Sequence record: MK327943.1 | Source of the DNA: Escherichia phage vB_EcoM_G53 | Length of the DNA stretch: 64,000 nt | Reading direction: 5' to 3' (one strand) | Shown here: positions 1 through 64,000 of the stretch, piece after piece | How positions within the stretch are numbered: position 1 is the first letter of the stretch | Layout: every line of letters starts with the position of its first letter | Notes under the pieces: model-generated | Seen by the model: the letters and a program-made list of their open reading frames with translations, nothing else | Database searches by the model: none | What the model was told of the DNA's origin: nothing | Program-made: the position numbers and the translations under genes

Positions 1-2214
1 TTATTTGGCCGCTTCCACGGCCTTCATGAATTTAACGATTTGAGCGACCTGTTCTTTGGAAAGAGTACCACGTCGTCCCATGTAGTCTGACACAATATGA
101 TAATTGGTTTCGAATTCAATAACCATTTTATCATCATTATCGTAAGCATTATCTTTAAGCTTATCGAAAATTTTAGCACACAATTCTAACTTCTTATTCA
201 GGTCTGTATTAGTAGCACCTGCGAATCGATTCCATCCCCAACGATTATTTACTGTTGAGAGTTTTGCAAAGTCTTTACTGATTTCTTTGTTCTTAGAGCT
301 AAAATACTTACTAAGGAAGTTAAGCTCTTCATTACGAGTAATATGATTCAAATAAGGCTGTGCTCTACGACTTGGTGATACATACTCATCATAATCCACT
401 TTATCGATTAGCGTAATATAGTCATTAATTGATTTTTCGAACAAGCATTCTACTTCACCAAGTTTACGAGCTTTCTTAGCAATCTGTGGACGAACTACAG
501 TGAACTCTTTAATACCTGACAAATCAGCAATACGGGTCAAGAAATTGGAGTCATAGTTCAACCAACCTTTATCTGCGTCAAGACATTCAGCATTAGAACG
601 ATTACGAACTATAGCATAACCTTGGATTTCATCAGCTTCACTCGCTGGAATAAAGAGATCTTCTGATACCCAAACATCGTTTTCATTCTTAAAGAACCGA
701 TGAGCACTCGGGGATTTAGGACGAGGCCCATTAGAACGAGTCTTGACTTCAATCCATGGCTTAACGATTTGTAAAAGCTCTGAAGTCTTGTACATGTTAA
801 TGTTGTCGCCATCAAAGATAACTTTAAGACGTTCCAGAAGTTTCATTGCATCTTCGTCTGTAGGGTCAACGAATAGTACGCTTTTACCAAAACCGCGTGG
901 AACTTTACCGGTTAATTTAACCTCGTCTTTAGACATTTCAATTGAATTAAGAGCTCGCATTAATGGAACGCGTCCCTTAACGTCGTCAATAACAATTTCA
1001 ACGTTTTTAATGTTAATGCCAATCAGACTGTTAATTGAAATAGTTGTCGATGAGCTACCACTTTCACGAATACGACGAAGACGAGGGGATTCAACGATAT
1101 CGTATACGACACCAAGATTACACCACTCAGGCCCCATTTTAAAACGTTTGTACAACTCAGAATAAGTTAGTTGTTCTTTAGAGTATTTCAGTGATTCAAT
1201 ATTAGACCCAGCCTTTTCCATGTATTTACGAGCGGTATAACCAAGAGAATCAATTTCACGGAACACATGACGCGGGTATTTACAATCAATCCATTTCTTA
1301 GAATCTTCAGCGAACAATTTAGCATCGATTTCTGCAACGCGTTTATGGATATTTGCTACTGTACGTTTATCAAATGACAATGCTTCACGAGACGGGGCTA
1401 CATCTAGTTCGCCCATAGGGAATTTAATATAAGCTGTAGTGCATCGCGTCATCATCCATGTTTGTTCTTTAATAACACTTCCGATTGGATATACAATACC
1501 ACCATAAACAGCCATGATATTACCACGTTCACCCCATGGAGCTTCCTTGGCCAAATATACATCGTCAAATTCAGGAAAGTATTTAATATCTTTAACACCA
1601 CGAACTTCTGCAATATCACCTAGAGGACGCATAACATATGCAATTTCAGATGCGAACTTTTCAAAATCTTCTGGGTTAACAGGCACAACTACTTCAACGC
1701 CGGTCCGGTCATCAGGTCCCATCTTATCTACGAAGGTTGGCTTAATCTGTGGACCCGTGTCATCTTGGTAGATTACGTAACCACGAACTTCACCGTTGTG
1801 ATAAGACGTAAGGTTAAACGTATCAGTATATGCTAGTGGAGCTTTAGAGCCGAGTCCGAATCCACCAATGAAATCGTTACTCGATGTTTTAGTTGAAGCA
1901 AAATATGAGTTATAGATTCCTGGCTCTTCGTCATTACCTCGAATGGTGAAATCGCTCATACCAGGACCAAAGTCTCGAACTACAAAACGTGGGTCTAAAC
2001 GACCTGGAGCCTGAACAATAAACTTATCGGTGCAACCATTAAGAATTTGTCCATCGATACAGTTTGTGATTAATTCACGTACACAAGCCAATTCTTTGTT
2101 TGTATAAAGGTCATTAGATAAAATCTTATAAACTTTGCTATTGCCTTGAATAGTGAATGCTGTGCTCTTACCACCTGAACCAATAATCGTTTCTTTAGCC
2201 GTTTCAATAATCAT
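1..2214 (-). CDS. rIIA: rIIA protein (lysis inhibition / membrane integrity protector), GHKL ATPase-like N-terminus
   Basis: 737-aa ORF with stop at 1..3; GHKL-type motifs (ELITNCIDG, DFGPGM, GGFGLGSK); position next to gene 39 as in T4. Confidence 0.8.
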   Translation of the reverse strand: MIIETAKETIIGSGGKSTAFTIQGNSKVYKILSNDLYTNKELACVRELITNCIDGQILNGCTDKFIVQAPGRLDPRFVVRDFGPGMSDFTIRGNDEEPGIYNSYFASTKTSSNDFIGGFGLGSKAPLAYTDTFNLTSYHNGEVRGYVIYQDDTGPQIKPTFVDKMGPDDRTGVEVVVPVNPEDFEKFASEIAYVMRPLGDIAEVRGVKDIKYFPEFDDVYLAKEAPWGERGNIMAVYGGIVYPIGSVIKEQTWMMTRCTTAYIKFPMGELDVAPSREALSFDKRTVANIHKRVAEIDAKLFAEDSKKWIDCKYPRHVFREIDSLGYTARKYMEKAGSNIESLKYSKEQLTYSELYKRFKMGPEWCNLGVVYDIVESPRLRRIRESGSSSTTISINSLIGINIKNVEIVIDDVKGRVPLMRALNSIEMSKDEVKLTGKVPRGFGKSVLFVDPTDEDAMKLLERLKVIFDGDNINMYKTSELLQIVKPWIEVKTRSNGPRPKSPSAHRFFKNENDVWVSEDLFIPASEADEIQGYAIVRNRSNAECLDADKGWLNYDSNFLTRIADLSGIKEFTVVRPQIAKKARKLGEVECLFEKSINDYITLIDKVDYDEYVSPSRRAQPYLNHITRNEELNFLSKYFSSKNKEISKDFAKLSTVNNRWGWNRFAGATNTDLNKKLELCAKIFDKLKDNAYDNDDKMVIEFETNYHIVSDYMGRRGTLSKEQVAQIVKFMKAVEAAK

Positions 2215-2226
2215 ATTTTTCTCTCA

Positions 2227-2427
2227 TCACAAGTTACGTTTAAAAATTTCTGCTACTTCAAGAAGTTCTTCTTTAGTAGCTGTATCGGTTTGTATTTTAT
2301 ATCGAATTTCTTTAAAGCGTTCTTTAAAGGACTCTGCTGATTCGATATCAAAAAATCTTTGGATAAGCCGGAATTCCCGGAGCACTGCTTTATCAAAAAG
2401 TTCCAAGTCCACGTTATATGTTCTCAT
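2227..2427 (-). CDS. small hypothetical protein at the rIIA.1 position
   Basis: 66-aa ORF directly upstream of rIIA on the same strand. Confidence 0.4.
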   Translation of the reverse strand: MRTYNVDLELFDKAVLREFRLIQRFFDIESAESFKERFKEIRYKIQTDTATKEELLEVAEIFKRNL

Positions 2428-2519
2428 AATATTCTCTTCAGTAGATTCCTAGGGCACTATTACTAAAGACCATATAATCTATCATCTTATGTGTAATAGT
2501 GCCTCAGGCTATTCAGGAT

Positions 2520-3620
2520 TTACGCTGTGAAGATTTTATCCCACATCGCAACAACTGCATCTCGATTATACTTCTTCCATACTGCTTCAGCACGTTTAAC
2601 TCGAGCTTCGTATGTGTCAGTGAATTCTAATACAGCTTTTGTGTAAAGCGCAACTACTTCTTTCTTAGGAGTAGAGGAATCAATTTCTACACGCACAGTA
2701 TCCGGGTCGTATTCGAATGTCGCATGAGGATAATCCTTAAAAACTAACTGGATTACAGGGACACCTTTAGAGATGGCTTCAATAGAACTATTCTCTACCG
2801 TACCTGTGTCAGGACACGTATTAATAAGTGCTTTAGCCGTTTTAAGACGTTCCATGATTTCACTGTGTGGAGCATCAATAATAACAGGATATTTAGCTGG
2901 TGGTGCCCATTTGCTTGGACAGTATCCTGCACCATTTTCGCCTAGTGCTTTAATCGCTTCAAGAGCAACATCAGTACGACGCATTTTAGTGTCATAACGT
3001 TGTGCACTAATAATCAAATCCGTCGCCGGAAGAACTTCAGGTTTCTCATTCAAACAAATAACCGGATAATCTTCGGCTTCAAACAACGGATTTGCTCGCC
3101 AATAATCATAATCAATTTTGTCAGTCAGACCTGAAGTCATATAACAATATTTGCGTTCAAATTCACGGAAGGCTTTAGTAGGAGCATAACTCTTACCACC
3201 ATTCTTATGAATTTGAATAGTCTGGTCCCAAATTTGAACAATGCCACGAGATACCGGTTCAAATGGTGTTGCCATAAAATTCTTATGAACTTTAGAGAGA
3301 CCTGCGTCTTTAATTGCCTGAACGGTTAGTTTAGTCGGTTCCATAGTAACAACAAAATCGTATTCATGGATGCCGGCTAGTTCAACAATCTTACGAGCCA
3401 TAGTATAACTCATACCTAGACTGAATTTTGTCAGATGACCAACAGGATGATGATTAACCTTCCAATCACCAAACGTGTCATTGTCAAAACCGATATAATC
3501 AATATCAGCACCGATGGACACAAGATATTTCAACACATTTAAATGTACCGCTTCAAGACCACCTTGTACACGTTCTGGGTTAAATGGGACTGCACGAGAT
3601 GGGATAAACATAACTTTCAT
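2520..3620 (-). CDS. GT-B fold glycosyltransferase, candidate DNA 5-hmC glycosyl(arabinosyl)transferase
   Basis: 366-aa ORF; C-terminal GT4-like E-x7-EA-x3-G-x-PVI signature (TGTVENSSIEAISKGVPVI); sits where T4 carries gene 60/mobA. Confidence 0.55.
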   Translation of the reverse strand: MKVMFIPSRAVPFNPERVQGGLEAVHLNVLKYLVSIGADIDYIGFDNDTFGDWKVNHHPVGHLTKFSLGMSYTMARKIVELAGIHEYDFVVTMEPTKLTVQAIKDAGLSKVHKNFMATPFEPVSRGIVQIWDQTIQIHKNGGKSYAPTKAFREFERKYCYMTSGLTDKIDYDYWRANPLFEAEDYPVICLNEKPEVLPATDLIISAQRYDTKMRRTDVALEAIKALGENGAGYCPSKWAPPAKYPVIIDAPHSEIMERLKTAKALINTCPDTGTVENSSIEAISKGVPVIQLVFKDYPHATFEYDPDTVRVEIDSSTPKKEVVALYTKAVLEFTDTYEARVKRAEAVWKKYNRDAVVAMWDKIFTA

Positions 3621-3625
3621 AATTA

Positions 3626-3665
3626 AGCCTTATTAAAATTAAAATGAAGCTCCCGAAGGAGCTTA
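3626..3665 (-). terminator. intrinsic terminator-like hairpin (UUCG loop) plus U-rich tract after gene 39
   Basis: minus strand aagctcc-ttcg-ggagctt followed by cattttaattttaat; 5' arm overlaps the gene 39 stop. Confidence 0.45.
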
Positions 3666-5480
3666 GGACATCCATTCTTTACGAAGTTCTGAATCATCAC
3701 CCATCAACATTTCAAAGAGTTCTTTCCAATTTTCAGGAAGTTTAACTACGTCGTACACAGGGTTCTGAATCATTTCACGATATTCTGACTTTTCAAGGGA
3801 GCCTAATCCCTTGATGTATCTAATACTATGCTTAGGCAGTGTATCTTTAACTTCTTCATACTCAGCTACAGTATAAAACCATTTTTGAGTTTTGCCAATT
3901 TGTGCAATAATTACAGGCGTTTTAACAAAGCGAATACGTCCTTGTTCAAACAATTCAGGCCAATTACTAAAGAAAGCAAGCAAAGCCGGATAGATACTTC
4001 CAAGACCGTCGTGATCTGCATCGGTCATAATTGCAATATTATGATAGTTCGTATTCTCTGCCTTTTCACCAAGAATAAGACCTGTGATAGCACAGATATC
4101 AAAGAGCTCTTTGTTCTTCATCATATCAGCATATGACATACCCCAGCTATTCATCACCTTACCGCGTAATGGGAATCCACCGTGTAGTTCACGGTCACGA
4201 ACATCAATGAGATAACCAATTGCCGAATCACCTTCTGTTAAAAACAATGTCGTATCTGCATCTTTACCACATTGGTTAGCTTTAATATGCTTATGAACCT
4301 TAGCTTTAGTTGCCTTTTTAGCTGCTTTAGTTTCTGCAGCCTTTTCTGCTGCCAATTTACGAGCTAATGCTGCTTCAACAATAGGCATAATCAAGGCTTC
4401 GTTTTTAAGAAGCGCCTGAGCAATTTTCTTAGCATCTAATTGGATATGATTACGAATATCACCATACGTTGACGTTAAACGTTCTTTAGTCTGAGAATCA
4501 AAACGCATGTTGCTCATGTCTCTAATAAACATCAACATTGTGAGGCATTCTTTAACACGAGCTTTAGTGACTTCAATACCCTTATATTTCTTTTTAATAC
4601 CCGGTAAAAGATGTTCGCAGATATCGTCCATTACACATTCAACATGATGTCCACCATTTTTAGTATGGATGTTATTCACATAAGTTAAATGACGGAAGCC
4701 ATCTGGTGATGTTGTGAATGCTATAGAGACTTTATCATTTTCTTGAATGATGTTATCTTCACCAAATTGTTTAGCAAATCGTTTAAAATTACCATCAACC
4801 TTTTTACCATTAAATGTGAACTTGATATCAGGATAAACGACTGCCAATGTTTGAAGTCGGTCTAAAGTAATATCTAAATAAATTTGAGATAAATTATGCT
4901 CTTCAAATGAAGAGAAATCAGGAGTGAAGATTACTTTAGTGCCTTTACCTTTAGATTTCTTAGAAGACCATGATTTGTTTTCCATTCCGTTTGAACAGTT
5001 AACAGTGATTTCATTTTCGCCATCTGACGTGATGCCTGTAAACAACGTAGAGAAGATATTAGTTAAACTACTCCCGACGCCGTTCATACCACCAGTCTTG
5101 CGTTCAGAGTCATCACCAAAGTTACCACCGGCCTTTGGAATAGTCCAGGCTGCTACAGGCCCAGGAATTTGTTCACCCGTTTGGTCAGTAACTAAACCTT
5201 GAGGAATACCACGTCCGTTATCTTCCACCAAAACTTGATTATTTTTAATTTGCACATCAATTTTATTTGCAAACTTAAATGATGTACGAATAGCTTCATC
5301 AACCGAGTTGTCAATAATCTCATCGATTAATTTAACCAGACCAGGAACATATTCAACTTGTTGATATTTACCAAACAAAAAACGCTCATGTGCTTCTTTA
5401 GCAGAAGAACCAATATACATACCACTACGTTTCTTAATATGTTCTACATCTGACAATACCTTAATTTCATTTTTAATCAT
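3663..5480 (-). CDS. 39: DNA topoisomerase II large (ATPase, GyrB-like) subunit, unsplit gp39
   Basis: 605-aa ORF; GHKL ATPase and TOPRIM-like motifs (VEDNGRGIP, GGNFGDD); T4 synteny. Confidence 0.85.
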   Translation of the reverse strand: MIKNEIKVLSDVEHIKKRSGMYIGSSAKEAHERFLFGKYQQVEYVPGLVKLIDEIIDNSVDEAIRTSFKFANKIDVQIKNNQVLVEDNGRGIPQGLVTDQTGEQIPGPVAAWTIPKAGGNFGDDSERKTGGMNGVGSSLTNIFSTLFTGITSDGENEITVNCSNGMENKSWSSKKSKGKGTKVIFTPDFSSFEEHNLSQIYLDITLDRLQTLAVVYPDIKFTFNGKKVDGNFKRFAKQFGEDNIIQENDKVSIAFTTSPDGFRHLTYVNNIHTKNGGHHVECVMDDICEHLLPGIKKKYKGIEVTKARVKECLTMLMFIRDMSNMRFDSQTKERLTSTYGDIRNHIQLDAKKIAQALLKNEALIMPIVEAALARKLAAEKAAETKAAKKATKAKVHKHIKANQCGKDADTTLFLTEGDSAIGYLIDVRDRELHGGFPLRGKVMNSWGMSYADMMKNKELFDICAITGLILGEKAENTNYHNIAIMTDADHDGLGSIYPALLAFFSNWPELFEQGRIRFVKTPVIIAQIGKTQKWFYTVAEYEEVKDTLPKHSIRYIKGLGSLEKSEYREMIQNPVYDVVKLPENWKELFEMLMGDDSELRKEWMS

Positions 5481-5502
5481 GTTGTCTCCTCGTTATGAAG
5501 GT

Positions 5503-5527
5503 ATTCTATCATCCGAAATCTAAAGCA
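5503..5527 (-). promoter_or_regulatory. middle (MotA-dependent) promoter candidate for gene 39
   Basis: minus strand TGCTTTA box, 12-nt gap, TAGAAT -10; followed by GAGGAG SD and the ATG at 5480. Confidence 0.45.
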
Positions 5528-5545
5528 AAAAGGGCCGAAGCCCTT
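5522..5545 (-). terminator. intrinsic terminator (UUCG tetraloop hairpin + U-tract)
   Basis: minus strand aagggc-ttcg-gccctt followed by ttttgcttt, immediately after the stop of the 145-aa ORF. Confidence 0.55.
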
Positions 5546-5981
5546 ATTTAAATTTAATTTTCTGAAGTGTATCAATTGCAGCTAAACGCCCTTGTTCACT
5601 TTTAACTGTAATGACCACATCGCCTGATACGATCACCGAACCATCAACAAATTCTATAGAGCCTTTTTTGAAATCGACAGCTGTATCTGGTTCCGGAACT
5701 TCTTCAAAGAATTTAAATTCTGCACCATAAATCAGAATATCACCTTGCATACTATGAATAGTTCGGCCATAATCACCTACGGCTTCTACAGCAATCACTG
5801 AAACACCATAACCAATCATCTCTTCCACAATAAAATCTTTAGACAATAAAGTAGTATGCAGATTAGTATTAAGACGTTTACCAGTCGTATTAAGAATTCT
5901 CAAGAAATTATCTTCCTGTCCTTTGATAATACGATATTTCTTACCAACTTCAAAACCTTTAAAAGACGTATTAAAAGCCAT
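5544..5981 (-). CDS. hypothetical protein
   Basis: 145-aa ORF between gene 39 and the Zn-ribbon ORF. Confidence 0.5.
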   Translation of the reverse strand: MAFNTSFKGFEVGKKYRIIKGQEDNFLRILNTTGKRLNTNLHTTLLSKDFIVEEMIGYGVSVIAVEAVGDYGRTIHSMQGDILIYGAEFKFFEEVPEPDTAVDFKKGSIEFVDGSVIVSGDVVITVKSEQGRLAAIDTLQKIKFK

Positions 5982-5983
5982 AA

Positions 5984-6163
5984 TTAACCCTTCTTAAGTA
6001 AGTCGTAAAAACCGCCGTTCACATGTTTAGGAGCAGAAACCCGACGAGTAGACAGACGATGACATTCAGGGCAAACATCGTTTTCTCGTTCAGAAATCCT
6101 TTTAATTTTTTCATATTCATGACCACAATCTTCAGATTGACATTTATAGTCGTATAACGGCAT
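5984..6163 (-). CDS. FmdB-like zinc-ribbon protein (59 aa), not in ORF track
   Basis: [18 protein letters not shown]...CPECH: two CxxC pairs; start ATG overlaps upstream stop (TAATG); stop 2 nt before the next ATG. Confidence 0.5.
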   Translation of the reverse strand: MPLYDYKCQSEDCGHEYEKIKRISERENDVCPECHRLSTRRVSAPKHVNGGFYDLLKKG

Positions 6164-6576
6164 TATTGTTCCTTAAAGTGAGCTTTCAACATTTGATACA
6201 AAGACCATGCCTGGTCGTTATTTTTGATAGTAATCGTCATCGCAGGAAATTCAGACAATTCGTCAAGTTCGCCAGAATCTTGCTCTTCAGACTCTTGATA
6301 TGGATTTCCAACTTCGTCAAAGAACTCTGCTTCATTCGTGGAGAGCCAGATAAAGTTTTCATCAAGAATATCACCACCTGTTGCGTATCCAACCATGCCA
6401 GTAGATGTCACAATTTTAGTAGGACGTCCAAGATGGTCAACATCTAATACTTTAAATGGTTCCATGCCAAGACGTCGTGCATAAATCCCATTATCAGTGT
6501 GGTCTTTAATAAACTCTTCTTGGGCACGTTTATCTTTAAATTGGTACCATGAGTTAACGCGGAATTTATTAGCCAT
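6163..6576 (-). CDS. hypothetical protein (start placed at MANKF)
   Basis: ORF 6163..6594; ATG at 6576 overlaps upstream stop (TAATG) with GGAAGGA SD. Confidence 0.45.
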
Positions 6577-6803
6577 TAGTAAGTTTCCTTCCAATAAGTT
6601 GTACCATTTTCAGTGATTTCACGGAAGATACCATAGATAGGCATTTCATCACCGAGTTTTTCGTAAACGTAAACCACTTCGGTGTAGCATAAAAATTCAG
6701 TCCAGCTTTTCTGTACAACAACTAAATCAGGATTAAACAGAACATCTTCAAACTCATCGATGTTTGAATCAGTAGTTACGTTTTTAATGATTTGACGTTT
6801 CAT
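6576..6803 (-). CDS. hypothetical protein (start placed at MKRQ)
   Basis: ORF 6576..6848; internal ATG at 6803 has AAGAGGAG SD and lies downstream of the early promoter. Confidence 0.4.
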
Positions 6804-6831
6804 AATATTCTCCTCTTGTTTTGATAGGTCT

Positions 6832-6860
6832 ATAGTATCATAGACCATAGTTGTTGTACA
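6832..6860 (-). promoter_or_regulatory. early promoter (sigma70-type)
   Basis: minus strand TGTACA -35, 17-nt spacer, TACTAT -10, followed by conserved AGACCTATCAA box. Confidence 0.5.
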
Positions 6861-7385
6861 TCATTTTAGCAAAATAAAATCAACTTGTTCTGCCAATGAA
6901 CGTCTAAACATTAATTGACAACTTCCGAGGATGAAATCAGGTGCTTCATAGACCGCGATGTAGTATCCTTTAGCTTTCAAGAGTTCAACATCCACCTGGT
7001 CATCAAACCATGCATAAACCGCGTCAACACTTTCAAATCCAAAATAGAACCCTTGAGCCCAATCTTCACTCAATTCAAATGTGTGCTCAATTCTATAGTA
7101 TCTTAAGATATTTTGTTCAAGGAGTTTGTCTTCATTTACTGTAGGACGATTAGGGACATTATAGTTGTCGCCGTGATGGTAGAAGTTACCTGAGAGTATT
7201 CCATGTTTATCAAGGAACTCCCATGTTTCTTCAGAGTTGTCGGTGCCCGACCAACCGTATGGCGAGCGAGGTTCTTTATTCCAAGAGGTTTCCCAAATTC
7301 TGACGGCTTTACCGTCTTCGATAGCAATTCCTGGTAATGATTCACGTTGAGTACAAAAACTACGTTCTACACGGTAAACTAACAT
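6861..7385 (-). CDS. hypothetical protein
   Basis: 174-aa ORF; GAGGAG SD upstream of ATG at 7385. Confidence 0.45.
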   Translation of the reverse strand: MLVYRVERSFCTQRESLPGIAIEDGKAVRIWETSWNKEPRSPYGWSGTDNSEETWEFLDKHGILSGNFYHHGDNYNVPNRPTVNEDKLLEQNILRYYRIEHTFELSEDWAQGFYFGFESVDAVYAWFDDQVDVELLKAKGYYIAVYEAPDFILGSCQLMFRRSLAEQVDFILLK

Positions 7386-7411
7386 ATTATTCTCCTCTGG
7401 TTGATATGGTT

Positions 7412-7440
7412 ATAATATCAAAACCGGAGGAGAAGTAAAC
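7412..7440 (-). promoter_or_regulatory. early promoter with spacer/5'UTR inverted repeat
   Basis: minus strand GTTTAC, 17-nt spacer, TATTAT; arm ctcctccgg in the spacer is complementary to ccagaggag carrying the SD. Confidence 0.5.
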
Positions 7441-7444
7441 AACT

Positions 7445-7864
7445 TTATGCAAAAGATGCTGGACAATATTTTTTGATTTGGAACTCAGGAACTACCATGA
7501 ACTGTCCAGCGAAAACGATGTTATAAAGCTTAACACCATCTTCTACCCATTGGTCCGAAATAAAACCAGCAACTTGTTTCGTTGTCCATGGAGACCCGTC
7601 AGTTGCAGCAGCAATAGTAAATTCATGGTCTTTTACAACTAAAACAGACCTGCACAGTTTCCATTTGAACGCACGTTCTTCTGGCTCAATGAACTGGCTT
7701 TTAACGTAACCAATGTTACCATCGGCGTCACGAACTTTAACTTCGTTACGTCCAAAAACCGGATCACTCACAGAAAGAACTTCAACCAACTTCCCAGCAA
7801 CTTTAGAGCGAGAAGCATCCGATACGTGTACATAATCACCAATAGAGAGATTTGCAATATTCAT
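7445..7864 (-). CDS. MotB-like protein paralog (KOW-like N-terminus)
   Basis: 139-aa ORF; N-terminal IGDYVHVSDASRSKVAGKLVEV and shared C-terminal DQWVEDGVKLYNIVFAG with the next two ORFs; T4 motB neighbourhood. Confidence 0.45.
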   Translation of the reverse strand: MNIANLSIGDYVHVSDASRSKVAGKLVEVLSVSDPVFGRNEVKVRDADGNIGYVKSQFIEPEERAFKWKLCRSVLVVKDHEFTIAAATDGSPWTTKQVAGFISDQWVEDGVKLYNIVFAGQFMVVPEFQIKKYCPASFA

Positions 7865-7873
7865 AATAATTCC

Positions 7874-8371
7874 TTAAGCTTTACGAGGAGACACATAGCG
7901 AGTGATTTCAGATTCTTCAACAACTCGGAAGTCACCTAAGAATACAATATTGTATAGCTTTTTACCATCTTCAACCCATTGGTCGCTGATGAAGCCGCAC
8001 ATAGTATCAGTTTTGCTTGGATAACCGTATTCGTCGATGTAATCAAATTCTTTATCGGTTATAAATTCAACGCCTTTGCAAAGGGCCCATTTGAACTGTG
8101 TAGTAGGCTCAACGATATCGCTTGAAGCAAAGTGTGCAGGTACAACTTCTTCGCTTGAAGCAAATTGGACTCGTATATGTTTTTCCAGGAATTTAGGACT
8201 TACGTAAGCATACTGGGCATCTTGTCCGCCAAAACTGGGGATGATTCGAACTTTAACTTCTTTAACACGTCCCATGCCGTTAGTACGAAGCCCTGCTACT
8301 TCAACCAGACGACCTGCAGCTTTAGAACGAGAAGCAGGAGATACACGAAGGATTTCACCAATATTAATCAT
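7874..8371 (-). CDS. MotB-like protein paralog
   Basis: 165-aa ORF sharing N- and C-terminal motifs with 7445..7864 and 8436..8930. Confidence 0.45.
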   Translation of the reverse strand: MINIGEILRVSPASRSKAAGRLVEVAGLRTNGMGRVKEVKVRIIPSFGGQDAQYAYVSPKFLEKHIRVQFASSEEVVPAHFASSDIVEPTTQFKWALCKGVEFITDKEFDYIDEYGYPSKTDTMCGFISDQWVEDGKKLYNIVFLGDFRVVEESEITRYVSPRKA

Positions 8372-8403
8372 ATTTTTTTCTCTCTTTGTTTAAGTTGAAA
8401 TTC

Positions 8404-8433
8404 ATTATACTCCATCCATCCTTGGATGTAAAA
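8404..8433 (-). promoter_or_regulatory. early promoter, member of repeated promoter module
   Basis: minus strand TTTTAC, 18-nt spacer with palindromic core (atccaaggatggatggag), TATAAT. Confidence 0.45.
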
Positions 8434-8435
8434 CA

Positions 8436-8930
8436 TTAATTAAGAATATTAACTACTGCACTACGTGGAACAACACTAAAATCACCAGCATGAACAACGT
8501 TCAGAAGTTCAACACCGTCTTCAATCCACTGATCAGTTACCCATCCACTCACTGGACCTGCGAACGGACGTCGAATTGAAACAGCTTTACACAACAAATC
8601 AGTAGGCTCAATAGGCTTAATCAGAGTACCGTACATACAAGCGATATCCATATCAATACAGATGTCTTTAACGGGTTCTACTTCTTCAATCAACAGTTCA
8701 AAGTCGGTGCTTGGAAGGGCGGCAGTAGAAATTGTACCGTATGAATTTTTAATTTCTAAGAATAACCAAGGGCCTTCAGCTTGTTTGATGAAGTTAACAA
8801 TAGTGAAACTATTACCTTGAGTGGCGCCTAAAATTTCACAAAACTTTTCATAAGCTCGCACTGAAGCACCGTACCAGTTGATTTGTTTTTCGTCTTTCAG
8901 GATGTAAGTAGCCGTAGTATTGATGTTCAT
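8436..8930 (-). CDS. MotB-like protein paralog
   Basis: 164-aa ORF; C-terminal GWVTDQWIEDGVELLNVVHAGDF matches its two neighbours. Confidence 0.45.
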   Translation of the reverse strand: MNINTTATYILKDEKQINWYGASVRAYEKFCEILGATQGNSFTIVNFIKQAEGPWLFLEIKNSYGTISTAALPSTDFELLIEEVEPVKDICIDMDIACMYGTLIKPIEPTDLLCKAVSIRRPFAGPVSGWVTDQWIEDGVELLNVVHAGDFSVVPRSAVVNILN

Positions 8931-8962
8931 AATGTTTTTCCTGTTTGGTTAAGATAGATTCA

Positions 8963-8992
8963 TTATACTCCAACCGTCCTTGGTTGTAAACT
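8963..8992 (-). promoter_or_regulatory. early promoter, member of repeated promoter module
   Basis: minus strand GTTTAC, 18-nt spacer (aaccaaggacggttggag), TATAAT. Confidence 0.45.
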
Positions 8993-8996
8993 GGTT

Positions 8997-9674
8997 TTAT
9001 CGCTGTTTTACACTTAACGGGTCAGGATTCTCAGGGACATCTTCAAGGCCAAGCGCATAACGCTGAGCATATTTTAACATCAAAATATCTTTAGCACAAT
9101 CATGAATACTATCATGGGCAACGAATCCTTTTAGCGTACCCATCGGTAATGGACACATACTTAATCCTCGTGTCAACGAGTAAGCTTCGATTGCCGTACG
9201 AATATCGCGTTGAGCCCAGAATTTAACCGGTTCTAATTTATCAGTATCAATATCCGGTTCAAGAACACCTTCATCACGATAGAGGTCACGAATCAAATCG
9301 ACCAAGATCGGGAAGTCAAAGCTCATACCACGGCACCACATCTGTGATTTCCATTGGTCAACTTTATTAGCTCGGCAATAGTCTAAAAAGATTTTAATGC
9401 CTTCAAGCGTAGTGACATCGTCTTCAGACGGAGCCAAGTTTTTACGTGCTTCAGCCGATTGTTCTTTCCACCATTTCATAGTGGATTTAGCGAAAACTCG
9501 CTTCCCTTTCTGAGAAGCTAAATTAAATTTAATTCGCTTACCTCGTTGAACAAGTTCTTCAAATGATTCAACAACTTCAGGGTCGGAATTATATGCAATA
9601 ACCGCAAGGTCAATAACAGCCGCTTTTGATGTATTGCCGAATGTTTCAAAATCTATAATAACATCAGTGCTCAT
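8997..9674 (-). CDS. dexA: exonuclease A (DnaQ-like 3'-5' exonuclease)
   Basis: 225-aa ORF; N-terminal IIDFETFG Exo I motif; adjacent to dda as in T4. Confidence 0.75.
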   Translation of the reverse strand: MSTDVIIDFETFGNTSKAAVIDLAVIAYNSDPEVVESFEELVQRGKRIKFNLASQKGKRVFAKSTMKWWKEQSAEARKNLAPSEDDVTTLEGIKIFLDYCRANKVDQWKSQMWCRGMSFDFPILVDLIRDLYRDEGVLEPDIDTDKLEPVKFWAQRDIRTAIEAYSLTRGLSMCPLPMGTLKGFVAHDSIHDCAKDILMLKYAQRYALGLEDVPENPDPLSVKQR

Positions 9675-9683
9675 AATTTTCTC

Positions 9684-10997
9684 TCAAATAAAATGGACGT
9701 CAAAACGACCACGAGTTGTGCCGACATACAATAATTGTTTAGCTAATTCTGAATCGGCATAATGGATACACGGTGTATAAACAAAGGCAGTGTCAACAGA
9801 CATACCCTGGGCCTTATGGAAGGTTGACACCGGTAGTGCCTTCACCTTAGTGAACATACGTTTAGCATCCCAGAATTCGCTCCATGGAGCTTTACCACCT
9901 TTATTCCAGAATTTGTATGTTTCTGCGGTCTTAGCCAAAAACAAATTGAATTTATAAAGCTCTTCTTCAGAAGAAATAACCTTTATATCTTCGCGGATGT
10001 ATTCTTCATCATCCCCATATGTTTCTACTGTAAGATTCCAGTATCGTATCATATATTCACCTGAAACACCACGTGCTTTAACGAATGTAGACGTTTCTAC
10101 AGCATCTCGAATACGAACGAATTGCCCATTATTGAAAAGCATTTCAGTCATATTTTTACCGTCTAGTTTATAAGTCTTAGTTAACGGTTCCTGTAGAACA
10201 ATGACTTCGTCTTTAATAAATGGTTTTTCTGTTTCAAGAAGTTTTCGGCGAATAATTGAATTTAACTTGTCCACCGACTTATTTGTGAATGCCATCATTC
10301 GATTTTCGAAAAGGTCTTCAGGAGTTTTAACAACGTTAAAATAGTTCATCATATATGATTTAAGGTCTGTATATCCGTGAACACCATGCCCGTCAACTAC
10401 TTTATCGTAAATCCATTTGCCATTACGAATATCAGTTGCAACATCAATAATTGGTGCATTGCTACGTTTAACTTCTGTAAGGTTGCATTGCACAAAGTCT
10501 TTGTGAGTGAAGAAAGGACTTAGATACGCAGTTGATTCGCCTGGGTCTACCGGACGAATCTGGCATCGGTCGCCGATTCCAATTACTGTACACCATTTAG
10601 GGATACTAGCTAACATTATTTTAAACAGAGAACGGTCACACATTGACGCTTCATCAAATAACAGTACACGACACAAGGCTAAGTCGGGAACCTTTTTCTG
10701 TTCAAACAATACGTTTTCTTCGTATGTAGTTGGGTTGATTTTAAGAATGCTATGAATAGTCGATGCTTCTTGACCCGCAAGTTTTCTTAGAACCTTTTTA
10801 GCAGCATGTGTAGGGGCTGCTAAAATAATACCTGATTCTCCAGAAGAAATAAGGGCTTCAACGATGAATCTAGTAAGGGTTGTTTTACCTGTACCAGCGG
10901 GCCCGTTAATAGTTACGTGATGTTTCTTTTCTTTAATAGCGTTCATAACAACGTTGAAGGCGTTTTTCTGGCCTTCAGTCAAATCATCAAATGTCAT
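9684..10997 (-). CDS. dda: Dda DNA helicase (SF1B)
   Basis: 437-aa ORF; Walker A GPAGTGKTT; T4 Dda is of similar length. Confidence 0.85.
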   Translation of the reverse strand: MTFDDLTEGQKNAFNVVMNAIKEKKHHVTINGPAGTGKTTLTRFIVEALISSGESGIILAAPTHAAKKVLRKLAGQEASTIHSILKINPTTYEENVLFEQKKVPDLALCRVLLFDEASMCDRSLFKIMLASIPKWCTVIGIGDRCQIRPVDPGESTAYLSPFFTHKDFVQCNLTEVKRSNAPIIDVATDIRNGKWIYDKVVDGHGVHGYTDLKSYMMNYFNVVKTPEDLFENRMMAFTNKSVDKLNSIIRRKLLETEKPFIKDEVIVLQEPLTKTYKLDGKNMTEMLFNNGQFVRIRDAVETSTFVKARGVSGEYMIRYWNLTVETYGDDEEYIREDIKVISSEEELYKFNLFLAKTAETYKFWNKGGKAPWSEFWDAKRMFTKVKALPVSTFHKAQGMSVDTAFVYTPCIHYADSELAKQLLYVGTTRGRFDVHFI

Positions 10998-11305
10998 CGT
11001 AAAGTCCCTGCAATTGGAATACTAACAATACGGCCTGTGTCCAGGATTCGTTGATACAATCTTTGCGTCTCCGCATCTAGTTTAATGTGTTTCATTTCAA
11101 GCTTATTAAACCAGAACTTACGCGGAGTTTCGACCATTCTTAGAACTCCCATTTTTAAATCTGTTTTATACTGTGTTTTCAAAGTATCGAAAACTTTATC
11201 TGCAATATCCTTTCTAAAAAATACTGCAGGACGATGCTCATCAAGTGGAACCGGGACAGTAAATCCTTCCATATCTCGATAAACTATTGCATATACATAA
11301 ACCAT
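10994..11305 (-). CDS. hypothetical protein
   Basis: 103-aa ORF overlapping the dda start by 4 nt. Confidence 0.45.
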   Translation of the reverse strand: MVYVYAIVYRDMEGFTVPVPLDEHRPAVFFRKDIADKVFDTLKTQYKTDLKMGVLRMVETPRKFWFNKLEMKHIKLDAETQRLYQRILDTGRIVSIPIAGTLR

Positions 11306-11307
11306 AA

Positions 11308-12054
11308 TTAACCTTTAATCAGTTGGAATAATGATGCGCTAAGTGGTAAGCCACGTTTCAATTTTAATTTACCAATGAAACCAATCTTTTCAAAACGTTG
11401 CAGACCTTGGATAACTTTATCATATGTATCGAAAAGCGATTCAGCGTCAGTTAATTTAGTTTTAGTTTTCCAGTCAGAGCCTTTAAGAAGAACGTTGAGT
11501 TTAGTAAGTTCATGGCCTTCTGCTTGATGTGAGCCGTTAATGCGTGCTTTCAAAGCAACAATTCTAAGTTTAGATTCGTTAGATAAAGGTTGATTTTTCA
11601 TCATGTTCGCCATATGCTTAACACGATTTTCACGTTTTGCTCGGATTTTTAAAATAGTACCATAAACATTTTTAATTTGGGCCCATTTCTTCTCGTCGAG
11701 ATTAAGTTTCTCTACTTTACGGGCAGAAGGATTAGCGATACGTCTTGCAATGGCATCACGTTTCTCAATAAGTTCTTCTAATGTTAAATCAGAACGAGCC
11801 GTGTTATATTTTTTCTTAACCGGGATGACATTACCTTTAATGTAGCCTATATCATTATTAAAACGTTCTAAGGATAATTTCTCACCTTCAACAGAGTTAT
11901 TAAAAGATTCACCTGAGTAAGCGCAGACCTTTTGATCAAGAATGTTTTTAAGGTAATTAAAGTCTAAGTTAAAATCCTTAGAGCGTCTCTTCGCAGAAGC
12001 TCTGGTGTGGTCAAGACGACGATTGATTTTGTTAATTTTATTATTTGATAACAT
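11308..12054 (-). CDS. Srd-like protein (position-based call)
   Basis: 248-aa basic ORF between the dda-proximal ORF and the ART pair, matching the T4 srd position and size. Confidence 0.35.
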   Translation of the reverse strand: MLSNNKINKINRRLDHTRASAKRRSKDFNLDFNYLKNILDQKVCAYSGESFNNSVEGEKLSLERFNNDIGYIKGNVIPVKKKYNTARSDLTLEELIEKRDAIARRIANPSARKVEKLNLDEKKWAQIKNVYGTILKIRAKRENRVKHMANMMKNQPLSNESKLRIVALKARINGSHQAEGHELTKLNVLLKGSDWKTKTKLTDAESLFDTYDKVIQGLQRFEKIGFIGKLKLKRGLPLSASLFQLIKG

Positions 12055-12103
12055 AATATTTTCCTCTGTCTTACGGACGTTTGGTCATTTAGCTGATAAG
12101 CTT

Positions 12104-12132
12104 ATAATATCATGCCCTCAGGTAGTGTACAC
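12104..12132 (-). promoter_or_regulatory. early promoter
   Basis: minus strand GTGTAC, 17-nt spacer, TATTAT upstream of the ATG at 12054. Confidence 0.45.
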
Positions 12133-12206
12133 TCTTTTTTCGTAAAATGCTTTAATTTTTTATGTGTTATAATGGTTCTGAGTTCCATCCGGTTATTCCA
12201 ATTCAG

Positions 12207-12815
12207 TCAGTAACTGACAATAGACAGATTCCAGATTGTATAACGTCCATCTTGAATAATAGAATCTACACGCAGTGTAGTCCCTATAGGGAGCATAAAT
12301 TCACATTCGTCAGATATAAGTCTAGCATTAGACCGTCTTGTCGCTTCAGGGAAAGCTCCATTGAACTCACAAGATGGCGCAGCCAGAATCATGTTAAGCA
12401 TATGTTCACGGAAGTTGAAAGCAAATGGTGCATCTTTAATGCAGAACATATTAAATGTTCCGTAAAAATTATACGAAGCAAAGTTACGTGCTACACCGAA
12501 CACTGGGCTGAAGCTCATTACTCTGTCAAATTTAATAATACTACCAATGCCTTTATCATCAAGTGTGGCCATAGTTTTCTTAGAGATTCCACGATACATT
12601 GTCTCAGGAACAGAAGACGACCAATTTCTACGAACGATTGAACTTAACTCCTGTTGAATACAGTCTGGCTTGTTTTCCATACACTGCCACAGTACACTTT
12701 GTTCAATGTCGCTGAATTGACTATCAATTTCGTATTGCAATTCATCTTGATATTCAGGGTTTTGAGCACGACGAACCATTTCTTCAATTTCACACTCGTT
12801 ATACGGCATAAACAT
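12207..12815 (-). CDS. ADP-ribosyltransferase, ModA/ModB family
   Basis: 202-aa ORF; R-S-E type motifs (YRG, SFSP, ECEF); paralog of 12873..13454. Confidence 0.6.
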   Translation of the reverse strand: MFMPYNECEIEEMVRRAQNPEYQDELQYEIDSQFSDIEQSVLWQCMENKPDCIQQELSSIVRRNWSSSVPETMYRGISKKTMATLDDKGIGSIIKFDRVMSFSPVFGVARNFASYNFYGTFNMFCIKDAPFAFNFREHMLNMILAAPSCEFNGAFPEATRRSNARLISDECEFMLPIGTTLRVDSIIQDGRYTIWNLSIVSY

Positions 12816-12843
12816 TTAGGTTTCTCCTGTGGTTGATAAAGGT

Positions 12844-12872
12844 ATAGTATCATCATCGGAAGAGTTTGTACA
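12844..12872 (-). promoter_or_regulatory. early promoter
   Basis: minus strand TGTACA, 17-nt spacer, TACTAT, directly after the upstream stop. Confidence 0.45.
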
Positions 12873-13454
12873 CTAAAAATTCAACATTTTCAAATGAATG
12901 ATTTTGTATAATCGAGATAAAGGGTCGTATTCTAAGTCTTCAATTTCCACAATCTCAAATCTAGAGATACCTGAGACCATGTACTCTTGTTCAGATTCAA
13001 TCATATCTAGGACGTCAACACGCGTTTCTTCCATAACATGCTTAGGGTTCTTTCCGGCGAGTACAATGTTAACCATGTTTTGGTAGTAATCAAAAATGAA
13101 TGGAGCATTCCTGAGACTAAGAATAGTGTACGTCTGATATTCCCATCTCCCAGAGAATTGACGAGCTGTACTGAAATCAGTTGTGAACGATGTTACTCGT
13201 CCAGGAGACCAATGGCATCCAACAGAAAGAAGAGAAAGACGTTCTACTTCTTCTGGAGTTACACCGCGGTAGAGTTCTACTGGTACTGTAGAAGTCATAT
13301 GCTTACGAACAAGATGGTCTAATTCATAGTGGAAATCCGGGTCTTCCTTAGAATCGGTGCAAGCCCAGAGAATGTTTTGTTCTTGGCGGGTGAATTTGCT
13401 ATCAATAAGATTTGTTAGGTATTCACGTTCTTGAAGTTCAGATTGACATGTCAT
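12873..13454 (-). CDS. ADP-ribosyltransferase, ModA/ModB family
   Basis: 193-aa ORF; YRG...SFTTDFSTARQF...EQEYM motifs. Confidence 0.6.
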   Translation of the reverse strand: MTCQSELQEREYLTNLIDSKFTRQEQNILWACTDSKEDPDFHYELDHLVRKHMTSTVPVELYRGVTPEEVERLSLLSVGCHWSPGRVTSFTTDFSTARQFSGRWEYQTYTILSLRNAPFIFDYYQNMVNIVLAGKNPKHVMEETRVDVLDMIESEQEYMVSGISRFEIVEIEDLEYDPLSRLYKIIHLKMLNF

Positions 13455-13506
13455 GATAGACCTCCATTTAAAGATAAGCCTATCATAACATGAGAGGAGG
13501 GAATGT

Positions 13507-13674
13507 AAACTACTTTTTAAGCTTTCCTACTAAAGGTCCATCAGGGCCAGGTTGTTCTAACATGAATAACGATGCTTTAAAAAGCAATGTTAACCCTTTC
13601 ACCATTCGATACCATGTCTCAAAGTCTTTTTCCTTGATTTCTAGTAAGAATTTCTCTTTAAATTTCTCTTTCAT
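13507..13674 (-). CDS. small hypothetical protein (55 aa), not in ORF track
   Basis: ATG overlaps the upstream stop as ATGA (13671..13674); ORF MKEKFKEKFLLEIKEKDFETWYRMVKG... Confidence 0.35.
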
Positions 13675-13859
13675 TTCCAAGGACTCCATGGTGGAGGGTC
13701 ATCATAATAAGAGGCAAGGTCTTTCAGGGCTTCAACAGGTAAACTAAAGCCGTGTCGTTGTATAATACTATCTAGTTCATCGACAAGTTCACTACGATGC
13801 ACTTTAGGAGCCTTGACTTCAGGCTCGTCAAACATACTCATAAGGTCCATATTATTCAC
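13671..13859 (-). CDS. small hypothetical protein
   Basis: 62-aa acidic ORF. Confidence 0.4.
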   Translation of the reverse strand: MNNMDLMSMFDEPEVKAPKVHRSELVDELDSIIQRHGFSLPVEALKDLASYYDDPPPWSPWK

Positions 13860-14316
13860 CTAAATAAAAACTAGCAGGTTCAGAGAATGTTTCTAGTGCT
13901 ACACCTTTTGTCTTAAAAAATTTCCAAATAGCTCGTTGCAAATGGATTAAATCTGCTAATGATGTAATAAAGTATTTTTTGGCAAAATACTTATGGTCTC
14001 GCTTTTCAAACAAGTCTAAACGCTTTTCAGGATTCACATAAACGGCATTTTCCGTAGATTCATAACCTAAGTCCTTTATGCCTTCTTCAAGACTAAACGG
14101 AGAATTTTTAGAATGAGTAATAGCTCCAACTCGCTCTACACGAATTTTGTAACCTTTAGGAATCTGCAATTTGCAGAATTCTTCTACGATATATTGCGGA
14201 TTATTTAGACTTTTGTTAATGAGAATAGCTATTTCTAGTGGAGTCTTATCTTCTACTGGTATATGTTTAAACGACTTGGCTTCAAGCAAATACATTTTAA
14301 ATAACATAGCATCCAT
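13852..14316 (-). CDS. hypothetical protein
   Basis: 154-aa ORF. Confidence 0.5.
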   Translation of the reverse strand: MDAMLFKMYLLEAKSFKHIPVEDKTPLEIAILINKSLNNPQYIVEEFCKLQIPKGYKIRVERVGAITHSKNSPFSLEEGIKDLGYESTENAVYVNPEKRLDLFEKRDHKYFAKKYFITSLADLIHLQRAIWKFFKTKGVALETFSEPASFYLGE

Positions 14317-14495
14317 TATAATTTCCTCGATGGTTCACCCATATAAAGTTTTACAATACGTTCGCCTTCATCTTCGACGAGCTTTTCTTCATGTTTCTGG
14401 AATTCTTTAGCCATATTCTCTTCAAGAACATCCAGCCAATCTTCCGGACCTACACCATCGTCCCAGCTTTTAAACCATTTAACTATCTTGTTCAT
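14316..14495 (-). CDS. small hypothetical protein (start placed at MNKIVKW)
   Basis: ORF 14316..14522; ATG at 14495 overlaps upstream stop (ATGA). Confidence 0.35.
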   Translation of the reverse strand: MNKIVKWFKSWDDGVGPEDWLDVLEENMAKEFQKHEEKLVEDEGERIVKLYMGEPSRKL

Positions 14496-14692
14496 TCGCA
14501 GCTCCCTGAGCTTGAACCACAATCAGAATAACTTGACCCGGAATCACCAGGCCAAGACGATACGTATGAATGATTATAACTTGAAGAGCTTGAAGCGTTA
14601 ACCTGTTTTGTTTTTGGACGAATAACTTCTTCCATCATGCCGTCACCAATGTATTCCCAACTTTTTTCGTGTGTATCAGGAATAGGCATCAT
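14492..14692 (-). CDS. small Ser/Cys-rich hypothetical protein (start placed at MMPIPD)
   Basis: ORF 14492..14815 trimmed to the first ATG after the upstream stop. Confidence 0.3.
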   Translation of the reverse strand: MMPIPDTHEKSWEYIGDGMMEEVIRPKTKQVNASSSSSYNHSYVSSWPGDSGSSYSDCGSSSGSCE

Positions 14693-14705
14693 ACCTTCGC
14701 CTGGT

Positions 14706-14933
14706 TTAACAGCAAACAACTTCTTCAGCATCGTAAGCATTAATTGTTCCTCGAACAAAACGAACACCACCGTCATCCCAACGGATTTCGGCATTAAATT
14801 TGACGTCTTCACCATCCATCATGAATGAGTGTACAACTACATCATCATAATATCCAAGACCGTATTTCAACGAAACTTCTTGAGCAATCAAAGCACCTAA
14901 TGTGTTATTAGGTTTAATCCAACGATTTAACAT
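14706..14933 (-). CDS. small hypothetical protein (start placed at MLNRW)
   Basis: ORF 14706..15002; ATG at 14933 preceded by AAGAGGAG SD and a GTTTAC/TAAGAT promoter. Confidence 0.4.
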   Translation of the reverse strand: MLNRWIKPNNTLGALIAQEVSLKYGLGYYDDVVVHSFMMDGEDVKFNAEIRWDDGGVRFVRGTINAYDAEEVVCC

Positions 14934-15002
14934 ATTGTTCTCCTCTTGAGTAAGTAAAAATATCTTAACACAGTTTTTAGTGGTTGTAAACTGTAGAAAC
15001 AA

Positions 15003-15037
15003 AAAAAAAAGGAATCCCGAGGGATTCCTTAAATTAT
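15003..15037 (-). terminator. intrinsic terminator after soc
   Basis: minus strand ggaatcc-ctcg-ggattcc hairpin followed by T10. Confidence 0.7.
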
Positions 15038-15274
15038 TTAACCACTTACTGGTGTAGGGGTAAACATTGCAGCGTTCTTAGTTTTCCAGTCAGCTGCATC
15101 AGAAACTACAGTAGAATACGCCGCCTTTTCAGAAGGAAAGGTCTGATAATGAGAATCTGCAATCCGATGTTCGTTTGAATAAATCTCAAACGGTACAGAA
15201 ACTTCCATACCTTTAACTTCTTTACCTTCACCAGCAGGATGCGTAAAGGTTTTGATGTTTACATAACCACCCAT
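15038..15274 (-). CDS. soc: small outer capsid protein Soc
   Basis: 78-aa ORF; GYVNIKTF...HYQTFPSEKAAYSTV matches the T4 Soc sequence as I recall it. Confidence 0.8.
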   Translation of the reverse strand: MGGYVNIKTFTHPAGEGKEVKGMEVSVPFEIYSNEHRIADSHYQTFPSEKAAYSTVVSDAADWKTKNAAMFTPTPVSG

Positions 15275-15305
15275 AATTAACTCCTTTGTTGTTTAATTAC
15301 AGGTG

Positions 15306-15313
15306 TATTTATA
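15306..15313 (-). promoter_or_regulatory. late promoter TATAAATA upstream of soc
   Basis: exact TATAAATA on the minus strand about 32 nt upstream of the soc ATG. Confidence 0.6.
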
Positions 15314-15319
15314 ACTTAA

Positions 15320-15856
15320 TCAGTAACCATTATCCTGGCGTTCAAAGTTGTGTTGGTTTTTCAAGTAGTAAAGTTTAAAGATTTCTTCAGCAGAAAGACC
15401 CAGACCTTGGAACATATTCAGAACAAAGTGGAGGATATCAATCATCTCGAATTTAATTTCAAGCTGGTCTTCAGGAGACAGTTCATCGATACGACGATTT
15501 CGATATTCAGCGTGTTGTGCCTTCCATGGCTTCCATACAGAGCTAGCGGCTTTTTCACCGTTGCTCATACCGCCAAGTGAAGTCAGCAGTTCACGAAATT
15601 CATCATCAATATAATCTTTCTGATTACGCAGCCAATCAACAACATCACCAGCAGTGGCCAATTCATCAGGATGTTTGTTATGTTCAGGCTTGTCATTTGC
15701 CAGACGAACCTGTAAAGATTTCTGCATATCAAGCATTACCTGCAGTGGGTCTTTATCTTCGTGAATAAGAGCATTAAAATAAGCTTCTTCTGCTTTATCA
15801 ACACCAGAAATAAGTTGTGAACATTCGTTAAAGTGTGCCATTATTTTTCCTTTCAA
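15320..15856 (-). CDS. 56: dCTPase/dUTPase (MazG-like), gp56
   Basis: 178-aa ORF with MazG-like nucleotide pyrophosphohydrolase character; T4 position between soc and 61. Confidence 0.65.
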   Translation of the reverse strand: MKGKIMAHFNECSQLISGVDKAEEAYFNALIHEDKDPLQVMLDMQKSLQVRLANDKPEHNKHPDELATAGDVVDWLRNQKDYIDDEFRELLTSLGGMSNGEKAASSVWKPWKAQHAEYRNRRIDELSPEDQLEIKFEMIDILHFVLNMFQGLGLSAEEIFKLYYLKNQHNFERQDNGY

Positions 15857-15929
15857 TTCAGTATAAGAGAGTTAATTCTAACATTAATTTTATAAAGCGT
15901 AATAAATAATAGGTAACTAAGGAGATATT

Positions 15930-16127
15930 ATGTTTAAACTTCCATCGTTAATCAACGCTATTAAAGGCAATAAAAAGAAAACTGCTATCGCTGCAATAGT
16001 TGTAGGTGGCATTATTTCATGGAACTTCTGGATTGCACCATTGTTAGTTGCCCATGGTGTTATGGTTCCTTCTGTTCCATTGGATACTGTAGTTGATTTG
16101 GCCTTTGCTATTATAGGGCTTGTTTAA
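15930..16127 (+). CDS. small membrane protein (only plus-strand gene called)
   Basis: 65-aa hydrophobic ORF; strong SD AAGGAG 6 nt before the ATG; converges on the 3' end of gene 61. Confidence 0.5.
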   Translation: MFKLPSLINAIKGNKKKTAIAAIVVGGIISWNFWIAPLLVAHGVMVPSVPLDTVVDLAFAIIGLV

Positions 16128-17146
16128 ATCTTCGAATAACGAGATAATCTCATTTTAGCATGCAACCCACTTGAAATATTCTGTTTCATATATTCTAAAA
16201 TTTCTTGTGGTGTTGCATTTTCTTTCATTACCATATCATTCACATCCTTTGATCTCCATGGAGCTCGGTCCCAGAACATGACACGTTCGCCTGCATCAAC
16301 TAATCGCTTCATGCGAGCTATAGTATCTGGATGCCTAGGTTCATTATCCATTACCCATACCCGACGTTCTTTAAATGGTACCACATCTAAATCTATTGCG
16401 CCGCCTGTAATAGCGATTGCATTGGGTATGAATAAACTATCAATAGGGCCTTCCATTACCCAGACGTCCCCTTCCTTAACACGTTCAACACCATAAATTT
16501 TTGTTGCAGACTCAAACGCTTTAATAGTGATATATTTCTGAGGAGCATCTTTACGAAGTGCACGTCCTTGGAATGACTCGGCCTTCCCATCTTTATTAAA
16601 AATAGGAATCACTAAACGTGGTTCGGGGATCTCTTTCTTATACGTACCAGGTTGAATCTTGTTGACCAATTTGGGCCATTCTAATGTGAACCATAATCTG
16701 TTCCACGATTCTTTAGGAATACACCGAGACTTAACATATTTCACAATAGGATGCTCTTCAGGCAACTTGTCCAGACGAGAACAAGACGGCAAAGAATTTA
16801 TAGTCTTTTTCTCCGGTTCTGGTTTATGTTCAGGAACCTTTTCAATCTTTGGTTCCATTCTAGCTTTTTCTTTACGAACTTCCATTAGATATTCGCGATA
16901 AAGCTCTTCATCATACTCTTTTAAGTATCCGGAAATTGTATTGTGGTATTGACAGTTATAGCAATGTACATTACCAGGAGTACCACCGTAATACCATCCG
17001 CGAGCTTTCATTGCATCCGTCTGGGAGTCGCCACAAACTGGACAACGAAATGTTAATTTAAATGTGCTTGAATTATTAATTTGTCTAAAACGAGGTAGGT
17101 GAGAAAACGCACGATAAGCAAATTCATTATCTATCCATTCAGCCAT
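16124..17146 (-). CDS. 61: DNA primase gp61
   Basis: 340-aa ORF; N-terminal zinc ribbon CPVCGDS...CYNC; TOPRIM-like core; T4 gp61 is of similar size. Confidence 0.85.
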   Translation of the reverse strand: MAEWIDNEFAYRAFSHLPRFRQINNSSTFKLTFRCPVCGDSQTDAMKARGWYYGGTPGNVHCYNCQYHNTISGYLKEYDEELYREYLMEVRKEKARMEPKIEKVPEHKPEPEKKTINSLPSCSRLDKLPEEHPIVKYVKSRCIPKESWNRLWFTLEWPKLVNKIQPGTYKKEIPEPRLVIPIFNKDGKAESFQGRALRKDAPQKYITIKAFESATKIYGVERVKEGDVWVMEGPIDSLFIPNAIAITGGAIDLDVVPFKERRVWVMDNEPRHPDTIARMKRLVDAGERVMFWDRAPWRSKDVNDMVMKENATPQEILEYMKQNISSGLHAKMRLSRYSKI

Positions 17147-17185
17147 AGTATTCTCCAGAGGCCTTAAATTAATAAGGCCATCTTA

Positions 17186-17680
17186 TCACAACTTATTAAT
17201 ATTTACTTTAATTCGCTTTCTTTTCTTGGAAGGAATTTGTTCGGGACCTTTATTTACGACTGCACCTGTAGTTGTTCCTGATGCAATAACTTGAGGGCTG
17301 CCACCTGAATCGCCAGCAACCATATCCTCAAATAAAGGGAGCTCTTTAAATATTTCTTTCTGTTGTTCTTCCGTAATGTTATAGCGTGAAGCTACAGCAC
17401 TCCAGGCAGACATCATTGAGGCCATTCCATTAAGACCTGGAACAGTGCTCATCATTCGCTTCATTGAACGAACTGAAGCATGAAAAGGTGTATAAGCCGC
17501 TTTCTCTTCAGGAGTAGAAGGACGTTTAAGAACACTTCCACGTTCATCGATGATTTTGGCTTCGTATGCTTTCCATTCGGTAAAAGGTTTTTGCATTAGT
17601 CGAATAAACTTATATGCGTAAACAGAATCTATTGCAGTGTTAATAATACCCATAGGTACCTCCTGAGTATATTTAATCAA
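17186..17680 (-). CDS. hypothetical protein
   Basis: 164-aa ORF. Confidence 0.45.
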   Translation of the reverse strand: MIKYTQEVPMGIINTAIDSVYAYKFIRLMQKPFTEWKAYEAKIIDERGSVLKRPSTPEEKAAYTPFHASVRSMKRMMSTVPGLNGMASMMSAWSAVASRYNITEEQQKEIFKELPLFEDMVAGDSGGSPQVIASGTTTGAVVNKGPEQIPSKKRKRIKVNINKL

Positions 17681-17870
17681 TTACAAAGATTGCTTTGTCA
17701 CCATTTATATCTGTGACTTCATATGTAGTGCCTTCATACTGTGGAATATTCCAAATTACACCATCATTAGCTTTTACGCTAATATGGCATTGGTGTTTTG
17801 AAACAACTTCATAATCTTCAAAACTTGTAAAAACACTAATTTTAGAACCGGTGCAAATTGCAGTAGTCAT
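17673..17870 (-). CDS. small hypothetical protein
   Basis: 65-aa ORF. Confidence 0.4.
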   Translation of the reverse strand: MTTAICTGSKISVFTSFEDYEVVSKHQCHISVKANDGVIWNIPQYEGTTYEVTDINGDKAIFVID

Positions 17871-17871
17871 T

Positions 17872-18531
17872 TTAACCTCGATTCATAAATGCATTAAATA
17901 TTTGGTCATCAACAGAAATTTCTAATTCGACTTCAATTGCTTCAGCCTTTTCTTCAGGTGGTAATTCGTATCCACACACTACAATTTTTTCATCGATATC
18001 AAAATATATAGAAGCAATACGATTAATGTTATTTTCAGTTAAGTCCAAATCAACATCAACATCTTTTTGGCCTACACTTAGAGGATAACTAATACGGGTT
18101 ATTTTATTATCTTTAACAAAGAGTCCACCAACATACTCTGTACTACGTTTGAAGTTTACACGTTTCCGAATTGAAAGATATGATACATCTTTACCGTGAG
18201 CTCGGCTCATAGGACATAATGAATAGCTAGAATAAGAGATGTCAAATCCTACACCTTCAATATGAGCCAACGTGTCATGATTAAACCAATTATAATCATA
18301 TGCCAAATCCATTATATTGTAATATGTGAAAGGCACAGGATTAACATCATATGTTGTACCTTTAAAATCTGCCCAGGCAACGATTTCGTTATCTTTAACA
18401 ATTACAAAAATTACACCAATATGGTATCCGTTATTATTTTCATTCGGCGTTATATTATAACATTGTGCATTAGGAAATTTACCATATTTAAATGGCGCAT
18501 TTTTGTGCATATAATAAATCATATTATTCAC
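17872..18531 (-). CDS. hypothetical protein
   Basis: 219-aa ORF. Confidence 0.45.
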   Translation of the reverse strand: MNNMIYYMHKNAPFKYGKFPNAQCYNITPNENNNGYHIGVIFVIVKDNEIVAWADFKGTTYDVNPVPFTYYNIMDLAYDYNWFNHDTLAHIEGVGFDISYSSYSLCPMSRAHGKDVSYLSIRKRVNFKRSTEYVGGLFVKDNKITRISYPLSVGQKDVDVDLDLTENNINRIASIYFDIDEKIVVCGYELPPEEKAEAIEVELEISVDDQIFNAFMNRG

Positions 18532-18817
18532 CTGTGATTTCGGTTACGATATCTTTGTTATCGAAATTAGGGTCACAATACAAAACATAGTTGTACTGCA
18601 TGATACCGCCAGACTTAAGTTGTTCAACAACTTTATTAACCATATTAGGATGGTCTCGTTTAGTGATGTTCATGATATCAGAGAAGATTTGTTGTTCAAC
18701 ATCTTCTTGATTTGCAGTCATTGACCACTCACAGAGGTCTTTATCATAACCTGCCGTAACTGGAGCCGGTGCACATGATACTGCAAGTAAGATTGCTGCC
18801 AATGATAACTTTTTCAT
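18524..18817 (-). CDS. sp: Spackle periplasmic protein (superinfection exclusion, lysozyme gp5 inhibitor)
   Basis: 97-aa ORF with signal peptide; GYDKDLCEWSMTA...GGIMQYNYVLYCD matches T4 Sp as I recall it. Confidence 0.7.
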   Translation of the reverse strand: MKKLSLAAILLAVSCAPAPVTAGYDKDLCEWSMTANQEDVEQQIFSDIMNITKRDHPNMVNKVVEQLKSGGIMQYNYVLYCDPNFDNKDIVTEITGE

Positions 18818-18880
18818 TTTAACTCCTTAGTTGATTTGATAGGACTACTATACTATAGTCCATCTATAATGTAAACAAGT

Positions 18881-19129
18881 TTATTCTTTTTCGCGAATAA
18901 TAATTACTTGTTGAGGCTGCTGAGCTGATTTCTTTTCGGCAACGATAGACCAAATTAAAGTTCCAATCCAACCAACCATCGTCCAGTTAAAGAGTAAAGA
19001 TACAAAGAAGATTGCTGTTGTGCTTTTTGTGCCACGAATAAGTGCGATTACCCAAGGCAACATGTAAATGATGATTGAACCAATACCTGCGATTAAAACT
19101 GCTACTGAACTAGCTACGAATAATTCCAT
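18881..19129 (-). CDS. superinfection-immunity family membrane protein (Imm-like)
   Basis: 82-aa two-TM ORF with LPWVIALIRG and LLFNWTMVGWIGTLIW motifs typical of the Imm_superinfect family. Confidence 0.5.
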   Translation of the reverse strand: MELFVASSVAVLIAGIGSIIIYMLPWVIALIRGTKSTTAIFFVSLLFNWTMVGWIGTLIWSIVAEKKSAQQPQQVIIIREKE

Positions 19130-19190
19130 GTTAATTTCCTCTTGATTTGTTATGTTTATAGTATCTTGTTTTAACTTTGGTGTAAACCAA

Positions 19191-19559
19191 TTAATTAAAT
19201 TTGTTTAAACGTTCAATACACTGGACGTAGTTATTCGCGATTTGTTTCTGGGTAGGCTCTTTACCAGTTGTTTCAACATAGCGAATGAATGCGATTTCAG
19301 TAGCCTGTAGACAATGTTCTTTAACGCGTTGTTCTTTTGACAATGCTACGGTATCAGAGTCACGATAACGTTGAGCATGGGCATCAGCTTGAATCATTCG
19401 ATTACCTACAGTAACCGGGTCTTCCACTTCAACTTTAGGTTGGTCGTACTGTTTAACATTCGGATTGTAAATCAATTGGCCGACGTTATTAGGGATAAAG
19501 CCATGGGCACCACATCCGGTTAATCCAAATACCATTGCTAAAGCGATTAATTTTTTCAT
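19191..19559 (-). CDS. lipoprotein
   Basis: 122-aa ORF; signal peptide with lipobox LTGC. Confidence 0.5.
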   Translation of the reverse strand: MKKLIALAMVFGLTGCGAHGFIPNNVGQLIYNPNVKQYDQPKVEVEDPVTVGNRMIQADAHAQRYRDSDTVALSKEQRVKEHCLQATEIAFIRYVETTGKEPTQKQIANNYVQCIERLNKFN

Positions 19560-19619
19560 TTCAATTTCCTCTGTAGTTGATAGAAAGATAGTAACACAGT
19601 ATGTGGTGCTTGTAAACAG

Positions 19620-19832
19620 CTATTTTAAACTTTTTCGAAATTTGCGTTTTTCTTGACGAATCTGTCGTTTAGTCGGACGTACAACAAATTTAACGAAGTC
19701 CACTTTGCCGTGTGGAAACTTTTCAGATGCTTCGCAGTCCATCATTAGTTCCCATCCTTCCAGAATAAGAGCTTTCCATTGTGTAGTTGATGCAAATTCG
19801 TATGTTGATGGTTTAAACACAGTTGAATACAT
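19620..19832 (-). CDS. small basic protein, RPTKRQ-motif family (start placed at MYSTVF)
   Basis: C-terminal VRPTKRQIRQEKRKFRK shared with 45364..45543 and 45968..46138. Confidence 0.4.
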   Translation of the reverse strand: MYSTVFKPSTYEFASTTQWKALILEGWELMMDCEASEKFPHGKVDFVKFVVRPTKRQIRQEKRKFRKSLK

Positions 19833-19833
19833 A

Positions 19834-20046
19834 TTATCCTCTGAAATCAGCTTCAAAAACTTTCTCGTCATTAATAAATGCTTTAACTAATGCATTGTTC
19901 ACTTCAGCAAGTTGTACCGTAACCCACTCGATTTCTTCGCGATCACCTGATAACATGATATCTTTAGTGAACATCTCACCGCTTTTAAACCAACCGATAA
20001 AAGTAACTTTAGTTAATTTGCTCATATTTCCTCGCAAAATGCCCAT
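19834..20046 (-). CDS. small hypothetical protein
   Basis: 70-aa ORF. Confidence 0.4.
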   Translation of the reverse strand: MGILRGNMSKLTKVTFIGWFKSGEMFTKDIMLSGDREEIEWVTVQLAEVNNALVKAFINDEKVFEADFRG

Positions 20047-20339
20047 TCAGCGTGATAAACTGTAGCGCCTTTAGTATCATTCATTTGAACTACATCTACC
20101 GGAGAAATTACTCGATAGAGACGTGGTTCACCTCCATAAGAGCGTGCTGCTCGTCCTGCATAAATCTTTGCTAAACCGATATCTTCAGTAAAGAATACAC
20201 GATCCAAGTTTTTCTTACGTCCAGTTTCAGACAGAACTCCTGTTTCTTCAGGAGGACAAAGCATGTTTTCGATGTTAGCTGAACTACTTGAACCGTGATA
20301 AAAAATCTTAAATTCTGCTTTACAATCGATGGTTTTCAT
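20022..20339 (-). CDS. hypothetical protein
   Basis: 105-aa ORF downstream of an early promoter with a GGAG SD. Confidence 0.45.
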   Translation of the reverse strand: MKTIDCKAEFKIFYHGSSSSANIENMLCPPEETGVLSETGRKKNLDRVFFTEDIGLAKIYAGRAARSYGGEPRLYRVISPVDVVQMNDTKGATVYHAEWAFCEEI

Positions 20340-20365
20340 TTTGTTCTCCAGTAGTTGATAGGTCT

Positions 20366-20394
20366 ATAATAACACAACTACTGGAGAAGTAAAC
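20366..20394 (-). promoter_or_regulatory. early promoter with 12-bp perfect inverted repeat spanning spacer and SD
   Basis: minus strand GTTTAC, 17-nt spacer, TATTAT; ctccagtagttg (20376..20387 region) pairs with caactactggag containing the SD. Confidence 0.55.
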
Positions 20395-20769
20395 TTAAAA
20401 ATGTAATTTAGATATATCTGCGTTGATTTCGTTTTGGTTTGCGTCATATGCAATTAAACGAACCGCTTTAGATGGGTCATTCAATGCATAGAAATGATGG
20501 AACATTGCTCGAACGATATCACCATTTACGAGTTCTACCTGGATAGGAGAACCTTTTTCGAGTTGGAAATGTTCGTAAGCTTTGATGGTTCGTAGATAAT
20601 CAAGTTTTTGATTTCCAGCTCCAACTATTTGTACGATACGTTTGCCTGTGTTTTCCATACGAGATACAATAGTTTTAGGAGCAAGAATAACGTAGGTTGC
20701 CAGCGGAGAAACTACTTCAACAGTTGTGTTTTCGGTGATTGCAGTAAAAATTGCTTGAGACATATTCAT
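20395..20769 (-). CDS. hypothetical protein
   Basis: 124-aa ORF. Confidence 0.45.
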   Translation of the reverse strand: MNMSQAIFTAITENTTVEVVSPLATYVILAPKTIVSRMENTGKRIVQIVGAGNQKLDYLRTIKAYEHFQLEKGSPIQVELVNGDIVRAMFHHFYALNDPSKAVRLIAYDANQNEINADISKLHF

Positions 20770-20798
20770 AATGTTTTCCTCTTGGTTTGTGTAAGTAC

Positions 20799-20828
20799 AT
20801 CATATCATGCCTAGAGAAAGATGTAAAC
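20799..20828 (-). promoter_or_regulatory. early promoter
   Basis: minus strand GTTTAC, 18-nt spacer, TATGAT, then AAGAGGA SD. Confidence 0.45.
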
Positions 20829-20857
20829 CCCGAAAGGAGACCGAAGTCTCCTTTTTA
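20829..20857 (-). terminator. UUCG-tetraloop hairpin after gene 41 (terminator or RNA stability element)
   Basis: minus strand ggagac-ttcg-gtctcc followed by tttcgggg; the U-tract is weak. Confidence 0.35.
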
Positions 20858-22300
20858 TTAAAATTTTAACTCATTGGCTAAGCTATCTAGGTCAGCACGT
20901 GTTGCTTTGGCTTTACCTACGCGTTCCGTACGATTCACCTCTGCCTGACGCATCTGAGCACCTGCGTTTTCATTTACTGTGTTAGGTGTGTTCATGCCTT
21001 CTTGCTCAATCTCAACCCATTTCTGATTGCCTTTACGTACACCCATCAGGAATTTATTCCACTTATTCTTATCGCCGTATCGTGATTTGATTTGTTTGAT
21101 AAGTTGTTGTTCAGCTTGTGCAAGTTCTTCGGTTTCAATTACAGCCAACATGAAATCTGCCGTTGCTGGTAAACCTGCTGATTCTGCGATATCACTCATG
21201 TTCATGTCTGAAGCATCCCATGCTGCACGTCCTACTTGAGCTGCAGTCCATAGAACTGTTTCAGATTCTACTGCTAATGCACGAAGTTCTTCTGCGATAG
21301 CTTTAACTAATGTGTAGCTATTTTCAGTGTAAACTCTGATACGACAAGACCCACAAATACCTAAGTAATCAACCATGATTACAGATGGCACAAAGTTCTT
21401 CTTAAGTTTTAACTCATTAAGCAATGCACGGAATGTATTAGCATTAGCTCCGCCAGTAGGATACTGTTTAACTACTAAACGTCCTAATGTTGTTTTTGAA
21501 CGCCATTTTTCCATCTTGGCTTTATATTCAGCATAAGATACGTTACCATCATCGATATCATCGAGTGATACGTCAAGCATGTTTGCATCTATACGCTTAG
21601 CACAAACTTCTTCAGCCATTTCCATGGAAATATAAAGAACATTATGTCCTGTTTGAAGATAATCTGCAGCAAGTGAACAAAGGCCTAAAGATTTACCGAC
21701 GTTAACACCAGCCATTAAAACGTTTAGTGTACCTGTTTCAGCACCACCTTTAGTGATTTTATTCAAAATGTTTAATTTGAACGGGACCTTACGTGCTTTG
21801 TTCAGATAAGAAAGCCAGCGTGCTTCGTAGTCTTCCATCCAGTCATGTCCAACATAACTATCGAACGAAATTGAAAGTGCTTGACGCATAATATCAGGAA
21901 TAGCTCCTACGTCAGGCATTTTCTTGTTACGTTGTTCTGGAGGTAGTTCAGCATTAGACTGAATCTCAATGATTTTGGATGTAGCATTATACATCGCTTT
22001 TTGCTGGACATATTTCTCAGTTTCTTTAACCAACCATTCATGGTCTTCAGGAGTATCAGCCAATTTTTCAATTAGGTCTGAAGTTCCTTTATATTCGGCT
22101 TCAGTTAAAGAACTGTTATCTAAAGCCACCTTTAACGCATTGATAGATGGCATTGCATTATATTCGTTAACGTGGCTCTTTATAATTTTAAAGACATTTT
22201 TTGCCGGTCCACGCTCAAAATACTCAGAATCCATATAAGGCCAGACCTTAGAAAAATAAGCCTGGTCGTATACTAGATGAGACAAAATAATTTCTACCAC
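20858..22300 (-). CDS. 41: replicative DNA helicase gp41 (DnaB-like)
   Basis: 480-aa ORF; Walker A GVNVGKS; T4 gp41 is of similar size; synteny with 61 and uvsX. Confidence 0.9.
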   Translation of the reverse strand: MVEIILSHLVYDQAYFSKVWPYMDSEYFERGPAKNVFKIIKSHVNEYNAMPSINALKVALDNSSLTEAEYKGTSDLIEKLADTPEDHEWLVKETEKYVQQKAMYNATSKIIEIQSNAELPPEQRNKKMPDVGAIPDIMRQALSISFDSYVGHDWMEDYEARWLSYLNKARKVPFKLNILNKITKGGAETGTLNVLMAGVNVGKSLGLCSLAADYLQTGHNVLYISMEMAEEVCAKRIDANMLDVSLDDIDDGNVSYAEYKAKMEKWRSKTTLGRLVVKQYPTGGANANTFRALLNELKLKKNFVPSVIMVDYLGICGSCRIRVYTENSYTLVKAIAEELRALAVESETVLWTAAQVGRAAWDASDMNMSDIAESAGLPATADFMLAVIETEELAQAEQQLIKQIKSRYGDKNKWNKFLMGVRKGNQKWVEIEQEGMNTPNTVNENAGAQMRQAEVNRTERVGKAKATRADLDSLANELKF

Positions 22301-22309
22301 GATAACTCC

Positions 22310-22651
22310 TTAAAAGAATTTAAATTTTTTCTTGGTTCGTTCATTAAAAGCTTGTTGTACTTGCATTGTAACACATTTTTCAACGTGTGGTGCAAGTTCT
22401 GCTTTTCTGTCCTGGTCAAGAACTGCAAAGTCCATTACGATTTTACCATCAACCCAGTCTAGTTTTGTAATATAGACTATATGATGGGAACCGTCTTCAA
22501 GTGTAATCAGAATCTCTTGAATGACATTTTCCATTGCTGAACGGACAATTTTAAGAGATTCATTAAACACTCGTTCTTTGCGAATGTCCTCCCCTTCCGA
22601 AGAAGGGGATTCATCAACGATTTCTAGATTTAAATCATCGAGATTATTCAT
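22310..22651 (-). CDS. gp40-like protein (position-based)
   Basis: ORF between 41 and uvsX, as gene 40 in T4; start placed at the ATG after the uvsX stop. Confidence 0.4.
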   Translation of the reverse strand: MNNLDDLNLEIVDESPSSEGEDIRKERVFNESLKIVRSAMENVIQEILITLEDGSHHIVYITKLDWVDGKIVMDFAVLDQDRKAELAPHVEKCVTMQVQQAFNERTKKKFKFF

Positions 22652-23816
22652 CGAAATCTTCCATTTCGTCAAGGTCGTTTTCTATATCTGCTGCAGATGG
22701 AGCATCAGAAGTTTTAACCGGAACTTTAGTTGTTGCTTTGCAATTAATAAGGTCGTTAACAGCGTCATCAACTTCTTTAATAGAAGAGATAGCACCTAGT
22801 TTATATTTAGTTTCAATTGCATCTCGGAAAGGTTTGTGTTTAAACAAAGGTCCCCAGAATTCTACACAATCAGTAGCTTTAGCACGCCATGATTTTTCTT
22901 CACGAATCATTTCACCTGTTTCTTCGTCAAGGAATTCGCGAGCATACCAACCGGCTTTAGGCTTAACTACAAAACCAATTTCAGTTGCCATTTCTAACAA
23001 GCCACTGAATGGGTCAATACCGCCATCAAAATTAACCGTGATCGGGAAAGTAGATTTCTCTTTAACTGTGCGAGATTTTTCTGCTTTCAACGTGAAGTCA
23101 TAACCGGTCAATTCTGTACCTTCTTTAACCTGACGTTTAGAGATAAAAAACACTGTGTTGGCAGAATAAAGAATACCTGTACCACCGCCCATAATCTCTT
23201 TAGGATACAATCCACCGATTTCCATTGCTGTATGGTTGATTGCAACACATGGAATATCTTTAATAGTCAGATAAGGAGTCACAATGCGGAACAAAGATTT
23301 AAGTGCCTTAGCACGAGACATATCACCTACAACTTTCTCGTTCAACGCATCTTCGGTTTCTTTCTTAGATGCAGTATTACCAATCGAGTCAATAAAGATA
23401 ATAACTTTATCACCACGTTCAATCGCGTCAAGCTGATTAGTCATATCAACTTTAAGTTGTTCGACAGATTGAATCGGAGTATGAACTACACGGTCTAAAT
23501 CAACACCCATCGAACGGAAGTAAGATTCTGAAGCACCGAATTCTGAGTCATAAAACAAACAGATTGCATCTTTATATTTCTTCATATATGCTGCAACCAT
23601 GGTCAGCCCAAACAATGTTTTAAAGTGTTTAGAAGGAGCAGCAAAAATAGTTAAGCCTGATTGCAACCCGGCATTCAGTGCACCACCTAGTGCAATATTC
23701 AACATCGGAATACGAGTAGGGACTTCATCACGATTATTAAACAGCTTAGACTTAGTCAAGTCTGCAGTCATTTTAGAAGTAGAAGCTTTAATCAGACGAG
23801 ATTTTAAATCAGACAT
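22644..23816 (-). CDS. uvsX: UvsX recombinase (RecA-like)
   Basis: 390-aa ORF; N-terminus MSDLKSRLIKASTSK and RecA core match T4 UvsX as I recall it. Confidence 0.9.
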   Translation of the reverse strand: MSDLKSRLIKASTSKMTADLTKSKLFNNRDEVPTRIPMLNIALGGALNAGLQSGLTIFAAPSKHFKTLFGLTMVAAYMKKYKDAICLFYDSEFGASESYFRSMGVDLDRVVHTPIQSVEQLKVDMTNQLDAIERGDKVIIFIDSIGNTASKKETEDALNEKVVGDMSRAKALKSLFRIVTPYLTIKDIPCVAINHTAMEIGGLYPKEIMGGGTGILYSANTVFFISKRQVKEGTELTGYDFTLKAEKSRTVKEKSTFPITVNFDGGIDPFSGLLEMATEIGFVVKPKAGWYAREFLDEETGEMIREEKSWRAKATDCVEFWGPLFKHKPFRDAIETKYKLGAISSIKEVDDAVNDLINCKATTKVPVKTSDAPSAADIENDLDEMEDFDE

Positions 23817-23914
23817 TGTATTTTTCCATAGGCATCATTATATTTTACTCATGTTTAAAAGATAAGATGATTATATACTAAGGGTTATACAGCATTTAAA
23901 ACTTTAAATGGCTC

Positions 23915-24463
23915 TTAACGAGCCCATTTGATAATTTCTGTAATCAAATAATTACGTTCGCTTGCATTAAATCCTATAACTTTGTTAGCACCATCATGAT
24001 TAAGTAATTGATACGTTTGGATTTTGTTATGAATTGCAAACTCTTCAAAATGTGAAATGACTGTATTAAAACCGAATGAAGACAAAGTAATAAGGTCGTC
24101 TTCAAAACTTTCAGTCATTTCGTTACGTGTTAAAATAATTGTGAACACATCATGGTTTTGGCAAAGACGAACATAATCCTGTTCATAAACGTCAAGAACC
24201 GAGTCCGCATCTTGTCGAATACGTCCATAAACCCAGTTACTAATATATCCACGGTCTAACAGATAAATCTTAGTAGGGTCTAAATAATTCAACATCGTTT
24301 CGAAACAACCAACTTCATTTCGAGACTTAACATCGAATCGTCCATCAACTGTTCGTTTAGGGAAATCAATTTTTACATATCTTTCACTAATTTCCATTAT
24401 GTCATTAATGAAAGTTGTTTTACCAGCATTATCCGGGCCATCTACTAAAATAATTTTAGCCAT
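23915..24463 (-). CDS. P-loop nucleotide/nucleoside kinase-like protein
   Basis: 182-aa ORF; Walker A GPDNAGKTT near the N-terminus; sits where T4 carries beta-gt. Confidence 0.45.
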   Translation of the reverse strand: MAKIILVDGPDNAGKTTFINDIMEISERYVKIDFPKRTVDGRFDVKSRNEVGCFETMLNYLDPTKIYLLDRGYISNWVYGRIRQDADSVLDVYEQDYVRLCQNHDVFTIILTRNEMTESFEDDLITLSSFGFNTVISHFEEFAIHNKIQTYQLLNHDGANKVIGFNASERNYLITEIIKWAR

Positions 24464-24464
24464 T

Positions 24465-25364
24465 TTATTCCTCGATTACGACATCTTCATATTTAGGTAT
24501 ATTATACGGTGAAGAAATTAAAGCATTAAAGTAGATGAACTCACCAAGACCTGGATGAAATACTTCTTCAGGATTTTCGAAATATTGAATCTTCGGACGT
24601 CCTTTAAGAATTTGATAGTACTCAGTTTTAGTTGGTTTAAAAATTCGAATCAACGCTTCTTCAGGATACTTATTTCTGTCGAAGCTATTATTTGGATCGG
24701 TTATATAAAGCGGTTGACCTAATTGAATTGCACATTCAACCACTTGTTCAAAACGATAGCATGGGTCACTAATTCGAAATGGATGAAAAATACCATCTAG
24801 ATAAATAGGAGCCAAATCACCTACAAGACGCTGCATGATGGAAGGACGTATAACTTTCTGCGTTACGATAATCTTATTACCATCTGCACCTGCGTTAACC
24901 AGCACTTCTTTTTGACGTTCATTCAACACAGTAGTTTGAAGTGAACGATTAACCGACAACATGTCGGTTTTTAAGAATTCGTCAATATAAAAACGTGGTT
25001 TATTAGGGTCTGCAGTGATATTGAAATTGAATTCCACATCAAAAGCGCCGTCATATCCAGTGATATCTGTGATTAGAAAATCACAATCATAATAAGCAAT
25101 TAATGAATCAACCACAAATTCATTTTCAGACCAGAAATATTTACGAGTGTTATACGCGTTATCTTTATACCATAATGGAACAAACTTAAATTCTGGAAAA
25201 AGACGTTCGCATTCTTTAATATCAGATGCATTACGTGGATATGTAATCACATCACCCGGATTAGCACGGTGCAAATGAAGTTGGAAGTTGCCATCCTTAA
25301 GGATAGCATACTGTCCAGTTTCATAAGACCGCATACTCAAGATAGGTACGCGGAAAATAGCCAT
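24465..25364 (-). CDS. hypothetical protein (in the T4 beta-gt locus)
   Basis: 299-aa ORF tightly packed between the P-loop kinase and the gp42-like gene. Confidence 0.45.
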   Translation of the reverse strand: MAIFRVPILSMRSYETGQYAILKDGNFQLHLHRANPGDVITYPRNASDIKECERLFPEFKFVPLWYKDNAYNTRKYFWSENEFVVDSLIAYYDCDFLITDITGYDGAFDVEFNFNITADPNKPRFYIDEFLKTDMLSVNRSLQTTVLNERQKEVLVNAGADGNKIIVTQKVIRPSIMQRLVGDLAPIYLDGIFHPFRISDPCYRFEQVVECAIQLGQPLYITDPNNSFDRNKYPEEALIRIFKPTKTEYYQILKGRPKIQYFENPEEVFHPGLGEFIYFNALISSPYNIPKYEDVVIEE

Positions 25365-26080
25365 TAGTCAAGGAATCCTTTAACATAATCAAAATCACGT
25401 TCAAACACATGGGCACTTACCATGGTATGAGTATAATCACCAACTTCTACACCACATTCGTTAGCGATATAATGGAGTAATTTTCCTTGGAGATAAAAAT
25501 CCAACTGCATAACAACAGCACAGTTCTGAGAACGCATATGACAGTGGGTATAAAGTTTACCATCACGAATATAATAAGTCACTGAGTCAGTACATGGATA
25601 TTCAAGCGTTTCGTCTGAATCAAGCAAAGCCTGATCAGAACTTTCTAGAATTTGGAACACAACTCTTCGGGAGTTAGGCTTCTCTTTAAGTTCTTTTAGA
25701 AGAGCTGGTAATTGGGCCGCAATGCGAGGACCATAGAAAGTGTTGAAGTTCGCAGGCAAAACATCTGATTTTGGTTTAGAAATAAATTTAGCGACATTAG
25801 GATATGCCTTAAACGCTTCTTCCGCATCAGTACCACCAGAAATCATAAACTTCCAGAAGTCTTCGGCATATTCATAAGAGATGCGGTTAATACGTGGGTC
25901 GGTCATTTTGAATGATGATGGGGTGTCAACAACTACTGTCATAGACCCAATTTCATTACAACGTCCAATACGAGAATCAGTTACGAATTCCGGGTTTTCT
26001 AAAATTTCACGATTGACTGCTTTAAATGCGGCTTGAAAATCTGCGGCTTTGATATATTTCATTGTGTTATGTTTTCCCAT
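25364..26080 (-). CDS. 42: dCMP hydroxymethylase-like (thymidylate synthase superfamily), gp42
   Basis: 238-aa ORF; active-site region PCTDSVTYYIRDGKLYTHCHMRSQN aligns with the T4 gp42 MCTNTVQYLIRD...NMRSND region as I recall it. Confidence 0.65.
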   Translation of the reverse strand: MGKHNTMKYIKAADFQAAFKAVNREILENPEFVTDSRIGRCNEIGSMTVVVDTPSSFKMTDPRINRISYEYAEDFWKFMISGGTDAEEAFKAYPNVAKFISKPKSDVLPANFNTFYGPRIAAQLPALLKELKEKPNSRRVVFQILESSDQALLDSDETLEYPCTDSVTYYIRDGKLYTHCHMRSQNCAVVMQLDFYLQGKLLHYIANECGVEVGDYTHTMVSAHVFERDFDYVKGFLD

Positions 26081-26122
26081 GTTTACCTCAATACAATTTA
26101 TTATATACTCAATTCGTAAAGC

Positions 26123-26362
26123 TTATTTGAATTTCTTGGCAATGTTGATATAACGTAAAGCTTCACCATCAATACTTCCAAGAACACTATGAAGAAATGT
26201 ATCAGCGTAGTATTCCAATTGAACAGGTTCTTTAATCACTTTAGCCGCTTTGGTTTCAAAAAGGCCCATCAGGGCCTTTTTAAGAATTTGTTCGTTAGTG
26301 TTCAGTTTCGTAGTCAAAATCTCTTCATTAAGTTGGTGGTTAAAAGTTTTTCTAGAAATCAT
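26123..26362 (-). CDS. small hypothetical protein
   Basis: 79-aa ORF. Confidence 0.4.
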   Translation of the reverse strand: MISRKTFNHQLNEEILTTKLNTNEQILKKALMGLFETKAAKVIKEPVQLEYYADTFLHSVLGSIDGEALRYINIAKKFK

Positions 26363-27531
26363 TCCGGGTACCTCAAAGCGTCATCAGAGTTAGTTATATC
26401 AATAATAGATATAGAGTTTTCTGCTAACCCGTTTTTAGATAATTGACGTTTATAATATCTTTCACAATATGTACACGTCGTCCCGCAGATTTCATTAGCA
26501 CAATCGAAATCTGGATGTCTGAACCACCTTTTTTCTAAAAAGCCATCTAACAAAGAGGTTTCAATATTTACTGTATGTGAAAACTCGGTCTCATTTTCAA
26601 GAGTGAAAATAGTCTCTAAAGGCTTCCACAGTTCTAACAAATTACCTTCAAACTTTTCAGAAGCGTATGCTTCAAGAACTTTCAAAATGTAGTCTGTGCT
26701 ACCTGTACGTCCTGAAACTTTGAATTGAGTGATACCAATATCATTATAAAGTTTCAAATCTTGAGGACGAACAAAACGAGTTCTCAACCAGTTAAATGGG
26801 TCTGTATCACGAGCTTTAATACAGTGCTGCATTGGATAACCGTTTAAGGATTTAGCATCATCAGCTGTAACATCAGTACTATGGAAAATATAGCAAGAGT
26901 CACGATAGCTACAATGTGTTGTATACCCTTTACCAGCATTAGAACAGAACTCATTTACAAGAACTTCAAATATTATATTGTTCTTATTGCAAAACTCTGC
27001 TGCACGCTTCAGGAAAGAAACTGAACGGTTCTTATGAATTCCACAACAGACCTTTTTGATATTATATTGGTCGTGCAAGTATTTGATTTGAGTTACAGCA
27101 TCGACATGTAGAATTGTTGAAACTTCAATCTCAATGTCTTTATTGACTTCACGAACAATTTCCATAACAACAGGGTTAGCGATAGTAATACGCCATACGC
27201 CTATTGACCAAAGATACTGAACATAATCCTGAATAGCTTTCTTCTTCCACTCAACTAGTTCTCTTTTTGAACCAGGATTTATCGTGTTGAGTGTATAGTT
27301 AAAGCAAATACCTAATTCGTTACAACGTTTAACGTAATCTTCTAACATCTTTTTGTCAACGTCAGGAAGCCTAAAATCAGGTCTGGCTGCTACAAAAGCC
27401 ATTTCTCTTGTAGAGCCGTATACTTCATTTATCAAGCTATTAGGATAAGTTTTATTGAGCTCTACGATTTTATCAAGAAGAGCTAAATCAAAATTCGTTC
27501 CGATTTTAAAAGTATTCATTTTTTTTTGCAT
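26359..27531 (-). CDS. Cys-rich enzyme-like protein, possible Fe-S / U32-like fold (tentative)
   Basis: 390-aa ORF with clustered cysteines (CSNAGKGYTTHCSYRDSC; CANEICGTTCTYC); no radical-SAM CxxxCxxC. Confidence 0.3.
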   Translation of the reverse strand: MQKKMNTFKIGTNFDLALLDKIVELNKTYPNSLINEVYGSTREMAFVAARPDFRLPDVDKKMLEDYVKRCNELGICFNYTLNTINPGSKRELVEWKKKAIQDYVQYLWSIGVWRITIANPVVMEIVREVNKDIEIEVSTILHVDAVTQIKYLHDQYNIKKVCCGIHKNRSVSFLKRAAEFCNKNNIIFEVLVNEFCSNAGKGYTTHCSYRDSCYIFHSTDVTADDAKSLNGYPMQHCIKARDTDPFNWLRTRFVRPQDLKLYNDIGITQFKVSGRTGSTDYILKVLEAYASEKFEGNLLELWKPLETIFTLENETEFSHTVNIETSLLDGFLEKRWFRHPDFDCANEICGTTCTYCERYYKRQLSKNGLAENSISIIDITNSDDALRYPE

Positions 27532-27578
27532 CTCACGTTAATTGACGCGATGGTTTTTTGCAGGTCTTACTTAAATTA

Positions 27579-27980
27579 TTATAGATTCGGTTTATATGAT
27601 TTAAATGTTTCGAATTCGCCTTTATTCATAAGAGCTTTGAATTCGTCAGGACGCATAGCTTTGTCGTCGATAATCCAATCATATACTGGTTTATGTGTTA
27701 GCAAATTATGGTACTTCAAACCAATGTTTGCCAAGTTCTGAATCAGACTTGGGAGAATGTCAATTGCTATACGACCAGGACCTACTGACTTCATACCGCG
27801 AGCAGTGTAAAGCGTTATTGTATGCCCTGCATCATACAGGGCATTAATGGCAGACACCATTTCGACGTCTGGTTTGAAGTTCACGTAATCACGATTGTTA
27901 TTCCACTCTGTTATACAATCATCGACATCAAAACAAAGATTAAGCATGTTTTCTACACAGTGCATTAGATTCGTTCCCAT
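27579..27980 (-). CDS. HAD-superfamily phosphatase (small, sugar-phosphate phosphatase-like)
   Basis: 133-aa ORF; HAD motif I FDVDDCI, motif II LYTARG, motif III/IV K...IIDDK. Confidence 0.6.
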   Translation of the reverse strand: MGTNLMHCVENMLNLCFDVDDCITEWNNNRDYVNFKPDVEMVSAINALYDAGHTITLYTARGMKSVGPGRIAIDILPSLIQNLANIGLKYHNLLTHKPVYDWIIDDKAMRPDEFKALMNKGEFETFKSYKPNL

Positions 27981-29650
27981 TGATGAGTGATATCGCCACC
28001 GATTGGACGATAGGAAACACCAGTTTCTTTATCAGTTAGTACCCATTTACCAGGATTTTTTGTAATCAGAGTAGCCGTTACAGGTTCTGCCACGTCATAA
28101 CTAATAGAGCCGTCTTGAAGTACACGGCCCATGTTACGTAATTGCTTAGTCAGAAGTTCCATACCTTTATAATATGCGGCTACCGCTTTAAGTGGATTAT
28201 TCTTGAAATAACCACCTAATGCAATCCAGATAATTGCCACTGCCAAATGATGATACTCGTTAAACGAACTCATCTTTCCATATTTGTAAACTAATGGATT
28301 GATGTTAATAGTCACATTACAAGTTGTTTCATCAATAGTAAACTGCCCCCAGGTCGGATTAGCGTTGAATTCATCATAACCTGAAACAGCATAAAGCACT
28401 TTAGCTTCATCATACAATTTTGGCCCGTAAATCTTGGTTTCGCCAAAATATCCACGAGGGTCGATAAACTTGACTTCGCCGTTATCAGTAATCATAGTAT
28501 TACTGAAGTTCGGGTCACCGTGAATAACAGAGTACTGTCCCTGAGAACGGTTATGATACCGAATAAGGTGTTCTAAAGCTTGTTTCAGCATTGGCTTCAG
28601 ACGTCCAATCTTAGTGTAGTTCACATGTGTGATTTTACCAAATGAATCAATCAATGGTTGAATGCTTTCACAACGATCAATAACTTTCGTATAGAATTCT
28701 TTAGTGAAATCACGACGAACAGTTTCAGGACTTACAAAATAAGTGTCTGTGCTGAATTTCAGTGCATCTAAAATTGCATCAACAATTTGTGGACGAGCAA
28801 GACTTGATTTGGATTTAATATATTCAAATGCCGGCTTACCTTTAATGCGTTCCATTTCAAAGTTATTTTCATTAACAGAAACTAACTGAGGGACTGAATC
28901 TGATTTCACTTTCAAATACCACGAAATCTCATCTTTCTGAAGAGCTCGGCCCTGTTCGGTTAATGCGAATTTAGTTACAGTTTCTTCACCAATTTCAACT
29001 GCATTAAAACTACGATTAAGTTCACGAACTTCATGAGCTTTTTCAAGTTTAGGCATATCACCTAAATCAATTAGATTCATAAGCTCTGATTTATTGAATG
29101 CGCTGCCGTAAAGGAATTCTACGAAATCACGTCCTTTGCAGTATTCATGAATTTCCTCATCAGTAGAACCCATATAGAATTCCCAGTCTTTGAACTGATA
29201 AATTCCTACAACATTACCACCTGTTGAACCTACGTTAGTGATATTTTCACCGTCGAAATTATATCGACATTCGTCACCCTTAACATAGATTGCGTTAACA
29301 TTCCAAGACCATGAACCAAAATCGGGAATAATATCACACCAGTTAACAATTACGTTATGGCCGTCTAAATCTTTGTGTAATTTAGCAAGAGCATAAGCAG
29401 ATCCATACGCTTCATCAACTGTACGAATAGTCACATTGAACCCTTCTTGCTCACAATAAGCTCGAACAGTTTCAGCAAATTTTGAATGAACTACTACAAT
29501 AATTTCATCTGCGCCAAGGTCAGAATAAATTGTATACAAATTGCTCAGAATAGTGTCTTGTTTATAGTTAACAAGCACCTTAGGAATATGATGCGTTATT
29601 GGATACAAACGAGTTGCCAGTCCAGCACCAAGAATAACAGCTTTTTTCAT
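27965..29650 (-). CDS. bifunctional sugar-1-phosphate nucleotidyltransferase (N-term) / sugar kinase (C-term, APH/ChoK-like)
   Basis: 561-aa ORF; N-terminal ILGAGLATRL nucleotidyltransferase motif (LicC/RmlA-like); C-terminal HGDPNFSN...DNGEVKFIDPRGY kinase motifs (LicA/APH-like). Confidence 0.65.
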   Translation of the reverse strand: MKKAVILGAGLATRLYPITHHIPKVLVNYKQDTILSNLYTIYSDLGADEIIVVVHSKFAETVRAYCEQEGFNVTIRTVDEAYGSAYALAKLHKDLDGHNVIVNWCDIIPDFGSWSWNVNAIYVKGDECRYNFDGENITNVGSTGGNVVGIYQFKDWEFYMGSTDEEIHEYCKGRDFVEFLYGSAFNKSELMNLIDLGDMPKLEKAHEVRELNRSFNAVEIGEETVTKFALTEQGRALQKDEISWYLKVKSDSVPQLVSVNENNFEMERIKGKPAFEYIKSKSSLARPQIVDAILDALKFSTDTYFVSPETVRRDFTKEFYTKVIDRCESIQPLIDSFGKITHVNYTKIGRLKPMLKQALEHLIRYHNRSQGQYSVIHGDPNFSNTMITDNGEVKFIDPRGYFGETKIYGPKLYDEAKVLYAVSGYDEFNANPTWGQFTIDETTCNVTININPLVYKYGKMSSFNEYHHLAVAIIWIALGGYFKNNPLKAVAAYYKGMELLTKQLRNMGRVLQDGSISYDVAEPVTATLITKNPGKWVLTDKETGVSYRPIGGDITHQWERI

Positions 29651-29678
29651 GTTGAAGTCCTCATTGGTAAGTAGGAGT

Positions 29679-29704
29679 ATTGTACACTATTCTAGTTAAA
29701 GCAT
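29679..29704 (-). promoter_or_regulatory. middle (MotA-box) promoter candidate for the kinase/nucleotidyltransferase gene
   Basis: minus strand ATGCTTTAA box, 11-nt gap, TACAAT; GAGGA SD before the ATG at 29650. Confidence 0.4.
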
Positions 29705-29836
29705 TCATACTTTGCCTGTAGACCAATCATAATCCATCCAATTACAAGTGTTGGAACCATTACTGGAGCCGTTAAGCTCCAGTAGATAGTCCATGACAAG
29801 CATCAATAGTAAAAGTCCTATTGTTATTGCTTTCAT
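29705..29836 (-). CDS. small hydrophobic peptide (43 aa), not in ORF track
   Basis: ATG overlaps the SIS gene stop as ATGA; MKAITIGLLLLMLVMDYLLEL... Confidence 0.3.
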   Translation of the reverse strand: MKAITIGLLLLMLVMDYLLELNGSSNGSNTCNWMDYDWSTGKV

Positions 29837-30468
29837 TGTTCGCCTCGTAACATGGCACCTAGTGCACCGCCTGGATGGAACTTAAGGAAATCATTAGAGG
29901 TAAATCCACGTTCAGACGAAAGGTTGATAGCAAACGTATCGATAAGCGCTAACAACAATGTAGTGGACATAGTCGGAGCCAGAGAATTCTCATCAACCTC
30001 TACTGCGATGCCTGTACAGAAAGAGTAATCAAAAAGGGCTTCATTTTCTTGTGGAATGTCTGGGTTACAATGCAACAGAATCTGTTTGACGTTCGGTCGA
30101 ATCATTTTAAGATGCTTAGCCACGCCTATCATTTCTTCAGTTTTACCAGAACGACTAATATGAATCAACACATCATTAGGCGCAATGAATCCTGCATCAC
30201 CGTGAGAATAATGCCCAGTGTTCAAGTACATACTCGGGATACCGAGTGAAGCAAATGTCTCAGAAGCTTTAGTTGCAATATTAGCATTCTTACCAACACC
30301 TGTAATAATTACTCGGCTTTCATAATTACTAAGACCCGGGCGTCGAAGAGTTTCTAGAATAGCATTATAACGAGCAGGGTTTTGACTAATTACTTTGGCC
30401 ATAGCGGCCAAAGAAGAAGCTTGTTTTATGATTGCGTCAATAGCGATAGTAATAGGAGTAGTTTTCAT
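29833..30468 (-). CDS. SIS-domain sugar-phosphate isomerase (KdsD/GutQ-type arabinose-5-phosphate isomerase-like, no CBS domains)
   Basis: 211-aa ORF; GVGKNANIATK...HYSHGD...ISRSGKTEE matches KpsF/GutQ SIS motifs. Confidence 0.7.
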   Translation of the reverse strand: MKTTPITIAIDAIIKQASSLAAMAKVISQNPARYNAILETLRRPGLSNYESRVIITGVGKNANIATKASETFASLGIPSMYLNTGHYSHGDAGFIAPNDVLIHISRSGKTEEMIGVAKHLKMIRPNVKQILLHCNPDIPQENEALFDYSFCTGIAVEVDENSLAPTMSTTLLLALIDTFAINLSSERGFTSNDFLKFHPGGALGAMLRGEQ

Positions 30469-30508
30469 ATTTCTCTCATTTAATTAGTTTACCGTCCATG
30501 GCATTATA

Positions 30509-33220
30509 TCAAAAATCGAACATATCGAACAGAGATGCTTTCTTCTCGTAATCGAGTTTCGCTGCTGATGTGAATCCTTCAAGTGGTTTAATAAATGTCT
30601 TCTCAAGGAGAACAGTGTAGTCCATCCAATGAAGTACGTCGTCTTTAATTAAATCTGTGATTTCAGTGCCAGAAGGCCATGCGATACATTTATCACCGAA
30701 TGGGTTTCCTTCACGTAAAGGCAGAACATATACTTTTTCACCTTCTACAACTTGTGGTGCATCAATATTACCTTTGATAGCTCGGTTATATGTCAGAATT
30801 CCACGAATATGGAACGGACATTTAGGACCCGGGAATCCACCTACGTCGTATTTAGCAATGTTATTCGCAGAAGATACCGACGCGATGCTAATATAATTCA
30901 ATTGACGGAATTCTTTTTCAAACTCTTTAAAATATTCTTGTAATGATTCTTCACCTTCTTGAAGCATACGACGAATACATTCTTTAAGAGCTTTCTGTAC
31001 TGCTTTAGGAGTCGAAGATTTCTGAGTCTCTAGACCCATGATTTTGAGTTTAGGCTCAGCGTAACGAGTACCTTCCATATCCCACACGTTTAATGCATAA
31101 CGTTTCTTACCAGTCCAAAATCCGCCAATACCTTTAGAACCAAGCGGAGGCCCAGCGATAGCTTCTCGGTCCATGAACATTAAGTGTTGTTTATTGTTCA
31201 TGTATTCACACATTTCACGGAAACCTCTATCAATAGCAGGTTCCATACGTTCACGAGCAAACTTATCTAAGAAGTCTACCCAATGGTTGGTATCACGGAA
31301 TTTAGATTCACCAACCTTATCGATAATTTTATCAGCAGATACGTAAATAGAGTCTGTATCACCATAAAGAACGAAAGCTTCACCTTCTGTACCACAAACT
31401 TCATTCAGATATTCATTAACTTTACGTTCAATCCACTGTAAAGCCATTTGCCCGAATGTTGTGATTGCAGTAGCATTACGCAAATCATAATAACGGAACC
31501 AAACGTTGCCAAGTGCACCATAAAGTGAGTTGATAAGCAATTTACGGTTAATTTGTGCAGTCATACCTGCAACTTCAGTACGTTGAGCTCTAAACAACAT
31601 TTCATTAAGAGATTTAGCAGACAACTTTTTAATCTTTTCTTTAATCTCGTCAGTGAAGTCAAAACGATAATCAACATCTAATGGTTCGTCAACAGAAAGA
31701 TTAGGATTATGCAATGCCTCTTTAATTATTTCACCATTACGTTGAGCTGCAAGCATATAACCTTTATGTTCTTTACGTTGATTAAAGACCTTAGTGATTT
31801 CAGTTGGAACTACACCATCACGGTCTTTATAATACATCATGCCGTTAGGAGAACAACTGTACACATCTGAAGGACGTTCAGCGATTGCGTTAATATAATC
31901 ATGCAATGGAGCTACTTTAAACGTTCCTGCTATTGTTTCCGGGCTAATATTCACTTGGCGAATAATACTTGGATACAGAGATGTAAGGTCGAAACTCATT
32001 ACATATTTGTATCGATTTGGAATAGGTTCCTTAACAAAAGCGCCGGGATAAGGTTGAACCGGGTGAGAACGACCTTGTGGAATCACCTTGTTCTGCTCTT
32101 TAAGGCTATTAAAAATAATAGCATCCCATGTTTTAATTGGGCTAAACACAGATTGAATCTGTATCTTAGCATAATAACCCATGTCCAAGCTCAAGTTGAT
32201 GAACTGACGCTTAGCATCAATTTGCAATACACGATACACGTCGATAATGTTATAAGAAATATATCGTTGGTGATTGCTTTCACGAAGTTTAGAAATAGGG
32301 CCGTCATATTTCAGTTTACCAACGTTCAATTCAAATTCTGAAATGTAATCCAGAGAATACGACGGTTGATTGGTAAAAGAGAATTTTTTGTAAAGGTCAA
32401 TGTAATCAAGAACAGAGATACCGAACAATGTAATGATTTCACGAGAACCATACATGTTTTCGATAACTTTAACACGAGTTTTACGATGTGGTGATAAACG
32501 TTTCGCAGTAGATTCGCCAAAAATATTCTTGATTCGGTTATACACATATGGAATATCAAATGACTCAACGTTCCATCCAGTCAAAATGACAGGAGTTTTC
32601 TGTTGCCAGAAGTTGAGATATTCCATCAACAATTCTTTTTCGTTATCGAACGGCATATAAATGATTTTATCGATAATTTCAGATGGAACTTCATCACCGC
32701 CTTGTTCTTGAAGCTTAGCAGCGATTTCAATAGACCATTCTTCTACATTACCATATGGAGAATTCAATAGATCAAATACGTAGAACCTGTCGTCAATTGA
32801 GTCATAATGGGTGATAGCATCAATCGGATGTTTTGCTTGTGACGGCTCAGGGAACCCATCCGGAGATGTTACTTCGATGTCGAAGTTAGCCACACGAATT
32901 TTTGTATGGTCGTATTTGATTTCATAGTTATAAGTGTCAGACAAATACGCCAATTTGAAATCGTCCATGCCAAGTGCTTCAAGTCCGATATCTTCCATGC
33001 GTTTAATCCATTGGGAGGCATCACGCATATTAGCGAACAACTTACGAGTACACGGCTTACCGTAGATATCGAAATATTTCGTAGCCTGACTTTCTGGACA
33101 ATGAGCAAACAGTGATGGTTTATATTCTACTTCACGAGTACGTTCACGGCCATTAGAATCGATGTAACGTTCAAAAATTGAATCACCAATCTGTTCAACC
33201 GTTAAGTAAAATTCTTTCAT
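30509..33220 (-). CDS. 43: DNA polymerase gp43 (family B, with 3'-5' exonuclease)
   Basis: 903-aa ORF; Exo I FDIEV, pol motifs DxxSLYPS, KxxxNSxYG, YGDTDS; N-terminus MKEFYLTVEQIGDSIFERYIDSNGRERTREVEYKPSLFAH matches the RB69 polymerase sequence from memory. Confidence 0.95.
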   Translation of the reverse strand: MKEFYLTVEQIGDSIFERYIDSNGRERTREVEYKPSLFAHCPESQATKYFDIYGKPCTRKLFANMRDASQWIKRMEDIGLEALGMDDFKLAYLSDTYNYEIKYDHTKIRVANFDIEVTSPDGFPEPSQAKHPIDAITHYDSIDDRFYVFDLLNSPYGNVEEWSIEIAAKLQEQGGDEVPSEIIDKIIYMPFDNEKELLMEYLNFWQQKTPVILTGWNVESFDIPYVYNRIKNIFGESTAKRLSPHRKTRVKVIENMYGSREIITLFGISVLDYIDLYKKFSFTNQPSYSLDYISEFELNVGKLKYDGPISKLRESNHQRYISYNIIDVYRVLQIDAKRQFINLSLDMGYYAKIQIQSVFSPIKTWDAIIFNSLKEQNKVIPQGRSHPVQPYPGAFVKEPIPNRYKYVMSFDLTSLYPSIIRQVNISPETIAGTFKVAPLHDYINAIAERPSDVYSCSPNGMMYYKDRDGVVPTEITKVFNQRKEHKGYMLAAQRNGEIIKEALHNPNLSVDEPLDVDYRFDFTDEIKEKIKKLSAKSLNEMLFRAQRTEVAGMTAQINRKLLINSLYGALGNVWFRYYDLRNATAITTFGQMALQWIERKVNEYLNEVCGTEGEAFVLYGDTDSIYVSADKIIDKVGESKFRDTNHWVDFLDKFARERMEPAIDRGFREMCEYMNNKQHLMFMDREAIAGPPLGSKGIGGFWTGKKRYALNVWDMEGTRYAEPKLKIMGLETQKSSTPKAVQKALKECIRRMLQEGEESLQEYFKEFEKEFRQLNYISIASVSSANNIAKYDVGGFPGPKCPFHIRGILTYNRAIKGNIDAPQVVEGEKVYVLPLREGNPFGDKCIAWPSGTEITDLIKDDVLHWMDYTVLLEKTFIKPLEGFTSAAKLDYEKKASLFDMFDF

Positions 33221-33250
33221 TTAATTTCCTTTAGACGAGTTATTGTCTTT
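33221..33250 (-). promoter_or_regulatory. gene 43 translational operator-like hairpin adjacent to the SD
   Basis: mRNA agac-aataactc-gtct (4-bp stem, 8-nt loop) immediately 5' of the AAGGA SD and ATG. Confidence 0.5.
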
Positions 33251-33280
33251 TGTTTGTTGATGAACTTATTATACTCCAAA

Positions 33281-33296
33281 TGGGACCGAAGTCCCA
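33281..33296 (-). terminator. UUCG-tetraloop hairpin after regA (weak terminator or stability element)
   Basis: minus strand tgggac-ttcg-gtccca followed by tttgg and then a TATAAT element. Confidence 0.35.
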
Positions 33297-33301
33297 TTGC
33301 T

Positions 33302-33679
33302 TTAATTACCAATTGTATATTTTGCTTTCAAAGTCCAGTCATCTTTCTGTTTAAAAGAGATAACACGGAAGTTATTAGTCAGGCCAAACAGATCTTCACG
33401 AGCAGAGTCTTCAATAACAATCAATCCCCAGTCTTCAAGCAACTGAGCAATCGAATCACGTCGCTGATAGTCTTCACCGTCAATATCAACCTGACGTCCA
33501 TCCATACGCAGCATTTCTTTAAAGTGGACGATGTAGTATTTACCTTGCTTTTGGAGGATATGACAGGACTGATAAAGGACTTTATCCTTGTTATTAGCGA
33601 TGCCCATACGGGTCAAAGTCTCTTTGACTTTCAGAAAATCTTCAGGGTTCTTCAATTTAATTTCAATCATTTTTACCAT
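33302..33679 (-). CDS. regA: translational repressor RegA
   Basis: 125-aa ORF; near-identical over much of its length to T4 RegA as I recall it ([32 protein letters not shown]). Confidence 0.9.
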
Positions 33680-34236
33680 TCCAATGCTAATTTTTTAAAT
33701 TGTTTTTGTTCTTTCACATTTTTTGTAACTTCTTTGAGAAACTCATCAGTGACCACGGCCTTCAGTTCTTTAAGGACTATTGGCAACTTGTTATTTTTTT
33801 CAAGGAGCCGCTTATACTCGGTAGCATCATTCATGTTGATTGTGTAATGTTTCATCAACAGTTTGATAACTAGTAACTCTGAAGTGTCTTCGACTAGTTT
33901 AGCCCATTTAGAGAATCGTCGGCCACGTGGAATTGCCGCCATCATATAGTTGAAGTGCGCTTCATCACTTAATTCAGAACCAACTAAGTTCATCATGTAA
34001 ACGGCTGGCATACATTCTGGGAACTGGGATAATGAGTTCTCAACCATAAATTTTGAGTAGTCGACCTGAGCAATTGACATAGATTTCTTTTCATTAATAG
34101 CATTAATGATTTTAAAGAATTCATTCTCAGGTTTTTCTTTAAACATGTCAGCACATTTTTGAATCGCATCAGCGTCGTTAGACTTCCATGCAATTTGGTG
34201 CTCGTTAAGTTGGACGTCATCATCAAATAAGTTCAT
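33673..34236 (-). CDS. 62: clamp loader small subunit gp62
   Basis: 187-aa ORF between regA and 44; T4 gp62 is of similar size. Confidence 0.75.
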
Positions 34237-34237
34237 A

Positions 34238-35200
34238 TTATTTCCAAGTCAGTTCGCAGGTCAGTTGAAGAAGCATATACATAACATGTAATTCAATATT
34301 ACTTGCTAATCCATGAAACTTATTATTTTCGCCTGCAATTTCATAAAGCGAAATAATACTTTTACCTGGTGCAACTTTGTCATAACACTCAGAAACTAAT
34401 TTATCGATGAACCATGAATAATCAGCGGCATATTTTGGAGCTAACGCACGAAGCTGTTTGATATCTTTATTTTTCATTGCTTCTATGACATCATCTACCG
34501 TGCCACGATCATTGGTTACAATCGACAAAATACCTGCATCAAGAACACCTTTAGACGAGTACTGGTCTAATTGACCAATTGTACGTCGAAAGTCCGGGAA
34601 GTTCTTTTTAACCAGAGCTGCAACAACTTTCATATCAGCGATTTCGATATTTTCGTTCTTACAGATTTCAACCATGCGATGAATCATTTTCTTCATCATT
34701 GAGATTTTATCTTCTTCGGTTGGACGTCCGAATTCGATAACTCGACAACGACTACGTAACGGTTCGATAATTCCATCGATGTTGTTGGCAGTAATAATAA
34801 TAGAACAGTTACTAGAGAATTCTTCCATGAATGTACGAAGGTGACGTTGTGATTCAGCGAGGCCACTACGGTCAAATTCATCAATAACAATAACTTTAGG
34901 CTTGCCTTCCATTGAGACTGAACGAGCGAATGCAGTTAACGGACCGCGCACAAAATCAATCTTACAATCAGAACCGTTGACGAACATCATTTCGGCATTG
35001 ATATCATTACATAATGCTTTTGCTACGGTTGTTTTACCGGTACCAGGAGATGGAGAGTGTAAAATAATATGAGGAAGTTTTCCTTTAGATACTAAAGACT
35101 TGAATGTTTCATGGTCATACGCAGGCAGAATACATTCGTCAATGGAAGAAGGACGATATTTCTGTTCTAGAATGTGTTCTTTGGAATTGATAGTAATCAT
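34238..35200 (-). CDS. 44: clamp loader ATPase subunit gp44 (RFC-like AAA+)
   Basis: 320-aa ORF; Walker [11 protein letters not shown], Walker [12 protein letters not shown]-like RSRC motif. Confidence 0.9.
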
Positions 35201-35225
35201 GTAATTTTCCTCATTATCATTAAAC

Positions 35226-35246
35226 TGGAGGATTTCTCCTCCATAA
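35226..35246 (-). promoter_or_regulatory. GAAA-tetraloop hairpin in the 45-44 intergenic region
   Basis: minus strand tggagga-gaaa-tcctcca between the gene 45 stop and gene 44 SD; no U-tract. Confidence 0.3.
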
Positions 35247-35275
35247 TCGTATCACAATAAACGTAAAGCTTTGAC

Positions 35276-35962
35276 TTAGAAGTCGTGAGTAGAATCGGCT
35301 TCCATCGCAATAACATAACTTACTTGAGAGCTTTCAAACTTAGCTGCAACTTTATCACCAGCTCCCCACAACATTACTTTATAGTTACCTGGCTGGATTT
35401 TCATATTAGCCATATTGATTACGAAGTTAAAGTTATTAGAACCGTCATAATCAGTAAGAGTCAAAGAATACTTAGGACGAGTTAGTCCGGAATCTTCAAC
35501 TTTATTATAGCCATTGATAACAATTTTACCATCTTTATTTGTAATAGCAATTGTATCAATCTGAAGACCACGTGAAACTCGAAGCAATTGTTGAAGGTCT
35601 TCGGCTTTAATTTCAGTAATCACAGAAGCCACTGGGAATTGAATTGGCTTATTAGGAAAAACAATGGTGCTCTTGTCGGCAGCAGGCCAATAAACTGTGG
35701 AACGTGTATCTGCAATTTTAATATTGCCATCAGTATGCATTGAAATTTCGGCATCATCAGACACTAGACTCAAAATGCTTAAGAAGCTATTCAAATCATA
35801 AAGTGCTACGTCAAAATCAATTTCATCAGAGATATTTGCTTCCGCATAAGTGGTGCCATTAACTGCACGAGTCATAATAAATTTACCTTGACTCAGCAGA
35901 ATGCCAGAGTTAATAGAGGCAAAGTTTTTCAGAATAGCGATAGTATCTTTAGACAGTTTCAT
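35276..35962 (-). CDS. 45: sliding clamp gp45
   Basis: 228 aa from the ATG at 35962 (MKLSKDT...); the ORF-track start at 35977 is a TTG; highly similar to T4 gp45 as I recall it. Confidence 0.9.
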   Translation of the reverse strand: MKLSKDTIAILKNFASINSGILLSQGKFIMTRAVNGTTYAEANISDEIDFDVALYDLNSFLSILSLVSDDAEISMHTDGNIKIADTRSTVYWPAADKSTIVFPNKPIQFPVASVITEIKAEDLQQLLRVSRGLQIDTIAITNKDGKIVINGYNKVEDSGLTRPKYSLTLTDYDGSNNFNFVINMANMKIQPGNYKVMLWGAGDKVAAKFESSQVSYVIAMEADSTHDF

Positions 35963-36004
35963 TTTATTTCCTTTCAAGACAATTCAAAGTTTATAACAAA
36001 TTTA

Positions 36005-36421
36005 TTATGCAGCAACCATCTGCTTTTTAATAGCTTCAGGCAGTGATTCAATATATTCTGGAATTTTAGAAGCAACAATTTCGCCAGCTGCAATTAGTTG
36101 TTCGTCGGCATCAACACAGTAAAAATCTTCAAGGCGTTCAGAACCGTCTTTATCAAGAACGATTTTAGCACCTGCTTCGATAGAATCTTTATAGTGCTTA
36201 CGCATCAAATGAATCCACATATCAGACACATCGTTATCAATAAAACCATAAATCATAAAACGAGTTTCTTGTGGCAAAGATTGGAGTTTTTTAGCACTTG
36301 CGTCATCACAATGCAGGACCCATGCTTTACGAACACGATTATGGTTATGCGGGTTAGCGTCAGTACGGATAGAAGTAACTTTCAGATCAGCAGCGGTAAA
36401 ACCTTTAGCAGTAGTAAACAT
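36005..36421 (-). CDS. RNA polymerase-binding protein RpbA-like (position-based)
   Basis: 138-aa ORF immediately upstream of gene 45, as rpbA in T4. Confidence 0.4.
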   Translation of the reverse strand: MFTTAKGFTAADLKVTSIRTDANPHNHNRVRKAWVLHCDDASAKKLQSLPQETRFMIYGFIDNDVSDMWIHLMRKHYKDSIEAGAKIVLDKDGSERLEDFYCVDADEQLIAAGEIVASKIPEYIESLPEAIKKQMVAA

Positions 36422-36433
36422 ATTATTTCTCTC

Positions 36434-36634
36434 TTATTCGTAGAAGTCGGTAACTGTCCATGCGGAATTGCGATTAGACATTATTTTATTATACTCATCT
36501 TTAAAAGCAGATTTGAGCATTTGTTCAGTGACAATATGTTCTTCACCTGAAAACGTATTGGTCAAAACATATTTTTTAATTTCAGGGACAACGAGAAGAT
36601 GTTGTCCAGTTGAATACTCCATGTTGTTCTCCAT
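36434..36634 (-). CDS. small hypothetical protein
   Basis: 66-aa ORF. Confidence 0.4.
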   Translation of the reverse strand: MENNMEYSTGQHLLVVPEIKKYVLTNTFSGEEHIVTEQMLKSAFKDEYNKIMSNRNSAWTVTDFYE

Positions 36635-36676
36635 TTAATTTGATGTGGTCATTATAACCACATCGTGTTAAAGCGT

Positions 36677-38365
36677 TTATGAAACAGTCATTACAGTAAA
36701 TCGTCCAACTTTGCTCATTTGCAAATGTTGTCCATAACGTTGAGGGTCATGGTCCCTATGAGAAATAATGAACACGTTAGTATTTTGTAAACTTCCAAGA
36801 ATGGTATCTATAGCCTTAACAGCTTCAGAATCAACTGCCCCATCAAAAACCTCATCAAGAATCAGAGTGTTGATTTTAACACCAGAGACCTTTTCAGCAA
36901 TATCTCGCCATGTAAACAACAACGCGATATCAATGCGTGCTTTTTCACCTTGACTAAATGAAGCATAACTAAAATCTTCACGACCACGTGATTTTATAGA
37001 TTCATTGAATTCTTCATCAATAGAAAACACGTAATCAGCTTCCATGATTTTAAGATAATGGTTAATCTGCTTGTTGAACAGAGGCACATATTTTTTAATG
37101 ATAGCACCTTTAATACCAGAATCTTTTAACATATCTGTGATAATACCACGATGGTATTTTTCAAGAACGATATCTGATTTTGTTTTAATGATTTTATCAA
37201 GTTCTTTTTGAAGCAAAGCTATCTCATCGGCATGGTCGATAAATTCTGCTGAGGCTTGCTCTATTGCAGCTTTAACTTTCTTAGCTTTATCAATAGTGGC
37301 AATCATTGCTTGTTTCTTGGTACGAATATCAGATGCAAGGTCCTGTTTAGTCTTAACATTAGCTCTATATTCATCAACTAGGACACTCAGATTATCTCTG
37401 TGACAGGTAAGTTGCTCGAATGAGTGATTACATTCATGAAGCTTATCGGTAATCTTAGAGACAATAGGGTCACCCTGGTGCAATTGTGATGCACAAGTAG
37501 GACATGTGCCACCGTCATGATACATCTTAATAACTTTGTTATATGAGTCGATTTTAGATTTAATCAAGAATGCTTCTTGTCCTATCTTGTTGAATGCCTC
37601 AGTAGGGTCTTCATCAAGAACGATATTAAGTAGTCGCTCATTAGCTTCTTCGATTTCTGCTTTTAATGAACGAGCTTCTTTGGCTAGGTCGTCATACATA
37701 TTCTGTAGACGCGCTACATTATCACCAGATAATTTCTTTTGACGTTCGATATTCTCGTTATAAATCTTAATTTGTTGGATAATACCATCTTTCTTGGCAT
37801 CAAGAACTTGTCCCTGAGAATTAAGTTCGCGAACTTGAGACTTATTGATTTTATCCATTTCAGCGAGTGTGCCGACTTCTAAAAGGTCTTCGACAAGTTT
37901 TCTACGAGCAGGGGTGCTAAGAGCCATGAAAGGGGTATACCCTGCCGTCCCAAGCACAACGATTTGTTTAAAAGACGCGTATGACATTCCGATGCTACGT
38001 TCAAATTCTTCTTGGAAGTCACGACTGCTGGCAGATTCATCGAGACGAACACCGTCAACGGAGATTTCGAAAATATTGGGCTTTTGGCCGCGTCTAATGA
38101 AGTATTTTTTATCATCGAATTCCATCCAAAGCTCAACTAAGAGCTCTTTCTTGTTCGTGCTATTAATGATTTGTCCTTTCTTAACATCACGAAATGGTTT
38201 ACCGAAAAGTCCGAAAGTAATGGCTTCTAACATCGTAGATTTACCACCGCCATTTTTACCGGTGATTAATGTCTTTTGGACTTTATCTAATTGGATATCG
38301 ATAGGATTCCCACCTACCGACATGATGTTTTGATAACGAACACGATTTAATTTAAATGATTTCAT
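36677..38365 (-). CDS. 46: recombination endonuclease subunit gp46 (SbcC/Rad50-like ATPase)
   Basis: 562-aa ORF; Walker A GKNGGGKST, long coiled-coil with CPTC zinc hook, C-terminal Walker B LILDEVFD. Confidence 0.9.
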   Translation of the reverse strand: MKSFKLNRVRYQNIMSVGGNPIDIQLDKVQKTLITGKNGGGKSTMLEAITFGLFGKPFRDVKKGQIINSTNKKELLVELWMEFDDKKYFIRRGQKPNIFEISVDGVRLDESASSRDFQEEFERSIGMSYASFKQIVVLGTAGYTPFMALSTPARRKLVEDLLEVGTLAEMDKINKSQVRELNSQGQVLDAKKDGIIQQIKIYNENIERQKKLSGDNVARLQNMYDDLAKEARSLKAEIEEANERLLNIVLDEDPTEAFNKIGQEAFLIKSKIDSYNKVIKMYHDGGTCPTCASQLHQGDPIVSKITDKLHECNHSFEQLTCHRDNLSVLVDEYRANVKTKQDLASDIRTKKQAMIATIDKAKKVKAAIEQASAEFIDHADEIALLQKELDKIIKTKSDIVLEKYHRGIITDMLKDSGIKGAIIKKYVPLFNKQINHYLKIMEADYVFSIDEEFNESIKSRGREDFSYASFSQGEKARIDIALLFTWRDIAEKVSGVKINTLILDEVFDGAVDSEAVKAIDTILGSLQNTNVFIISHRDHDPQRYGQHLQMSKVGRFTVMTVS

Positions 38366-38616
38366 ATGTATTCTCTTCGAATGAAGTCCTCTACATATTT
38401 TAACATGTCATCTCTATCAGCAAAATATTCATCTAGTTCTGCATACATAACAACACCTGGTGCATACTCACAGGTAACATACATTGTTCCAAAGAAACGA
38501 GGAGTTGATTCCTCGTAATTCTCAGTCCATTCAACGATACCAATATAACCGTCACCAATACTAAATTCATGACGATGGATTTCATAATCAGTCTTCGTCA
38601 TTATACGCATCCTCAA
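38362..38616 (-). CDS. small hypothetical protein
   Basis: 84-aa ORF overlapping the gene 46 start by 4 nt. Confidence 0.4.
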   Translation of the reverse strand: MRMRIMTKTDYEIHRHEFSIGDGYIGIVEWTENYEESTPRFFGTMYVTCEYAPGVVMYAELDEYFADRDDMLKYVEDFIRREYI

Positions 38617-38845
38617 TACACGCTTCAGCCATTTTAAGAATAGAGCCGGGAGTATCGTTGTCCATTATATTAAAGCTAAATTCAATGGCCCAGTCGGTGC
38701 AGACATGAACTGCTTTAACTTCATTGCCTTCAACGCGTAATGGCTCAATCCAATACTTGATAGTGTTCTCGAATCCATCATCGTCTTTAACGTCCATTTC
38801 AACTTCAAGTCCAAGCCCAGCATTATTAAATTCATCTAAAGTCAT
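38588..38845 (-). CDS. small hypothetical protein
   Basis: 85-aa acidic ORF. Confidence 0.4.
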   Translation of the reverse strand: MTLDEFNNAGLGLEVEMDVKDDDGFENTIKYWIEPLRVEGNEVKAVHVCTDWAIEFSFNIMDNDTPGSILKMAEACIEDAYNDED

Positions 38846-39861
38846 TGTGTTGCCTCAATATAAAGTTCGTTGGAATATTTGACCAGCGCTTCTCTGTCTT
38901 CGTCTGAGATATCTGGAATCGCGTCAATATATTCTTTAATGATATCTTGAAGTGATTTAATCTCGATTTCCTGGTCGTCATCAGATTCAACACTGTTATC
39001 AACTTTAGAAACCATGCGAAGAGAGTGAACTACTTTTTCAAGTTCAGATTCAAACTTAGTCAACTCTGAATCAATTTCTGATACTATAACACGTAAGGCT
39101 AGATTAGTATAATCAGAATAATTGATTTTGCCTTTAAACGGATAAGTGATTCGTCGATGCCATGTTGTTTCATTAGGAATAAATTCCATACGTTCAACAT
39201 CAGTGTCAAATACCCAGAATCCGCGCGGGTCATTCTCATCACCTGCAGTAAGGGTCCATGGTGTCCCAATATATTTGACGTTAGCAGCTTCAGAGATTGT
39301 GTGGAAGTGGCCGGACCAGACTTGTTTATAGGTCTTTAAGAAATCAGGTTCAAGCCCATGAGACTTCATTCCTTTATAGAAATAAAAGCCATTCAGTTCC
39401 CAGTGCCCAACACAATACGCTGCGGAAGAAGTCTTGATGTGCTCTAAGATTTCACCTGTATTTTCTTCACACATCCATGGAACGATATCAATCAGACATC
39501 CGTCAAAATCTACAGTAGTCGGATGCTCGTAAATAGTAAAGTTTTCAAATTGAGTTAACAATTCAGAAACAGTGTTAGGTGTTATTGTATTCTTAAACGC
39601 CATGTCATGGTTTCCTATCGTGACATGAACGTGAATGCCTGCTTTAGAAATCATATCAACGATTTCACGATTGAATTCCATTGTACGATGTGTTATTGCT
39701 TTACGGACGTCAAACCAATCACCGTACTGAATCCAAGTTTTAATCCCGTGTTTCTTAGAGTATTCAATTGCTTGTTGAATACCATCACGTTGAATATCTT
39801 GAACCCATGGGTCGTCTTGTTTGACTCCGATATGGAAGTCGCCTAAGTGCAAAATTTTCAT
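38842..39861 (-). CDS. 47: recombination nuclease subunit gp47 (SbcD/Mre11-like)
   Basis: 339-aa ORF; phosphoesterase motifs LHLGDFH, GNHD, GHWH. Confidence 0.9.
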   Translation of the reverse strand: MKILHLGDFHIGVKQDDPWVQDIQRDGIQQAIEYSKKHGIKTWIQYGDWFDVRKAITHRTMEFNREIVDMISKAGIHVHVTIGNHDMAFKNTITPNTVSELLTQFENFTIYEHPTTVDFDGCLIDIVPWMCEENTGEILEHIKTSSAAYCVGHWELNGFYFYKGMKSHGLEPDFLKTYKQVWSGHFHTISEAANVKYIGTPWTLTAGDENDPRGFWVFDTDVERMEFIPNETTWHRRITYPFKGKINYSDYTNLALRVIVSEIDSELTKFESELEKVVHSLRMVSKVDNSVESDDDQEIEIKSLQDIIKEYIDAIPDISDEDREALVKYSNELYIEATQ

Positions 39862-39884
39862 ATTATTTCCTCATTAGTTAATTC

Positions 39885-39910
39885 ATTCTATCATCCGTTT
39901 ATAAAGCAAA
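39885..39910 (-). promoter_or_regulatory. middle (MotA-box) promoter candidate for gene 47
   Basis: minus strand TTTGCTTTA box, 11-nt gap, TAGAAT; box abuts the terminator U-tract. Confidence 0.45.
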
Positions 39911-39931
39911 AAAGGAACTCCGAAGAGTTCC
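39903..39931 (-). terminator. intrinsic terminator (UUCG tetraloop + U-tract)
   Basis: minus strand ggaactc-ttcg-gagttcc followed by ttttttgcttt. Confidence 0.6.
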
Positions 39932-40104
39932 TATCCACATAGTACACCGTACAGAGGCTCATTTGAACTTTTAAATCGAATGGGCTTGTACGTAATAGTT
40001 CCTTCGGCTTTAGCTTTATCATAAGACTCTTTAAAACGTCTCATTCTTTCTGCTTTGCCTTTACGGATTTTATCGAAATTTTCAGAAGTCGGGATGTTCG
40101 TCAT
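39931..40104 (-). CDS. small hypothetical protein (57 aa), not in ORF track
   Basis: MTNIPTSENFDKIRKGKAERMRRFKESYDKAKAEG...; GAGGTG SD; stop overlaps the terminator stem. Confidence 0.35.
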   Translation of the reverse strand: MTNIPTSENFDKIRKGKAERMRRFKESYDKAKAEGTITYKPIRFKSSNEPLYGVLCG

Positions 40105-40143
40105 GCATAAGCACCTCTCAGAAAATACCTAAATCGATTTCTC

Positions 40144-40365
40144 TCATCGTTTCCACCATTTCTTAACTTGAAATGAATCGACCCACACGAGTTGTTTTGG
40201 GTCTGCCTTTACAATAGGCGGACAAATTTCTGTAATAGAACCGTCGTGATATTCCTTTTCAGAAATTTTAACACAAAGAGGACCTCCCAATTTAAGGGTG
40301 AACCCTGCGTTCAGCTTCAGACGTTTAAACTTTGTTTGAACTAGCGCCATTAATGATGTCCTCAA
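40144..40365 (-). CDS. small hypothetical protein
   Basis: 73-aa ORF. Confidence 0.35.
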   Translation of the reverse strand: MRTSLMALVQTKFKRLKLNAGFTLKLGGPLCVKISEKEYHDGSITEICPPIVKADPKQLVWVDSFQVKKWWKR

Positions 40366-40648
40366 TAGCCTGACGAGTAGTAACCCACTGGATTTTAATT
40401 AACTTGTCATTGTATGGTTGTCGTAGAATATCCCGAGATTTCTTAATAGCATATTCGTAAGCTTCGAAGTTGTTTTGAATTGCTGCTTCTTGAGCATGAG
40501 CATAAAGACGGTTTAGTTCAAAACGATTCTTTTTAAGAATCTTTTCGGATTTTTTACGTGCTTCAGCTTCATTTTTCTTTTGGATTTCTTGTAGCATTTT
40601 AGCTACTGCATCTTCTGCTTCTTTATTTTCAATAATCTCGGTAGTCAT
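40325..40648 (-). CDS. hypothetical protein
   Basis: 107-aa ORF. Confidence 0.4.
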   Translation of the reverse strand: MTTEIIENKEAEDAVAKMLQEIQKKNEAEARKKSEKILKKNRFELNRLYAHAQEAAIQNNFEAYEYAIKKSRDILRQPYNDKLIKIQWVTTRQAIEDIINGASSNKV

Positions 40649-40649
40649 A

Positions 40650-40865
40650 TTATCTCATTAAATTAAAATAAAAACGTCCATCCTCTTCAATACAGAACTC
40701 ATATTCAACTGGAGTCCCGTTTATCGAAAATGACACGTCATGTGGGTTCAAAGGGTCGATGTCAAAATTAATTTTAAATTCACGACCCAACAGTTTTACC
40801 AAATAAGGGATTGCTTCGTCAAAAGGTTCTTCTAAGTAGTTAGAGATGTCAATTGTCATCCTCAT
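40650..40865 (-). CDS. small hypothetical protein (start placed at MRMTID)
   Basis: ORF 40650..40943 trimmed to the ATG near the gene 55 stop. Confidence 0.35.
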
Positions 40866-41406
40866 ATAAAAAATCCAAACTAGGCGAATCGCTAACAACT
40901 TCCTTCTTTTCAGCCCCAGGAGCTTTATAAGCGGATTCTTCATAATGCGTCATTTTATCGTAGATGTCTTGAATAAATGTTTCATCTACCAACGCTACCA
41001 TATCATCGTCATGACTGTCGTAGACATTATGAACGAAGTAACTATATTTCTTTGCAACTTCCTTACGTTCTTTTTTGATACGTTGGACAAAAGCATTAAA
41101 ACAAGCTCGAGTTATGTATGCATGTGGGTTATTGTACTTAGTTTCGTCGAAATTATGAAGTCCCTTAATAGAGGCTTCAATCCCATCTGCAATCATCTCC
41201 TGCTTCCAAGACTGGGTATATCCTGAAAAGTTGAAACGTTTGGACAGGCCTTCGGCGATAAGCATAATTGCTAAACCGATGGTATCATTCTGACGAATAA
41301 TTTTGTTTGGGTCTTTATTATTTAAGAGCTCCTTTTTCCACTCGATTATAGCGGCGAGAAGCTCTTTATTATTCACATAGTTATTTTTAGGTTTTTGTTC
41401 AGTCAT
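40849..41406 (-). CDS. 55: late transcription sigma factor gp55
   Basis: 185 aa from the ATG at 41406 (MTEQKPK...); near-identical to T4 gp55 as I recall it over [39 protein letters not shown]. Confidence 0.9.
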
Positions 41407-41478
41407 AAGTACCTCTTGGCTCAATTCATAGGTCTATTATATCATAATATTTAGAGACCTATCTTAAAGCACGAGATA

Positions 41479-41748
41479 CTATCGGAGCAAACAATAAGCC
41501 TGAAACACTTTTTCCATTAAACGTTTGAACTCATGGATATCGATATAAAGCTCAGTAAGACCGGCATTATAAAGAAAATCTAAAAAGTTCTCATGTGTTT
41601 CGTTATAGTCGCCTTCGTTTAATTGAGATACATGAGTTTCCCAAAAACCAACACCTTTAACGAATGGAAAATACGTGACTTTCATGTATTCGTCAACATA
41701 AAATTCGCCCAGCTTTTCTTCAGTTATACTGATTCGAGTTAATTTCAT
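41479..41748 (-). CDS. small hypothetical protein
   Basis: 89-aa ORF. Confidence 0.4.
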   Translation of the reverse strand: MKLTRISITEEKLGEFYVDEYMKVTYFPFVKGVGFWETHVSQLNEGDYNETHENFLDFLYNAGLTELYIDIHEFKRLMEKVFQAYCLLR

Positions 41749-41972
41749 TCTAGTTCCTTTGCTGCTTCAAGAGCAGCATCCAGCGAATCAAATTGGTCAA
41801 CGAAATCAATATTCAACGCATCGTCAACCGTAGCATATAACCACCATTGTTTGAATTCGTATTCTAGAATAAATCCAGGACCTTCAATCTGAGGAAGACC
41901 TAGACTATTTGTACCAACTTCGTAACCAGCTAGACGCAGGTCATTAATCAAAGTTTCTGTTAATACGCTCAT
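41745..41972 (-). CDS. small hypothetical protein
   Basis: 75-aa acidic ORF. Confidence 0.4.
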   Translation of the reverse strand: MSVLTETLINDLRLAGYEVGTNSLGLPQIEGPGFILEYEFKQWWLYATVDDALNIDFVDQFDSLDAALEAAKELE

Positions 41973-42349
41973 TTTACCGCCTTAACAATTTTAAGGTCAA
42001 CGAATTTTTTCTTACGTTGATTTTTCATACGACGGATAGTCTTTTCAGAGATTTCATGTTTCTGATAAGCTTTAGATTCAACACCAAATGCAGCAACGTC
42101 AAATTCAGAAAGAATATATTGTACTAGAATTTCACGAATAGAATTACGTCCAATTTTCTGGTCGTGTTTTTGCATGATTTCATAAAGACGGAATTCCCAC
42201 GCATCAAGAACTTGAGGAGTAACAATATTGCCAGATTCCAGAAGAGCAACAACTTTATCGAAAGCGAAAGAATTAACTACGTTTTTGATTTTAGTAGACA
42301 TATTATTTTCCTCGGTTATTTTATTATCCAACGAGAGAATTATACTCAT
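41969..42349 (-). CDS. hypothetical protein
   Basis: 126-aa ORF; start may be at the internal MSTKIKN. Confidence 0.4.
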   Translation of the reverse strand: MSIILSLDNKITEENNMSTKIKNVVNSFAFDKVVALLESGNIVTPQVLDAWEFRLYEIMQKHDQKIGRNSIREILVQYILSEFDVAAFGVESKAYQKHEISEKTIRRMKNQRKKKFVDLKIVKAVK

Positions 42350-42367
42350 CTCTCAAGAGTTTGTATA

Positions 42368-42607
42368 CTATTTTTTAAGCATGAAAAGTAAGTAATTTGT
42401 ATCACGTGGAGTAATATCAACACCCATATCAAAGATGCCTTTATAGATTGGGTATTTGTTTTCGGTTGTATCGAAGCTGAAACTATTTCCATCACAACTA
42501 ACAGTAATAGCATCTGTTAAAATGTCATACTCAATCCTAACAATTGAATCCCCAATTTTAACGTCGAGGTGTTTTTTGAATTTGATAAAATCTAATTCTT
42601 GGGCCAT
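42368..42607 (-). CDS. small hypothetical protein
   Basis: 79-aa ORF. Confidence 0.4.
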   Translation of the reverse strand: MAQELDFIKFKKHLDVKIGDSIVRIEYDILTDAITVSCDGNSFSFDTTENKYPIYKGIFDMGVDITPRDTNYLLFMLKK

Positions 42608-42670
42608 GATATTTTCCTCATTTTAAGACGATAGGAAGATAATAACATGTCTTCCTATCGTTGTACATTA

Positions 42671-42871
42671 TTAACCGAACTTTTTAGCGCCTTTCCAGCC
42701 TTCGTACATAACTGCACAAGTCAGTAGTACAGCGTGCTGGCATTCTTTGTATTTGTAAATCCAGAACCAGCGTAAGAAGTCTTCGTCCTCAACACCGTTG
42801 AGTTTCATATTGGCAAAGAATTCGGCACGTTCTTCACGAAGCTTTTGCGATAACATAGATTCAGGATTCAT
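42671..42871 (-). CDS. small hypothetical protein
   Basis: 66-aa ORF. Confidence 0.4.
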   Translation of the reverse strand: MNPESMLSQKLREERAEFFANMKLNGVEDEDFLRWFWIYKYKECQHAVLLTCAVMYEGWKGAKKFG

Positions 42872-43002
42872 TTTGTGTTCCAGGCCCCATTTTCATCGAT
42901 GAACTTAATCCAGTCATTTACAGACCATTTAGTTGTATCACCCTTTGGATTAACATTTAAAGTATATAATCCCTGCTTAAAAAGCATTCGTTTGATATTC
43001 AT
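42868..43002 (-). CDS. small hypothetical protein (44 aa; start placed at MNIKRM)
   Basis: ORF 42868..43095 trimmed to the ATG with GAGGAA SD just after the upstream stop. Confidence 0.3.
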   Translation of the reverse strand: MNIKRMLFKQGLYTLNVNPKGDTTKWSVNDWIKFIDENGAWNTK

Positions 43003-43009
43003 AATTTCC

Positions 43010-43303
43010 TCAACTGTAACGATAACATTCGTTAGCTTTACGTTTGGCTTCAGTATGAGAAGTATTATAATCATACTCTTCTTTACTGTAAACATCTTTT
43101 TTCAACTTACGAACTTCTTTGCGGAGTTGTCGATTCATTTCGTTCTTGACTTCAGAATCAACGCCTTTCATACGTTTCCATTTATCTGAGCGGAAGATGT
43201 TTTCAACCATGTCTTTGTGGCTAACACCGTCAGGAGCTTTACGCTTACCAAAATAGTCGTAATCGCGAACTTTCAAATCTTTACGACGATATGTTTTACC
43301 CAT
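43010..43303 (-). CDS. basic hypothetical protein (start placed at MGKTYRRK)
   Basis: ORF 43010..43330; ATG at 43303 with GAGGT SD. Confidence 0.4.
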   Translation of the reverse strand: MGKTYRRKDLKVRDYDYFGKRKAPDGVSHKDMVENIFRSDKWKRMKGVDSEVKNEMNRQLRKEVRKLKKDVYSKEEYDYNTSHTEAKRKANECYRYS

Positions 43304-43310
43304 AAGTACC

Positions 43311-43559
43311 TCAGAGGTTGATTGATACAACGCGTTTGATAAAATTCACTTCACTTACTGAAAGGTCTTTAAGACCGATTGATTCTAAACGCTGAGTAAG
43401 CGTCAACATCGGGATATAATCCCAATGAGTTTTATTTGCTTGATAAGTACGAACGCCATTAGCAATTTCAACGTTCAAATCAGAAATGGTAATGAATATC
43501 GGACGTTCGTTATTTACATTAAGAGATAGAACAACTTTCTTTGAATCTAAACTAATCAT
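43311..43559 (-). CDS. small hypothetical protein
   Basis: 82-aa ORF. Confidence 0.4.
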   Translation of the reverse strand: MISLDSKKVVLSLNVNNERPIFITISDLNVEIANGVRTYQANKTHWDYIPMLTLTQRLESIGLKDLSVSEVNFIKRVVSINL

Positions 43560-43738
43560 GGCTTAATTTCCTTCGCAATTGAACAGAAGATACCGCGGTC
43601 ACAAAGCATTTCACCAATTTCTGGATATTTGATTGAACGGTACCAAACATCCAGGTTTGAAACTTTGGTTATCTGTACTGCATTACCGTTGACAGAATAG
43701 TACTGGTCAACCTTAATTTCTTTATCTTCAATTGTCAT
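43556..43738 (-). CDS. small hypothetical protein (start placed at MTIEDKE)
   Basis: ORF 43556..43900 trimmed to the ATG with GAGGAA SD downstream of a GTTTAC/TAAGAT promoter. Confidence 0.35.
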   Translation of the reverse strand: MTIEDKEIKVDQYYSVNGNAVQITKVSNLDVWYRSIKYPEIGEMLCDRGIFCSIAKEIKP

Positions 43739-43871
43739 TTTATTTTCCTCTATAGTAGATGGTTTAATCTTAACACATTTATTGAGGATGTAAACTGTTT
43801 TATGAAAATATTTTTTGATTTGAGAGGGGCACAAGGAGATAGTGAAGTGAAGATTCCAATGGATTATATTA

Positions 43872-43906
43872 GAAATGAGATAAAGAAGACCAGGCGGCAC
43901 CTGGTC
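43872..43906 (-). terminator. intrinsic terminator after the thioredoxin-fold gene
   Basis: minus strand gaccagg-tgccg-cctggtc followed by a U-rich tract; overlaps the upstream stop. Confidence 0.45.
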
Positions 43907-44228
43907 AATCTTCTATGATATCAGAGTCATATCCTAATGAAATCAAGGACTTTTTAAACTCTGCAATATTCTTTTGTTTCTTATCATTTAAAAATATGAC
44001 AGGATAACGAATATTAAGTGAAGTGAATCCTGCACGTTTAGCAAGAGATATGATTAAAGGACGGTCATATTCAATCTTACCATTATTAGTGAGGACTTTA
44101 TAAAATGTATAAGGAGCATTGAGATCCTTTAAAAGTTTTGTAACAGCATAACATCCTGGACAACGTCCTACTTCTTCAGGGATGCCATAAACTTCAATTT
44201 TATTCTTTGGGTTCGAGTTTTGTTCCAC
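43905..44228 (-). CDS. thioredoxin-fold protein with CPGC motif (glutaredoxin/NrdH-like); start uncertain
   Basis: KIEVYGIPEEVGRCPGCYAVTKLL; GTG at 44228 with AAGGAA SD proposed because the upstream in-frame extension overlaps ORF 44200..44511. Confidence 0.45.
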   Translation of the reverse strand: MEQNSNPKNKIEVYGIPEEVGRCPGCYAVTKLLKDLNAPYTFYKVLTNNGKIEYDRPLIISLAKRAGFTSLNIRYPVIFLNDKKQKNIAEFKKSLISLGYDSDIIED

Positions 44229-44511
44229 GAGAAATAATTCCTTGATAAGCCCAGTACGGCGGGTTAACAGAATCATCACCAGAATTTTCTTCAGGGAAAT
44301 AAACCTGAATAACGAATCCGGATTCGTCAAAGGTAAAATACACTGTAGGCAGTTCACCAAGCAATTCGGAACGAGCGTTAATTTCTTCGAGGTCTTGCTC
44401 ACGTCCAGCCCAGAAACTATGGTTCAGTGTACACTCATAGAAATAATAGTCATTGCCAAACATGTCAAAGCCGTTCCAGCTCTCGGCGACATAACGTTCA
44501 AAACTAAGCAT
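44200..44511 (-). CDS. hypothetical protein
   Basis: 103-aa acidic ORF. Confidence 0.45.
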   Translation of the reverse strand: MLSFERYVAESWNGFDMFGNDYYFYECTLNHSFWAGREQDLEEINARSELLGELPTVYFTFDESGFVIQVYFPEENSGDDSVNPPYWAYQGIISRGTKLEPKE

Positions 44512-44513
44512 AA

Positions 44514-44768
44514 TTAGGCCTTTTTATCAAGAATACGTTCGATGCGACGAGTAATTGATTCACAACGTGCTTTAAACTCGGCAGGCGGAAGTCCCTTTTC
44601 AGGAGAAATCGTTCCAATGATGTAGAACATTACTAATGCCGGAATTGTAACCACAGCACCGATGGCCAACAAAATAACCATCACAATAAATCCGAGTGTT
44701 TGTGCTACTGCTAATCGAAATTTATACATTAGAAAAAGTTCCCGTACATTGATGCAACAAAAAGCCAT
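44514..44768 (-). CDS. small membrane protein
   Basis: 84-aa ORF with two hydrophobic segments. Confidence 0.4.
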   Translation of the reverse strand: MAFCCINVRELFLMYKFRLAVAQTLGFIVMVILLAIGAVVTIPALVMFYIIGTISPEKGLPPAEFKARCESITRRIERILDKKA

Positions 44769-44850
44769 TGAGAAGGATACTCAAGGCCCATTAGACGAAC
44801 CGCATCGTTTACTGCTTCTTGTAATGCGTAGAACACATATCCGTAAAAAT

Positions 44851-45324
44851 TCATTTAAGCGATTTCCTCAGTTGTTTTTTAAATGACGTTACCATTTTAG
44901 CTTTGGTATCGTCTTCATTATAACTAAAACCGTTTGAAAGCATTTCTGCAATCATTTCTTCTTTAGCTAATCTTGAGAACTCTTTAGTTTTGTCCGGAAC
45001 AAAATTAGGATGGATGTTATTAGCAGAATAATCTTGTTTCAAATAAGCAAGAAGAGCTTCAAGCCATTCGAGGTAGTCGACATCACGACCTTTAAGACCA
45101 GAACGGTTGAACTTATGCTTCATTTGACCTTCTGCTGCGTTGCACAGATTACAGAGTAACCCACGAACTCTACCTGCTTTTGGCCCGTTTAATTCGTGGT
45201 CGTGGTCAAGATGGTTACCTTGAACATCAGGGTCTAATTCACGGTGGCAAATAGGACACTTACCGTTCTGTGCATCATAAAATTTTTGTTTTTCTTCTTT
45301 GTATAATTTGCCAGATAATAACAT
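44851..45324 (-). CDS. 49: endonuclease VII (Holliday junction resolvase) gp49
   Basis: 157-aa ORF; zinc/HNH-like motifs CPICHRELD...NHLDHDHELNG...CNLCN; same length as T4 EndoVII. Confidence 0.85.
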   Translation of the reverse strand: MLLSGKLYKEEKQKFYDAQNGKCPICHRELDPDVQGNHLDHDHELNGPKAGRVRGLLCNLCNAAEGQMKHKFNRSGLKGRDVDYLEWLEALLAYLKQDYSANNIHPNFVPDKTKEFSRLAKEEMIAEMLSNGFSYNEDDTKAKMVTSFKKQLRKSLK

Positions 45325-45330
45325 AATAAA

Positions 45331-45361
45331 CCCTTACCATATATAGATAAGGGTATTTATA
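45331..45361 (-). promoter_or_regulatory. gene 49 control region: late promoter TATAAATA plus SD-sequestering hairpin
   Basis: TATAAATA at 45354..45361 (minus); mRNA hairpin ccctta-N11-taaggg whose 3' arm carries the SD-like AAGGG 7 nt before the ATG. Confidence 0.55.
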
Positions 45362-45363
45362 AT

Positions 45364-45543
45364 TTAGTAAACGTTATAAAAGTCTCGATGAAAACGTTTA
45401 TACTGTCGAATCATTCTTTTAGTAGGACGTGTTACCGAAATGATTGAAGTCCTCATGTTTGGATTGTTTGGAGCCCCAATCATAATAAATTTCCAGGATT
45501 TTTGGCCGTTTGTTCTTTCGCCATAAAATAGTTCAGTTTTCAT
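45364..45543 (-). CDS. small basic protein, RPTKRQ-motif family (59 aa), not in ORF track
   Basis: MKTELFYGERTNGQKSWKF...VTRPTKRMIRQYKRFHRDFYNVY; AAAGG SD. Confidence 0.4.
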   Translation of the reverse strand: MKTELFYGERTNGQKSWKFIMIGAPNNPNMRTSIISVTRPTKRMIRQYKRFHRDFYNVY

Positions 45544-45552
45544 AATAAACCT

Positions 45553-45966
45553 TTAACTTAAACGTCTTTCTAAATATTCAACGTATTCCGCTGCGGCTTG
45601 CATCAGATTACCTTCATAACCGTCATTATTTTCTTGGGCGGCTAATTTAGCTAAAGCATAAGAAATACGTTCACCTTCGAATTCGCCAAGTCCACCATCA
45701 CAAACTACTTGGTCAATTTCTTCGAGTTCATCTATTGAATGGGATTCCCAGAAGCACCAAAGAGAAGTATCACGGTCATAGATGCAAAGTTTCTCACCTG
45801 TGTTCAACATCACTTCAATAATGCCATGGTCGCCATAACCATCTTCGGTAGTAGTACCAATTACCTTGATGATCGTATCTTTCTTTAATTCAGGAAACTT
45901 GACTTGTAGTTCTTCATCTTCTTTAACAATCTTGAACCATTTACCGCGAGTTTCAGAAATATTCAT
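45553..45966 (-). CDS. hypothetical acidic protein (start placed at MNISETRGKW)
   Basis: ORF 45553..46104 trimmed to the ATG just after the stop of the upstream small ORF. Confidence 0.4.
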   Translation of the reverse strand: MNISETRGKWFKIVKEDEELQVKFPELKKDTIIKVIGTTTEDGYGDHGIIEVMLNTGEKLCIYDRDTSLWCFWESHSIDELEEIDQVVCDGGLGEFEGERISYALAKLAAQENNDGYEGNLMQAAAEYVEYLERRLS

Positions 45967-45967
45967 A

Positions 45968-46138
45968 TCAATATTCTCTATAAAAGTTACGATGAGAACG
46001 TTTAGCTTTGCGAAGCTGACGTTTAGTAGGACGAACTGTAAACGGTTGTCCAGAGAAAAAATTCGGATCGGTTTTAATAAGCAAATACCAATCATGCTTG
46101 CCATTTTTTAATAAACGGTACAATAATTTAACTTGCAT
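45968..46138 (-). CDS. small basic protein, RPTKRQ-motif family (56 aa)
   Basis: ORF-track start at 46165 is a TTG; ATG at 46138; C-terminal VRPTKRQLRKAKRSHRNFYREY. Confidence 0.4.
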   Translation of the reverse strand: MQVKLLYRLLKNGKHDWYLLIKTDPNFFSGQPFTVRPTKRQLRKAKRSHRNFYREY

Positions 46139-46266
46139 AATAATCTCTTCCCATCTCCATATCAATTAATTCATTTATTGAAGGTTCATCATAACACGTT
46201 TCTTCGTCGTTGTAAACTGTTTCGACGTCCGGCTCGACTGTCTCCCATCGAGCCGAATACCATGGC

Positions 46267-46623
46267 TTAACCCCGGAGTTTATTGAGCTCTTCATAATCA
46301 ATCCAGGATTCTAGCCCTGACGGCAGGTCACATTCAATGTTCCACAGAAGCTCTTCAATGGCTTGCAGGCGATTATATTCTTCAACGGTAATGGTAACCA
46401 TTGGTGCAACCGGTTCTGCCTTTTTAACCATCATGTCGTTCATCAGGACGTAAAGGTCATCACGAACGACAGTGTCGTTCCATCCCCATGATTTGGCTTC
46501 GTAAGCTAATGATGAAGGGAGCACATTTAAAACTTCAATAATAGTTGGAGCATCAGGACCAAGTTCATTGGCACAAACTTCGTATACATCTTGGAAATCT
46601 TTAAGATTTAATGAATATGTCAT
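46267..46623 (-). CDS. hypothetical protein
   Basis: 118-aa acidic ORF. Confidence 0.45.
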   Translation of the reverse strand: MTYSLNLKDFQDVYEVCANELGPDAPTIIEVLNVLPSSLAYEAKSWGWNDTVVRDDLYVLMNDMMVKKAEPVAPMVTITVEEYNRLQAIEELLWNIECDLPSGLESWIDYEELNKLRG

Positions 46624-46641
46624 TTAAAATTTTCTCGCAGG

Positions 46642-46938
46642 TTATTGTTCTACCCATGAACAAGAGACTTCAAAATCAGGACCACCGTATTCCCAGTGAT
46701 ATTCACCAACAGGAATCCAGTCACCGTGCTCGTTTTCTTCATAGTCCTCAGGCTCAAGGCCAACGAATCGCCATTGGACACCGATGATTCGATTACCCAT
46801 CATTACTCGAAATTCGCCCCATGGATTATCGATAGCATACTGAATATCGTTCTTGGCACGAGAGCACATTTCTTGATATAATAAAGCTTCTAATTCACCC
46901 TTGTCATAAGGACCAGGGAAAGTTAAATCAATACTCAT
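46642..46938 (-). CDS. hypothetical protein
   Basis: 98-aa Trp-rich acidic ORF. Confidence 0.45.
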   Translation of the reverse strand: MSIDLTFPGPYDKGELEALLYQEMCSRAKNDIQYAIDNPWGEFRVMMGNRIIGVQWRFVGLEPEDYEENEHGDWIPVGEYHWEYGGPDFEVSCSWVEQ

Positions 46939-47198
46939 TTAAAATATTCTCGTAGTTGGTCAAATCCACCAATGTGACTTCCGTCAGGAGCAAACACCTG
47001 AGGCATAGTCAATCCAACTTGTGATTCACGTCCAAGCTTAACCAGAAGCTCAGTAATTTTCTCATCATCGAACACACCTTTTTCCGGCATAACATTAATG
47101 AATTCGAATGGTTGTTTCTTAACAGTCAGCAATCGTTTCGCATTATCACAATAAATGCATTTATGAATAGTAGAGTCATACCCGTACACTTTAAACAT
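46935..47198 (-). CDS. nrdC: thioredoxin NrdC
   Basis: 87 aa from MFKVYGYDS; CIYCDNAKRL active site; near-identical to T4 NrdC as I recall it. Confidence 0.85.
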   Translation of the reverse strand: MFKVYGYDSTIHKCIYCDNAKRLLTVKKQPFEFINVMPEKGVFDDEKITELLVKLGRESQVGLTMPQVFAPDGSHIGGFDQLREYFK

Positions 47199-47604
47199 TA
47201 TTTTTCCTTTCATCGATTAAATATGCAATGCCAAATACAATACATGTAATAAAACCTGTGATACAGATAGAAACCAACAATACTGTACCAAAGAACCAAA
47301 TCAAGTTATCTTTGGTAGTTTGTTTGATATCCATCTCACGAATTTCTATAGCTATCGTATCACCTTTATTCAGAAGCGTATAAAACGATGGCGATACACG
47401 CCTGTCAAAAACTCGTCCTTGCTCATCTTTATAGACTGCAATAAATTCTAATTTAGAATATTTTCCTGTAGATTGGCCTGAGATTAATTCCACTACCTCC
47501 ACAGGAATTACTTTAGTTTCCATGTAAGTATTCTGGCTGTTCCAAATGAATGGAATAATAGCAAAAACTAAAGCTGCGATAAAACAACGAAGGCTATATC
47601 TCAT
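47191..47604 (-). CDS. membrane protein
   Basis: 137-aa ORF with N- and C-terminal hydrophobic helices. Confidence 0.45.
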   Translation of the reverse strand: MRYSLRCFIAALVFAIIPFIWNSQNTYMETKVIPVEVVELISGQSTGKYSKLEFIAVYKDEQGRVFDRRVSPSFYTLLNKGDTIAIEIREMDIKQTTKDNLIWFFGTVLLVSICITGFITCIVFGIAYLIDERKNNV

Positions 47605-47909
47605 TATAATGTTCTCTCAAATTTGTGGAAGCATTTACGGCATTTCAATTTCAAGTTATCAGTGGTCCAGTTAACCAATTGGACTTGGATAGTTCCACAT
47701 TCCGGACACGGGTGTTTTGCTGCCGATTTGGCAGCATTTTCACGTCGTTCAACCATTTTCATTATTTCGTTCCATGCCGGAGGAACAAACTCTTCTTCAC
47801 CGTGGATTTTATCTCGCTGAACAAATTCAATCTTTGAACTATCGTCAATAAACTTAACCAAGCCATGATTAGTGCTCATATCAATATCCTCTAAAAGACG
47901 TAGTTTCAT
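47604..47909 (-). CDS. zinc-ribbon protein
   Basis: 101-aa ORF with CPECG...CRKC. Confidence 0.45.
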   Translation of the reverse strand: MKLRLLEDIDMSTNHGLVKFIDDSSKIEFVQRDKIHGEEEFVPPAWNEIMKMVERRENAAKSAAKHPCPECGTIQVQLVNWTTDNLKLKCRKCFHKFERTL

Positions 47910-48856
47910 TATAACACCTCAATGGCATTTCGTAAACCATCCGCTTTCGCATTCAGAGCTTTTAACGATTTAGTTTGTTCTGCAATCTGGGCTTCGACTT
48001 CTTTCAGACGAGATTTGAGATATTCGCGTTCTTCTCTTAAGTTATCAACTTTTTCTGCTTTAGGCTCTTTAATAGGCTTAGGCTTATACTCGTTAGGGTT
48101 CTTCAACTTAATTTGAATGCGAGAACTGTATAACATTGAACCATTATCTTCGGTTTCATCATACATTTCTACCACGTCCATGATTCTTAACATCATGCGA
48201 AGTTTATAAGACAGCGAACGAATGGTTTTATTGTGCTTCTTAATTTCTTCAGCTTTCATGGTGCCGAGATTACGCGAGTAATAATAAGGAACCTGAATAT
48301 CAATTGATAATGATGCGGTACCATTACCGGTTGGTTTGAACACTGCAGTAACCCAATCTTTAGCATGAACTGTATTTGTACGATCATCGCCGCCTGTGAA
48401 TAATTTACGAGAATGTTTAAAAAGCATATTCACTTGGTTATTGAATTCACAAGCAAATTTATCAGCAAATTTAGTTTCAGGAATGGTAGTTAACCAATCA
48501 GCCAAATGAGTCTTTTTAACATCATTAACAATAGTGAATTCAACCAAATCGGTTTTAGATGTCACAGATTTAATAAAGCTCGGCTTCATAAAGTTTTTAA
48601 TGTTATCGCGAGCTACAGTAGAAGATAATAAACGAGAACGTTTGAACCATTGAAGCAGCGTCCCTAATGAATGAGAATATGCATTTTGAGTATCTTTACA
48701 GATATGATTTTCTTGGCCTGTGTATGTAAGAAAATCACGAAGAATACTATAAACCACACCTTTATGTGGAACATCAGTCCAAGCACCAGTAGCACGTTGA
48801 GCGTGAGCGTTAGCGATAAGACCGGCAAAGTATTCAATGTAATGTGAACGTGTCAT
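47909..48856 (-). CDS. hypothetical protein with C-terminal coiled coil (tandem trio member)
   Basis: 315-aa ORF; C-terminal heptad-rich region; own promoter copy upstream. Confidence 0.45.
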   Translation of the reverse strand: MTRSHYIEYFAGLIANAHAQRATGAWTDVPHKGVVYSILRDFLTYTGQENHICKDTQNAYSHSLGTLLQWFKRSRLLSSTVARDNIKNFMKPSFIKSVTSKTDLVEFTIVNDVKKTHLADWLTTIPETKFADKFACEFNNQVNMLFKHSRKLFTGGDDRTNTVHAKDWVTAVFKPTGNGTASLSIDIQVPYYYSRNLGTMKAEEIKKHNKTIRSLSYKLRMMLRIMDVVEMYDETEDNGSMLYSSRIQIKLKNPNEYKPKPIKEPKAEKVDNLREEREYLKSRLKEVEAQIAEQTKSLKALNAKADGLRNAIEVL

Positions 48857-48884
48857 AATATTTTCCTCTCGTTAAGATAAATTC

Positions 48885-48914
48885 ATTATACTCCAACCAT
48901 CCTTGGTTGTAAAC
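48885..48914 (-). promoter_or_regulatory. early promoter, repeated module with palindromic spacer
   Basis: minus strand GTTTAC, 18-nt spacer aaccaaggatggttggag, TATAAT. Confidence 0.5.
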
Positions 48915-48918
48915 TGAT

Positions 48919-49878
48919 TTATGATTTTAACGCATTCATTGCGTTAAAAAGTTTAGAATACTGCAACTGGAGATTCGTTACAACACTTTGAGCATCACGA
49001 AGCTTAGCTTGTGCTTTGTCAAGTTCAACAGACAGTTGGTCCATAGTGGCCTTGATTTGATTGTAATGGTAATCTTCGACCGGAAGAAGGTCATTAGAAA
49101 CATTTAGTTTTACTGCAGACAGTTTGCACACATTTGGCGAACCTTTAAACATTGATTTACCCGAAGTAGAATAAGCACTTAGGACTTCGGCCTGTTCAAT
49201 TGGGGTCCCAGTAAGCGATGCTTCAAACAATGCATTTTCCTTTTTAAGATTTTGATAATATTCGGAGTCTTTGTGCCACCATGGCGCCGGAACCTTTTTA
49301 CCAATAGATACACGAGCCTGGATAGCGATATGGCCCTTATTCTTGATAGGGTTGATAATATTAAGCTCACGAGAATAAATTGCTTTAATCTGGTGAATAT
49401 TATCACCTAAAACTTCCAATGCTTGGTGGAATACACGAGCAACATTATCATTCTTAGGTTTATACGTAAGAGTGAACTCATTCTCACTGATAACCATGAT
49501 TTCCAACTTATCGTAAGTATATTTCAAATGTTTCATGTTAATTGCTTGAGAACGAATACGAGAAGCAATGGCCATCAGATTGTTAAGGTTATTCCGGAAC
49601 TGCTTAGCGAAATATTGTCCTTCACCGCCAATACAAAAATTACGAAGTTTCTGTTTGGCCAATAAACGGCTGAACTCGCCATTTTTAATGAACTCTTTAA
49701 CGGGTGTGTTAGTAACGCATTCAAATTGAGTAAACTTACGAGAATTAATCCCATAATATGAACAGATTTCCTCAATCTCTTCAGGAGTCTTTACAGGCAT
49801 ACGGATAGGATTAGGTCCTGGAGTATATGCGTTCGAGGTAAATTCTTTGATAAGTTCTCTACGTGTAATAAAAGCCAT
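48919..49878 (-). CDS. hypothetical protein with C-terminal coiled coil (tandem trio member)
   Basis: 319-aa ORF; C-terminal coiled coil; own promoter copy. Confidence 0.45.
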   Translation of the reverse strand: MAFITRRELIKEFTSNAYTPGPNPIRMPVKTPEEIEEICSYYGINSRKFTQFECVTNTPVKEFIKNGEFSRLLAKQKLRNFCIGGEGQYFAKQFRNNLNNLMAIASRIRSQAINMKHLKYTYDKLEIMVISENEFTLTYKPKNDNVARVFHQALEVLGDNIHQIKAIYSRELNIINPIKNKGHIAIQARVSIGKKVPAPWWHKDSEYYQNLKKENALFEASLTGTPIEQAEVLSAYSTSGKSMFKGSPNVCKLSAVKLNVSNDLLPVEDYHYNQIKATMDQLSVELDKAQAKLRDAQSVVTNLQLQYSKLFNAMNALKS

Positions 49879-49904
49879 TTTATATTCCTCATGTTGAAAA
49901 ATTT

Positions 49905-49934
49905 ATTATACTCCAACCATCCTTGGTTGTACAT
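49905..49934 (-). promoter_or_regulatory. early promoter, repeated module
   Basis: minus strand ATGTAC, 18-nt spacer aaccaaggatggttggag, TATAAT. Confidence 0.45.
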
Positions 49935-50929
49935 CATTCCTTAAGAAGTTTTACTACTTGAATAAGATTAGCTCGTTCTGTTTTATTTTTACCGTTTAAG
50001 CCTGCTAATCGTGAGATTTCATCGTCAGTCTGTTGAATAGTTACATTAAGTTCGTTAATCAAAGCTTCAAAGTATTTGATTTGCTCAGCATGTTTTGATT
50101 CAAATTTCTGAACCGGAATAACGTCTTGGTTCAGTTCATCAATAAGGTCTTTAAGAGCATCTTCTTGGTTGATATCATATTCAACTTCTTTTATTTCTTC
50201 AACGAGCTCGTCTTTATATCTAACGTCTTTTAGTCCTGGAGCTGGTCCTGAAATCTCTTCTTTAAGAGTACAAACATACCCAATACGGTATCCAATGCCG
50301 TCTCGCTTGATATCAACTTCGTCGATAAATCCACAATGTTTAAGCCCGGAGCCGATTATGTCAAAATATCCTTGACGTCGTCCTTCAAACGTTACACGAA
50401 CTACTAAGACAGTTTTACCTGCAACCTTTTGAAGCTCACATTTATAAAAGTCAGTTGAACCTGAATAACGTGGATGAGTTTTAAAGTTCATCTGACGATC
50501 TAGGCCCATTTGTAAGCGTGCTGTTACGGCCATAAAACGTGTTTGGTTCTCGTTAAGATGAGCAACAATCCATTTCAAAGGCATTTTACACTGTTCACGG
50601 CCGAACAAATCAGTACGTCCTAGATTACGCAGGATGTTGTTAGAGTTAATCATCGACAGAACGTTAAGTTTATTCAGCGCGCTGAAGATTCCATCAGCCA
50701 TTGATTTTCCATAACCTTTACACGCTTTAATAAGTGCTCGCGGCAGATTAGTATAGATTTCAGACGGCATATGAAAATCAAATTTACTAGTCAGTAATTG
50801 ATGAACTTGGATAGCAATTTGCTCATAATTAAGTGCTCTGCGATCGTTATGGTCTTTAAACCATACTTTAATCTGTGAAGCACATAAACCGTTAATTTCA
50901 TGTTTTACCGCATCAGATGTAATGCTCAT
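49934..50929 (-). CDS. hypothetical protein with C-terminal coiled coil (tandem trio member)
   Basis: 331-aa ORF; C-terminal coiled coil. Confidence 0.45.
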   Translation of the reverse strand: MSITSDAVKHEINGLCASQIKVWFKDHNDRRALNYEQIAIQVHQLLTSKFDFHMPSEIYTNLPRALIKACKGYGKSMADGIFSALNKLNVLSMINSNNILRNLGRTDLFGREQCKMPLKWIVAHLNENQTRFMAVTARLQMGLDRQMNFKTHPRYSGSTDFYKCELQKVAGKTVLVVRVTFEGRRQGYFDIIGSGLKHCGFIDEVDIKRDGIGYRIGYVCTLKEEISGPAPGLKDVRYKDELVEEIKEVEYDINQEDALKDLIDELNQDVIPVQKFESKHAEQIKYFEALINELNVTIQQTDDEISRLAGLNGKNKTERANLIQVVKLLKE

Positions 50930-50964
50930 AACTATTTCCTCAGATTGAATTGGAACTCAAAACC

Positions 50965-50988
50965 ATTATAACCCGTCCTTGGGTAAAG
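50965..50988 (-). promoter_or_regulatory. degenerate copy of the repeated promoter module
   Basis: TATAAT retained but the spacer is shortened to about 12 nt (CTTTAC-ccaaggacgggt-TATAAT). Confidence 0.3.
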
Positions 50989-50991
50989 CGT

Positions 50992-51519
50992 TTATGCGTG
51001 AACCGTCTTTAAACGTTCTTCAAATTTCCGAAGAGTACTAATACGTTCTGCTTTCTGTTTTGTATAGTTTGCAATACGTTCTGAAGTGAGAGCGTATCGT
51101 TCGTTTACTGTTTCTTTCATGAAGTCAGGGATTTCACGAGAAGCTTTAATTTCATCAAACTTATCGAGTACTGCCTGGTCTTCAGCAATTAAATTTTCGT
51201 ACATCTCGATATCTTTCTTGATGAAGTCGATATCTTCCTGGGTTACTTTGGATAAACGAGATGCTTTATCCTTTTTGTACTGCTCGTTAGTTTCACGAGA
51301 CCAGAATAATGTACGTTTTTTGTTAGTGTTTTTGTAGACTTCCACAATTCCAACTGAATCGATGATAACAATCCAATTCCAGCGAGATTTGAAAATCTGA
51401 CCTCCGTCCACGGTAATCTCGTTACCATAAGCAACGTCATTAAAGAACTTACTTTGTGCTTCAGATTTAAATTTACCGTCGTTATAATTTACCAGGTTGA
51501 AAATATCTTTAGCGTTCAT
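50992..51519 (-). CDS. hypothetical protein
   Basis: 175-aa ORF downstream of a GTTTAC/TATTAT promoter. Confidence 0.45.
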   Translation of the reverse strand: MNAKDIFNLVNYNDGKFKSEAQSKFFNDVAYGNEITVDGGQIFKSRWNWIVIIDSVGIVEVYKNTNKKRTLFWSRETNEQYKKDKASRLSKVTQEDIDFIKKDIEMYENLIAEDQAVLDKFDEIKASREIPDFMKETVNERYALTSERIANYTKQKAERISTLRKFEERLKTVHA

Positions 51520-51577
51520 GTTTTACCTCCAGTAGTTGATAGGTCTATAATAACATAACCATAGACCTTGTAAACAA

Positions 51578-51865
51578 CTAAAAGAAACTTTTTTCGGTAT
51601 TTTTTCCACTGAACCAAACAGACTTCGGGATTTTTTGTAATTTTTCAGATTTAAGTTTCTCTTCCTGTTCTTTCTTATATACACCCTTGTCGTACTGGAG
51701 CATCTCTATGGCATTCTTTTGCAAACGATCTAAGGTAATTAAGGCTTTAGTTTTTCCTTTCAAGGAAGAGTCCTGGCGAACCTCCTCGCTATATTGCATT
51801 GTAGAACTAACCATACGATGAGCATAGAGTTCGACTGCGGCTTTAATTTTTTGCATAAAATCCAT
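51578..51865 (-). CDS. hypothetical protein
   Basis: 95-aa ORF; AAGAGGA SD. Confidence 0.45.
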   Translation of the reverse strand: MDFMQKIKAAVELYAHRMVSSTMQYSEEVRQDSSLKGKTKALITLDRLQKNAIEMLQYDKGVYKKEQEEKLKSEKLQKIPKSVWFSGKNTEKSFF

Positions 51866-52003
51866 AACATATCCTCTTTGATTTGTACATCATTATTTTT
51901 AAATATTTCTATGCCCTCAGTAGGTTCCTGGTGTCCTTCTTTGAGGTAAGCCATATGATTATTCATCTTTATGGCTTTTGTTACCTCAGAACTTCCTATA
52001 AGC

Positions 52004-53005
52004 TTATTTCAGTAAAGTTACTTCAGAGATTTCCTCCCAACCATCTTTATCAGTTGAAATAAAATCTGCTACATAAAGAGCGGTACGTAATGATACATTG
52101 CGAAGACGAGATACATTAGCCTTCATCCAGGACAATGCTTTGTACGTTTCTGCATCCGTCAGGCCACGTTTCTGCATCATGTCAGTAGATAATATTACAT
52201 CTTCAACTCGAACCATAATCTCTTCATTAGAGTGTACTCCAAGGTCGAGATACACTGAACGAGATACTAAAGCTTGAAGGTGTGGAGCAAGTTTCGAACC
52301 CCGTTCTAACTCTTTATCGATATCAACGTTTGTAATGAAAACGATAGTACCTTCAAACTCAAATTCTTTATCAATACCCTTATCCTCGAGATAAGATGAC
52401 GCAGTGCTCCAACAAACTTTGCGTTTATCTCCGGTATCTAATGCTGCTTTAAGAAGGTTCAGGATGTCCATATCTGAGAATACGTCAACGTCATCGATTA
52501 AGAGAACGCTGTCTGCATCACGGTTGAGCCAAAGTTGTTCGTAAAGGCCAATACCAGAGATTTTACCATTAATGCTTTTGTATTTGATGAAACCATTATC
52601 ATTAGCATTATTAAGTGCTTTATCCAGAGAATACGTCTTACCAATACCAGCTGCACCTGAAATAATGAGTGAACGAATTTTGCCATCGATAATACCATTC
52701 GTCATCATGTTCATTACTTTAAAGCGTTTGTTGATACGGGTTTTCATATCTTCAGTGCTTTCAACAACTGCAACTGGTGATGTCTCAACTCCTTCCATTA
52801 CGATGTCTGATTTGAAGACCCATACTCCACGTTCAGAACCATCAATAATAACGAAAATTTTACCATCACCTAAGTGGGAACATTCAGGATTAAGCTTTGC
52901 CGGGAACCAGGTCTTTGTGGCAACATAAGAACCAGAGATTTCGTTATTACGATAGATACCTTTTTTGATTTGAACGTTGAACATTTTATTCTCCAATTTA
53001 CTCAT
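52004..53005 (-). CDS. P-loop ATPase (AAA-like)
   Basis: 333-aa ORF; Walker A GAAGIGKT, Walker B LLIDDVD. Confidence 0.5.
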   Translation of the reverse strand: MSKLENKMFNVQIKKGIYRNNEISGSYVATKTWFPAKLNPECSHLGDGKIFVIIDGSERGVWVFKSDIVMEGVETSPVAVVESTEDMKTRINKRFKVMNMMTNGIIDGKIRSLIISGAAGIGKTYSLDKALNNANDNGFIKYKSINGKISGIGLYEQLWLNRDADSVLLIDDVDVFSDMDILNLLKAALDTGDKRKVCWSTASSYLEDKGIDKEFEFEGTIVFITNVDIDKELERGSKLAPHLQALVSRSVYLDLGVHSNEEIMVRVEDVILSTDMMQKRGLTDAETYKALSWMKANVSRLRNVSLRTALYVADFISTDKDGWEEISEVTLLK

Positions 53006-53022
53006 TTCGTTTCGATAGGTCT

Positions 53023-53051
53023 ATAGTATCATATCCTAAAAGCATGTACAC
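53023..53051 (-). promoter_or_regulatory. early promoter
   Basis: minus strand GTGTAC, 17-nt spacer, TACTAT, then the AGACCTATC box. Confidence 0.45.
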
Positions 53052-53069
53052 TACTTTTTAAAAATATTT

Positions 53070-53100
53070 TAACCCCCTAAAGGGACCCGAAGGTCCCCAA
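53070..53100 (-). terminator. UUCG-tetraloop hairpin after the secreted-protein gene
   Basis: minus strand gggacc-ttcg-ggtccc followed by tttagggggtt. Confidence 0.4.
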
Positions 53101-53102
53101 AT

Positions 53103-53369
53103 TTACTTATCGCACTTAGCAACATAATTAGGCATATCACAGAATACAGAGCGAGTAACTACTCGGCCCTTTGACCATGCTTCAGTTGCTTGTCCGGCCG
53201 TGCTATTAATATAGCTTGATTTGATATTCTCAATACCCTGAGAATGTGATGCATTTACCGAACCGTTGGAAGGCCCAGAAGACTGGTTACCACCAGCTCC
53301 TGTACCTGTGGTAGCACCAACAGAGAATGCCATCATTACTGCGAATAAACCAATTACTAATTTTTTCAT
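53103..53369 (-). CDS. secreted Gly/Ser-rich protein
   Basis: 88-aa ORF with signal peptide MKKLVIGLFAVMMAFSVGA. Confidence 0.5.
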   Translation of the reverse strand: MKKLVIGLFAVMMAFSVGATTGTGAGGNQSSGPSNGSVNASHSQGIENIKSSYINSTAGQATEAWSKGRVVTRSVFCDMPNYVAKCDK

Positions 53370-53400
53370 ATTTACCTCAAGTTAAGGGTTATTTATCTAT

Positions 53401-54390
53401 TTATTTATAGTAAGAATTATGATTTTCGAGATAGACTTGCTCAAGGAAATCATCCCAGAAACTCATATCTACTTTTTGTTGCATACCGTTCTTAGCGGCT
53501 TGTTCTGATGCTTGTTCTACCTGGTCAACAATGTCTTCCAGGAATTCTTGTACAGTTTTAAACGTATGTTTACCAAGCTTAACATCGAGAATAAATGGAG
53601 CATCCTGAAGTGGGTAAACCAAGTCACCGGTTTTGTAAATTTCCAATAATTGAAGTCCACCACGACATGCATGGCTCAATGCTTTCCAGTCAATACCTTC
53701 GTTGGCTTCTGCCTTACGAGCACGTTCGCCATAGTTCTCTTCCAGTTTAACCAGGATGGCATTGAACTCTTTATTGGTTAACGTATCTTGGAATTTACGG
53801 TCTAACAGATTATAGAATGTTTGCTTACCTGTTTTCTCGTTTTCGGTTTCAACCCACGAAGCAAATTCACCTACAGGCAGAACATTCTTCATATGTGATA
53901 AACGAATTACTGCACCATTATCAAAGTATCGTCCCCATTCATTAGAACGTTTAAGGGCTTGACGAAGAACAGCCAGTCGAGAACCCTTGACACCGTATTT
54001 AGAAGCTTGCTTACGGACATACCCTAAATAAGATTTCATGTTAGTGGTATAGAAACGAGACCTGTTATCTTGAATATACTTCCATACATCAGGCAAATCA
54101 GATTTAACTACTAGACTTTGTGGAGTGTGAAGCATATCTAATGCGACGGTTTCACCATCCGCAGCTAGTTTAAAGAAATATTTGAGACTATACAACTCAT
54201 GGTCCACGTCGTCTTTTGTGTTCTTAGAAGCCGTGTTGTTAGTGTTCTTGCTCATGTGTTCTTTAACGTTACCGGTCAAGATATCGCGAGCATGAGGGAC
54301 ATAAATTTCTTTAAAATCGACGTCAGAATCAGGAGTAGACGTTCCATAAAGGTGGCTACCAAAGTAAGCCTTAACAATCGTTTTCATCAT
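53401..54390 (-). CDS. pol-beta-superfamily nucleotidyltransferase
   Basis: 329-aa ORF; N-terminal GSHLYGTSTPDSDVDF (GS-x9-DxD) nucleotidyltransferase signature. Confidence 0.5.
   Translation of the reverse strand: MMKTIVKAYFGSHLYGTSTPDSDVDFKEIYVPHARDILTGNVKEHMSKNTNNTASKNTKDDVDHELYSLKYFFKLAADGETVALDMLHTPQSLVVKSDLPDVWKYIQDNRSRFYTTNMKSYLGYVRKQASKYGVKGSRLAVLRQALKRSNEWGRYFDNGAVIRLSHMKNVLPVGEFASWVETENEKTGKQTFYNLLDRKFQDTLTNKEFNAILVKLEENYGERARKAEANEGIDWKALSHACRGGLQLLEIYKTGDLVYPLQDAPFILDVKLGKHTFKTVQEFLEDIVDQVEQASEQAAKNGMQQKVDMSFWDDFLEQVYLENHNSYYK
53402..53409 (-). promoter_or_regulatory. late promoter TATAAATA
   Basis: exact TATAAATA on the minus strand about 33 nt upstream of the ATG at 53369. Confidence 0.45.
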
Positions 54391-54860
54391 TTAGCCTTAT
54401 ATTCAAGAGTAGGACAGACTTTTTCTTTACGAGCTTTAAGGTATTCACCTATTAATGATTTCTTACGTTCAATAGGCTCAAGTCCATTTTTAATTCGTTC
54501 TTGGTTTTGTGCAATGAGCTCAATTTCTTTATAATATTTTCTGTCGTTATACTTGTCTAACAACCAAGACGGACCAATTACCGCCCCGACAGCAATAAGA
54601 ACCATTACTGATATTGTTAAAATGCCTATACCAATTGAAGCAGGAACTAATGTCCATAAACTACTAAAGACAAAGAATTTAGTTAAAATTTCTTGGCCAA
54701 TGATCGCGGCACCTGCTAAAGTTGCAAATCCAACAATTGAAACAGCTAATACCGGGATAAACGTTTTCCAAAAATAAGCACATAGCGTTTTTGGACGATT
54801 CCACGTACTATTGAACGCGGCATAAATTTTAAAGTGCCAAGAGTTTTCATTGATAATCAT
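54387..54860 (-). CDS. membrane protein
   Basis: 157-aa ORF with multiple hydrophobic helices. Confidence 0.45.
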   Translation of the reverse strand: MIINENSWHFKIYAAFNSTWNRPKTLCAYFWKTFIPVLAVSIVGFATLAGAAIIGQEILTKFFVFSSLWTLVPASIGIGILTISVMVLIAVGAVIGPSWLLDKYNDRKYYKEIELIAQNQERIKNGLEPIERKKSLIGEYLKARKEKVCPTLEYKAK

Positions 54861-54869
54861 AATAATTCC

Positions 54870-55400
54870 TTATTTCAAAGTCGGGATAATAGAATCAAGA
54901 TAAGCTTTAAGAGCAACTGCTTCATCTTTGTCTAATGTAATGATATGTTGACGAAGGTCGTCAATTTGATGAATAACTACGACATCACCATCTTCATAAG
55001 AAGGATTAACGCTCAGGACTGTTGTATAGTCAGGGTTGTCCTGATTTGTAATAAAAGCATTACGACATTTAGCCCATTGAAGTTTGGCCTTTTTGACTGT
55101 TTCAGATTCCATGAATTCTTTCACTTTAGTGACGAATGTTTTCCAATTATTAATAGAAAAACATTCGTCTTCAGTTTCGATATTAACCCCACTATAAAGT
55201 CCGTGATAAAAACGAACTTGAAGGTCTTCATCAATGTTAATTACAGATGCATGGCCTGGCGGATTGAGTTTCAAAATCTTGTCTAGTTCCATAGGAAGAA
55301 TAGTAACAGCATCATCTTCTTGCGTCAGAACGTAAGCATAACCGCGTTTTTCAATACATAAATCACCGAACAACTCTGTTGTTTCAATTACAGTTTTCAT
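54870..55400 (-). CDS. hypothetical protein (start placed at MKTVIETT)
   Basis: ORF-track start at 55412 is a TTG; ATG at 55400. Confidence 0.45.
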   Translation of the reverse strand: MKTVIETTELFGDLCIEKRGYAYVLTQEDDAVTILPMELDKILKLNPPGHASVINIDEDLQVRFYHGLYSGVNIETEDECFSINNWKTFVTKVKEFMESETVKKAKLQWAKCRNAFITNQDNPDYTTVLSVNPSYEDGDVVVIHQIDDLRQHIITLDKDEAVALKAYLDSIIPTLK

Positions 55401-55401
55401 A

Positions 55402-55581
55402 TTATTCACCAATTAAAGTTTCAACAAAATTCACCAAAGCATTCTGGCAAGCGTCAACCTGATTTTCATAAAAATCTCCATTATCATTTACCGCATGATA
55501 AGCTACGTCATTCAAATCTGAATCAGCTTCACGTAAGTCACGGATAAGGTCCATCAATTTATTAGCTTGTTCACGGGTCAT
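55402..55581 (-). CDS. small acidic protein (59 aa), not in ORF track
   Basis: MTREQANKLMDLIRDLREADSDLNDVAYHAVNDNGDFYEN...; ATG overlaps the upstream stop (ATGA). Confidence 0.35.
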   Translation of the reverse strand: MTREQANKLMDLIRDLREADSDLNDVAYHAVNDNGDFYENQVDACQNALVNFVETLIGE

Positions 55582-55688
55582 TTTACCATACTCGTTTCAA
55601 TAAGATTCACTATGCCGTTTACCATGTTATAGGTAAACATCGGATAATTGTATTGTACTACAACATAAGCGATAAGCAAAAGTTTCAT
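55578..55688 (-). CDS. small hydrophobic peptide (36 aa), not in ORF track
   Basis: MKLLLIAYVVVQYNYPMF...; GGAG SD 6 nt upstream; follows an early promoter. Confidence 0.3.
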   Translation of the reverse strand: MKLLLIAYVVVQYNYPMFTYNMVNGIVNLIETSMVK

Positions 55689-55711
55689 TTTGTTCTCCGT
55701 TTGTTTTGATA

Positions 55712-55741
55712 GGACTACTATAACATAGTCCTACCAAGATG
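55712..55741 (-). promoter_or_regulatory. early promoter
   Basis: minus strand GTTTAC, 18-nt spacer, TATAGT, then AGTCCTATCAAA box. Confidence 0.45.
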
Positions 55742-55745
55742 TAAA

Positions 55746-56003
55746 CTACCGATTGTGTTTTAAATGTTGATAAAGTTCTTCAACTTGTTTTGGGTCCAAA
55801 ACAATTAGGTCATTTTCTTGGCGAAGATAAATCCATCCATTATCCCCAGGACCATTTTTACAAAACATCACCACCATATCATCATCTTCAGCGCTTTCAG
55901 GTAAAAGTTCAAGTACACCGTCTTCAGATTTTCCAGTATAATCGTAAAGCATAATATCCTCACATAATCTCGTTAACATACATTTGCAATTCGGTGTGGG
56001 CAT
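55746..56003 (-). CDS. small hypothetical protein
   Basis: 85-aa ORF. Confidence 0.4.
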   Translation of the reverse strand: MPTPNCKCMLTRLCEDIMLYDYTGKSEDGVLELLPESAEDDDMVVMFCKNGPGDNGWIYLRQENDLIVLDPKQVEELYQHLKHNR

Positions 56004-56139
56004 CGGCCATCTTTTTCATAGCTCTGTTAATGTCGATGTCTCCATCTTCGCAACCATGAGCATTTTCCCAATCAGATACCGCATTAGCGTACTCTTCAAT
56101 CAAAAACATTAACTTAGAAATTTTTTCTTTACGTGACAT
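55960..56139 (-). CDS. small hypothetical protein (start placed at MSRKEK)
   Basis: ATG at 56139 with GAGGAG SD downstream of a GTTTAC/TATAGT promoter. Confidence 0.4.
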   Translation of the reverse strand: MSRKEKISKLMFLIEEYANAVSDWENAHGCEDGDIDINRAMKKMADAHTELQMYVNEIM

Positions 56140-56240
56140 AACGTTCTCCTCTAGTAAGTAAGGTTTACTATAACACAACCTGAGGAGAAGTAAACTGATA
56201 GATGCCAAAAAGCCCCAACCATAAGGAAGGGGCTAGTAAA

Positions 56241-56543
56241 TTAGATAGATGTAGGCTCTAATTTTATTTTCATGAACTCGGCAAATTGTCTGGCAGTTTT
56301 TATGCCTTGTTCATGACATTCAAATGCATCATCACAGGGACTATTTTTGTAATGCTTTGCCATATACTTATAGAATTTTTCAGAATTCTCGACATTTTGA
56401 ATTTCAAACAAAGTATATACGTTTTTAATCCCTGATTCCATAAAGTTATCAAAATATGGGTCGATATGTGCAGTACCAACGATAGGAGTTGTTGCTGCAA
56501 AAAACCCCAGCATCGCTATGACAGCTATCGCTCTTAAGGCCAT
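56241..56543 (-). CDS. secreted/periplasmic protein
   Basis: 100-aa ORF with N-terminal signal-like hydrophobic segment. Confidence 0.45.
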   Translation of the reverse strand: MALRAIAVIAMLGFFAATTPIVGTAHIDPYFDNFMESGIKNVYTLFEIQNVENSEKFYKYMAKHYKNSPCDDAFECHEQGIKTARQFAEFMKIKLEPTSI

Positions 56544-56555
56544 ATAGGCCTCCTG

Positions 56556-56768
56556 TTAATTTTGGCCAGTATTTATTTTTCGCCTTTGGACGGCCTTAAC
56601 ATCTGTGAGGTATTTTTCCAGCTTGCGCTTGCGTGTATAATCAGCTTTAGAACCGGTTTGACGGATATCCTCGTTTAAATGAGAAATAGAATGTCCTAAT
56701 TCTCTTCGGATTTCATCTAATTGGGTTACAGTAAGATTACGAAGTTGTCTTTCGTTTAATTGCTGCAT
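56556..56768 (-). CDS. small basic protein
   Basis: 70-aa ORF. Confidence 0.4.
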
Positions 56769-56795
56769 ATATACCTCTTGGTTAGATATTAGTAT

Positions 56796-57377
56796 TTATA
56801 ACAACCCTGTCAAATCATTCCAATGCTTCCGGCATAATGACACATATCTATCGGTATCACCAATTTCAATTTGACTGCCATCTGTAATTGGAAGTCCGTC
56901 TTCCGTGACTCTAGCTACCATTGTGGCCTTTTTACCACAATGACAGACACCTTTAAGTTCAACAAGCTTATCGGCAATAGCCATTAATGCTTGAGAACCT
57001 TCAAATAGATTACCTTTAAAATCTGTTCGTAGTCCATATGCCATTACCGGCACATTGTACACGTCAACAATACGACTAAGTTGATACACCTTTTCAGTAG
57101 TTAAGAACTGAGCTTCGTCAACAAATACACAATGAATATCCTTTTGTGCTGCAGCCCATTTATAAAATTCAAAGATATCCATGTCTTTTGTAATTATATT
57201 GGCATCCTGACGAATACCAATACGAGAGACTATTTCACCTTTTGAATCGCGAGTATCAATAGCCGGTTTAAGAACTAATACACCCATGCCACGTTCTTTA
57301 TAGTTATGTGCGGCAGTAAGTAATGAAGCAGACTTACCAGCGTTCATAGCGGCATAGGTAAAAATTAAACTAGCCAT
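56796..57377 (-). CDS. tk: thymidine kinase
   Basis: 193-aa ORF; P-loop AMNAGKS; C-terminal zinc ribbon CHCGKKA...CRKH; same length as T4 Tk. Confidence 0.85.
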   Translation of the reverse strand: MASLIFTYAAMNAGKSASLLTAAHNYKERGMGVLVLKPAIDTRDSKGEIVSRIGIRQDANIITKDMDIFEFYKWAAAQKDIHCVFVDEAQFLTTEKVYQLSRIVDVYNVPVMAYGLRTDFKGNLFEGSQALMAIADKLVELKGVCHCGKKATMVARVTEDGLPITDGSQIEIGDTDRYVSLCRKHWNDLTGLL

Positions 57378-57386
57378 AAGAGTCCC

Positions 57387-57569
57387 TTATAGTGAATTCA
57401 CGTAGTCAATGAGTTCTTGTTCTTTCCTGTCAAATGATTCCAACAATGCTTGATATTCTTCGTCTGTTAAAGGAGCATATTCATCGTACGCATTGGTGGC
57501 TGCTTGCTCATCCAATAGGTCATGGATAAGTTCGAACAGTTTAGTTTTCTCTTCTTTAGTCAATTTCAT
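57387..57569 (-). CDS. small acidic protein
   Basis: 60-aa ORF. Confidence 0.35.
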   Translation of the reverse strand: MKLTKEEKTKLFELIHDLLDEQAATNAYDEYAPLTDEEYQALLESFDRKEQELIDYVNSL

Positions 57570-57793
57570 TTAGGTTCACCTTCTTTAACGAAATCTGGGT
57601 AAGGGTAAAATCCTGAGTAAAACCCTTCACCTTTATGATTGCTACAACCTTTGTTCGAACAGTAACACCAATAATCAAAATCACAAGCCATTTCGTCATT
57701 GCATAAAGCAAAAACTACAGGCCATTCGCATTTTTCGCATTTAGCACCTGTAAGAATTTTTGTTTGACTCATAGCCATGTCACCTTTAAGCAA
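57566..57793 (-). CDS. small Cys-rich (zinc-binding-like) protein
   Basis: 75-aa ORF with 9 Cys (CEKCEW...CNDEMACDFDYWCYCSNKGC). Confidence 0.4.
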   Translation of the reverse strand: MLKGDMAMSQTKILTGAKCEKCEWPVVFALCNDEMACDFDYWCYCSNKGCSNHKGEGFYSGFYPYPDFVKEGEPK

Positions 57794-57996
57794 TATTCTT
57801 CTACATGTTGTTTACGGCCTTTCTTATCAATAAAGGTATATTCAACGAATGTTCCGATGTAGTCTTTATCTACATCATGTGGACTATTAATTGGACATTT
57901 GGTACGACAAATGCGTTCCCATTGACGAATAATTACTGCCTTATTCTTTGGGTCATATGGATGTGGATAATGTATATTCATAATAACGGTTCCCAA
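57769..57996 (-). CDS. small hypothetical protein
   Basis: 75-aa ORF. Confidence 0.4.
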   Translation of the reverse strand: MGTVIMNIHYPHPYDPKNKAVIIRQWERICRTKCPINSPHDVDKDYIGTFVEYTFIDKKGRKQHVEEYCLKVTWL

Positions 57997-58475
57997 TCAA
58001 CAATCACAATTTCTAGTTTAGTAGAATACGTATCTAAAATCTCTTCGATGACATCCCAGTTTCCACCACCAATACCTGCACCAATTCTTGGCATATAAAT
58101 TACAGGCTTTATTATCTTATTCTTTCCGAATTCATTTAATTCTATTATACAATTCATTAAAGCAGAGTACTCAAAATTAGGTCCCGGCTCAAACTGTGTA
58201 TAAAGATTAAAGCAATAAGCTTTATGGGTCTTAAAATATTTTTCATAAACCGAATAAGTCCCGAGTTTAGACTCGTCTCCGAATTCGGTTTGAAGTTTAT
58301 CGGCTTCCAGAATTTTTGGATAAGCCTTTGCTAATTGTCCTGCCACACCCGCGCCCATTGTATGAAAACAATTACACCCATGAGCAATATTATTACCTTT
58401 AGAAAACAGGGCGACAATATCGCCCTTGATATAGTTTTTAATCACTTGCTGCAAGTCCTCTATTATAAGAGTCAA
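57978..58475 (-). CDS. macro-domain protein (ADP-ribose binding/processing)
   Basis: 165-aa ORF; NIAHGCNCFHTMGAGVAGQLAK and PRIGAGIGGGNW match macrodomain motifs. Confidence 0.6.
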   Translation of the reverse strand: MTLIIEDLQQVIKNYIKGDIVALFSKGNNIAHGCNCFHTMGAGVAGQLAKAYPKILEADKLQTEFGDESKLGTYSVYEKYFKTHKAYCFNLYTQFEPGPNFEYSALMNCIIELNEFGKNKIIKPVIYMPRIGAGIGGGNWDVIEEILDTYSTKLEIVIVDWEPLL

Positions 58476-58785
58476 CTAGACGGTCCACCATAGAATTGCA
58501 TGCTGCCTTATCTTTAGGTTCCGCCACCGAGCATTCTAATATTTGCCATTTTTTATAGTATCTTTTAATTAAGGTAGACGCCTTGAACCTACTAGACGCC
58601 CCGTCTTTTTCTCCGTCTTTATACGCATATAACAATTTTTGTGAAAAATCTACTTTACACTCTTGACTTTTACCACAGTAATCAGACGCCGTTCTGTTTG
58701 TATACTCCGTTACATCAGTATATGTAGTATTAGCAAGAGCGTTAAATGAAACCAAGCCAACTATTAAAGCCAACATTTTGGTCAT
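58438..58785 (-). CDS. secreted Cys-containing protein
   Basis: 115-aa ORF with signal peptide. Confidence 0.45.
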   Translation of the reverse strand: MTKMLALIVGLVSFNALANTTYTDVTEYTNRTASDYCGKSQECKVDFSQKLLYAYKDGEKDGASSRFKASTLIKRYYKKWQILECSVAEPKDKAACNSMVDRLVDSYNRGLAASD

Positions 58786-59324
58786 TCTTTTATTTCCAGT
58801 AGTTTATTTGATTTAAGGTAATTAGCCTTTTCTAGGACTTCAGAAGCATATTTACTTCCGGCACTTGTCTTCCATCCCGCATTATATGAGGATATAGCTT
58901 TTCTTATATCCCCGTTATGTATATTTAACCAATAAGAAAATTCGATATAAGCCCATCTGGCTGAATTAGACCGCTTAGATAGCATTTTCTTAATTTGGGC
59001 ATCAGTCATATTATAACCAAGTTGGTTAATTCTTGCCCTCATTGTTGGTAGATAATTTTGGAACATTCCATACGCATGGTGACCTTTCTTATCTTTAAGA
59101 TTAATACCGGCAGATGATTCCTGCCATAGTATTGCGGCCATTATGTATCCAAGTCCTTTCTTATGCATATTTTCATGCGTTTTAAATTTTCCATCCTTAG
59201 AAAACTGTTCCCCAAACTGATAAGCATAATTCAAGTTATCGAGTTGGACATTACTAAAAGTATGCTCGGAGCTATGTGCTGATAACGAAAGAGCAAATAG
59301 ACCAGCGAGTAGTGCTTTTCTCAT
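58782..59324 (-). CDS. periplasmic lytic transglycosylase-like protein (SLT domain)
   Basis: 180-aa ORF; signal peptide; WQESS catalytic-Glu context and AYGMFQ motif. Confidence 0.5.
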   Translation of the reverse strand: MRKALLAGLFALSLSAHSSEHTFSNVQLDNLNYAYQFGEQFSKDGKFKTHENMHKKGLGYIMAAILWQESSAGINLKDKKGHHAYGMFQNYLPTMRARINQLGYNMTDAQIKKMLSKRSNSARWAYIEFSYWLNIHNGDIRKAISSYNAGWKTSAGSKYASEVLEKANYLKSNKLLEIKE

Positions 59325-59332
59325 GTTTACCT

Positions 59333-59791
59333 CTAGATTTTAATCACTGCTTTAGAAGCTTTTCCTGGTAGTCGTTTACTGTTAATAATAGCCATTCTAC
59401 ATCGAAGAGTCTTCATTTTGAATGCCGGATTTTCGCGACAAACTGTAAGTCCTAACCAAAGATTTCCGTCAGTTATTTCTAAACGGCCTGGACGATACTC
59501 GACACCTTCGACAAAATCTTCATCAACATCTGGACGTGCCGGCATTGATAAAAATTCTGCAACTTCTTTAACGTGATTTTTTACTTTATGAAATAATTCA
59601 AAAACGTAATTCTCATCTATTTCTCTCTGGATGGCACGATCTAAGAGATGTTGAGAATACTTGATATGAAAGCCTGGTAGTCCAAGAGACTTTGCAGCAT
59701 CTTTTATACCGGCATTTATTTTGCGGAACTCCGTTTCAAAGATTCGACGGAGTTTATTACGGCGGATAAAAACTTCCGAATTGATAGTCAT
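59333..59791 (-). CDS. regB: RegB endoribonuclease
   Basis: 152 aa from the ATG at 59791 (MTINSEVFIRRNKLRR...); highly similar to T4 RegB as I recall it. Confidence 0.85.
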   Translation of the reverse strand: MTINSEVFIRRNKLRRIFETEFRKINAGIKDAAKSLGLPGFHIKYSQHLLDRAIQREIDENYVFELFHKVKNHVKEVAEFLSMPARPDVDEDFVEGVEYRPGRLEITDGNLWLGLTVCRENPAFKMKTLRCRMAIINSKRLPGKASKAVIKI

Positions 59792-59819
59792 TTTGATTTC
59801 TCCTCTAGTTGACAAGTCT

Positions 59820-59849
59820 ATAGTAACACAACTAGAGGAGAAGTAAACT
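59820..59849 (-). promoter_or_regulatory. early promoter with 12-bp perfect inverted repeat spanning spacer and regB SD
   Basis: minus strand GTTTAC, 18-nt spacer, TACTAT; ctcctctagttg in the spacer pairs with caactagaggag carrying the SD. Confidence 0.55.
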
Positions 59850-60147
59850 ACTCTTTGAAAGGAATTAACTTTTTAACTGCTTTAGATACTTCGTCACGAA
59901 CCTGATGGAAGTTCTTGAGCTGTTCAAGGCGTTGTTCGTAATACGCAATCTCATCTTCTTCAAGACAATCGTCAGCGTCTTCTTTCAGATATGCCTTGTA
60001 CTCATTAAAGAGGGCCCATAGGCGGTTCTCAAAGTCATCAAGGCTTTGAATTTTCTTGTGCTTCGGAACAAGGCCAAAAGGATTGCTTTCAGTTATGCGT
60101 CTAGATGCTTCATAATGAGTTCCAAAGCCTGATAGGATTTGAGCCAT
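59848..60147 (-). CDS. hypothetical protein
   Basis: 99-aa ORF. Confidence 0.45.
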
Positions 60148-60413
60148 TAGTATTTTTCCTCAGGTCGAAATACCGCACGACATGCCCACATGCTGGCTTC
60201 TTTTAGATGTTGCTTAGCATACTTAAGAGCCTGCACTGCATCCATATCTTCTTTGGTTTGTTGCTCTGTTTCATTTTCTTTCAAGATATATGCTTCTTCA
60301 ATCAGAGCATCAAACAACAATCCAAGACGGACTTCTGCATCTTTAATAGCGTTCACTTTACCGATTTTATCATCGGTATGCGGCTTGTAGCCTTTGATGT
60401 CTTCAATCGACAT
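60147..60413 (-). CDS. hypothetical protein (start placed at MSIEDIKG)
   Basis: ORF 60147..60581 trimmed to the ATG near the upstream stop. Confidence 0.4.
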
Positions 60414-60627
60414 AAGGAATTTCCTCATCTGTGGCAAGGTCATATTCGACCAATTGGATAGGCTCATTAATACCATATCCACGTACAGTGATATCAGTTG
60501 TCGGATAGTTTCCAGTAATATCACCCATTCTAAATGATTCAGTGAATGATTGCTCGCCTGAGCAACTAAACCAGGCGGCAAAACATTTTAAAACATCTTC
60601 AGACCCTTCTATAATCAATTTAGCCAT
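60403..60627 (-). CDS. small hypothetical protein
   Basis: 74-aa ORF. Confidence 0.4.
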   Translation of the reverse strand: MAKLIIEGSEDVLKCFAAWFSCSGEQSFTESFRMGDITGNYPTTDITVRGYGINEPIQLVEYDLATDEEIPYVD

Positions 60628-60989
60628 TATAGACTCTCAGTAAAGGTGCGAGCGATAACGTCACGCTGCTGTTCCGGAGTCAGAGAGTTAAAGCGAACTG
60701 CATAACCGGATACACGGATGGTCAGCTGCGGATATTTTTCCGGATGCTTAACTGCATCTTCCAGAGTTTCACGACGCAGAACGTTAACGTTCAGGTGTTG
60801 ACCACCTTCAATTTTAACTTTAGGTTGATGTTCAATTTCAATTTCACGGGCATTCAAACCGTAGAAAATTTCCGGGTCTACAATAGCGTCTTCTTTAAAA
60901 GTCTTAGAGACAATAATCCGGGCTTGAGTACCGTCTTCAAAATAAATAGTGCCTTTATGTGCACCTTCAAGAATTTGATATGCTTTCAT
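60627..60989 (-). CDS. autonomous glycyl-radical cofactor protein (GrcA/YfiD-like)
   Basis: 120-aa ORF; C-terminal [27 protein letters not shown] glycyl-radical (PFL-type RVSGY) motif. Confidence 0.65.
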
Positions 60990-60995
60990 ATAACC

Positions 60996-61304
60996 TCAAT
61001 TAGAAAATAAATTTATCCAAGTTTTTTCTTTAATCAAAAATGGGTCGGAATTAAACGCCATTAAACTTTGAGTGATTAATCCCTTAAATGGCCCATCAAT
61101 AAATTCCATTTTGAAATGTGGAATACTAGTCATCAACCGTGCATTAGGAGCAGTACAAAGAACCTGCTGCCCTGCGAACGGACCTTTAGTCAAACGATAT
61201 CGTTTAGGTTTAAAATGGTAAATCTCGTAATTTTCTACAAGGGCCCTTTTATTGCATACTGGGCTGTTATAACAATATTCAAAAACTTCAATAGTGGTCA
61301 TCAT
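60996..61304 (-). CDS. hypothetical protein
   Basis: 102-aa ORF. Confidence 0.45.
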   Translation of the reverse strand: MMTTIEVFEYCYNSPVCNKRALVENYEIYHFKPKRYRLTKGPFAGQQVLCTAPNARLMTSIPHFKMEFIDGPFKGLITQSLMAFNSDPFLIKEKTWINLFSN

Positions 61305-61840
61305 TGCATTCCAATCACAAAAAATTGAGGACGAGCATTACCGCCGATGCAATATTTGCTTTTGCAACAGTGTTGGACTGTTTTAATATGTACATTGTAA
61401 ATCTTATCCATATCAGGAGCTTTAATAGGCTCGTCAATTATATACAGAATACGAGAAAGCGTTAATCCACGGAATTTAGAACCTTCATTGCCAATAAAAC
61501 TACGAACAGAATCAGTAAATAAACGGAATCGAATATCGTCGCTAGAATAACGAGAAAATTCTTTTTCAATGTTGCCAGCAGAAATTTTAGCATAAGCTGA
61601 AGTATTAGAAAGAACAATAACTGTTCCGCCATCATACAGCCAATTAGCAGCAAAGTTAGTCACAGCAATTGATTTACCTGATTGTCGGCCGCCGTCTAAA
61701 CGAAGTGTACAGTACTGCTTGAGTACGTCTTCAAATGGTGGGACATAACCGTTCTTACAAATTTCTTCTACTCTAGCATCAGAATGGTGTGTAAAAGCAT
61801 TCATCAGGGATAGATAAGGTCCAGTTAAAAATGTTCTCAT
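61301..61840 (-). CDS. P-loop protein (start placed at MRTFLTGP)
   Basis: ORF-track start at 61876 is a GTG; ATG at 61840; GGRQSGKS Walker A-like. Confidence 0.4.
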   Translation of the reverse strand: MRTFLTGPYLSLMNAFTHHSDARVEEICKNGYVPPFEDVLKQYCTLRLDGGRQSGKSIAVTNFAANWLYDGGTVIVLSNTSAYAKISAGNIEKEFSRYSSDDIRFRLFTDSVRSFIGNEGSKFRGLTLSRILYIIDEPIKAPDMDKIYNVHIKTVQHCCKSKYCIGGNARPQFFVIGMQ

Positions 61841-62012
61841 ATTATTTCTCTTAAGGTTGGGGCCATTCCGTGGCACATGTTAGGTCCTTCGACTCGCTAT
61901 GTAAACCCATTACCGCATTGCGCTCGACCTTATTACAGGTTGGAAAAGGTACATCACTCAGAGGACTCGACGTTCATGAGGAGAGGTTGCGTTTCCCTTT
62001 ATTAGGCAAGAA

Positions 62013-62342
62013 TTATACTCTAGGCTTTTGAGCTTGTTTGGTATTGGATTCCCATGCGGCTTTGGTAATTTTGTTAGCGGCATAACCAAAGGCATTAGAT
62101 AGAACACCTTTAGAGTTGAATACATCCAATCCAATAAGTACACCGGCTGTGTTAAATTTAGGAGCAAAGTACGCATTAGTTTTAGAAAGAACTTTTTTCA
62201 ATTCAGGGTCTTGAACCAAGCCATCAAAAACGCCTTTACTATTTACTTTGTATGTTACTTTGGGATTTTTACCTTCTTCGATAGCAGCTTTCTGTTCCGC
62301 AGATAATGTAACTTCAGTGATAAACTCCTGATATGTTTTCAT
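62013..62342 (-). CDS. internal protein (IP) with capsid-targeting leader
   Basis: 109-aa ORF beginning MKTYQEFITE, the T4 IP leader consensus; AAGGA SD. Confidence 0.6.
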   Translation of the reverse strand: MKTYQEFITEVTLSAEQKAAIEEGKNPKVTYKVNSKGVFDGLVQDPELKKVLSKTNAYFAPKFNTAGVLIGLDVFNSKGVLSNAFGYAANKITKAAWESNTKQAQKPRV

Positions 62343-62367
62343 TTTGTTCCTATTGTTTTAATTTATG

Positions 62368-62682
62368 TTATTCTTTAGGGAAGTTTTTAGAGTATGCATC
62401 ATAAAGTTTATTACCAATACGACGGAAGACTTTAGCTGCAAAACGGTTTTCAGGGTTTTTAATCATGATTTGCATCATGTAAGTTCCTGCATCCGAAAGA
62501 GCTTCTTCATAGTACCCATTAATTTCTTTAAGAGTCCTACGTTTACCGCCAGGACCATCAACAGTAATTTTCCATTTACCTGTAGAAGTGCGGCTCGGTG
62601 GCTCAACTTGTTCAATCCAAATATAACCACCTTCAACGCGTTGGTTGGCGGATTCTGCAATAAATTCTTTATACGTTTTCAT
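62368..62682 (-). CDS. internal protein (IP) with capsid-targeting leader
   Basis: 104-aa ORF beginning MKTYKEFIAE. Confidence 0.6.
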   Translation of the reverse strand: MKTYKEFIAESANQRVEGGYIWIEQVEPPSRTSTGKWKITVDGPGGKRRTLKEINGYYEEALSDAGTYMMQIMIKNPENRFAAKVFRRIGNKLYDAYSKNFPKE

Positions 62683-62746
62683 TTTTTGTTTCCTTGTTTG
62701 TTTTGATAGAGTAATTATACCATATTAATACTTAAGCGTAAACAAT

Positions 62747-63007
62747 TTAAGCTTTACCGCCAGAAATAATTCCGAAGTTGTTAAAATCGTATCCAATATC
62801 GTCAACATCTACTTTAGGGCTTGCTACAACATAAGCAATTTCACTACGTTTTGCATAGGTGTTGATTTCTTTACCATCGCCACCTAAGAAAGAATACCCA
62901 TTACGTTTTAATGAGCCAAAGTCTTCCGCATCACCAATGAAAGCTTTAACTTTAAATTTGGGGTCTTTGGCATCTGCTTCAATGATAAATTCTTGATACA
63001 TTTTCAT
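62747..63007 (-). CDS. internal protein-like product from the internal start inside the denV frame
   Basis: ATG at 63007 preceded by TAAGGAAAAA; [14 protein letters not shown] leader. Confidence 0.45.
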
Positions 63008-63427
63008 TTTTTCCTTAGTAAATTGATTACCATAGTATTTGTACCAAGTCGGACGTTGAGCAATTTTTTCATCTAAGCGTGCTTGACTTATCGCAATGGA
63101 CGCTTCGGACGGGACGTAATTATTACGAAATTCGGCAGGAATGTCGGAAATATCCTGGACAGTCGTGTCCTTGATTTTGAAACCGCGTTTCAAGCATTCA
63201 GCGATTAGCTCGATTTGTCGTAAACGTAAAAATTCGAGTTTGTCGTAAAAGAATGTTACGTGACCTGTGCCTAAGATAAATGTTGGAGAGATTTTAAAAT
63301 CCTTTACACGTTTACCGTTTTGAACATGTTTACGGACTGCACCAAATACGCGTGGTAATTCACGATACTCAGCCATAAGATGTTGGTCGGACAGTTCAGA
63401 AACAAGTGTTAAATTGATACGAGTCAT
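62747..63427 (-). CDS. denV: DenV endonuclease V (pyrimidine-dimer glycosylase) reading in-frame into an IP-like C-terminal module
   Basis: from the ATG at 63427: [34 protein letters not shown] matches T4 DenV as I recall it; no stop before [10 protein letters not shown] at 63007. Confidence 0.75.
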
Positions 63428-63455
63428 AATTTCCTCCAAGTAGTTGATGAATGTA

Positions 63456-63485
63456 TAGTATCAAAACCCTTGGAGGAAGTAAACA
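63456..63485 (-). promoter_or_regulatory. early promoter with inverted repeat spanning spacer and denV SD
   Basis: minus strand GTTTAC, 18-nt spacer, TACTAT; cctccaag pairs with cttggagg carrying the SD; coordinates approximate. Confidence 0.45.
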
Positions 63486-63767
63486 CTATTTTTCTGAAGC
63501 GCCTGAAATATATTTTTCAAGACGTTGTTTCATTAGCGAGCCGTTCTTAGCGATTTCTTCCGGTTTATCGCACATACGTAACAAGGCTTCAAGCTTAGCG
63601 ATATCGCTGGTACGTTCAAATTTGCGAGTATCTATTTTACTAGCAAGTTCAGAAATACGTGCTAATAGACTTTCAGCTTCAACCAAAGCTGCACCTAGCT
63701 TAGTTGCAAATGTGTCGGTAGCTTCGTTAAGAATAGATTCTGATAAAAATTCACTATATGTTTTCAT
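63486..63767 (-). CDS. internal protein (IP) with capsid-targeting leader
   Basis: 93 aa from [10 protein letters not shown]; ATG overlaps the e stop codon (ATGA). Confidence 0.55.
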
Positions 63768-64000
63768 ATATACGCTTTCCAAGTTCCTGTTTTAAATGTT
63801 GAGATTACGCGTTTCGCGCGATTAGGTGTCTGACGATACCATTTAGATTGGGCTAGATTTACTGCCGCTTCATCCCAACGTTTCTGTTGAAGCATACGAA
63901 GAGAATTAGTAAAACCGGCGACGCCTGCTACACCCATTTGGAAGACCATATTGACCAATGCACAACGACGAACTGCATCTAAAGAATCATACACCGGTTT
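63764..64000 (-). CDS. e: lysozyme e (endolysin), 3' portion only; 5' end lies beyond the window
   Basis: C-terminal 76 aa [62 protein letters not shown] matches T4 lysozyme as I recall it. Confidence 0.85.

Follow-up and report, generated by a model that had tools for sequence, protein, structure and literature searches.

A thymidylate-kinase-fold kinase and a compact GT-B glycosyltransferase in the probable arabinosyl-5-hydroxycytosine cluster of Escherichia phage vB_EcoM_G53

Results

The window, i.e. the whole stretch of DNA that was analyzed (64,000 nucleotides of Escherichia phage vB_EcoM_G53, sequence record MK327943.1), has in its ORF list two minus-strand reading frames in the interval 23915-25364, one of 182 aa and one of 299 aa (Table 1). 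They lie between genes for homologs of UvsX and of thymidylate synthase (TS)/gp42. In T4 the order at the matching position is uvsX-segA-b-gt-42, and an initial annotation of this locus correctly placed the pair where T4 has beta-gt. The stop codon of the TS gene overlaps the start codon of the 299-aa frame (TAATG). A single nucleotide separates the stop codon of the 299-aa frame from the ATG of the 182-aa frame, which is preceded a few bases upstream by GAGG. Because of this overlap and spacing, the TS, 299-aa and 182-aa genes are likely to be translationally coupled. A scan of the cluster for promoters and terminators gave no enrichment over shuffled sequence.

Table 1. Genes of the proposed modification cluster and neighboring features, in window coordinates
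Feature	Coordinates	Strand	Remarks
Second glycosyltransferase, 366 aa	2520..3620	-	RB69 ORF003c/gp3 type; addition of the second arabinose proposed
UvsX homolog	22644-23816		Downstream (in the direction of transcription) of the kinase/transferase pair
P-loop kinase of thymidylate-kinase fold, 182 aa	23915..24463	-	RB69 gp45 ortholog; proposed substrate 5-hydroxy-dCMP or its arabinosylated form
Compact GT-B glycosyltransferase (predicted), 299 aa	24465..25364	-	RB69 gp46:47 ortholog, 'arabinosyltransferase 1'; base-proximal role proposed
Thymidylate-synthase/gp42 homolog, 238 aa	25364..26080	-	Pfam PF00303; upstream of the pair
Conserved 79-aa protein	26123..26362	-	RB69 gp49; PHROG 8601 at 2e-49; overlaps the U32 gene by 4 nt
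U32-family protein, 390 aa	26359..27531	-	RB69 gp50; Pfam PF01136 at 7.5e-11
HAD-type phosphatase, 133 aa	27579..27980	-	RB69 gp51/AfhF-like; PHROG 1238
Bifunctional nucleotidyltransferase and kinase, 561 aa	27965..29650	-	RB69 gp52:53/AfhE-like
SIS-domain arabinose-5-phosphate isomerase, 211 aa	29833..30468	-	RB69 gp55; Pfam SIS at 1e-10; PHROG 5670 at 4e-116

The phage is a Mosigvirus. The DNA of the region is 99% identical to that of many genomes of this genus (99.1% for NicPhage across the region). It matches RB69p044-p056 gene for gene and in identical order, and for ORF003c the RB69 genome coordinates agree with those of the window. The 182-aa frame is RB69p045, with two amino acid differences between the phages. 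The 299-aa frame corresponds to RB69p046 and RB69p047 together; these are split in the RB69 record by a single extra T and are colinear with our frame once it is removed. The split has been called a 'sequencing error' (Lee et al., Nucleic Acids Res 2026, PMC13326640). About 345 phage records contain conserved copies of both genes, for which pN/pS among close relatives is 0.03-0.26. This conservation, the pN/pS values and the confident structural models described below mean that they are real genes and not chance ORFs.

The initial annotation took the neighboring TS homolog for an hmC-producing gp42 homolog. Its sequence points elsewhere. In an alignment with E. coli ThyA and T4 gp42 it carries D169N and N177D relative to ThyA, the motif being RSQN...QLD compared to RSCD...PFN in ThyA and RSND...RND in T4 gp42. 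The combination of Asn169 and Asp177 is diagnostic of 5-hydroxy-dCMP synthases (Lee et al., PMC13326640). The protein differs by two amino acids from RB69 gp48, which makes 5hodCMP with flavin and O2 (PMC13326640). It also matches PDB entries 9iqc and 9ir2, deposited as 'Thymidylate synthase', over its full length at 538 bits. We take these entries to be its ortholog from phage HY126, given this score, the match of another protein of the window to HY126 entry 9iqz and the mention by Lee et al. of a crystal structure of the HY126 TS-type enzyme (PMC13326640). There is no HY126 record among the phage-database matches listed, and near-identity to HY126 proteins is judged from the PDB sequences. 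We conclude that the TS homolog is, as far as its sequence tells, not a dCMP hydroxymethylase but a 5-hydroxy-dCMP synthase, in which case no hmC would be made. Mono- and di-arabinosyl-5-hydroxycytosine, and not arabinosyl-hmC, have been shown by others in the DNA of RB69 and of NicPhage, a Mosigvirus.

The 299-aa protein, first described as an unknown, matches no Pfam family at E<=0.1, reaches no NCBIfam threshold and has no sequence relative in the PDB, whether searched as a single sequence or as a profile. Its AlphaFold model, built with 46 homologs, has a pLDDT of 94.8 and consists of two Rossmann-like domains with a cleft between them, i.e. a GT-B fold. The best fold matches are retaining glycosyltransferases, with GT4-type bacterial enzymes closest: sucrose-phosphate synthase 6kih (score 17.7), BshA (16.8) and PimA (15.9), followed by the HY126 glycosyltransferase 9iqz (14.7) and T4 alpha-GT (13.2). 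Nucleotidyltransferases do not occur among the matches. Judged from this model, the protein is a compact GT-B glycosyltransferase. The comparison reproduces a published, structure-based assignment, in which RB69 gp46:47 is listed as 'arabinosyltransferase 1' (PMC13326640 Table 1). The initial annotation had suspected a second-step DNA modification enzyme in the pair; by its fold, and as the putative first arabinosyltransferase of the literature, the 299-aa protein would be that enzyme. Homology to T4 beta-gt was considered and rejected, as there is no sequence similarity and beta-gt is not the closest fold.

In the C-terminal domain of the transferase family R197 and K246 are invariant and the motif H270-P-G-x-x-E/D275 is conserved. 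The E-x7-E motif of GT4 is absent: E/D275 is not followed by another acidic residue at the eighth position. R197 and K246 may bind the diphosphate. A segment of the N-terminal domain, S10-M-R-S13 ... K23-D-G-N26, is strikingly invariant, and the acceptor domain has many invariant Arg, Lys, Ser and Tyr residues.

By tblastn the transferase is found in 348 phage records, from phages of Escherichia, Acinetobacter, Klebsiella, Serratia, Shewanella, Yersinia, Proteus and others. The second glycosyltransferase of the window, of the gp3 type, matches PDB 9iqz ('phage HY126 glycosyltransferase') over its full length at 829 bits and is present in 211 records only, with one copy in Escherichia/Shigella phages (Mosigvirus) and two in Acinetobacter phages. 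The 299-aa family occurs in every lineage and the gp3 type in a restricted set, a distribution that suggests a base-proximal role for the former; it looks like the universal transferase and the gp3 type like an add-on. The copy pattern of the gp3 type parallels the reported degrees of arabinosylation (mono in LC53, di in Bas46 and RB69, tri in DLP3), which supports the same assignment. RL38J1 gp215 also belongs to the transferase family (hhalign 99.4%). It has been proposed to add the first galactose in a phage with galactosyl-5hoC (Lee et al., PMC13326640).

The initial annotation likened the Walker-A protein to nucleotide kinases, and this has been borne out. Its Walker A motif is G9-P-D-N-A-G-K15-T16, and its AlphaFold model (pLDDT 87.1) has the thymidylate-kinase fold, with thymidylate kinases (e.g. 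vaccinia A48R, 2v54) as the best structural matches. Lys15 of Walker A and Arg71 occur in all of 52 non-identical family members, while G9, D11, G14, D70 and S75 are kept in 88-98%; the P-loop of thymidylate kinase (TMK) type, G-x-(D/E)-x-x-G-K-(S/T), and the D70-R71 motif are thus present in 88-100% of members. Since the Walker A lysine and the arginine of the DR motif are universally kept, catalysis is likely.

Is it then a thymidylate kinase? The protein matches PHROG 761 at 2e-45, and PHROG 761 as well as several RefSeq records carry the name 'thymidylate kinase', as do many GenBank records of the protein itself. The profile and structure searches agree with this name in fold only. Against TIGR00041 the protein scores 16 bits, below the cut-off of 83.25; the Pfam scan gives no match to PF02223, and no Pfam or NCBIfam threshold is reached. 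PDB searches with the sequence and with a profile returned P-loop matches only (RecA, weak TMK). A local hhalign alignment of the kinase family with the single E. coli Tmk sequence covers just 25 P-loop columns, and a global one with a broader family alignment has a probability of 76%. The latter pairs the P-loops, FPKR with FTRE, Phe54 with the base-stacking Phe74, and D70-R71 with D-R-H. No counterpart of Tmk Arg78 was found in this suggestive alignment, which has a four-residue gap over A-A-R78-V, the nearest residue being the invariant Leu58. Arg78 of E. coli Tmk (human Arg76) reads the thymine O4. The acidic residue of the TMK P-loop contacts the deoxyribose 3'-OH. Asn12 stands at the position of the Arg of class I TMKs, the LID is short, and Arg113, its sole conserved Arg, lies near a loop of low confidence (121-130). 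All these residue-level statements are based on known TMK structures and on a profile alignment whose confidence is moderate. The conserved motifs and the gap at Arg78 suggest an active dNMP kinase with a base pocket unlike that of thymidylate kinase, and the best reading of the 182-aa protein would be the one offered at the outset, a dedicated kinase for a modified nucleotide. Its RB69 counterpart, RB69p045, is listed as 'nucleotide kinase' (PMC13326640 Table 1). A kinase of the T4 gp1 type was rejected, as T4 gp1 (1dek) is not the closest in either fold or sequence.

Profile scans of 61 loci that encode a transferase relative (identity from 98% to about 25%, many of the loci close relatives and hence not independent) found a kinase homolog in 58, and in two of the three loci lacking one the contig breaks off at the transferase gene. 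The kinase gene follows the transferase gene immediately on its 3' side in 41 loci, mostly with overlapping frames, and precedes it immediately in 4. In 12 loci it is 0.5-2.9 kb away (in 11 of these between a HAD gene and a TS or U32 gene), and in one locus 6.5 kb. The linked loci include Straboviridae of many genera, jumbo-phage contigs of 216-356 kb, where the kinase is 28% identical, Shewanella phage Thanatos (TH1_062-063-064) and, among Pootjesviridae, Rhizobium phage RL38J1 (gp216-215-214). In the phage database as a whole the kinase is present in 343 records compared to 348 for the transferase, with an identical genus profile. TS, transferase and kinase appear to travel as one module between very different phages. 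RL38J1, like RB69, has in addition a separate annotated dNMP kinase, gp219, with weak similarity to T4 gp1 (E 0.006).

Proposed pathway and alternatives

We think it probable that the pair forms core parts of a cluster for hypermodification of DNA with arabinosyl-5-hydroxycytosine, in which the kinase acts on modified dCMP and the transferase adds the first arabinose. The gene order shared with RB69p044-p056 and the 99% identity to Mosigvirus genomes agree with the initial suggestion that the pair belongs to a DNA modification pathway fed by the TS homolog. In the scheme that we propose, the TS homolog would hydroxylate dCMP to 5-hydroxy-dCMP, as has been shown for the RB69 and HY126 orthologs. 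The 182-aa kinase would convert the modified dCMP to the diphosphate, after which host NDP kinase and phage polymerase would put 5-hydroxycytosine into DNA, in parallel to the route of the T4 gp1-type dNMP kinase. The 299-aa enzyme would then transfer the base-proximal arabinofuranose from UDP-Araf to the 5-hydroxyl, as its fold, universality and synteny suggest, and the gp3-type transferase would add a second arabinose.

UDP-Araf for the first transfer would come from the downstream isomerase, AfhE-like and HAD genes. The supply genes are present: A5P isomerase, bifunctional kinase/nucleotidyltransferase and HAD phosphatase. The 561-aa protein has a Pfam NTP_transferase domain at residues 3-99 and weak matches to APH/fructosamine-kinase families around residues 350-400. 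AfhE, its HY126 ortholog, is reported to make UDP-arabinose(furanose), with a sugar kinase as its C-terminal domain, and the role of the RB69 gp51/AfhF type is the conversion of Araf-1,5-P2 to Araf-1-P (PMC13326640). The formation of UDP-Araf by AfhE and AfhF types and the addition of the later arabinoses on DNA have been shown by others for orthologs.

Several observations speak against our scheme. The T4 gp1-type kinase of RB69, gp159, already converts 5hodCMP to 5hodCDP (PMC13326640), and a second kinase therefore seems redundant, yet it is strictly conserved. The transferases of phage DLP3, including the ortholog gp79, gave singly no arabinosylation of 5hoC-DNA (Lee et al., PMC13326640). 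The sole published assay of the family, that of Thanatos TH1_063, gave formation of UDP-xylose and no transfer. Finally, neither protein of the pair reaches a Pfam or NCBIfam threshold.

The first two of these observations would make sense if glycosylation took place before replication. The 299-aa transferase would arabinosylate free 5hodCMP, the kinase would be dedicated to the bulky ara-5hodCMP, which a gp1-type kinase may not accept, and the polymerase would use a glycosylated dCTP analog. The whole module would then work on free nucleotides and DNA would be built from pre-glycosylated dCTP, explaining both the retention of two dNMP kinases and the inactivity of DLP3 gp79 on 5hoC-DNA. To our knowledge, pre-replicative DNA glycosylation would be the first of its kind. 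In its favor is the order hydroxylase-transferase-kinase with overlapping or abutting frames, kept from T4-like through jumbo phages to Pootjesviridae. A gp1-type dNMP kinase and a kinase of the 182-aa type are both kept in two unrelated phage families, which argues against simple redundancy. The many invariant Arg, Lys, Ser and Tyr residues of the acceptor domain also fit. Lee et al. themselves state that they cannot distinguish between the mononucleotide and DNA as acceptor of the first arabinose (PMC13326640).

Nevertheless, we consider glycosylation before replication rather unlikely. TS and the gp1-type kinase alone place 5hodC in plasmid DNA, meaning that 5hodCTP is made and polymerized (PMC13326640). 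In several lineages the kinase gene is set apart from the transferase gene, between a HAD gene and a TS or U32 gene, and the negative DLP3 result in vitro may reflect inactive protein. The precedent of T-even phages is post-replicative glycosylation; we know of no characterized phage DNA glycosylation that is otherwise. Knockout of a UDP-sugar enzyme nearly abolishes propagation of Thanatos, which could be read as support for incorporation of pre-glycosylated dCTP. However, host glycosylases attack naked 5-hydroxycytosine, and this would also explain why the sugar is nearly essential.

The Thanatos assay suggests a different role for the 299-aa protein, that of an NDP-pentose pyrophosphorylase which activates the sugar while some other protein attaches it to the base. 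TH1_063 is 48% identical to our protein and is likewise encoded between TS and kinase. In vitro it made UDP-xylose from UTP and xylose-1-phosphate, and it transferred nothing to plasmid DNA, dCMP, dCTP or cytosine. Those acceptors have no 5-hydroxyl, so no transfer would be expected. The GT-B model, which resembles retaining glycosyltransferases best and matched no nucleotidyltransferase, is at odds with a pyrophosphorylase. The cluster already has a nucleotidyltransferase domain in the AfhE-like protein, whose HY126 ortholog is reported to make UDP-arabinose (PMC13326640), and the phages reported as mono-arabinosylated carry no gp3-type transferase. We regard a pyrophosphorylase as improbable.

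It is about as improbable, in our opinion, for the 182-aa protein to be an ordinary thymidylate kinase that provides dTDP for an AT-rich genome and has nothing to do with cytosine modification. Its structural matches, its database names and its TMK-like P-loop Asp and DR motif would allow this. The low TIGR00041 score, the lack of a PF02223 match and the gap at Arg78 speak against it. Furthermore, 58 of the 61 loci that encode the 5hoC transferase also encode this kinase, both occur in the same genera, and T4 gp1 is annotated as already phosphorylating dTMP.

That the P-loop protein is a sugar kinase, a DNA-base kinase of the 5-hmdU DNA kinase type or a non-catalytic partner of the transferase is hardly to be expected: no sequence model assigns it a substrate and a complex with the transferase would fit the translational coupling of the two genes, but the AfhE type is credited, in its C-terminal domain, with the sugar kinase step (PMC13326640), O-glycosylation needs a free 5-hydroxyl, which would make base phosphorylation counter-productive, the universal Lys and Arg make catalysis likely, and the TMK-specific P-loop Asp and FP(K)R motif are present.

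Relation to known systems

RB69 gp45 and gp46:47 (Lee et al., Nucleic Acids Res 2026, PMC13326640) are orthologs of the pair with matching position and assignments. Apart from the intact 299-aa ORF found here, nothing material differs. The same two families, in the order TS-transferase-kinase, occur as gp78/gp79 of Acinetobacter phage DLP3, TH1_064/TH1_063 of Thanatos and gp214/gp215 of RL38J1, all of them phages with sugars ether-linked to 5-hydroxycytosine. Transferase identity to these counterparts is 25-48%. RL38J1 attaches galactose rather than arabinose (PMC13326640), and Thanatos TH1_063 was reported as a UDP-xylose pyrophosphorylase.

Compared to the beta-gt and alpha-gt of T4, the 299-aa protein is 50-100 residues shorter and closest in fold to GT4-type enzymes. 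The T4 enzymes use 5-hydroxymethyl-cytosine and UDP-glucose, whereas we propose 5-hydroxycytosine and UDP-arabinofuranose for the enzyme described here. Compared to vaccinia A48R (2v54) and E. coli Tmk, the kinase stays below dTMP-kinase thresholds, apparently has no counterpart of the thymine-O4 arginine and has a short LID. The T4 gp1 type, of which RB69 gp159 is an example, is likewise a phage kinase for modified dCMP.

For RB69, DLP3, Thanatos and RL38J1 the literature already describes the pair, the folds assigned to it and where it belongs in the pathway, and the TS homolog and the gp3-type transferase of the window are nearly identical to crystallized HY126 proteins. What we add is the quantitative co-occurrence and adjacency of kinase and transferase across distant phages. 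To this can be joined, at the level of sequence comparison, the distribution argument for the 299-aa enzyme as the universal first transferase, the probable homology of the arabinosyl and RL38J1 first transferases, and the apparent absence of the thymine-reading arginine from the kinase.

Implications

Arabinosyl-5-hydroxycytosine shields these phages from restriction enzymes, CRISPR-Cas and DNA glycosylases. Mosigviruses are numerous among the coliphages considered for therapy. The kinase/transferase pair is the least characterized part of the pathway. Since its two genes are strictly inherited together, from T4-like phages to jumbo phages and those of Rhizobium, the kinase substrate and the acceptor of the first sugar become a sharp and directly testable question. 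In metagenomes, the D169N TS homolog, the transferase family and the kinase family could serve as a three-gene signature of glycosyl-5-hydroxycytosine phages.

Two other products of the cluster can be mentioned. The 79-aa protein is found only in close relatives. The U32-family protein was aligned with E. coli TrhP and RlhA.

A possible role for the U32-family protein

The U32-family protein encoded in the window may be an alternative cytosine C5 hydroxylase, possibly an anaerobic one. For its counterpart in RB69, gp50, Table 1 of a published paper gives only the label 'sugar or heterocycle reductase', and the text of that paper does not discuss it (PMC13326640). RlhA and TrhP, which belong to the same family, are prephenate-dependent, O2-independent factors whose products are 5-hydroxycytidine and 5-hydroxyuridine in RNA (PMC6599085). 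In our alignment, Cys170 and Cys197 of TrhP are retained in the phage U32 proteins, which have, compared with TrhP, an extra C-terminal C-x4-C-x3-C-x2-C cluster. Four distant loci (L052, L053, L055 and L057) have the order kinase-transferase-U32, with a Pol III alpha gene adjoining. In these loci a thymidylate-synthase (TS) homolog is not detectable, even at E<=10. A literature search found no published proposal that the phage U32 protein is a cytosine C5 hydroxylase.

Features discussed in this section, with their positions and the basis for each
Feature	Coordinates	Strand	Basis or position
gp3-type glycosyltransferase, 366 aa (RB69 ORF003c/gp3)	2520-3620	-	PDB match
Intergenic gap, 98 nt, kinase stop to uvsX start	23817-23914	-	sequence reading
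79-aa ORF (RB69 gp49, PHROG 8601)	26123-26362	-	between TS homolog and U32 gene
U32-family protein, 390 aa (RB69 gp50)	26359-27531	-	family membership
RL38J1 region with the TS-transferase-kinase triad (gp216-215-214)	9792-14227 of locus L068		gene order

The kinase in other lineages

In phages of the Klebsiella, Dhakavirus and Proteus types (L007-L009, L013-L017, L022, L027 and L028), the gene for the thymidylate-kinase-fold protein lies apart from that of the transferase; it has the HAD phosphatase gene on one side and the TS gene or the U32 gene on the other. The kinase of these lineages is also much more diverged, with identity of about 37-41%, whereas that of the transferase is about 67%. 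This suggests that the kinase gene moved, or that a distant homolog took its place, and that these phages continued to need such a kinase. The TS-transferase-kinase triad of the window is shared with Pootjesviridae. In Rhizobium phage RL38J1 the P-loop of the kinase reads G-L-D-R-T-G-K-D, with Asp replacing the usual Ser/Thr, and gp219, annotated as a dNMP kinase, is a second such gene, 3 kb from the triad.

The two glycosyltransferases

The 366-aa ORF is the RB69 ORF003c/gp3 protein, which is proposed to act as the second arabinosyltransferase, and it matches PDB 9iqz/9ir0, 'phage HY126 glycosyltransferase', over its full length (829 bits). This type is limited to Mosigvirus-type phages, with one copy, and Acinetobacter phages, with two. 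The gene for the putative first arabinosyltransferase (24465-25364) corresponds to 2598-3498 in the RB69 record (NC_004928.1, L063), where a single additional T, which the window and other relatives lack (alignment column 545), breaks it into ORF046 and ORF047. The RefSeq annotation at this place is still that of two hypothetical proteins.

Other elements of the cluster

The gap before uvsX contains aaTGCTgtA, a 12 nt spacing and TATAAT, which we take to be similar to a T4 MotA-dependent middle promoter. As read from the sequence, this element resembles a middle promoter that would drive uvsX; a generic sigma-70 scan of the cluster did not single it out. The 79-aa ORF shares 4 nt with the U32 gene. 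No domain was detected in it, and it was found in close relatives only.

In some Mosigviruses, e.g. phage NRG-P0074 (L001; 12118-12879), an inserted homing endonuclease separates the HAD gene from the AfhE-type gene; the window, in contrast, lacks it, and the two genes overlap at 27965-27980. The AfhE-type gene is wrongly annotated 'dCMP deaminase' in the NRG-P0074 record.

Follow-up and report, generated by a model that had tools for sequence, protein, structure and literature searches.

A U32-family protein encoded in a phage arabinosyl-5-hydroxycytosine island is a putative oxygen-independent cytosine hydroxylase

The U32 proteins RlhA, TrhP and UbiU/V are linked to O2-independent hydroxylations, including that of cytidine at C5, which depend on prephenate and Fe–S clusters, and prephenate has been shown to be the oxygen donor for UbiU/V (PMC10990095, PMC5727448, PMC6599085, PMC6747719). 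As of 2024, none of RlhA, TrhP and UbiU/V had been shown directly to act as a hydroxylase in vitro (PMC10990095). RlhA (YdcP), which requires prephenate and Fe–S biogenesis, is the synthase of 5-hydroxycytidine at C2501 of 23S rRNA. In E. coli, an O2-dependent enzyme and a redundant, prephenate-dependent U32 enzyme serve a single product in two cases, TrhO and TrhP in tRNA and UbiI/H/F and UbiU/V in ubiquinone synthesis, and synthesis continues across the whole range of O2 concentrations.

In phage RB69 all cytosines are replaced, a dCTPase is encoded and the only non-canonical bases reported in the DNA are cytosine derivatives (PMC13326640). RB69 gp48, a thymidylate synthase (TS)-like protein, has been characterised experimentally as a flavin- and O2-dependent 5-hydroxy-dCMP synthase, and 18O2 labelling identified O2 as its oxygen source (PMC13326640). 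UDP-arabinose is produced from arabinose 5-phosphate (Ara5P) by AfhE and AfhF, as shown in phage HY126, and arabinose-5-phosphate (A5P) isomerase is the proposed supplier of Ara5P (PMC13326640). Acinetobacter phage DLP3 makes tri-arabinosyl-5-hydroxycytosine from its gp76–gp82 cluster, which is tabulated without a U32 gene (PMC13326640).

The window analysed here, a 64-kb stretch of Escherichia phage vB_EcoM_G53 (MK327943.1), contains an island with 98.2% DNA identity to that of RB69. A U32-family gene lies between the TS-like gene (25364–26080) and the sugar genes (27579–30468), all on the minus strand:
23915–24463, minus strand: dTMP-kinase-like nucleotide kinase, RB69p045 ortholog (phrog_761; Table 1 of PMC13326640)
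24465–25364, minus strand: DNA arabinosyltransferase 1, RB69 gp46:47 ortholog, intact as a single 299-aa ORF
25364–26080, minus strand: thymidylate-synthase homolog, ortholog of RB69 gp48, the O2- and flavin-dependent 5-hydroxy-dCMP synthase (Pfam Thymidylat_synt; PMC13326640)
26123–26362, minus strand: 79-aa ORF of the RB69p049 family, function unassigned, whose ATG overlaps the U32 stop codon (ATGA)
26359–27531, minus strand: U32-family protein, RB69p050 ortholog, with its start probably at 27519
27579–27980, minus strand: HAD phosphatase, AfhF-like, RB69p051 ortholog
27965–29650, minus strand: bifunctional nucleotidyltransferase/kinase, AfhE-like, RB69p052:53 ortholog, intact as a single 561-aa ORF
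29833–30468, minus strand: arabinose-5-phosphate isomerase, RB69p055 ortholog (Pfam SIS, phrog_5670)

The product of this island is arabinosyl-5-hydroxycytosine and not hmC (PMC13326640). A preliminary description of this DNA had correctly placed the U32 gene between base and sugar genes, but the 'gp42-like hydroxymethylase' that it named as one neighbour is the 5-hydroxy-dCMP synthase (PMC13326640). The 390-aa protein that it reported at 26359–27531 is present as exactly that ORF, on the minus strand with an ATG start. At this first ATG the GAG is not separated from the start codon by any spacer, and the ATG at codon 5 (27519) has GTGAG 8–13 nt upstream. For these reasons the predicted start is probably the 27519 ATG, giving a product of 386 aa, a length like that of close homologs. 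Existing database labels for the gene are mostly "peptidase", and in the HY126 GenBank record it is a 'hypothetical protein'. As a promoter and terminator scan returned no more sites than shuffled sequence, no claim about transcription is made.

The 79-aa ORF has no Pfam match at E ≤ 10. It was considered as a cryptic chorismate mutase and rejected, with an hhalign probability of 0.08% against the phage chorismate mutase profile and no PF01817 match. Its homolog (g049) and a chorismate mutase gene are both present in Yersinia phage phiR1-RT. Judged by these comparisons, it is a separate small family and not a chorismate mutase.

The U32 protein matches Peptidase_U32 (PF01136) over residues 98–290 with 42.2 bits (cut-off 22.4; E 7.5e-11), and the LC53 ortholog scores 44.5 bits. 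PF01136 is the only Pfam domain found. The protein has the U32 TIM-barrel fold of structure 5d88, the U32 domain of Methanopyrus kandleri Mk0906, which covers only the barrel, is 11–14% identical to the phage protein and has no assigned function. Neither the single protein nor a family profile retrieved a relative from the PDB by sequence, and no U32 hydroxylase with a solved structure came up in the PDB searches. The clade, apparently phage-borne, comprises 1,715 clusters at 50% identity.

Neither pairwise BLASTP nor a five-sequence MAFFT alignment that included the four E. coli U32 paralogs was informative, so profile methods were needed. Profile comparison, a check suggested in the preliminary description, ranked RlhA best among these paralogs (hhalign 86%), with weak matches to TrhP (14%) and UbiU (7%). 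Among NCBIfam models, the UbiU equivalog NF047963 reached 18.4 bits where 440 are required, the TrhP equivalog gave no match and no RlhA model was matched at E ≤ 1. The phage protein is not classed as RlhA because its length (390 aa against ~650 aa), its domain content (PF01136 alone, without DUF3656) and NCBIfam all fail to support that assignment. The U32-like fold that had earlier been offered only as a guess is nonetheless borne out by the Pfam score, above the gathering threshold, and by the barrel.

The protein contains 13 cysteines, and by conservation and alignment their clustering exceeds chance. Two conserved sets of metal ligands are predicted:
26821–26946, minus strand: core set C196, C207, C213 and C237 (codons 196–237), from conservation and alignment with RlhA
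26464–26502, minus strand: second, C-terminal four-Cys set, C344-x4-C349-x3-C353-x2-C356 (codons 344–356), from conservation

Conservation was assessed in 127 distant representatives that are only 23–49% identical. In these, C196, C207 and C237 are 99–100% conserved and C344, C349, C353 and C356 are 94–95% conserved. At position 213, Cys (59%) alternates with His (40%), which in these alignments is a metal-ligand swap. Glu194, just upstream of the core set, corresponds to the acidic residue that the U32 motif conserves; it is invariant in 109 close homologs, and 81% of the distant representatives have Glu or Asp there. Glu194, C207 and C213 align with RlhA residues Glu161, C169 and C176, respectively. 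In RlhA, the mutation E161A leaves very little ho5C2501, and residues C580 and C611 of the C-terminal four-Cys set are essential. Both proteins thus possess a core set and a second, C-terminal set of four cysteines.

The canonical U32 [4Fe-4S] motif is CX6CX15CX3/4C, the UbiU version is CX6CX16CX38C and the RlhA spacing is CX6CX15CX3C. The phage spacing, CX10CX5CX23C, departs from the canonical motif, although two of its ligands align with those of RlhA, and Fe–S binding by the phage protein remains an inference. Of the cysteine patterns listed in the preliminary description, C-x10-C and CxxxC...CxxC hold, and the interval given as x6 is in fact C207-x5-C213. Its statement that no radical-SAM motif is present is valid at the domain level, and yet the literal string CX3CX2C occurs at residues 349–356 (C349-x3-C353-x2-C356). 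A radical-SAM reading of this string was rejected, as it is C-terminal, is accompanied by a fourth conserved cysteine, C344, and gives no match to PF04055.

The U32 gene co-occurs with the 5-hydroxycytosine (5hoC) pathway in all 221 phage records and lies inside the 5hoC cluster at the loci inspected. The converse does not hold. U32 is missing from all 57 pathway-bearing records of Acinetobacter phages and from the syntenic clusters of Pseudomonas and Rhizobium phages; the syntenic clusters without it include those of Konradin, PspYZU05 and the E. coli phage JS98. The E. coli Dhakaviruses (JS98-like) have the O2-dependent synthase without U32, and U32 is therefore not obligatory in every enteric phage with 5hoC modification. 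Acinetobacter, Pseudomonas and Rhizobium are aerobic host genera, and U32 is missing from the phage records of all three.

In phage-like contigs from metagenome-assembled genomes (MAGs) of anaerobes and from metagenomes, U32 adjoins homologs of the arabinosyltransferase in the window (hhalign 99.1%), which are its immediate neighbours, as well as homologs of A5P isomerase, an AfhE-like enzyme and a HAD phosphatase. No TS-like synthase was detectable in these distant loci. Further neighbours of U32 include dCMP deaminase, dTMP-kinase-like kinases, 5′-nucleotidase and deoxynucleoside kinase. In one distant locus a TAGT DNA glycosyltransferase gene overlaps U32, and some loci contain two U32 paralogs. 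Taxon assignments of MAG contigs that carry phage genes are not necessarily reliable, and no information on the sampled environments was available.

A chorismate mutase gene adjoins U32 in 56 phage records from 13 host genera, and at least 47 of the 56 were confirmed as U32-positive. These mutases score 34.7–46.8 bits against the Pfam cut-off of 27, and in Shewanella phage Thanatos-1 the mutase–U32 pair moves as a unit. In distant loci, U32 is flanked by CM_2 (51.5–67.8 bits) or by a DAHP-synthase/chorismate mutase fusion; the mutase adjoins U32 in three such lineages, and two loci have an adjacent DAHP-synthase-like gene. Chorismate mutase produces prephenate, and the linkage is only indirect evidence for prephenate use, which is itself inferred. 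The 64-kb window contains no chorismate mutase (top match, 13 bits). Since this Mosigvirus lacks its own enzyme, prephenate would come from host PheA/TyrA.

From these observations it is proposed, with moderate confidence, that the phage U32 protein is an iron–sulfur, O2-independent and prephenate-dependent cytosine-C5 hydroxylase that backs up the O2-dependent synthase. No biochemical test supports this assignment, and no biochemical or genetic test of this protein exists in the accessible literature. No paper tying phage U32 or phage chorismate mutase to 5-hydroxycytosine was found either, although He et al. 2026 and Mahler et al. 2025 were outside the reach of the search. The substrate would most likely be dCMP, and the oxygen atom would most likely come from prephenate. 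After a phosphorylation step, the phage polymerase would insert the 5-hydroxy-dCMP product into DNA, where the neighbouring glycosyltransferase would add arabinose. U32 would thus work in parallel with the adjacent TS-like enzyme to give one product, the latter requiring O2 and flavin. The two genes are adjacent and share one direction of transcription, and 5-hydroxy-dCMP, U32's proposed product, is also that of the TS-like synthases RB69 gp48, DLP3 gp80 and their HY126 homolog. The two enzymes are unrelated in fold and cofactor: gp48, which combines a TS fold with flavin and O2, is established by experiment, whereas Fe–S and prephenate use by the U32 TIM barrel are inferred.

The proposed product is chemically equal to that of RlhA, namely 5-hydroxycytosine hydroxylated at C5. 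The two proteins differ in that RlhA has 653 aa with DUF3656 and acts on a single rRNA residue of 50S precursors; the phage gene lies in a DNA-modification cluster, a deoxynucleotide being the probable substrate of its product. In pairing an O2-dependent flavoenzyme with a U32 enzyme, the island resembles the tRNA and ubiquinone pathways. Those pathways are cellular, with tRNA or quinone targets, whereas the phage version would be viral and directed to a DNA precursor, and UbiU/V is a heterodimer whereas the phage U32 protein appears to be single-subunit in this window. Parallel O2-dependent and O2-independent routes would allow modified DNA to be made in both oxic and anoxic hosts. This role as an anaerobic back-up is inferred, and the picture of a phage equipped for anoxia is weakened by the absence from the window of nrdD/nrdG (anaerobic ribonucleotide reductase), which RB69 has. 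The earlier suggestion of a role in base or sugar modification is supported overall, with the activity itself inferred.

The same U32/prephenate chemistry might instead act after replication, on cytosine or another pyrimidine in polymeric DNA. RlhA and TrhP, the two characterised nucleic-acid U32 enzymes, both act on polynucleotides, and the replicative polymerase gene lies directly next to U32 in several distant loci. Action at the mononucleotide level is inferred from the compact architecture, a barrel and Cys knuckle without RlhA's DUF3656 or the C-terminal domains of TrhP, from the mononucleotide enzymes encoded alongside and from the total cytosine replacement and dCTPase of RB69, which fit a pre-replicative route. 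Post-replicative hydroxylation is accordingly regarded as unlikely, though not negligible.

It is rather improbable that U32 makes a different product, such as 5-hydroxy-dUMP or a further-oxidised 5hoC, or that it is an Fe–S electron-transfer partner of the flavin synthase. Its substrate is not established, the modified base of the distant loci is undetermined and a protein with two metal sites would be suited to electron transfer. The cytosine C5 target is an inference to which the RB69 base composition conforms, only cytosine derivatives having been reported there, and the chorismate mutase linkage points to prephenate-consuming chemistry. U32 is also present without any TS-like synthase in many loci, and so cannot be merely that synthase's partner.

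Little credence is given to U32 as a sugar-pathway enzyme or 'sugar or heterocycle reductase', the label given to it by Lee et al. 2026 (Table 1; PMC13326640). The GenBank record of phage AlbertHofmann likewise calls its homolog a 'putative enzyme involved in UDP-arabinose biosynthesis', and the gene's position between base and sugar genes and its adjacency to A5P isomerase and AfhE homologs in distant loci are compatible with such a role. Against this, a pentose pathway would offer no reason for the linkage to chorismate mutase and DAHP synthase. To our knowledge, no known U32 member is a reductase. UDP-arabinose synthesis from Ara5P is already covered by AfhE and AfhF, with A5P isomerase as the proposed source of Ara5P (PMC13326640). 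U32 is missing from the clusters of Acinetobacter, Pseudomonas and Rhizobium phages and of JS98, with DLP3 (as tabulated), Konradin and PspYZU05 among the examples, which argues that it is not a component of the sugar pathway.

Very little, too, favours an RNA hydroxylase that forms ho5C or ho5U in host or phage rRNA or tRNA to tune translation, with its location in the island fortuitous. The closest characterised relative by profile comparison, RlhA, is an rRNA enzyme, and prephenate also serves tRNA cmo5U synthesis. This reading must contend with the pairing of U32 with the 5hoC pathway in 221/221 records, its physical coupling to a DNA arabinosyltransferase homolog or TAGT in distant phages, the absence of RNA-binding accessory domains in Pfam searches and the lack of tRNA genes in the 64-kb window. 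A genuine peptidase or collagenase, the function implied by the family name and by automatic annotation, is scarcely credible: the 'peptidase' label of U32 is historical with no known catalytic mechanism behind it, the conserved residues are Cys/His metal ligands with Arg, Lys and Asn and not a protease triad, and the context is throughout one of nucleotide and DNA modification.

If the cytosine hydroxylase assignment is correct, it would supply a missing piece of a pathway whose description dates only from 2025–2026, and in which the known 5-hydroxy-dCMP synthase needs O2. Gut-infecting phages that destroy dCTP and rely on an O2-requiring synthase would not be expected to replicate under anoxia without an O2-free route. 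Among U32 hydroxylases the protein would be the first from a virus, and no U32 enzyme would have been assigned to DNA modification before it; the principle of dual aerobic/anaerobic pathways, known from tRNA and ubiquinone, would then reach viral genomes as well. A single polypeptide of 390 aa whose probable nucleotide substrate is soluble, and which has a chorismate mutase as partner, would be attractive for reconstituting U32 hydroxylase activity and might yield the first in vitro assay of this chemistry. For Mosigvirus phage therapy, behaviour in oxic laboratory culture and in the gut may differ.

A wider reading is offered tentatively, as a possibility that falls somewhat short of an even chance. 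The clade, which is large, almost wholly uncharacterised and apparently phage-borne, may be the principal means by which 5-hydroxypyrimidines arise in viral DNA without O2; prephenate would donate the oxygen, and phage chorismate mutase or DAHP synthase would boost its supply. Both this route and the O2/flavin one would be present in T4-like phages of facultative anaerobes, and glycosylated 5-hydroxycytosine genomes would be common in phages of strict anaerobes. That hypermodified 5-hydroxycytosine DNA is widespread in those phages, with a bearing on their evasion of restriction and CRISPR, is also a prediction of the cytosine hydroxylase assignment itself.

The phage of the window is RB69-like and T4-type (Mosigvirus), and its stretch 23800-30600 shares 98.2% identity with RB69 and 98.8% with phage vB_Eco_F27. 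The open reading frame (ORF) singled out in the preliminary description was recovered exactly, as a 390-aa frame at 26359-27531 on the minus strand. It is the ortholog of RB69p050, where the annotation reads 'peptidase', and every neighbour in the island lies on the same strand:

23915-24463, minus strand, dTMP-kinase-like kinase
24465-25364, minus strand, glycosyltransferase (arabinosyltransferase 1), 299 aa
25364-26080, minus strand, thymidylate-synthase homolog
26123-26362, minus strand, 79-aa ORF of the RB69p049 family, between the synthase homolog and the U32 gene
26359-27531, minus strand, U32 gene, 390 aa, RB69p050 ortholog
27579-27980, minus strand, HAD phosphatase
27965-29650, minus strand, nucleotidyltransferase/kinase, 561 aa
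29833-30468, minus strand, arabinose-5-phosphate isomerase
beyond the isomerase, minus strand, DNA polymerase gp43

The real U32 product is probably 386 aa long, as in close homologs, because the first ATG directly abuts GAG and the ATG at codon 5 lies 8-13 nt 3' of GTGAG. The U32 stop codon overlaps the start of the 79-aa ORF (ATGA), an overlap that translationally couples the two genes. The 79-aa product contains no cysteine and has no detectable family. Its conservation among Mosigviruses is ~90-95%, versus at least 99% for U32, and in some records (HY126, AV113, DCP548) it is matched partially or as two pieces, possibly frameshifted; it could be a dispensable accessory factor. The glycosyltransferase and the nucleotidyltransferase/kinase are single intact ORFs in the window, whereas the RB69 reference splits each (p046/p047 and p052/p053); Lee et al. 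ascribed these splits to sequencing errors (PMC13326640), with which the intact ORFs agree. A homing endonuclease gene that is missing from the window separates the HAD phosphatase and U32 genes of phages LC53 (Serratia) and phiR1-RT (Yersinia) (L005:4352-4990 and L013:1424-2062); it carries two NUMOD3 motifs in LC53 and a segB-like annotation in phiR1-RT.

Profile comparison with hhalign, in which the templates were single sequences, aligned 202 columns of the family profile with E. coli RlhA (86% probability, E 4.9e-6) and paired E194, C207 and C213 with RlhA E161, C169 and C176. Kimura et al. reported that very little ho5C2501 remained in RlhA E161A, and that two cysteines of the U32 motif and two C-terminal cysteines, C580 and C611, are essential. 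Similarity to TrhP and UbiU is confined to the N-terminal half, and the U32 protein satisfies no NCBIfam equivalog model. On these sequence grounds it is placed in a U32 subfamily of its own, and not as an ortholog of RlhA, TrhP or UbiU.

Of the 13 cysteines, 10 are conserved to at least 98% in a set of ~120 homologs whose most distant member has roughly 47% identity. An exhaustive profile search gave 1,715 cluster representatives at E <= 1e-3, and conservation was also scored in 127 distant full-length representatives (23-49% identity). In the latter, C196, C207 and C237 are 99-100% conserved, C344, C349, C353 and C356 are 94-95% conserved, and C162 and C181 are unconserved. Position 213 is Cys in 59% and His in 40%, a kind of exchange seen at metal ligands. 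The conservation of C196/C207/213/C237 and C344/C349/C353/C356 indicates two predicted four-ligand sites, although convergence of the ligands in three dimensions is unconfirmed. RlhA has the same layout, with a core set (C169/176/192/196) and a C-terminal set (C572/580/611/614), but the core spacing of the phage protein, CX10CX5CX23C, differs from the canonical U32 spacing, CX6CX15CX3/4C. No radical-SAM domain was found, consistent with the preliminary description, though the C-terminal string does contain CX3CX2C.

The cellular U32 enzymes are hydroxylation factors: RlhA is needed for 5-hydroxycytidine at 23S rRNA position 2501, TrhP for tRNA 5-hydroxyuridine, and UbiU/UbiV for three ubiquinone ring hydroxylations. 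All are O2-independent and require Fe-S clusters and prephenate (PMC10990095, PMC5727448, PMC6599085, PMC6747719), and isotope labelling identified prephenate as the oxygen donor for UbiU/V (PMC10990095). In two cases E. coli also has O2-dependent counterparts for the same product, namely TrhO and UbiI/H/F.

The U32 gene was detected by tblastn in 221 phage records, all with Enterobacterales or Shewanella hosts. In LC53, the gene that follows U32 with a 4-nt overlap encodes a type II chorismate mutase (CM; CM_2 44.6 bits, cut-off 27). This CM has homologs in 56 phage records, which span 13 host genera; at least 47 of the records are confirmed as U32-positive by accession, and the CM gene adjoins the U32 and synthase-like genes in the loci and feature lists inspected. 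All five CM representatives exceed the Pfam cut-off, and they retain residues spaced like the catalytic ones of E. coli CM. Even in Shewanella phage Thanatos-1, where the cluster is rearranged, U32 and CM remain paired with a 4-nt overlap. Since CM produces prephenate, this pairing points to prephenate-consuming chemistry. The window itself lacks a CM, as do other Mosigviruses, with none elsewhere in the 64 kb. The 79-aa ORF occupies the CM slot but is unrelated to CM and was rejected as a candidate; its small family coexists with CM in phiR1-RT (between U32 and CM), has a member adjoining the CM gene in Serratia phage 92A1, and is absent, like CM, from Klebsiella phage Marfa.

Lee et al. (NAR 2026, PMC13326640) showed that RB69 DNA bears mono- and di-arabosylated 5-hydroxycytosine (5hoC), not hydroxymethylcytosine, with the arabinosyl groups joined via the 5-hydroxyl. 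The thymidylate-synthase homolog gp48 binds flavin and produces 5-hydroxy-dCMP, with oxygen derived from O2 by 18O2 labelling (PMC13326640). The neighbour described preliminarily as a gp42-like hydroxymethylase is thus a 5-hydroxy-dCMP synthase and not a hydroxymethylase. In the same study, UDP-arabinose formation from arabinose-5-phosphate was explained by a bifunctional AfhE-like enzyme and an AfhF-like phosphatase, as shown in HY126, and the isomerase was proposed as the source of arabinose-5-phosphate. RB69p050 appears there only as a Table 1 row ('Sugar or heterocycle reductase', fold hits to 5d88), with no further text or experiment; the Discussion names RlhA and TrhP as further examples of how pyrimidines are hydroxylated, without connecting them to gp50. 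GenBank labels the gene 'hypothetical protein' in HY126, 'putative peptidase' in LC53 and 'putative enzyme involved in UDP-arabinose biosynthesis' in Bas46 (AlbertHofmann).

A role in sugar synthesis is not supported by the distribution of the gene. The Acinetobacter phage Konradin, the Pseudomonas phage PspYZU05 and the E. coli Dhakavirus JS98 have syntenic clusters that contain neither U32 nor CM, and in which a phosphatase or kinase gene is followed directly by the synthase. In Acinetobacter phage DLP3, tri-arabinosyl-5hoC is produced by a cluster in which no U32 gene is tabulated (PMC13326640). The U32 gene is therefore an accessory insertion beside the hydroxylase gene and not a sugar-synthesis step. 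The synthase was found in 373 phage records; synthase-positive and U32-positive records numbered, respectively, 26 and 26 for Klebsiella, 7 and 7 for Proteus, 6 and 6 for Yersinia, 15 and 14 for Shigella, 176 and 136 for Escherichia, 57 and 0 for Acinetobacter, and 20 and 0 for Rhizobium. U32 is absent from phage records of the three aerobic host genera (Acinetobacter, Pseudomonas and Rhizobium); among enteric phages, the JS98 group genuinely departs from the pattern. The association with host range rests on tallies per genus, and the database records behind them are not phylogenetically independent.

Homologs with 45-58% identity lie on phage-like contigs (one of them 466 kb) with PolIII-alpha, SSB and SLT genes and, in one locus, a GP88 domain. 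They are also present in metagenome-assembled genomes (MAGs) labelled Erysipelotrichales, Oscillospiraceae, Romboutsia, Tannerella, Phocaeicola, Gastranaerophilaceae and Woesearchaeota, and CPR groups contain still more divergent relatives (26-29%). The MAG lineages are mostly anaerobic, although the MAG taxonomy of phage-like contigs and the oxygen status of the samples are uncertain. Neighbouring genes encode enzymes of nucleotide metabolism, namely dCMP deaminase, dTMP-kinase-like kinases, 5'-nucleotidase, deoxynucleoside kinase, ThyX and UDG-family proteins. A recurrent ~340-aa neighbour, whose gene often overlaps U32, is a homolog of the window's arabinosyltransferase 1 (hhalign 99.1%, E 1.4e-18), and homologs of the arabinose-5-phosphate isomerase, AfhE-like and HAD proteins were found in loci L012, L024, L025 and L028. 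Four of these distant loci are ordered as follows:

L025: AfhE, HAD, isomerase, DAHP-synthase/CM fusion, U32, arabinosyltransferase homolog
L028: U32, CM, arabinosyltransferase homolog, AfhE, HAD
L022: U32, then CM, then arabinosyltransferase homolog, with intervening genes
L012: arabinosyltransferase homolog, isomerase, AfhE, U32, DAHP synthase

An HMM built from ten T4-type 5-hydroxy-dCMP synthases detected no synthase-like gene in the distant U32 loci, save on one CPR contig. With the O2-dependent synthase missing, U32 takes its place beside a transferase that needs a 5-hydroxyl acceptor, together with prephenate-supply genes.

The L025 fusion (L025:4922-5956; DAHP synthase 112.8 bits, chorismate mutase 67.3 bits) lies in a phage context immediately upstream of U32, and the DAHP-synthase-like gene of L012 (L012:9145-9891) stands alone, scoring 237 bits to NF006421 versus 63 bits to KDO8P synthase. 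To our knowledge, viral shikimate-pathway entry and branch-point enzymes are unusual. A further lineage (L010/L011/L023) carries two U32 paralogs ~4-5 kb apart (L010:8001-9098 and L010:13227-14360; hhalign 99.5%), which call to mind the UbiU-UbiV heterodimer; nearby are a 5'-deoxynucleotidase, an NMN transporter, a deoxynucleoside kinase, a radical-SAM/SPASM protein and a nucleoside 2-deoxyribosyltransferase-like gene. On the phage contig L019, a TAGT DNA glycosyltransferase gene (33.9 bits versus 27.5) overlaps U32, close to a dUTPase/DCD protein and UDP-galactopyranose mutase. The full row (L019:4777-13179) has a sugar glycosyltransferase and an arabinosyltransferase-1-like glycosyltransferase, then U32 and a pair of TAGT-like DNA glycosyltransferases, and finally the dUTPase/DCD protein and the mutase. 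Such a gene set has the look of a base hypermodification not described before, with several sugars, possibly galactofuranose among them, on a U32-made hydroxyl; it is analogous to Rhizobium phage RL38J1 but without the synthase.

Between gp55.8 and gp49, RB69 carries nrdG and nrdD, the genes for anaerobic ribonucleotide reductase (RB69 44977-47261). In the window, by contrast, endonuclease VII (44851-45324) comes directly after a gp55.8-like ORF (44514-44768), and neither NrdD nor NrdG was detected by tblastn across the 64 kb, a caveat for the anaerobic reading. At a coverage of 80% or more, this junction has no match among phage records; Dhakaviruses cover it best (66-70% of the query, ~81% identity). 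The comparison suggests that the nrd-less junction is either mosaic or the result of a deletion. Although nrdD/nrdG are missing, the window keeps a homolog of the GrcA-like autonomous glycyl-radical cofactor, of the T4 vs.6 family (60630-60989, minus strand; 98% identical to RB69p120).

The best-supported explanation, held with moderate confidence in the absence of experiments, is that the U32 protein is an O2-independent, prephenate-dependent cytosine-C5 hydroxylase, i.e. an anaerobic 5-hydroxy-dCMP synthase. That it would act on mononucleotides is an inference from its compact build, from neighbouring genes for nucleotide kinases and deaminase, and from RB69 DNA, in which cytosine is fully replaced, combined with the dCTPase that the phage encodes. 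The complete lack of experiments is the chief uncertainty; next come the level at which the substrate is used and the exception posed by JS98. The proposal is stated in none of the papers that were accessible.

The U32 family and its chemistry were already known from cellular RNA and quinone pathways. What is new is a viral member with a proposed DNA-precursor target, a distinct subfamily with other ligand spacing and a second, predicted metal site, and phage-encoded partners dedicated to it, chorismate mutase or DAHP synthase. Also new is the proposal of a dual aerobic/anaerobic route to a DNA hypermodification, in which the U32 enzyme of T4-like phages that infect facultative anaerobes would run alongside the O2/flavin synthase.

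What the first reader, a model, noticed from the sequence alone, without database searches (positions are those of the whole stretch)
27579..30468. Three-gene sugar-nucleotide biosynthesis module (SIS isomerase, HAD phosphatase, fused kinase/nucleotidyltransferase) at the T4 imm locus
Together these genes could take a host pentose phosphate (ribulose-5-P) to arabinose-5-P (SIS), dephosphorylate it (HAD), re-phosphorylate at C1 (kinase domain) and activate it as NDP-sugar (nucleotidyltransferase domain). That is a complete donor-sugar route for DNA glycosylation, consistent with the arabinosyl-hmC chemistry I recall for RB69-type phages. The order of steps and the nucleotide used are inferred, not shown.
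Basis: partly seen in the sequence, partly recalled or inferred. Interest (0 to 1): 0.85.

Follow-up and report, generated by a model that had tools for sequence, protein, structure and literature searches.

The report
Known phage UDP-arabinose pathway for DNA

Summary
Three co-directional minus-strand genes lie between the DNA polymerase gene and a thymidylate-synthase-like gene. They encode a single-domain SIS arabinose-5-phosphate isomerase (29833-30468), a fused sugar-1-phosphate nucleotidyltransferase / choline-kinase-like kinase (27965-29650), and a small HAD phosphatase (27579-27965).

The window is a Mosigvirus about 98% identical to RB69. The three proteins are 99%, 97% and 99% identical to those of phage HY126. 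According to a 2026 NAR paper, the HY126 fused enzyme (AfhE) and phosphatase (AfhF) were characterised biochemically.

The module was proposed in 2018 and worked out in 2025-26, so it is already known.
- **Order of steps.** The reported order is Ara5P, then Ara-1,5-bisphosphate (kinase), then Ara-1-P (HAD), then UDP-arabinofuranose. Free arabinose is not an intermediate.
- **Acceptor base.** The acceptor is 5-hydroxycytosine, not hydroxymethylcytosine.

The most interesting item lies just outside the coordinates. An adjacent, very conserved U32-family Fe-S-type protein is followed by a chorismate mutase in related phages. I suggest it is a prephenate-dependent, oxygen-independent cytosine hydroxylase. 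That is untested.

The parts
29833..30468 (-). Single-domain SIS arabinose-5-phosphate isomerase (RB69 gp55 orthologue). It converts ribulose-5-P to arabinose-5-P.
   Evidence: Pfam SIS 1e-10. NCBIfam KpsF/GutQ 2e-32 and KdsD 7e-31. PDB 3etn, 5uqi and 2xhz. Motifs GVGK57-60, HGD89-91, SRSGKT105-110 and HPGGALG198-204. 99% identical to HY126 XAN60481. No CBS pair.
29692..29836 (-). Small transmembrane-protein gene between the isomerase and fused genes. It is frameshifted in this window and read as a 43-aa ORF at 29705-29836.
   Evidence: A 47-aa ORF is conserved in HY126, RB69 and Serratia phage LC53. The window has one extra G near 29792 and diverges after codon 15. Function unknown. It may not belong to the pathway.
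29027..29650 (-). N-terminal domain of the fused enzyme (about residues 1-208): sugar-1-phosphate nucleotidyltransferase, converting Ara-1-P plus UTP to UDP-arabinofuranose.
27965..29026 (-). C-terminal domain of the fused enzyme (about residues 209-561): choline-kinase/APH-like kinase that phosphorylates C1 of arabinose-5-P.
27579..27965 (-). HAD-superfamily phosphatase (RB69 gp51, the AfhF orthologue) that removes the 5-phosphate of arabinose-1,5-bisphosphate. The longest ORF extends to 27980.
   Evidence: PDB 9iqw 9e-87 and 1xpj 5e-10. NCBIfam TIGR01689 4.3e-13. phrog_1238 7e-43. HAD motifs I-IV. 99% identical to HY126 XAN60478.
26359..27531 (-). U32-family TIM-barrel protein with conserved cysteines (RB69 gp50). 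Role not established. It is my candidate for a prephenate-dependent cytosine hydroxylase. It lies outside the reported finding.
26123..26362 (-). 79-aa ORF (RB69 ORF049c) that occupies the slot holding a chorismate mutase in related phages.
   Evidence: Homologues occur only in Mosigvirus. hhalign against the phage chorismate mutases gives probability 0.2%.
25364..26080 (-). Thymidylate-synthase-like 5-hydroxy-dCMP synthase (RB69 gp48 orthologue). It makes the acceptor base.
   Evidence: Pfam Thymidylat_synt 2.4e-15. PDB 9iqc 1.6e-161. 99% identical to RB69 gp48, whose activity is shown in PMC13326640.
24465..25364 (-). Putative first DNA arabinosyltransferase (RB69 gp46:47). It is one intact 299-aa ORF here.
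   Evidence: ORF. 99% identical to HY126. Assigned as a glycosyltransferase by structure in PMC13326640. No Pfam hit.
23915..24463 (-). Thymidylate-kinase-like nucleotide kinase (RB69 gp45).
   Evidence: ORF. Weak TIGR00041 dTMP-kinase hit. Assigned in PMC13326640 Table 1.
2520..3620 (-). Probable second DNA arabinosyltransferase, at the position of RB69 ORF003c between rIIA and gene 39.
   Evidence: 366-aa ORF between rIIA and the topoisomerase gene. The position matches the descriptions. No Pfam hit. Identity to RB69 gp3 was not computed.

Best explanation
The three genes are the sugar-donor branch of the arabinosyl-5-hydroxycytosine DNA modification system of RB69-type (Mosigvirus) phages.

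Proposed steps:
1. The SIS enzyme converts host ribulose-5-phosphate to D-arabinose-5-phosphate.
2. The C-terminal kinase domain of the fused enzyme phosphorylates C1, giving arabinose-1,5-bisphosphate.
3. The HAD phosphatase removes the 5-phosphate, giving arabinofuranose-1-phosphate.
4. The N-terminal nucleotidyltransferase domain couples that to UTP, giving UDP-arabinofuranose.
5. Phage glycosyltransferases (24465-25364 and probably 2520-3620) transfer arabinose onto 5-hydroxycytosine in DNA. That base is made as 5-hydroxy-dCMP by the neighbouring thymidylate-synthase-like enzyme (25364-26080).

Shown here: gene structure, domain families, catalytic motifs, near-identity to the characterised proteins, and co-occurrence across phages. 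Taken from the literature: the reaction order, UDP, the furanose form and the acceptor base. Inferred: that this particular phage behaves like HY126 and RB69.
For: - The window is about 98% identical to RB69 and other Mosigvirus genomes over 25300-30600.
- The three proteins are 99%, 97% and 99% identical to HY126 proteins. PMC13326640 section 27 reports that HY126 AfhE is an Ara5P kinase and UDP-arabinose pyrophosphorylase, and that AfhF is a Mg-dependent phosphatase.
- PDB holds near-identical structures of the HAD protein (9iqw) and of the TS-like enzyme (9iqc, 9ir2, 9iqu).
- The fused gene and the HAD gene co-occur almost exactly in phage genomes: 373 and 375 records, with the same genus counts.
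- Single polypeptides that carry HAD, SIS, nucleotidyltransferase and kinase domains exist elsewhere (P0084, P0088, P0089, P0091, P0092). This is gene-fusion evidence for a single pathway.
- Knock-out of the 54%-identical homologue TH1_060 nearly abolishes propagation of Shewanella phage Thanatos (PMC12838424).
- RB69 and Mosigvirus NP DNA contain mono- and di-arabinosyl-5-hydroxycytosine.
- Overlapping or tightly spaced genes, with no minus-strand terminator in the cluster, fit co-expression.
Against: - I could not read the primary biochemical paper (He et al. 2026) or Mahler et al. 2025. The reaction order, UDP and the AfhE/AfhF assignments rest on a secondary description.
- Table 1 of that secondary paper still lists the alternative order through free arabinose.
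- PMC13390438 says the full pathway and the arabinose precursor are not yet characterised in Mosigvirus NP.
- The isomerase has not been shown to act in any phage. It was found in only 275 phage records, against 373 for the fused gene, and it is missing from the clusters examined in Klebsiella, Proteus and Shewanella phages. It is therefore dispensable.
- Nucleotide specificity cannot be read from the sequence.
Confidence: 0.88

Rival explanations
1. The HAD enzyme first dephosphorylates arabinose-5-P to free arabinose, the kinase domain then phosphorylates C1, and the nucleotidyltransferase activates the product.
For: Table 1 of PMC13326640 still annotates RB69 gp51 as 'dephosphorylates Araf5p to Ara' and the C-terminal domain as 'phosphorylates Ara to Araf1p'. 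Kinases of this fold that act on unphosphorylated substrates are among the structural neighbours, for example choline kinase and glucosamine kinase.
Against: [quoted passage not shown] Those proteins are 97-99% identical to the ones here. That paper also reports a heptose-1,7-bisphosphate 7-phosphatase as an AlphaFold-database match for the DLP3 homologue of the HAD protein, which fits a bisphosphate substrate. A free-pentose intermediate would be open to loss into host metabolism; that last point is my inference.
Confidence: 0.07
2. The module makes a sugar nucleotide for a target other than phage DNA, such as the host envelope through the Kdo pathway or a capsule, or it activates a different pentose.
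For: Arabinose-5-P isomerases normally feed Kdo synthesis. Database names for these genes include 'capsule biosynthesis protein', 'KpsF' and 'GlmU'. The Thanatos homologue sits in a phage reported to carry a deoxypentose.
Against: The region inspected (23.9-33.2 kb) has no KdsA or KdsB-like gene. The genes lie in a block with the 5-hydroxy-dCMP synthase and a DNA glycosyltransferase. Arabinose is the sugar found on the DNA of RB69 and Mosigvirus NP.
Confidence: 0.03

Closest known systems
Arabinosyl-5-hydroxycytosine system of phages HY126 (AfhE, AfhF), RB69 (gp51, gp52:53, gp55) and Acinetobacter phage DLP3 (gp81-83)
   Same: Same genes in the same order, between the DNA polymerase gene and the TS-like hydroxylase gene. 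Identity is 97-99% to HY126 and 99-100% to RB69. As in the corrected RB69 sequence, the fused gene is one 561-aa ORF.
   Different: The differences are small. The kinase N-lobe has a short mosaic patch relative to HY126 at residues 228-265. The small membrane-protein ORF between the isomerase and fused genes is frameshifted. DLP3-type Acinetobacter phages lack the neighbouring U32 gene.
ADP-L-glycero-beta-D-manno-heptose pathway (GmhA, HldE, GmhB)
   Same: The logic is the same: a SIS isomerase, a bifunctional kinase/nucleotidyltransferase, a sugar-1,n-bisphosphate intermediate, and a HAD phosphatase that removes the distal phosphate. This comparison rests on my knowledge of that pathway. It probably explains the recurring misannotation of the HAD gene as 'phosphoheptose isomerase'.
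   Different: The domains are not homologous. From my knowledge, HldE combines a ribokinase-family kinase with a cytidylyltransferase-family transferase. Here the kinase is choline-kinase/APH-like and the transferase is RmlA/MurU-like. No PfkB or CTP_transf_like hit was found. It is an analogue, not a member.
AmgK/MurU and LicA/LicC pairs
   Same: Both pair an APH/choline-kinase-fold kinase with a small RmlA-like nucleotidyltransferase. MurU, LicC and LicA are all among the structural neighbours.
   Different: Those are separate proteins acting on MurNAc or choline, with no bisphosphate intermediate and no phosphatase step. Here the two domains are fused, with the transferase first.
Single-domain arabinose-5-phosphate isomerases (B. 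fragilis 3etn, E. coli CFT073 c3406 5uqi)
   Same: A SIS domain alone, without the CBS pair of KdsD and GutQ. E-values are 2.6e-25 and 4e-23. The GxGK, HGD and HPGGxLG motifs are conserved.
   Different: The gene is phage-encoded and feeds a nucleotide-sugar pathway instead of Kdo synthesis. It scores below NCBIfam's full-length KpsF cut-off because the CBS half is missing.
U32-family prephenate-dependent hydroxylases (RlhA, TrhP, UbiU/UbiV). This applies to the neighbouring gene only.
   Same: The neighbour has a U32 TIM-barrel. Conserved cysteines align with three of the four UbiU cysteines at 169, 176, 193 and 232; C176 is a shown Fe-S ligand, and the other three are ligands from my recollection of Pelosi 2019. 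A chorismate mutase, which makes prephenate, is the next gene in related phages. RlhA makes the same base chemistry, 5-hydroxycytidine.
   Different: It belongs to a distinct subfamily with an extra C-terminal Cx4Cx3Cx2C motif. NCBIfam TrhP and UbiU scores are far below their cut-offs. No activity is known, and this window has no chorismate mutase.

Membership tests
Phage arabinosyl-5-hydroxycytosine system (AfhE/AfhF type) | Orthology of the fused enzyme, phosphatase and isomerase to the HY126 and RB69 proteins | tested here: met
   97%, 99% and 99% identity to HY126 and 99-100% to RB69.
Phage arabinosyl-5-hydroxycytosine system (AfhE/AfhF type) | Linked 5-hydroxy-dCMP synthase (TS homologue) and DNA arabinosyltransferase genes | tested here: met
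   The TS-like gene at 25364-26080 is 99% identical to RB69 gp48 and matches PDB 9iqc at 1.6e-161. A 299-aa glycosyltransferase candidate lies at 24465-25364, and a 366-aa candidate at 2520-3620.
Phage arabinosyl-5-hydroxycytosine system (AfhE/AfhF type) | Enzymatic conversion of Ara5P to UDP-arabinofuranose through Ara-1,5-bisphosphate | not testable with these tools
   Known only from the description of He et al. 2026 in PMC13326640. The primary paper is not held.
Phage arabinosyl-5-hydroxycytosine system (AfhE/AfhF type) | Virion DNA carries arabosyl-5-hydroxycytosine | not testable with these tools
   Shown for RB69, DLP3 and Mosigvirus NP, not for this isolate.
SIS / KpsF-GutQ arabinose-5-phosphate isomerases | SIS domain with the phosphosugar-binding and catalytic motifs | tested here: met
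   Pfam SIS 41.9 bits against a cut-off of 25. GVGK, HGD, SRSGKT and HPGGALG motifs. PDB isomerases at 1e-19 to 1e-25.
SIS / KpsF-GutQ arabinose-5-phosphate isomerases | C-terminal CBS pair (KdsD/GutQ type) | tested here: not met
   The protein is 211 aa. Only model positions 2-153 of 268 match, and 112.9 bits falls below the cut-off of 203.7. It resembles the single-domain isomerases 3etn and 5uqi.
HAD superfamily phosphatases | Motifs I-IV (DxD nucleophile and acid, S/T, K, DD) | tested here: met
   D18-V-D20, T59, K97 and D105-D106 align with 1xpj. No Pfam HAD model hit. TIGR01689 gives 49 bits, below its cut-off of 162.
Sugar-1-phosphate nucleotidyltransferases (Pfam NTP_transferase) | GxGTRL-type loop, conserved Lys, and RmlA/MurU fold | tested here: met
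Choline-kinase / APH-like kinases | HxDxxxxN catalytic loop, Mg-binding Asp, ATP-binding Lys-Glu pair, and bilobal fold | tested here: met
ADP-heptose pathway (GmhA/HldE/GmhB) | PfkB-type kinase and cytidylyltransferase-type adenylyltransferase domains | tested here: not met
   No such Pfam hits and different folds. It works like this pathway but is not a member.
U32 prephenate-dependent hydroxylases (neighbouring gene 26359-27531) | U32 domain with the Fe-S-ligating cysteines | tested here: inconclusive
   Pfam U32 42.2 bits against a cut-off of 22.4. C207, C213 and C237 align with UbiU C169, C176 and C232, but the position of UbiU C193 is Asn here, and C196 is invariant in the subfamily instead.
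U32 prephenate-dependent hydroxylases (neighbouring gene 26359-27531) | Dependence on prephenate and independence from O2 | not testable with these tools
   Only circumstantial. A chorismate mutase gene follows the U32 gene in 54 phage records.

The most novel reading that the evidence does not exclude
The locus may hold two routes to 5-hydroxycytosine. One is the known O2- and flavin-dependent TS-like synthase. The other would be an O2-independent route through the adjacent U32 Fe-S-type protein (26359-27531), using prephenate as the oxygen donor as proposed for RlhA, TrhP and UbiUV. That would let these gut phages modify and replicate their DNA in anaerobic hosts. The sugar-donor module itself would stay as published.
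Probability: 0.3. Interest if true: 0.7.

Novelty: already known. Interest (0 to 1): 0.18.

Why it matters
The pathway supplies the sugar for a DNA hypermodification that shields these phages from restriction enzymes and CRISPR nucleases, and that in turn is a target of type IV restriction. Annotation of this module in public records is poor. Common labels are 'phosphoheptose isomerase', 'GlmU', 'capsule biosynthesis protein' and 'hypothetical', so a correct reading helps genome annotation and the choice of phages for therapy. The finding adds no new biology. The open question nearby is what the highly conserved U32 protein does.

Tried and rejected
- **ORF049c as a chorismate mutase.** I tested whether the 79-aa ORF after the U32 gene (26123-26362) is a diverged chorismate mutase like the gene at that position in Serratia phage LC53. 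BLASTP found nothing, Pfam found nothing, and hhalign gave probability 0.2%. Its homologues occur only in Mosigvirus. Rejected.
- **An imm homologue in the locus.** There is none. imm and imm.1 lie at 18.9-19.6 kb.
- **Pfam for the HAD protein.** No hit. NCBIfam and PDB sequence searches were needed.
- **Solved structures.** PDB sequence searches found no structure of the fused enzyme beyond distant transferases, and none for the U32 protein.
- **Promoter and terminator scan of 23.8-30.7 kb.** Fewer sites than in shuffled sequence, so it was uninformative.
- **Pfam for the two glycosyltransferase candidates.** No hits.
- **Primary papers.** He et al. 2026 and Mahler et al. 2025 are not held. 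A search for 'AfhE/AfhF/HY126' returned only the NAR paper.
- **A strict split of U32 presence by aerobic versus anaerobic host.** Only partly supported. No Acinetobacter phage appears among the U32 matches, against 57 with the fused gene. About 40 Escherichia records also carry the fused gene without the U32 gene; these are probably Dhakavirus such as JS98 and IME08, which I did not check one by one.
Full report
**What is in the sequence**

The window is a T4-like phage of the genus Mosigvirus. The stretch 25300-30600 is 98-99% identical to about 150 Escherichia and Shigella phage genomes, including RB69. The 903-aa ORF at 30509-33220 is the DNA polymerase gene 43.

Downstream of gene 43, all on the minus strand and tightly packed, lie these ORFs:

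| Coordinates | Product |
|---|---|
| 29833-30468 | 211-aa SIS protein |
| 29705-29836 | 43-aa ORF |
| 27965-29650 | 561-aa fused protein |
| 27579-27965 | 128-aa HAD protein (133 aa from the first ATG at 27980) |
| 26359-27531 | 390-aa U32-family protein |
| 26123-26362 | 79-aa ORF |
| 25364-26080 | 238-aa thymidylate-synthase-like protein |
| 24465-25364 | 299-aa protein |
| 23915-24463 | 182-aa kinase-like protein |
| 22644-23816 | uvsX |

**Domain assignments**

*Isomerase.* It matches Pfam SIS above threshold. It also matches the NCBIfam KpsF/GutQ, KdsD and GutQ models and solved arabinose-5-phosphate isomerases. It lacks the CBS pair of KdsD, as do the single-domain isomerases 3etn and 5uqi. 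It keeps the GVGK, HGD, SRSGKT and HPGGALG motifs.

*HAD protein.* It has no Pfam hit. It matches NCBIfam TIGR01689 and the HAD-like structure 1xpj, and it is virtually identical to PDB 9iqw. All four HAD motifs are present. Its probable start codon overlaps the stop of the fused gene by one base, which matches the RB69 and HY126 annotations.

**One pathway**

- The fused gene and the HAD gene occur in 373 and 375 phage records, with the same genus counts.
- Homologues of the fused protein include polypeptides of about 900 aa that carry HAD, SIS, nucleotidyltransferase and kinase domains in one chain. One of them lies on a contig with MutS-HNH and RNA polymerase Rpb2 genes, which looks like a giant virus.
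- The genes sit in one block with the enzyme that makes the acceptor base and with a glycosyltransferase candidate.

The isomerase is less tightly linked. I found it in 275 records. It is absent from the clusters I inspected in Klebsiella phage EK29, Proteus phage Pm5461 and Shewanella phage Thanatos-2. My inference is that the host's own KdsD or GutQ supplies arabinose-5-phosphate there.

**What the literature already says**

- Thomas et al. 2018 found arabinose in RB69 DNA. They showed that ORF053c and ORF052c are a single 561-aa gene, and they proposed that this gene and ORF055c make UDP-arabinose (PMC6024577).
- Lee et al. 2026 showed that the base is arabinosylated 5-hydroxycytosine with an ether link at C5. 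They showed that RB69 gp48 is an O2-using, flavin-binding 5-hydroxy-dCMP synthase. They assigned gp55, gp52:53 and gp51 to NDP-arabinofuranose synthesis (PMC13326640).
- That paper reports, citing He et al. [quoted passage not shown] It reports that AfhF is a Mg-dependent phosphatase acting on the 1,5-bisphosphate.
- HY126 is in the phage collection. Its three proteins are 99%, 97% and 99% identical to those in this window.
- PDB holds near-identical structures of the HAD protein and of the TS-like enzyme.
- A third paper confirms mono- and di-arabinosyl-5-hydroxy-dC in another Mosigvirus and calls the earlier hydroxymethyl assignment erroneous (PMC13390438).
- In Shewanella phage Thanatos, loss of the fused-gene homologue nearly abolishes propagation (PMC12838424).

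The genes, their families and their overall purpose are right. The order of the middle steps is not the reported one: the kinase acts before the phosphatase, through a bisphosphate. The modified base is not hmC. The nucleotide is reported to be UDP.

The pathway runs on the same logic as ADP-heptose synthesis (SIS isomerase, bifunctional kinase/transferase, HAD phosphatase on a bisphosphate), but the kinase and transferase domains are unrelated to those of HldE. That resemblance probably explains the widespread 'phosphoheptose isomerase' label on the HAD gene.

'At the T4 imm locus' is true as a position only. T4 has imm and imm.1 between genes 42 and 43. This phage keeps its imm and imm.1 homologues at 18884-19553.

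**Caveat**

I could not read He et al. 2026 or Mahler et al. 2025. The reaction order and the UDP specificity rest on a secondary account. Table 1 of that account still shows the older order.

**The neighbouring U32 gene (outside the finding)**

Observations that suggest a nucleobase hydroxylase:
1. It is the most conserved protein of the cluster across genera, at 79-86% identity. The DNA polymerase is 69-79% identical and the fused enzyme 42-72%.
2. In 54 phage records from Klebsiella, Serratia, Yersinia, Enterobacter, Proteus, Erwinia, Edwardsiella, Providencia, Morganella, Pectobacterium and Shewanella phages there is a type II chorismate mutase gene. In the three clusters where it directly follows the U32 gene (LC53, EK29, Thanatos-2) it overlaps the U32 stop; in Proteus phage Pm5461 a small ORF lies between them (Pfam CM_2 1.7e-11). 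The pair stays together even where the cluster is rearranged, as in Thanatos-2.
3. U32 proteins RlhA, TrhP and UbiU/UbiV carry out O2-independent hydroxylations that need prephenate, which is the product of chorismate mutase. RlhA makes 5-hydroxycytidine (PMC5727448, PMC10990095, PMC10470549).
4. The conserved cysteines C207, C213 and C237 align with UbiU C169, C176 and C232. C176 is a shown Fe-S ligand. The subfamily also has an invariant C196 and a C-terminal Cx4Cx3Cx2C group.
5. Metagenomic homologues at 36-50% identity lie next to dCMP deaminase, deoxynucleoside kinase, 5'-nucleotidase and nucleoside deoxyribosyltransferase genes, not sugar genes.
6. No Acinetobacter phage appears among the 221 records with the U32 gene, whereas 57 Acinetobacter phages carry the fused gene. 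Acinetobacter is a strict aerobe.

Points against:
- About 40 Escherichia phages, probably Dhakavirus, carry the sugar genes without the U32 gene.
- This window has no chorismate mutase. Its slot holds an unrelated Mosigvirus-only ORF.
- TrhP and UbiU model scores are far below their cut-offs.
- No activity is known for this protein.

My suggestion, at about 30%, is an oxygen-independent route to 5-hydroxycytosine that complements the O2-dependent synthase.

**Scores**

The finding as given is confirmed and correctly interpreted in outline, but it is already known, so interest is low. The U32 and chorismate mutase association is the item I would follow up.

Noticed in passing
window 26359-27531 (-): U32-family protein with conserved Fe-S-type cysteines. 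It is the most conserved protein of the cluster across phage genera (79-86%) and does not appear among matches from Acinetobacter phages. It is a possible prephenate-dependent, O2-independent cytosine hydroxylase. The accessible literature labels it only 'sugar or heterocycle reductase'.
   Followed up: partly
L003:6158-6502, L004:5986-6231, L005:7007-7264, L006:5842-6228: A genuine type II chorismate mutase gene lies after the U32 gene in 54 non-Mosigvirus phage records, usually directly. It keeps most AroQ catalytic residues; that residue comparison rests on my recollection of the E. coli enzyme.
   Followed up: partly
window 26123-26362 (-): A 79-aa ORF sits in the slot where relatives have the chorismate mutase. 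It is found only in Mosigvirus, is truncated in some of them, and is not detectably related to chorismate mutase.
   Followed up: yes
window 29692-29836 (-), extra G near 29792: The small transmembrane-protein gene between the isomerase and fused genes is 47 aa in HY126, RB69 and LC53. Here a single-base insertion frameshifts it after codon 15. This is either a real mutation or a sequencing error.
   Followed up: partly
window 18884-19129 and 19206-19553 (-): Homologues of T4 imm (64% identity) and imm.1 (32%) lie about 8-10 kb from the gene 42/43 interval that holds them in T4.
   Followed up: partly
L013:7001-9781 (P0084); also P0088, P0089, P0091, P0092: Single polypeptides of about 900 aa carry HAD, SIS, nucleotidyltransferase and kinase domains. 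One lies on a contig with MutS-HNH and RNA polymerase Rpb2 genes, which suggests a giant virus. One comes from a eukaryotic transcriptome.
   Followed up: partly
window about 28856-28969 (-), residues 228-265 of the fused protein: Nearly all differences from the HY126 orthologue cluster in one short patch of the kinase N-lobe, including a one-residue indel. It looks like a small recombination mosaic.
   Followed up: no
L004, L005, L006 and phage-wide counts: I found no isomerase gene in the clusters inspected in Klebsiella, Proteus and Shewanella phages. It occurs in 275 phage records, against 373 for the fused gene, so the core of the module is the fused gene plus the HAD gene.
   Followed up: partly
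L003:4352-4990: In Serratia phage LC53 a NUMOD3 homing-endonuclease gene is inserted between the HAD and U32 genes. Some Mosigvirus records also carry a homing endonuclease in this region.
   Followed up: no
hit H248 (Prochlorococcus phage P-SSM2, about 239.3-239.6 kb): A distant HAD homologue (38% identity) in a cyanophage sits next to genes annotated as carbohydrate kinase and nucleotidyltransferase. This may be an analogous sugar-nucleotide module.
   Followed up: no
window 24465-25364 (-): The glycosyltransferase candidate is one intact 299-aa ORF here. The RB69 reference record splits it into ORF046c and ORF047c, which the NAR paper attributes to a sequencing error.
   Followed up: yes
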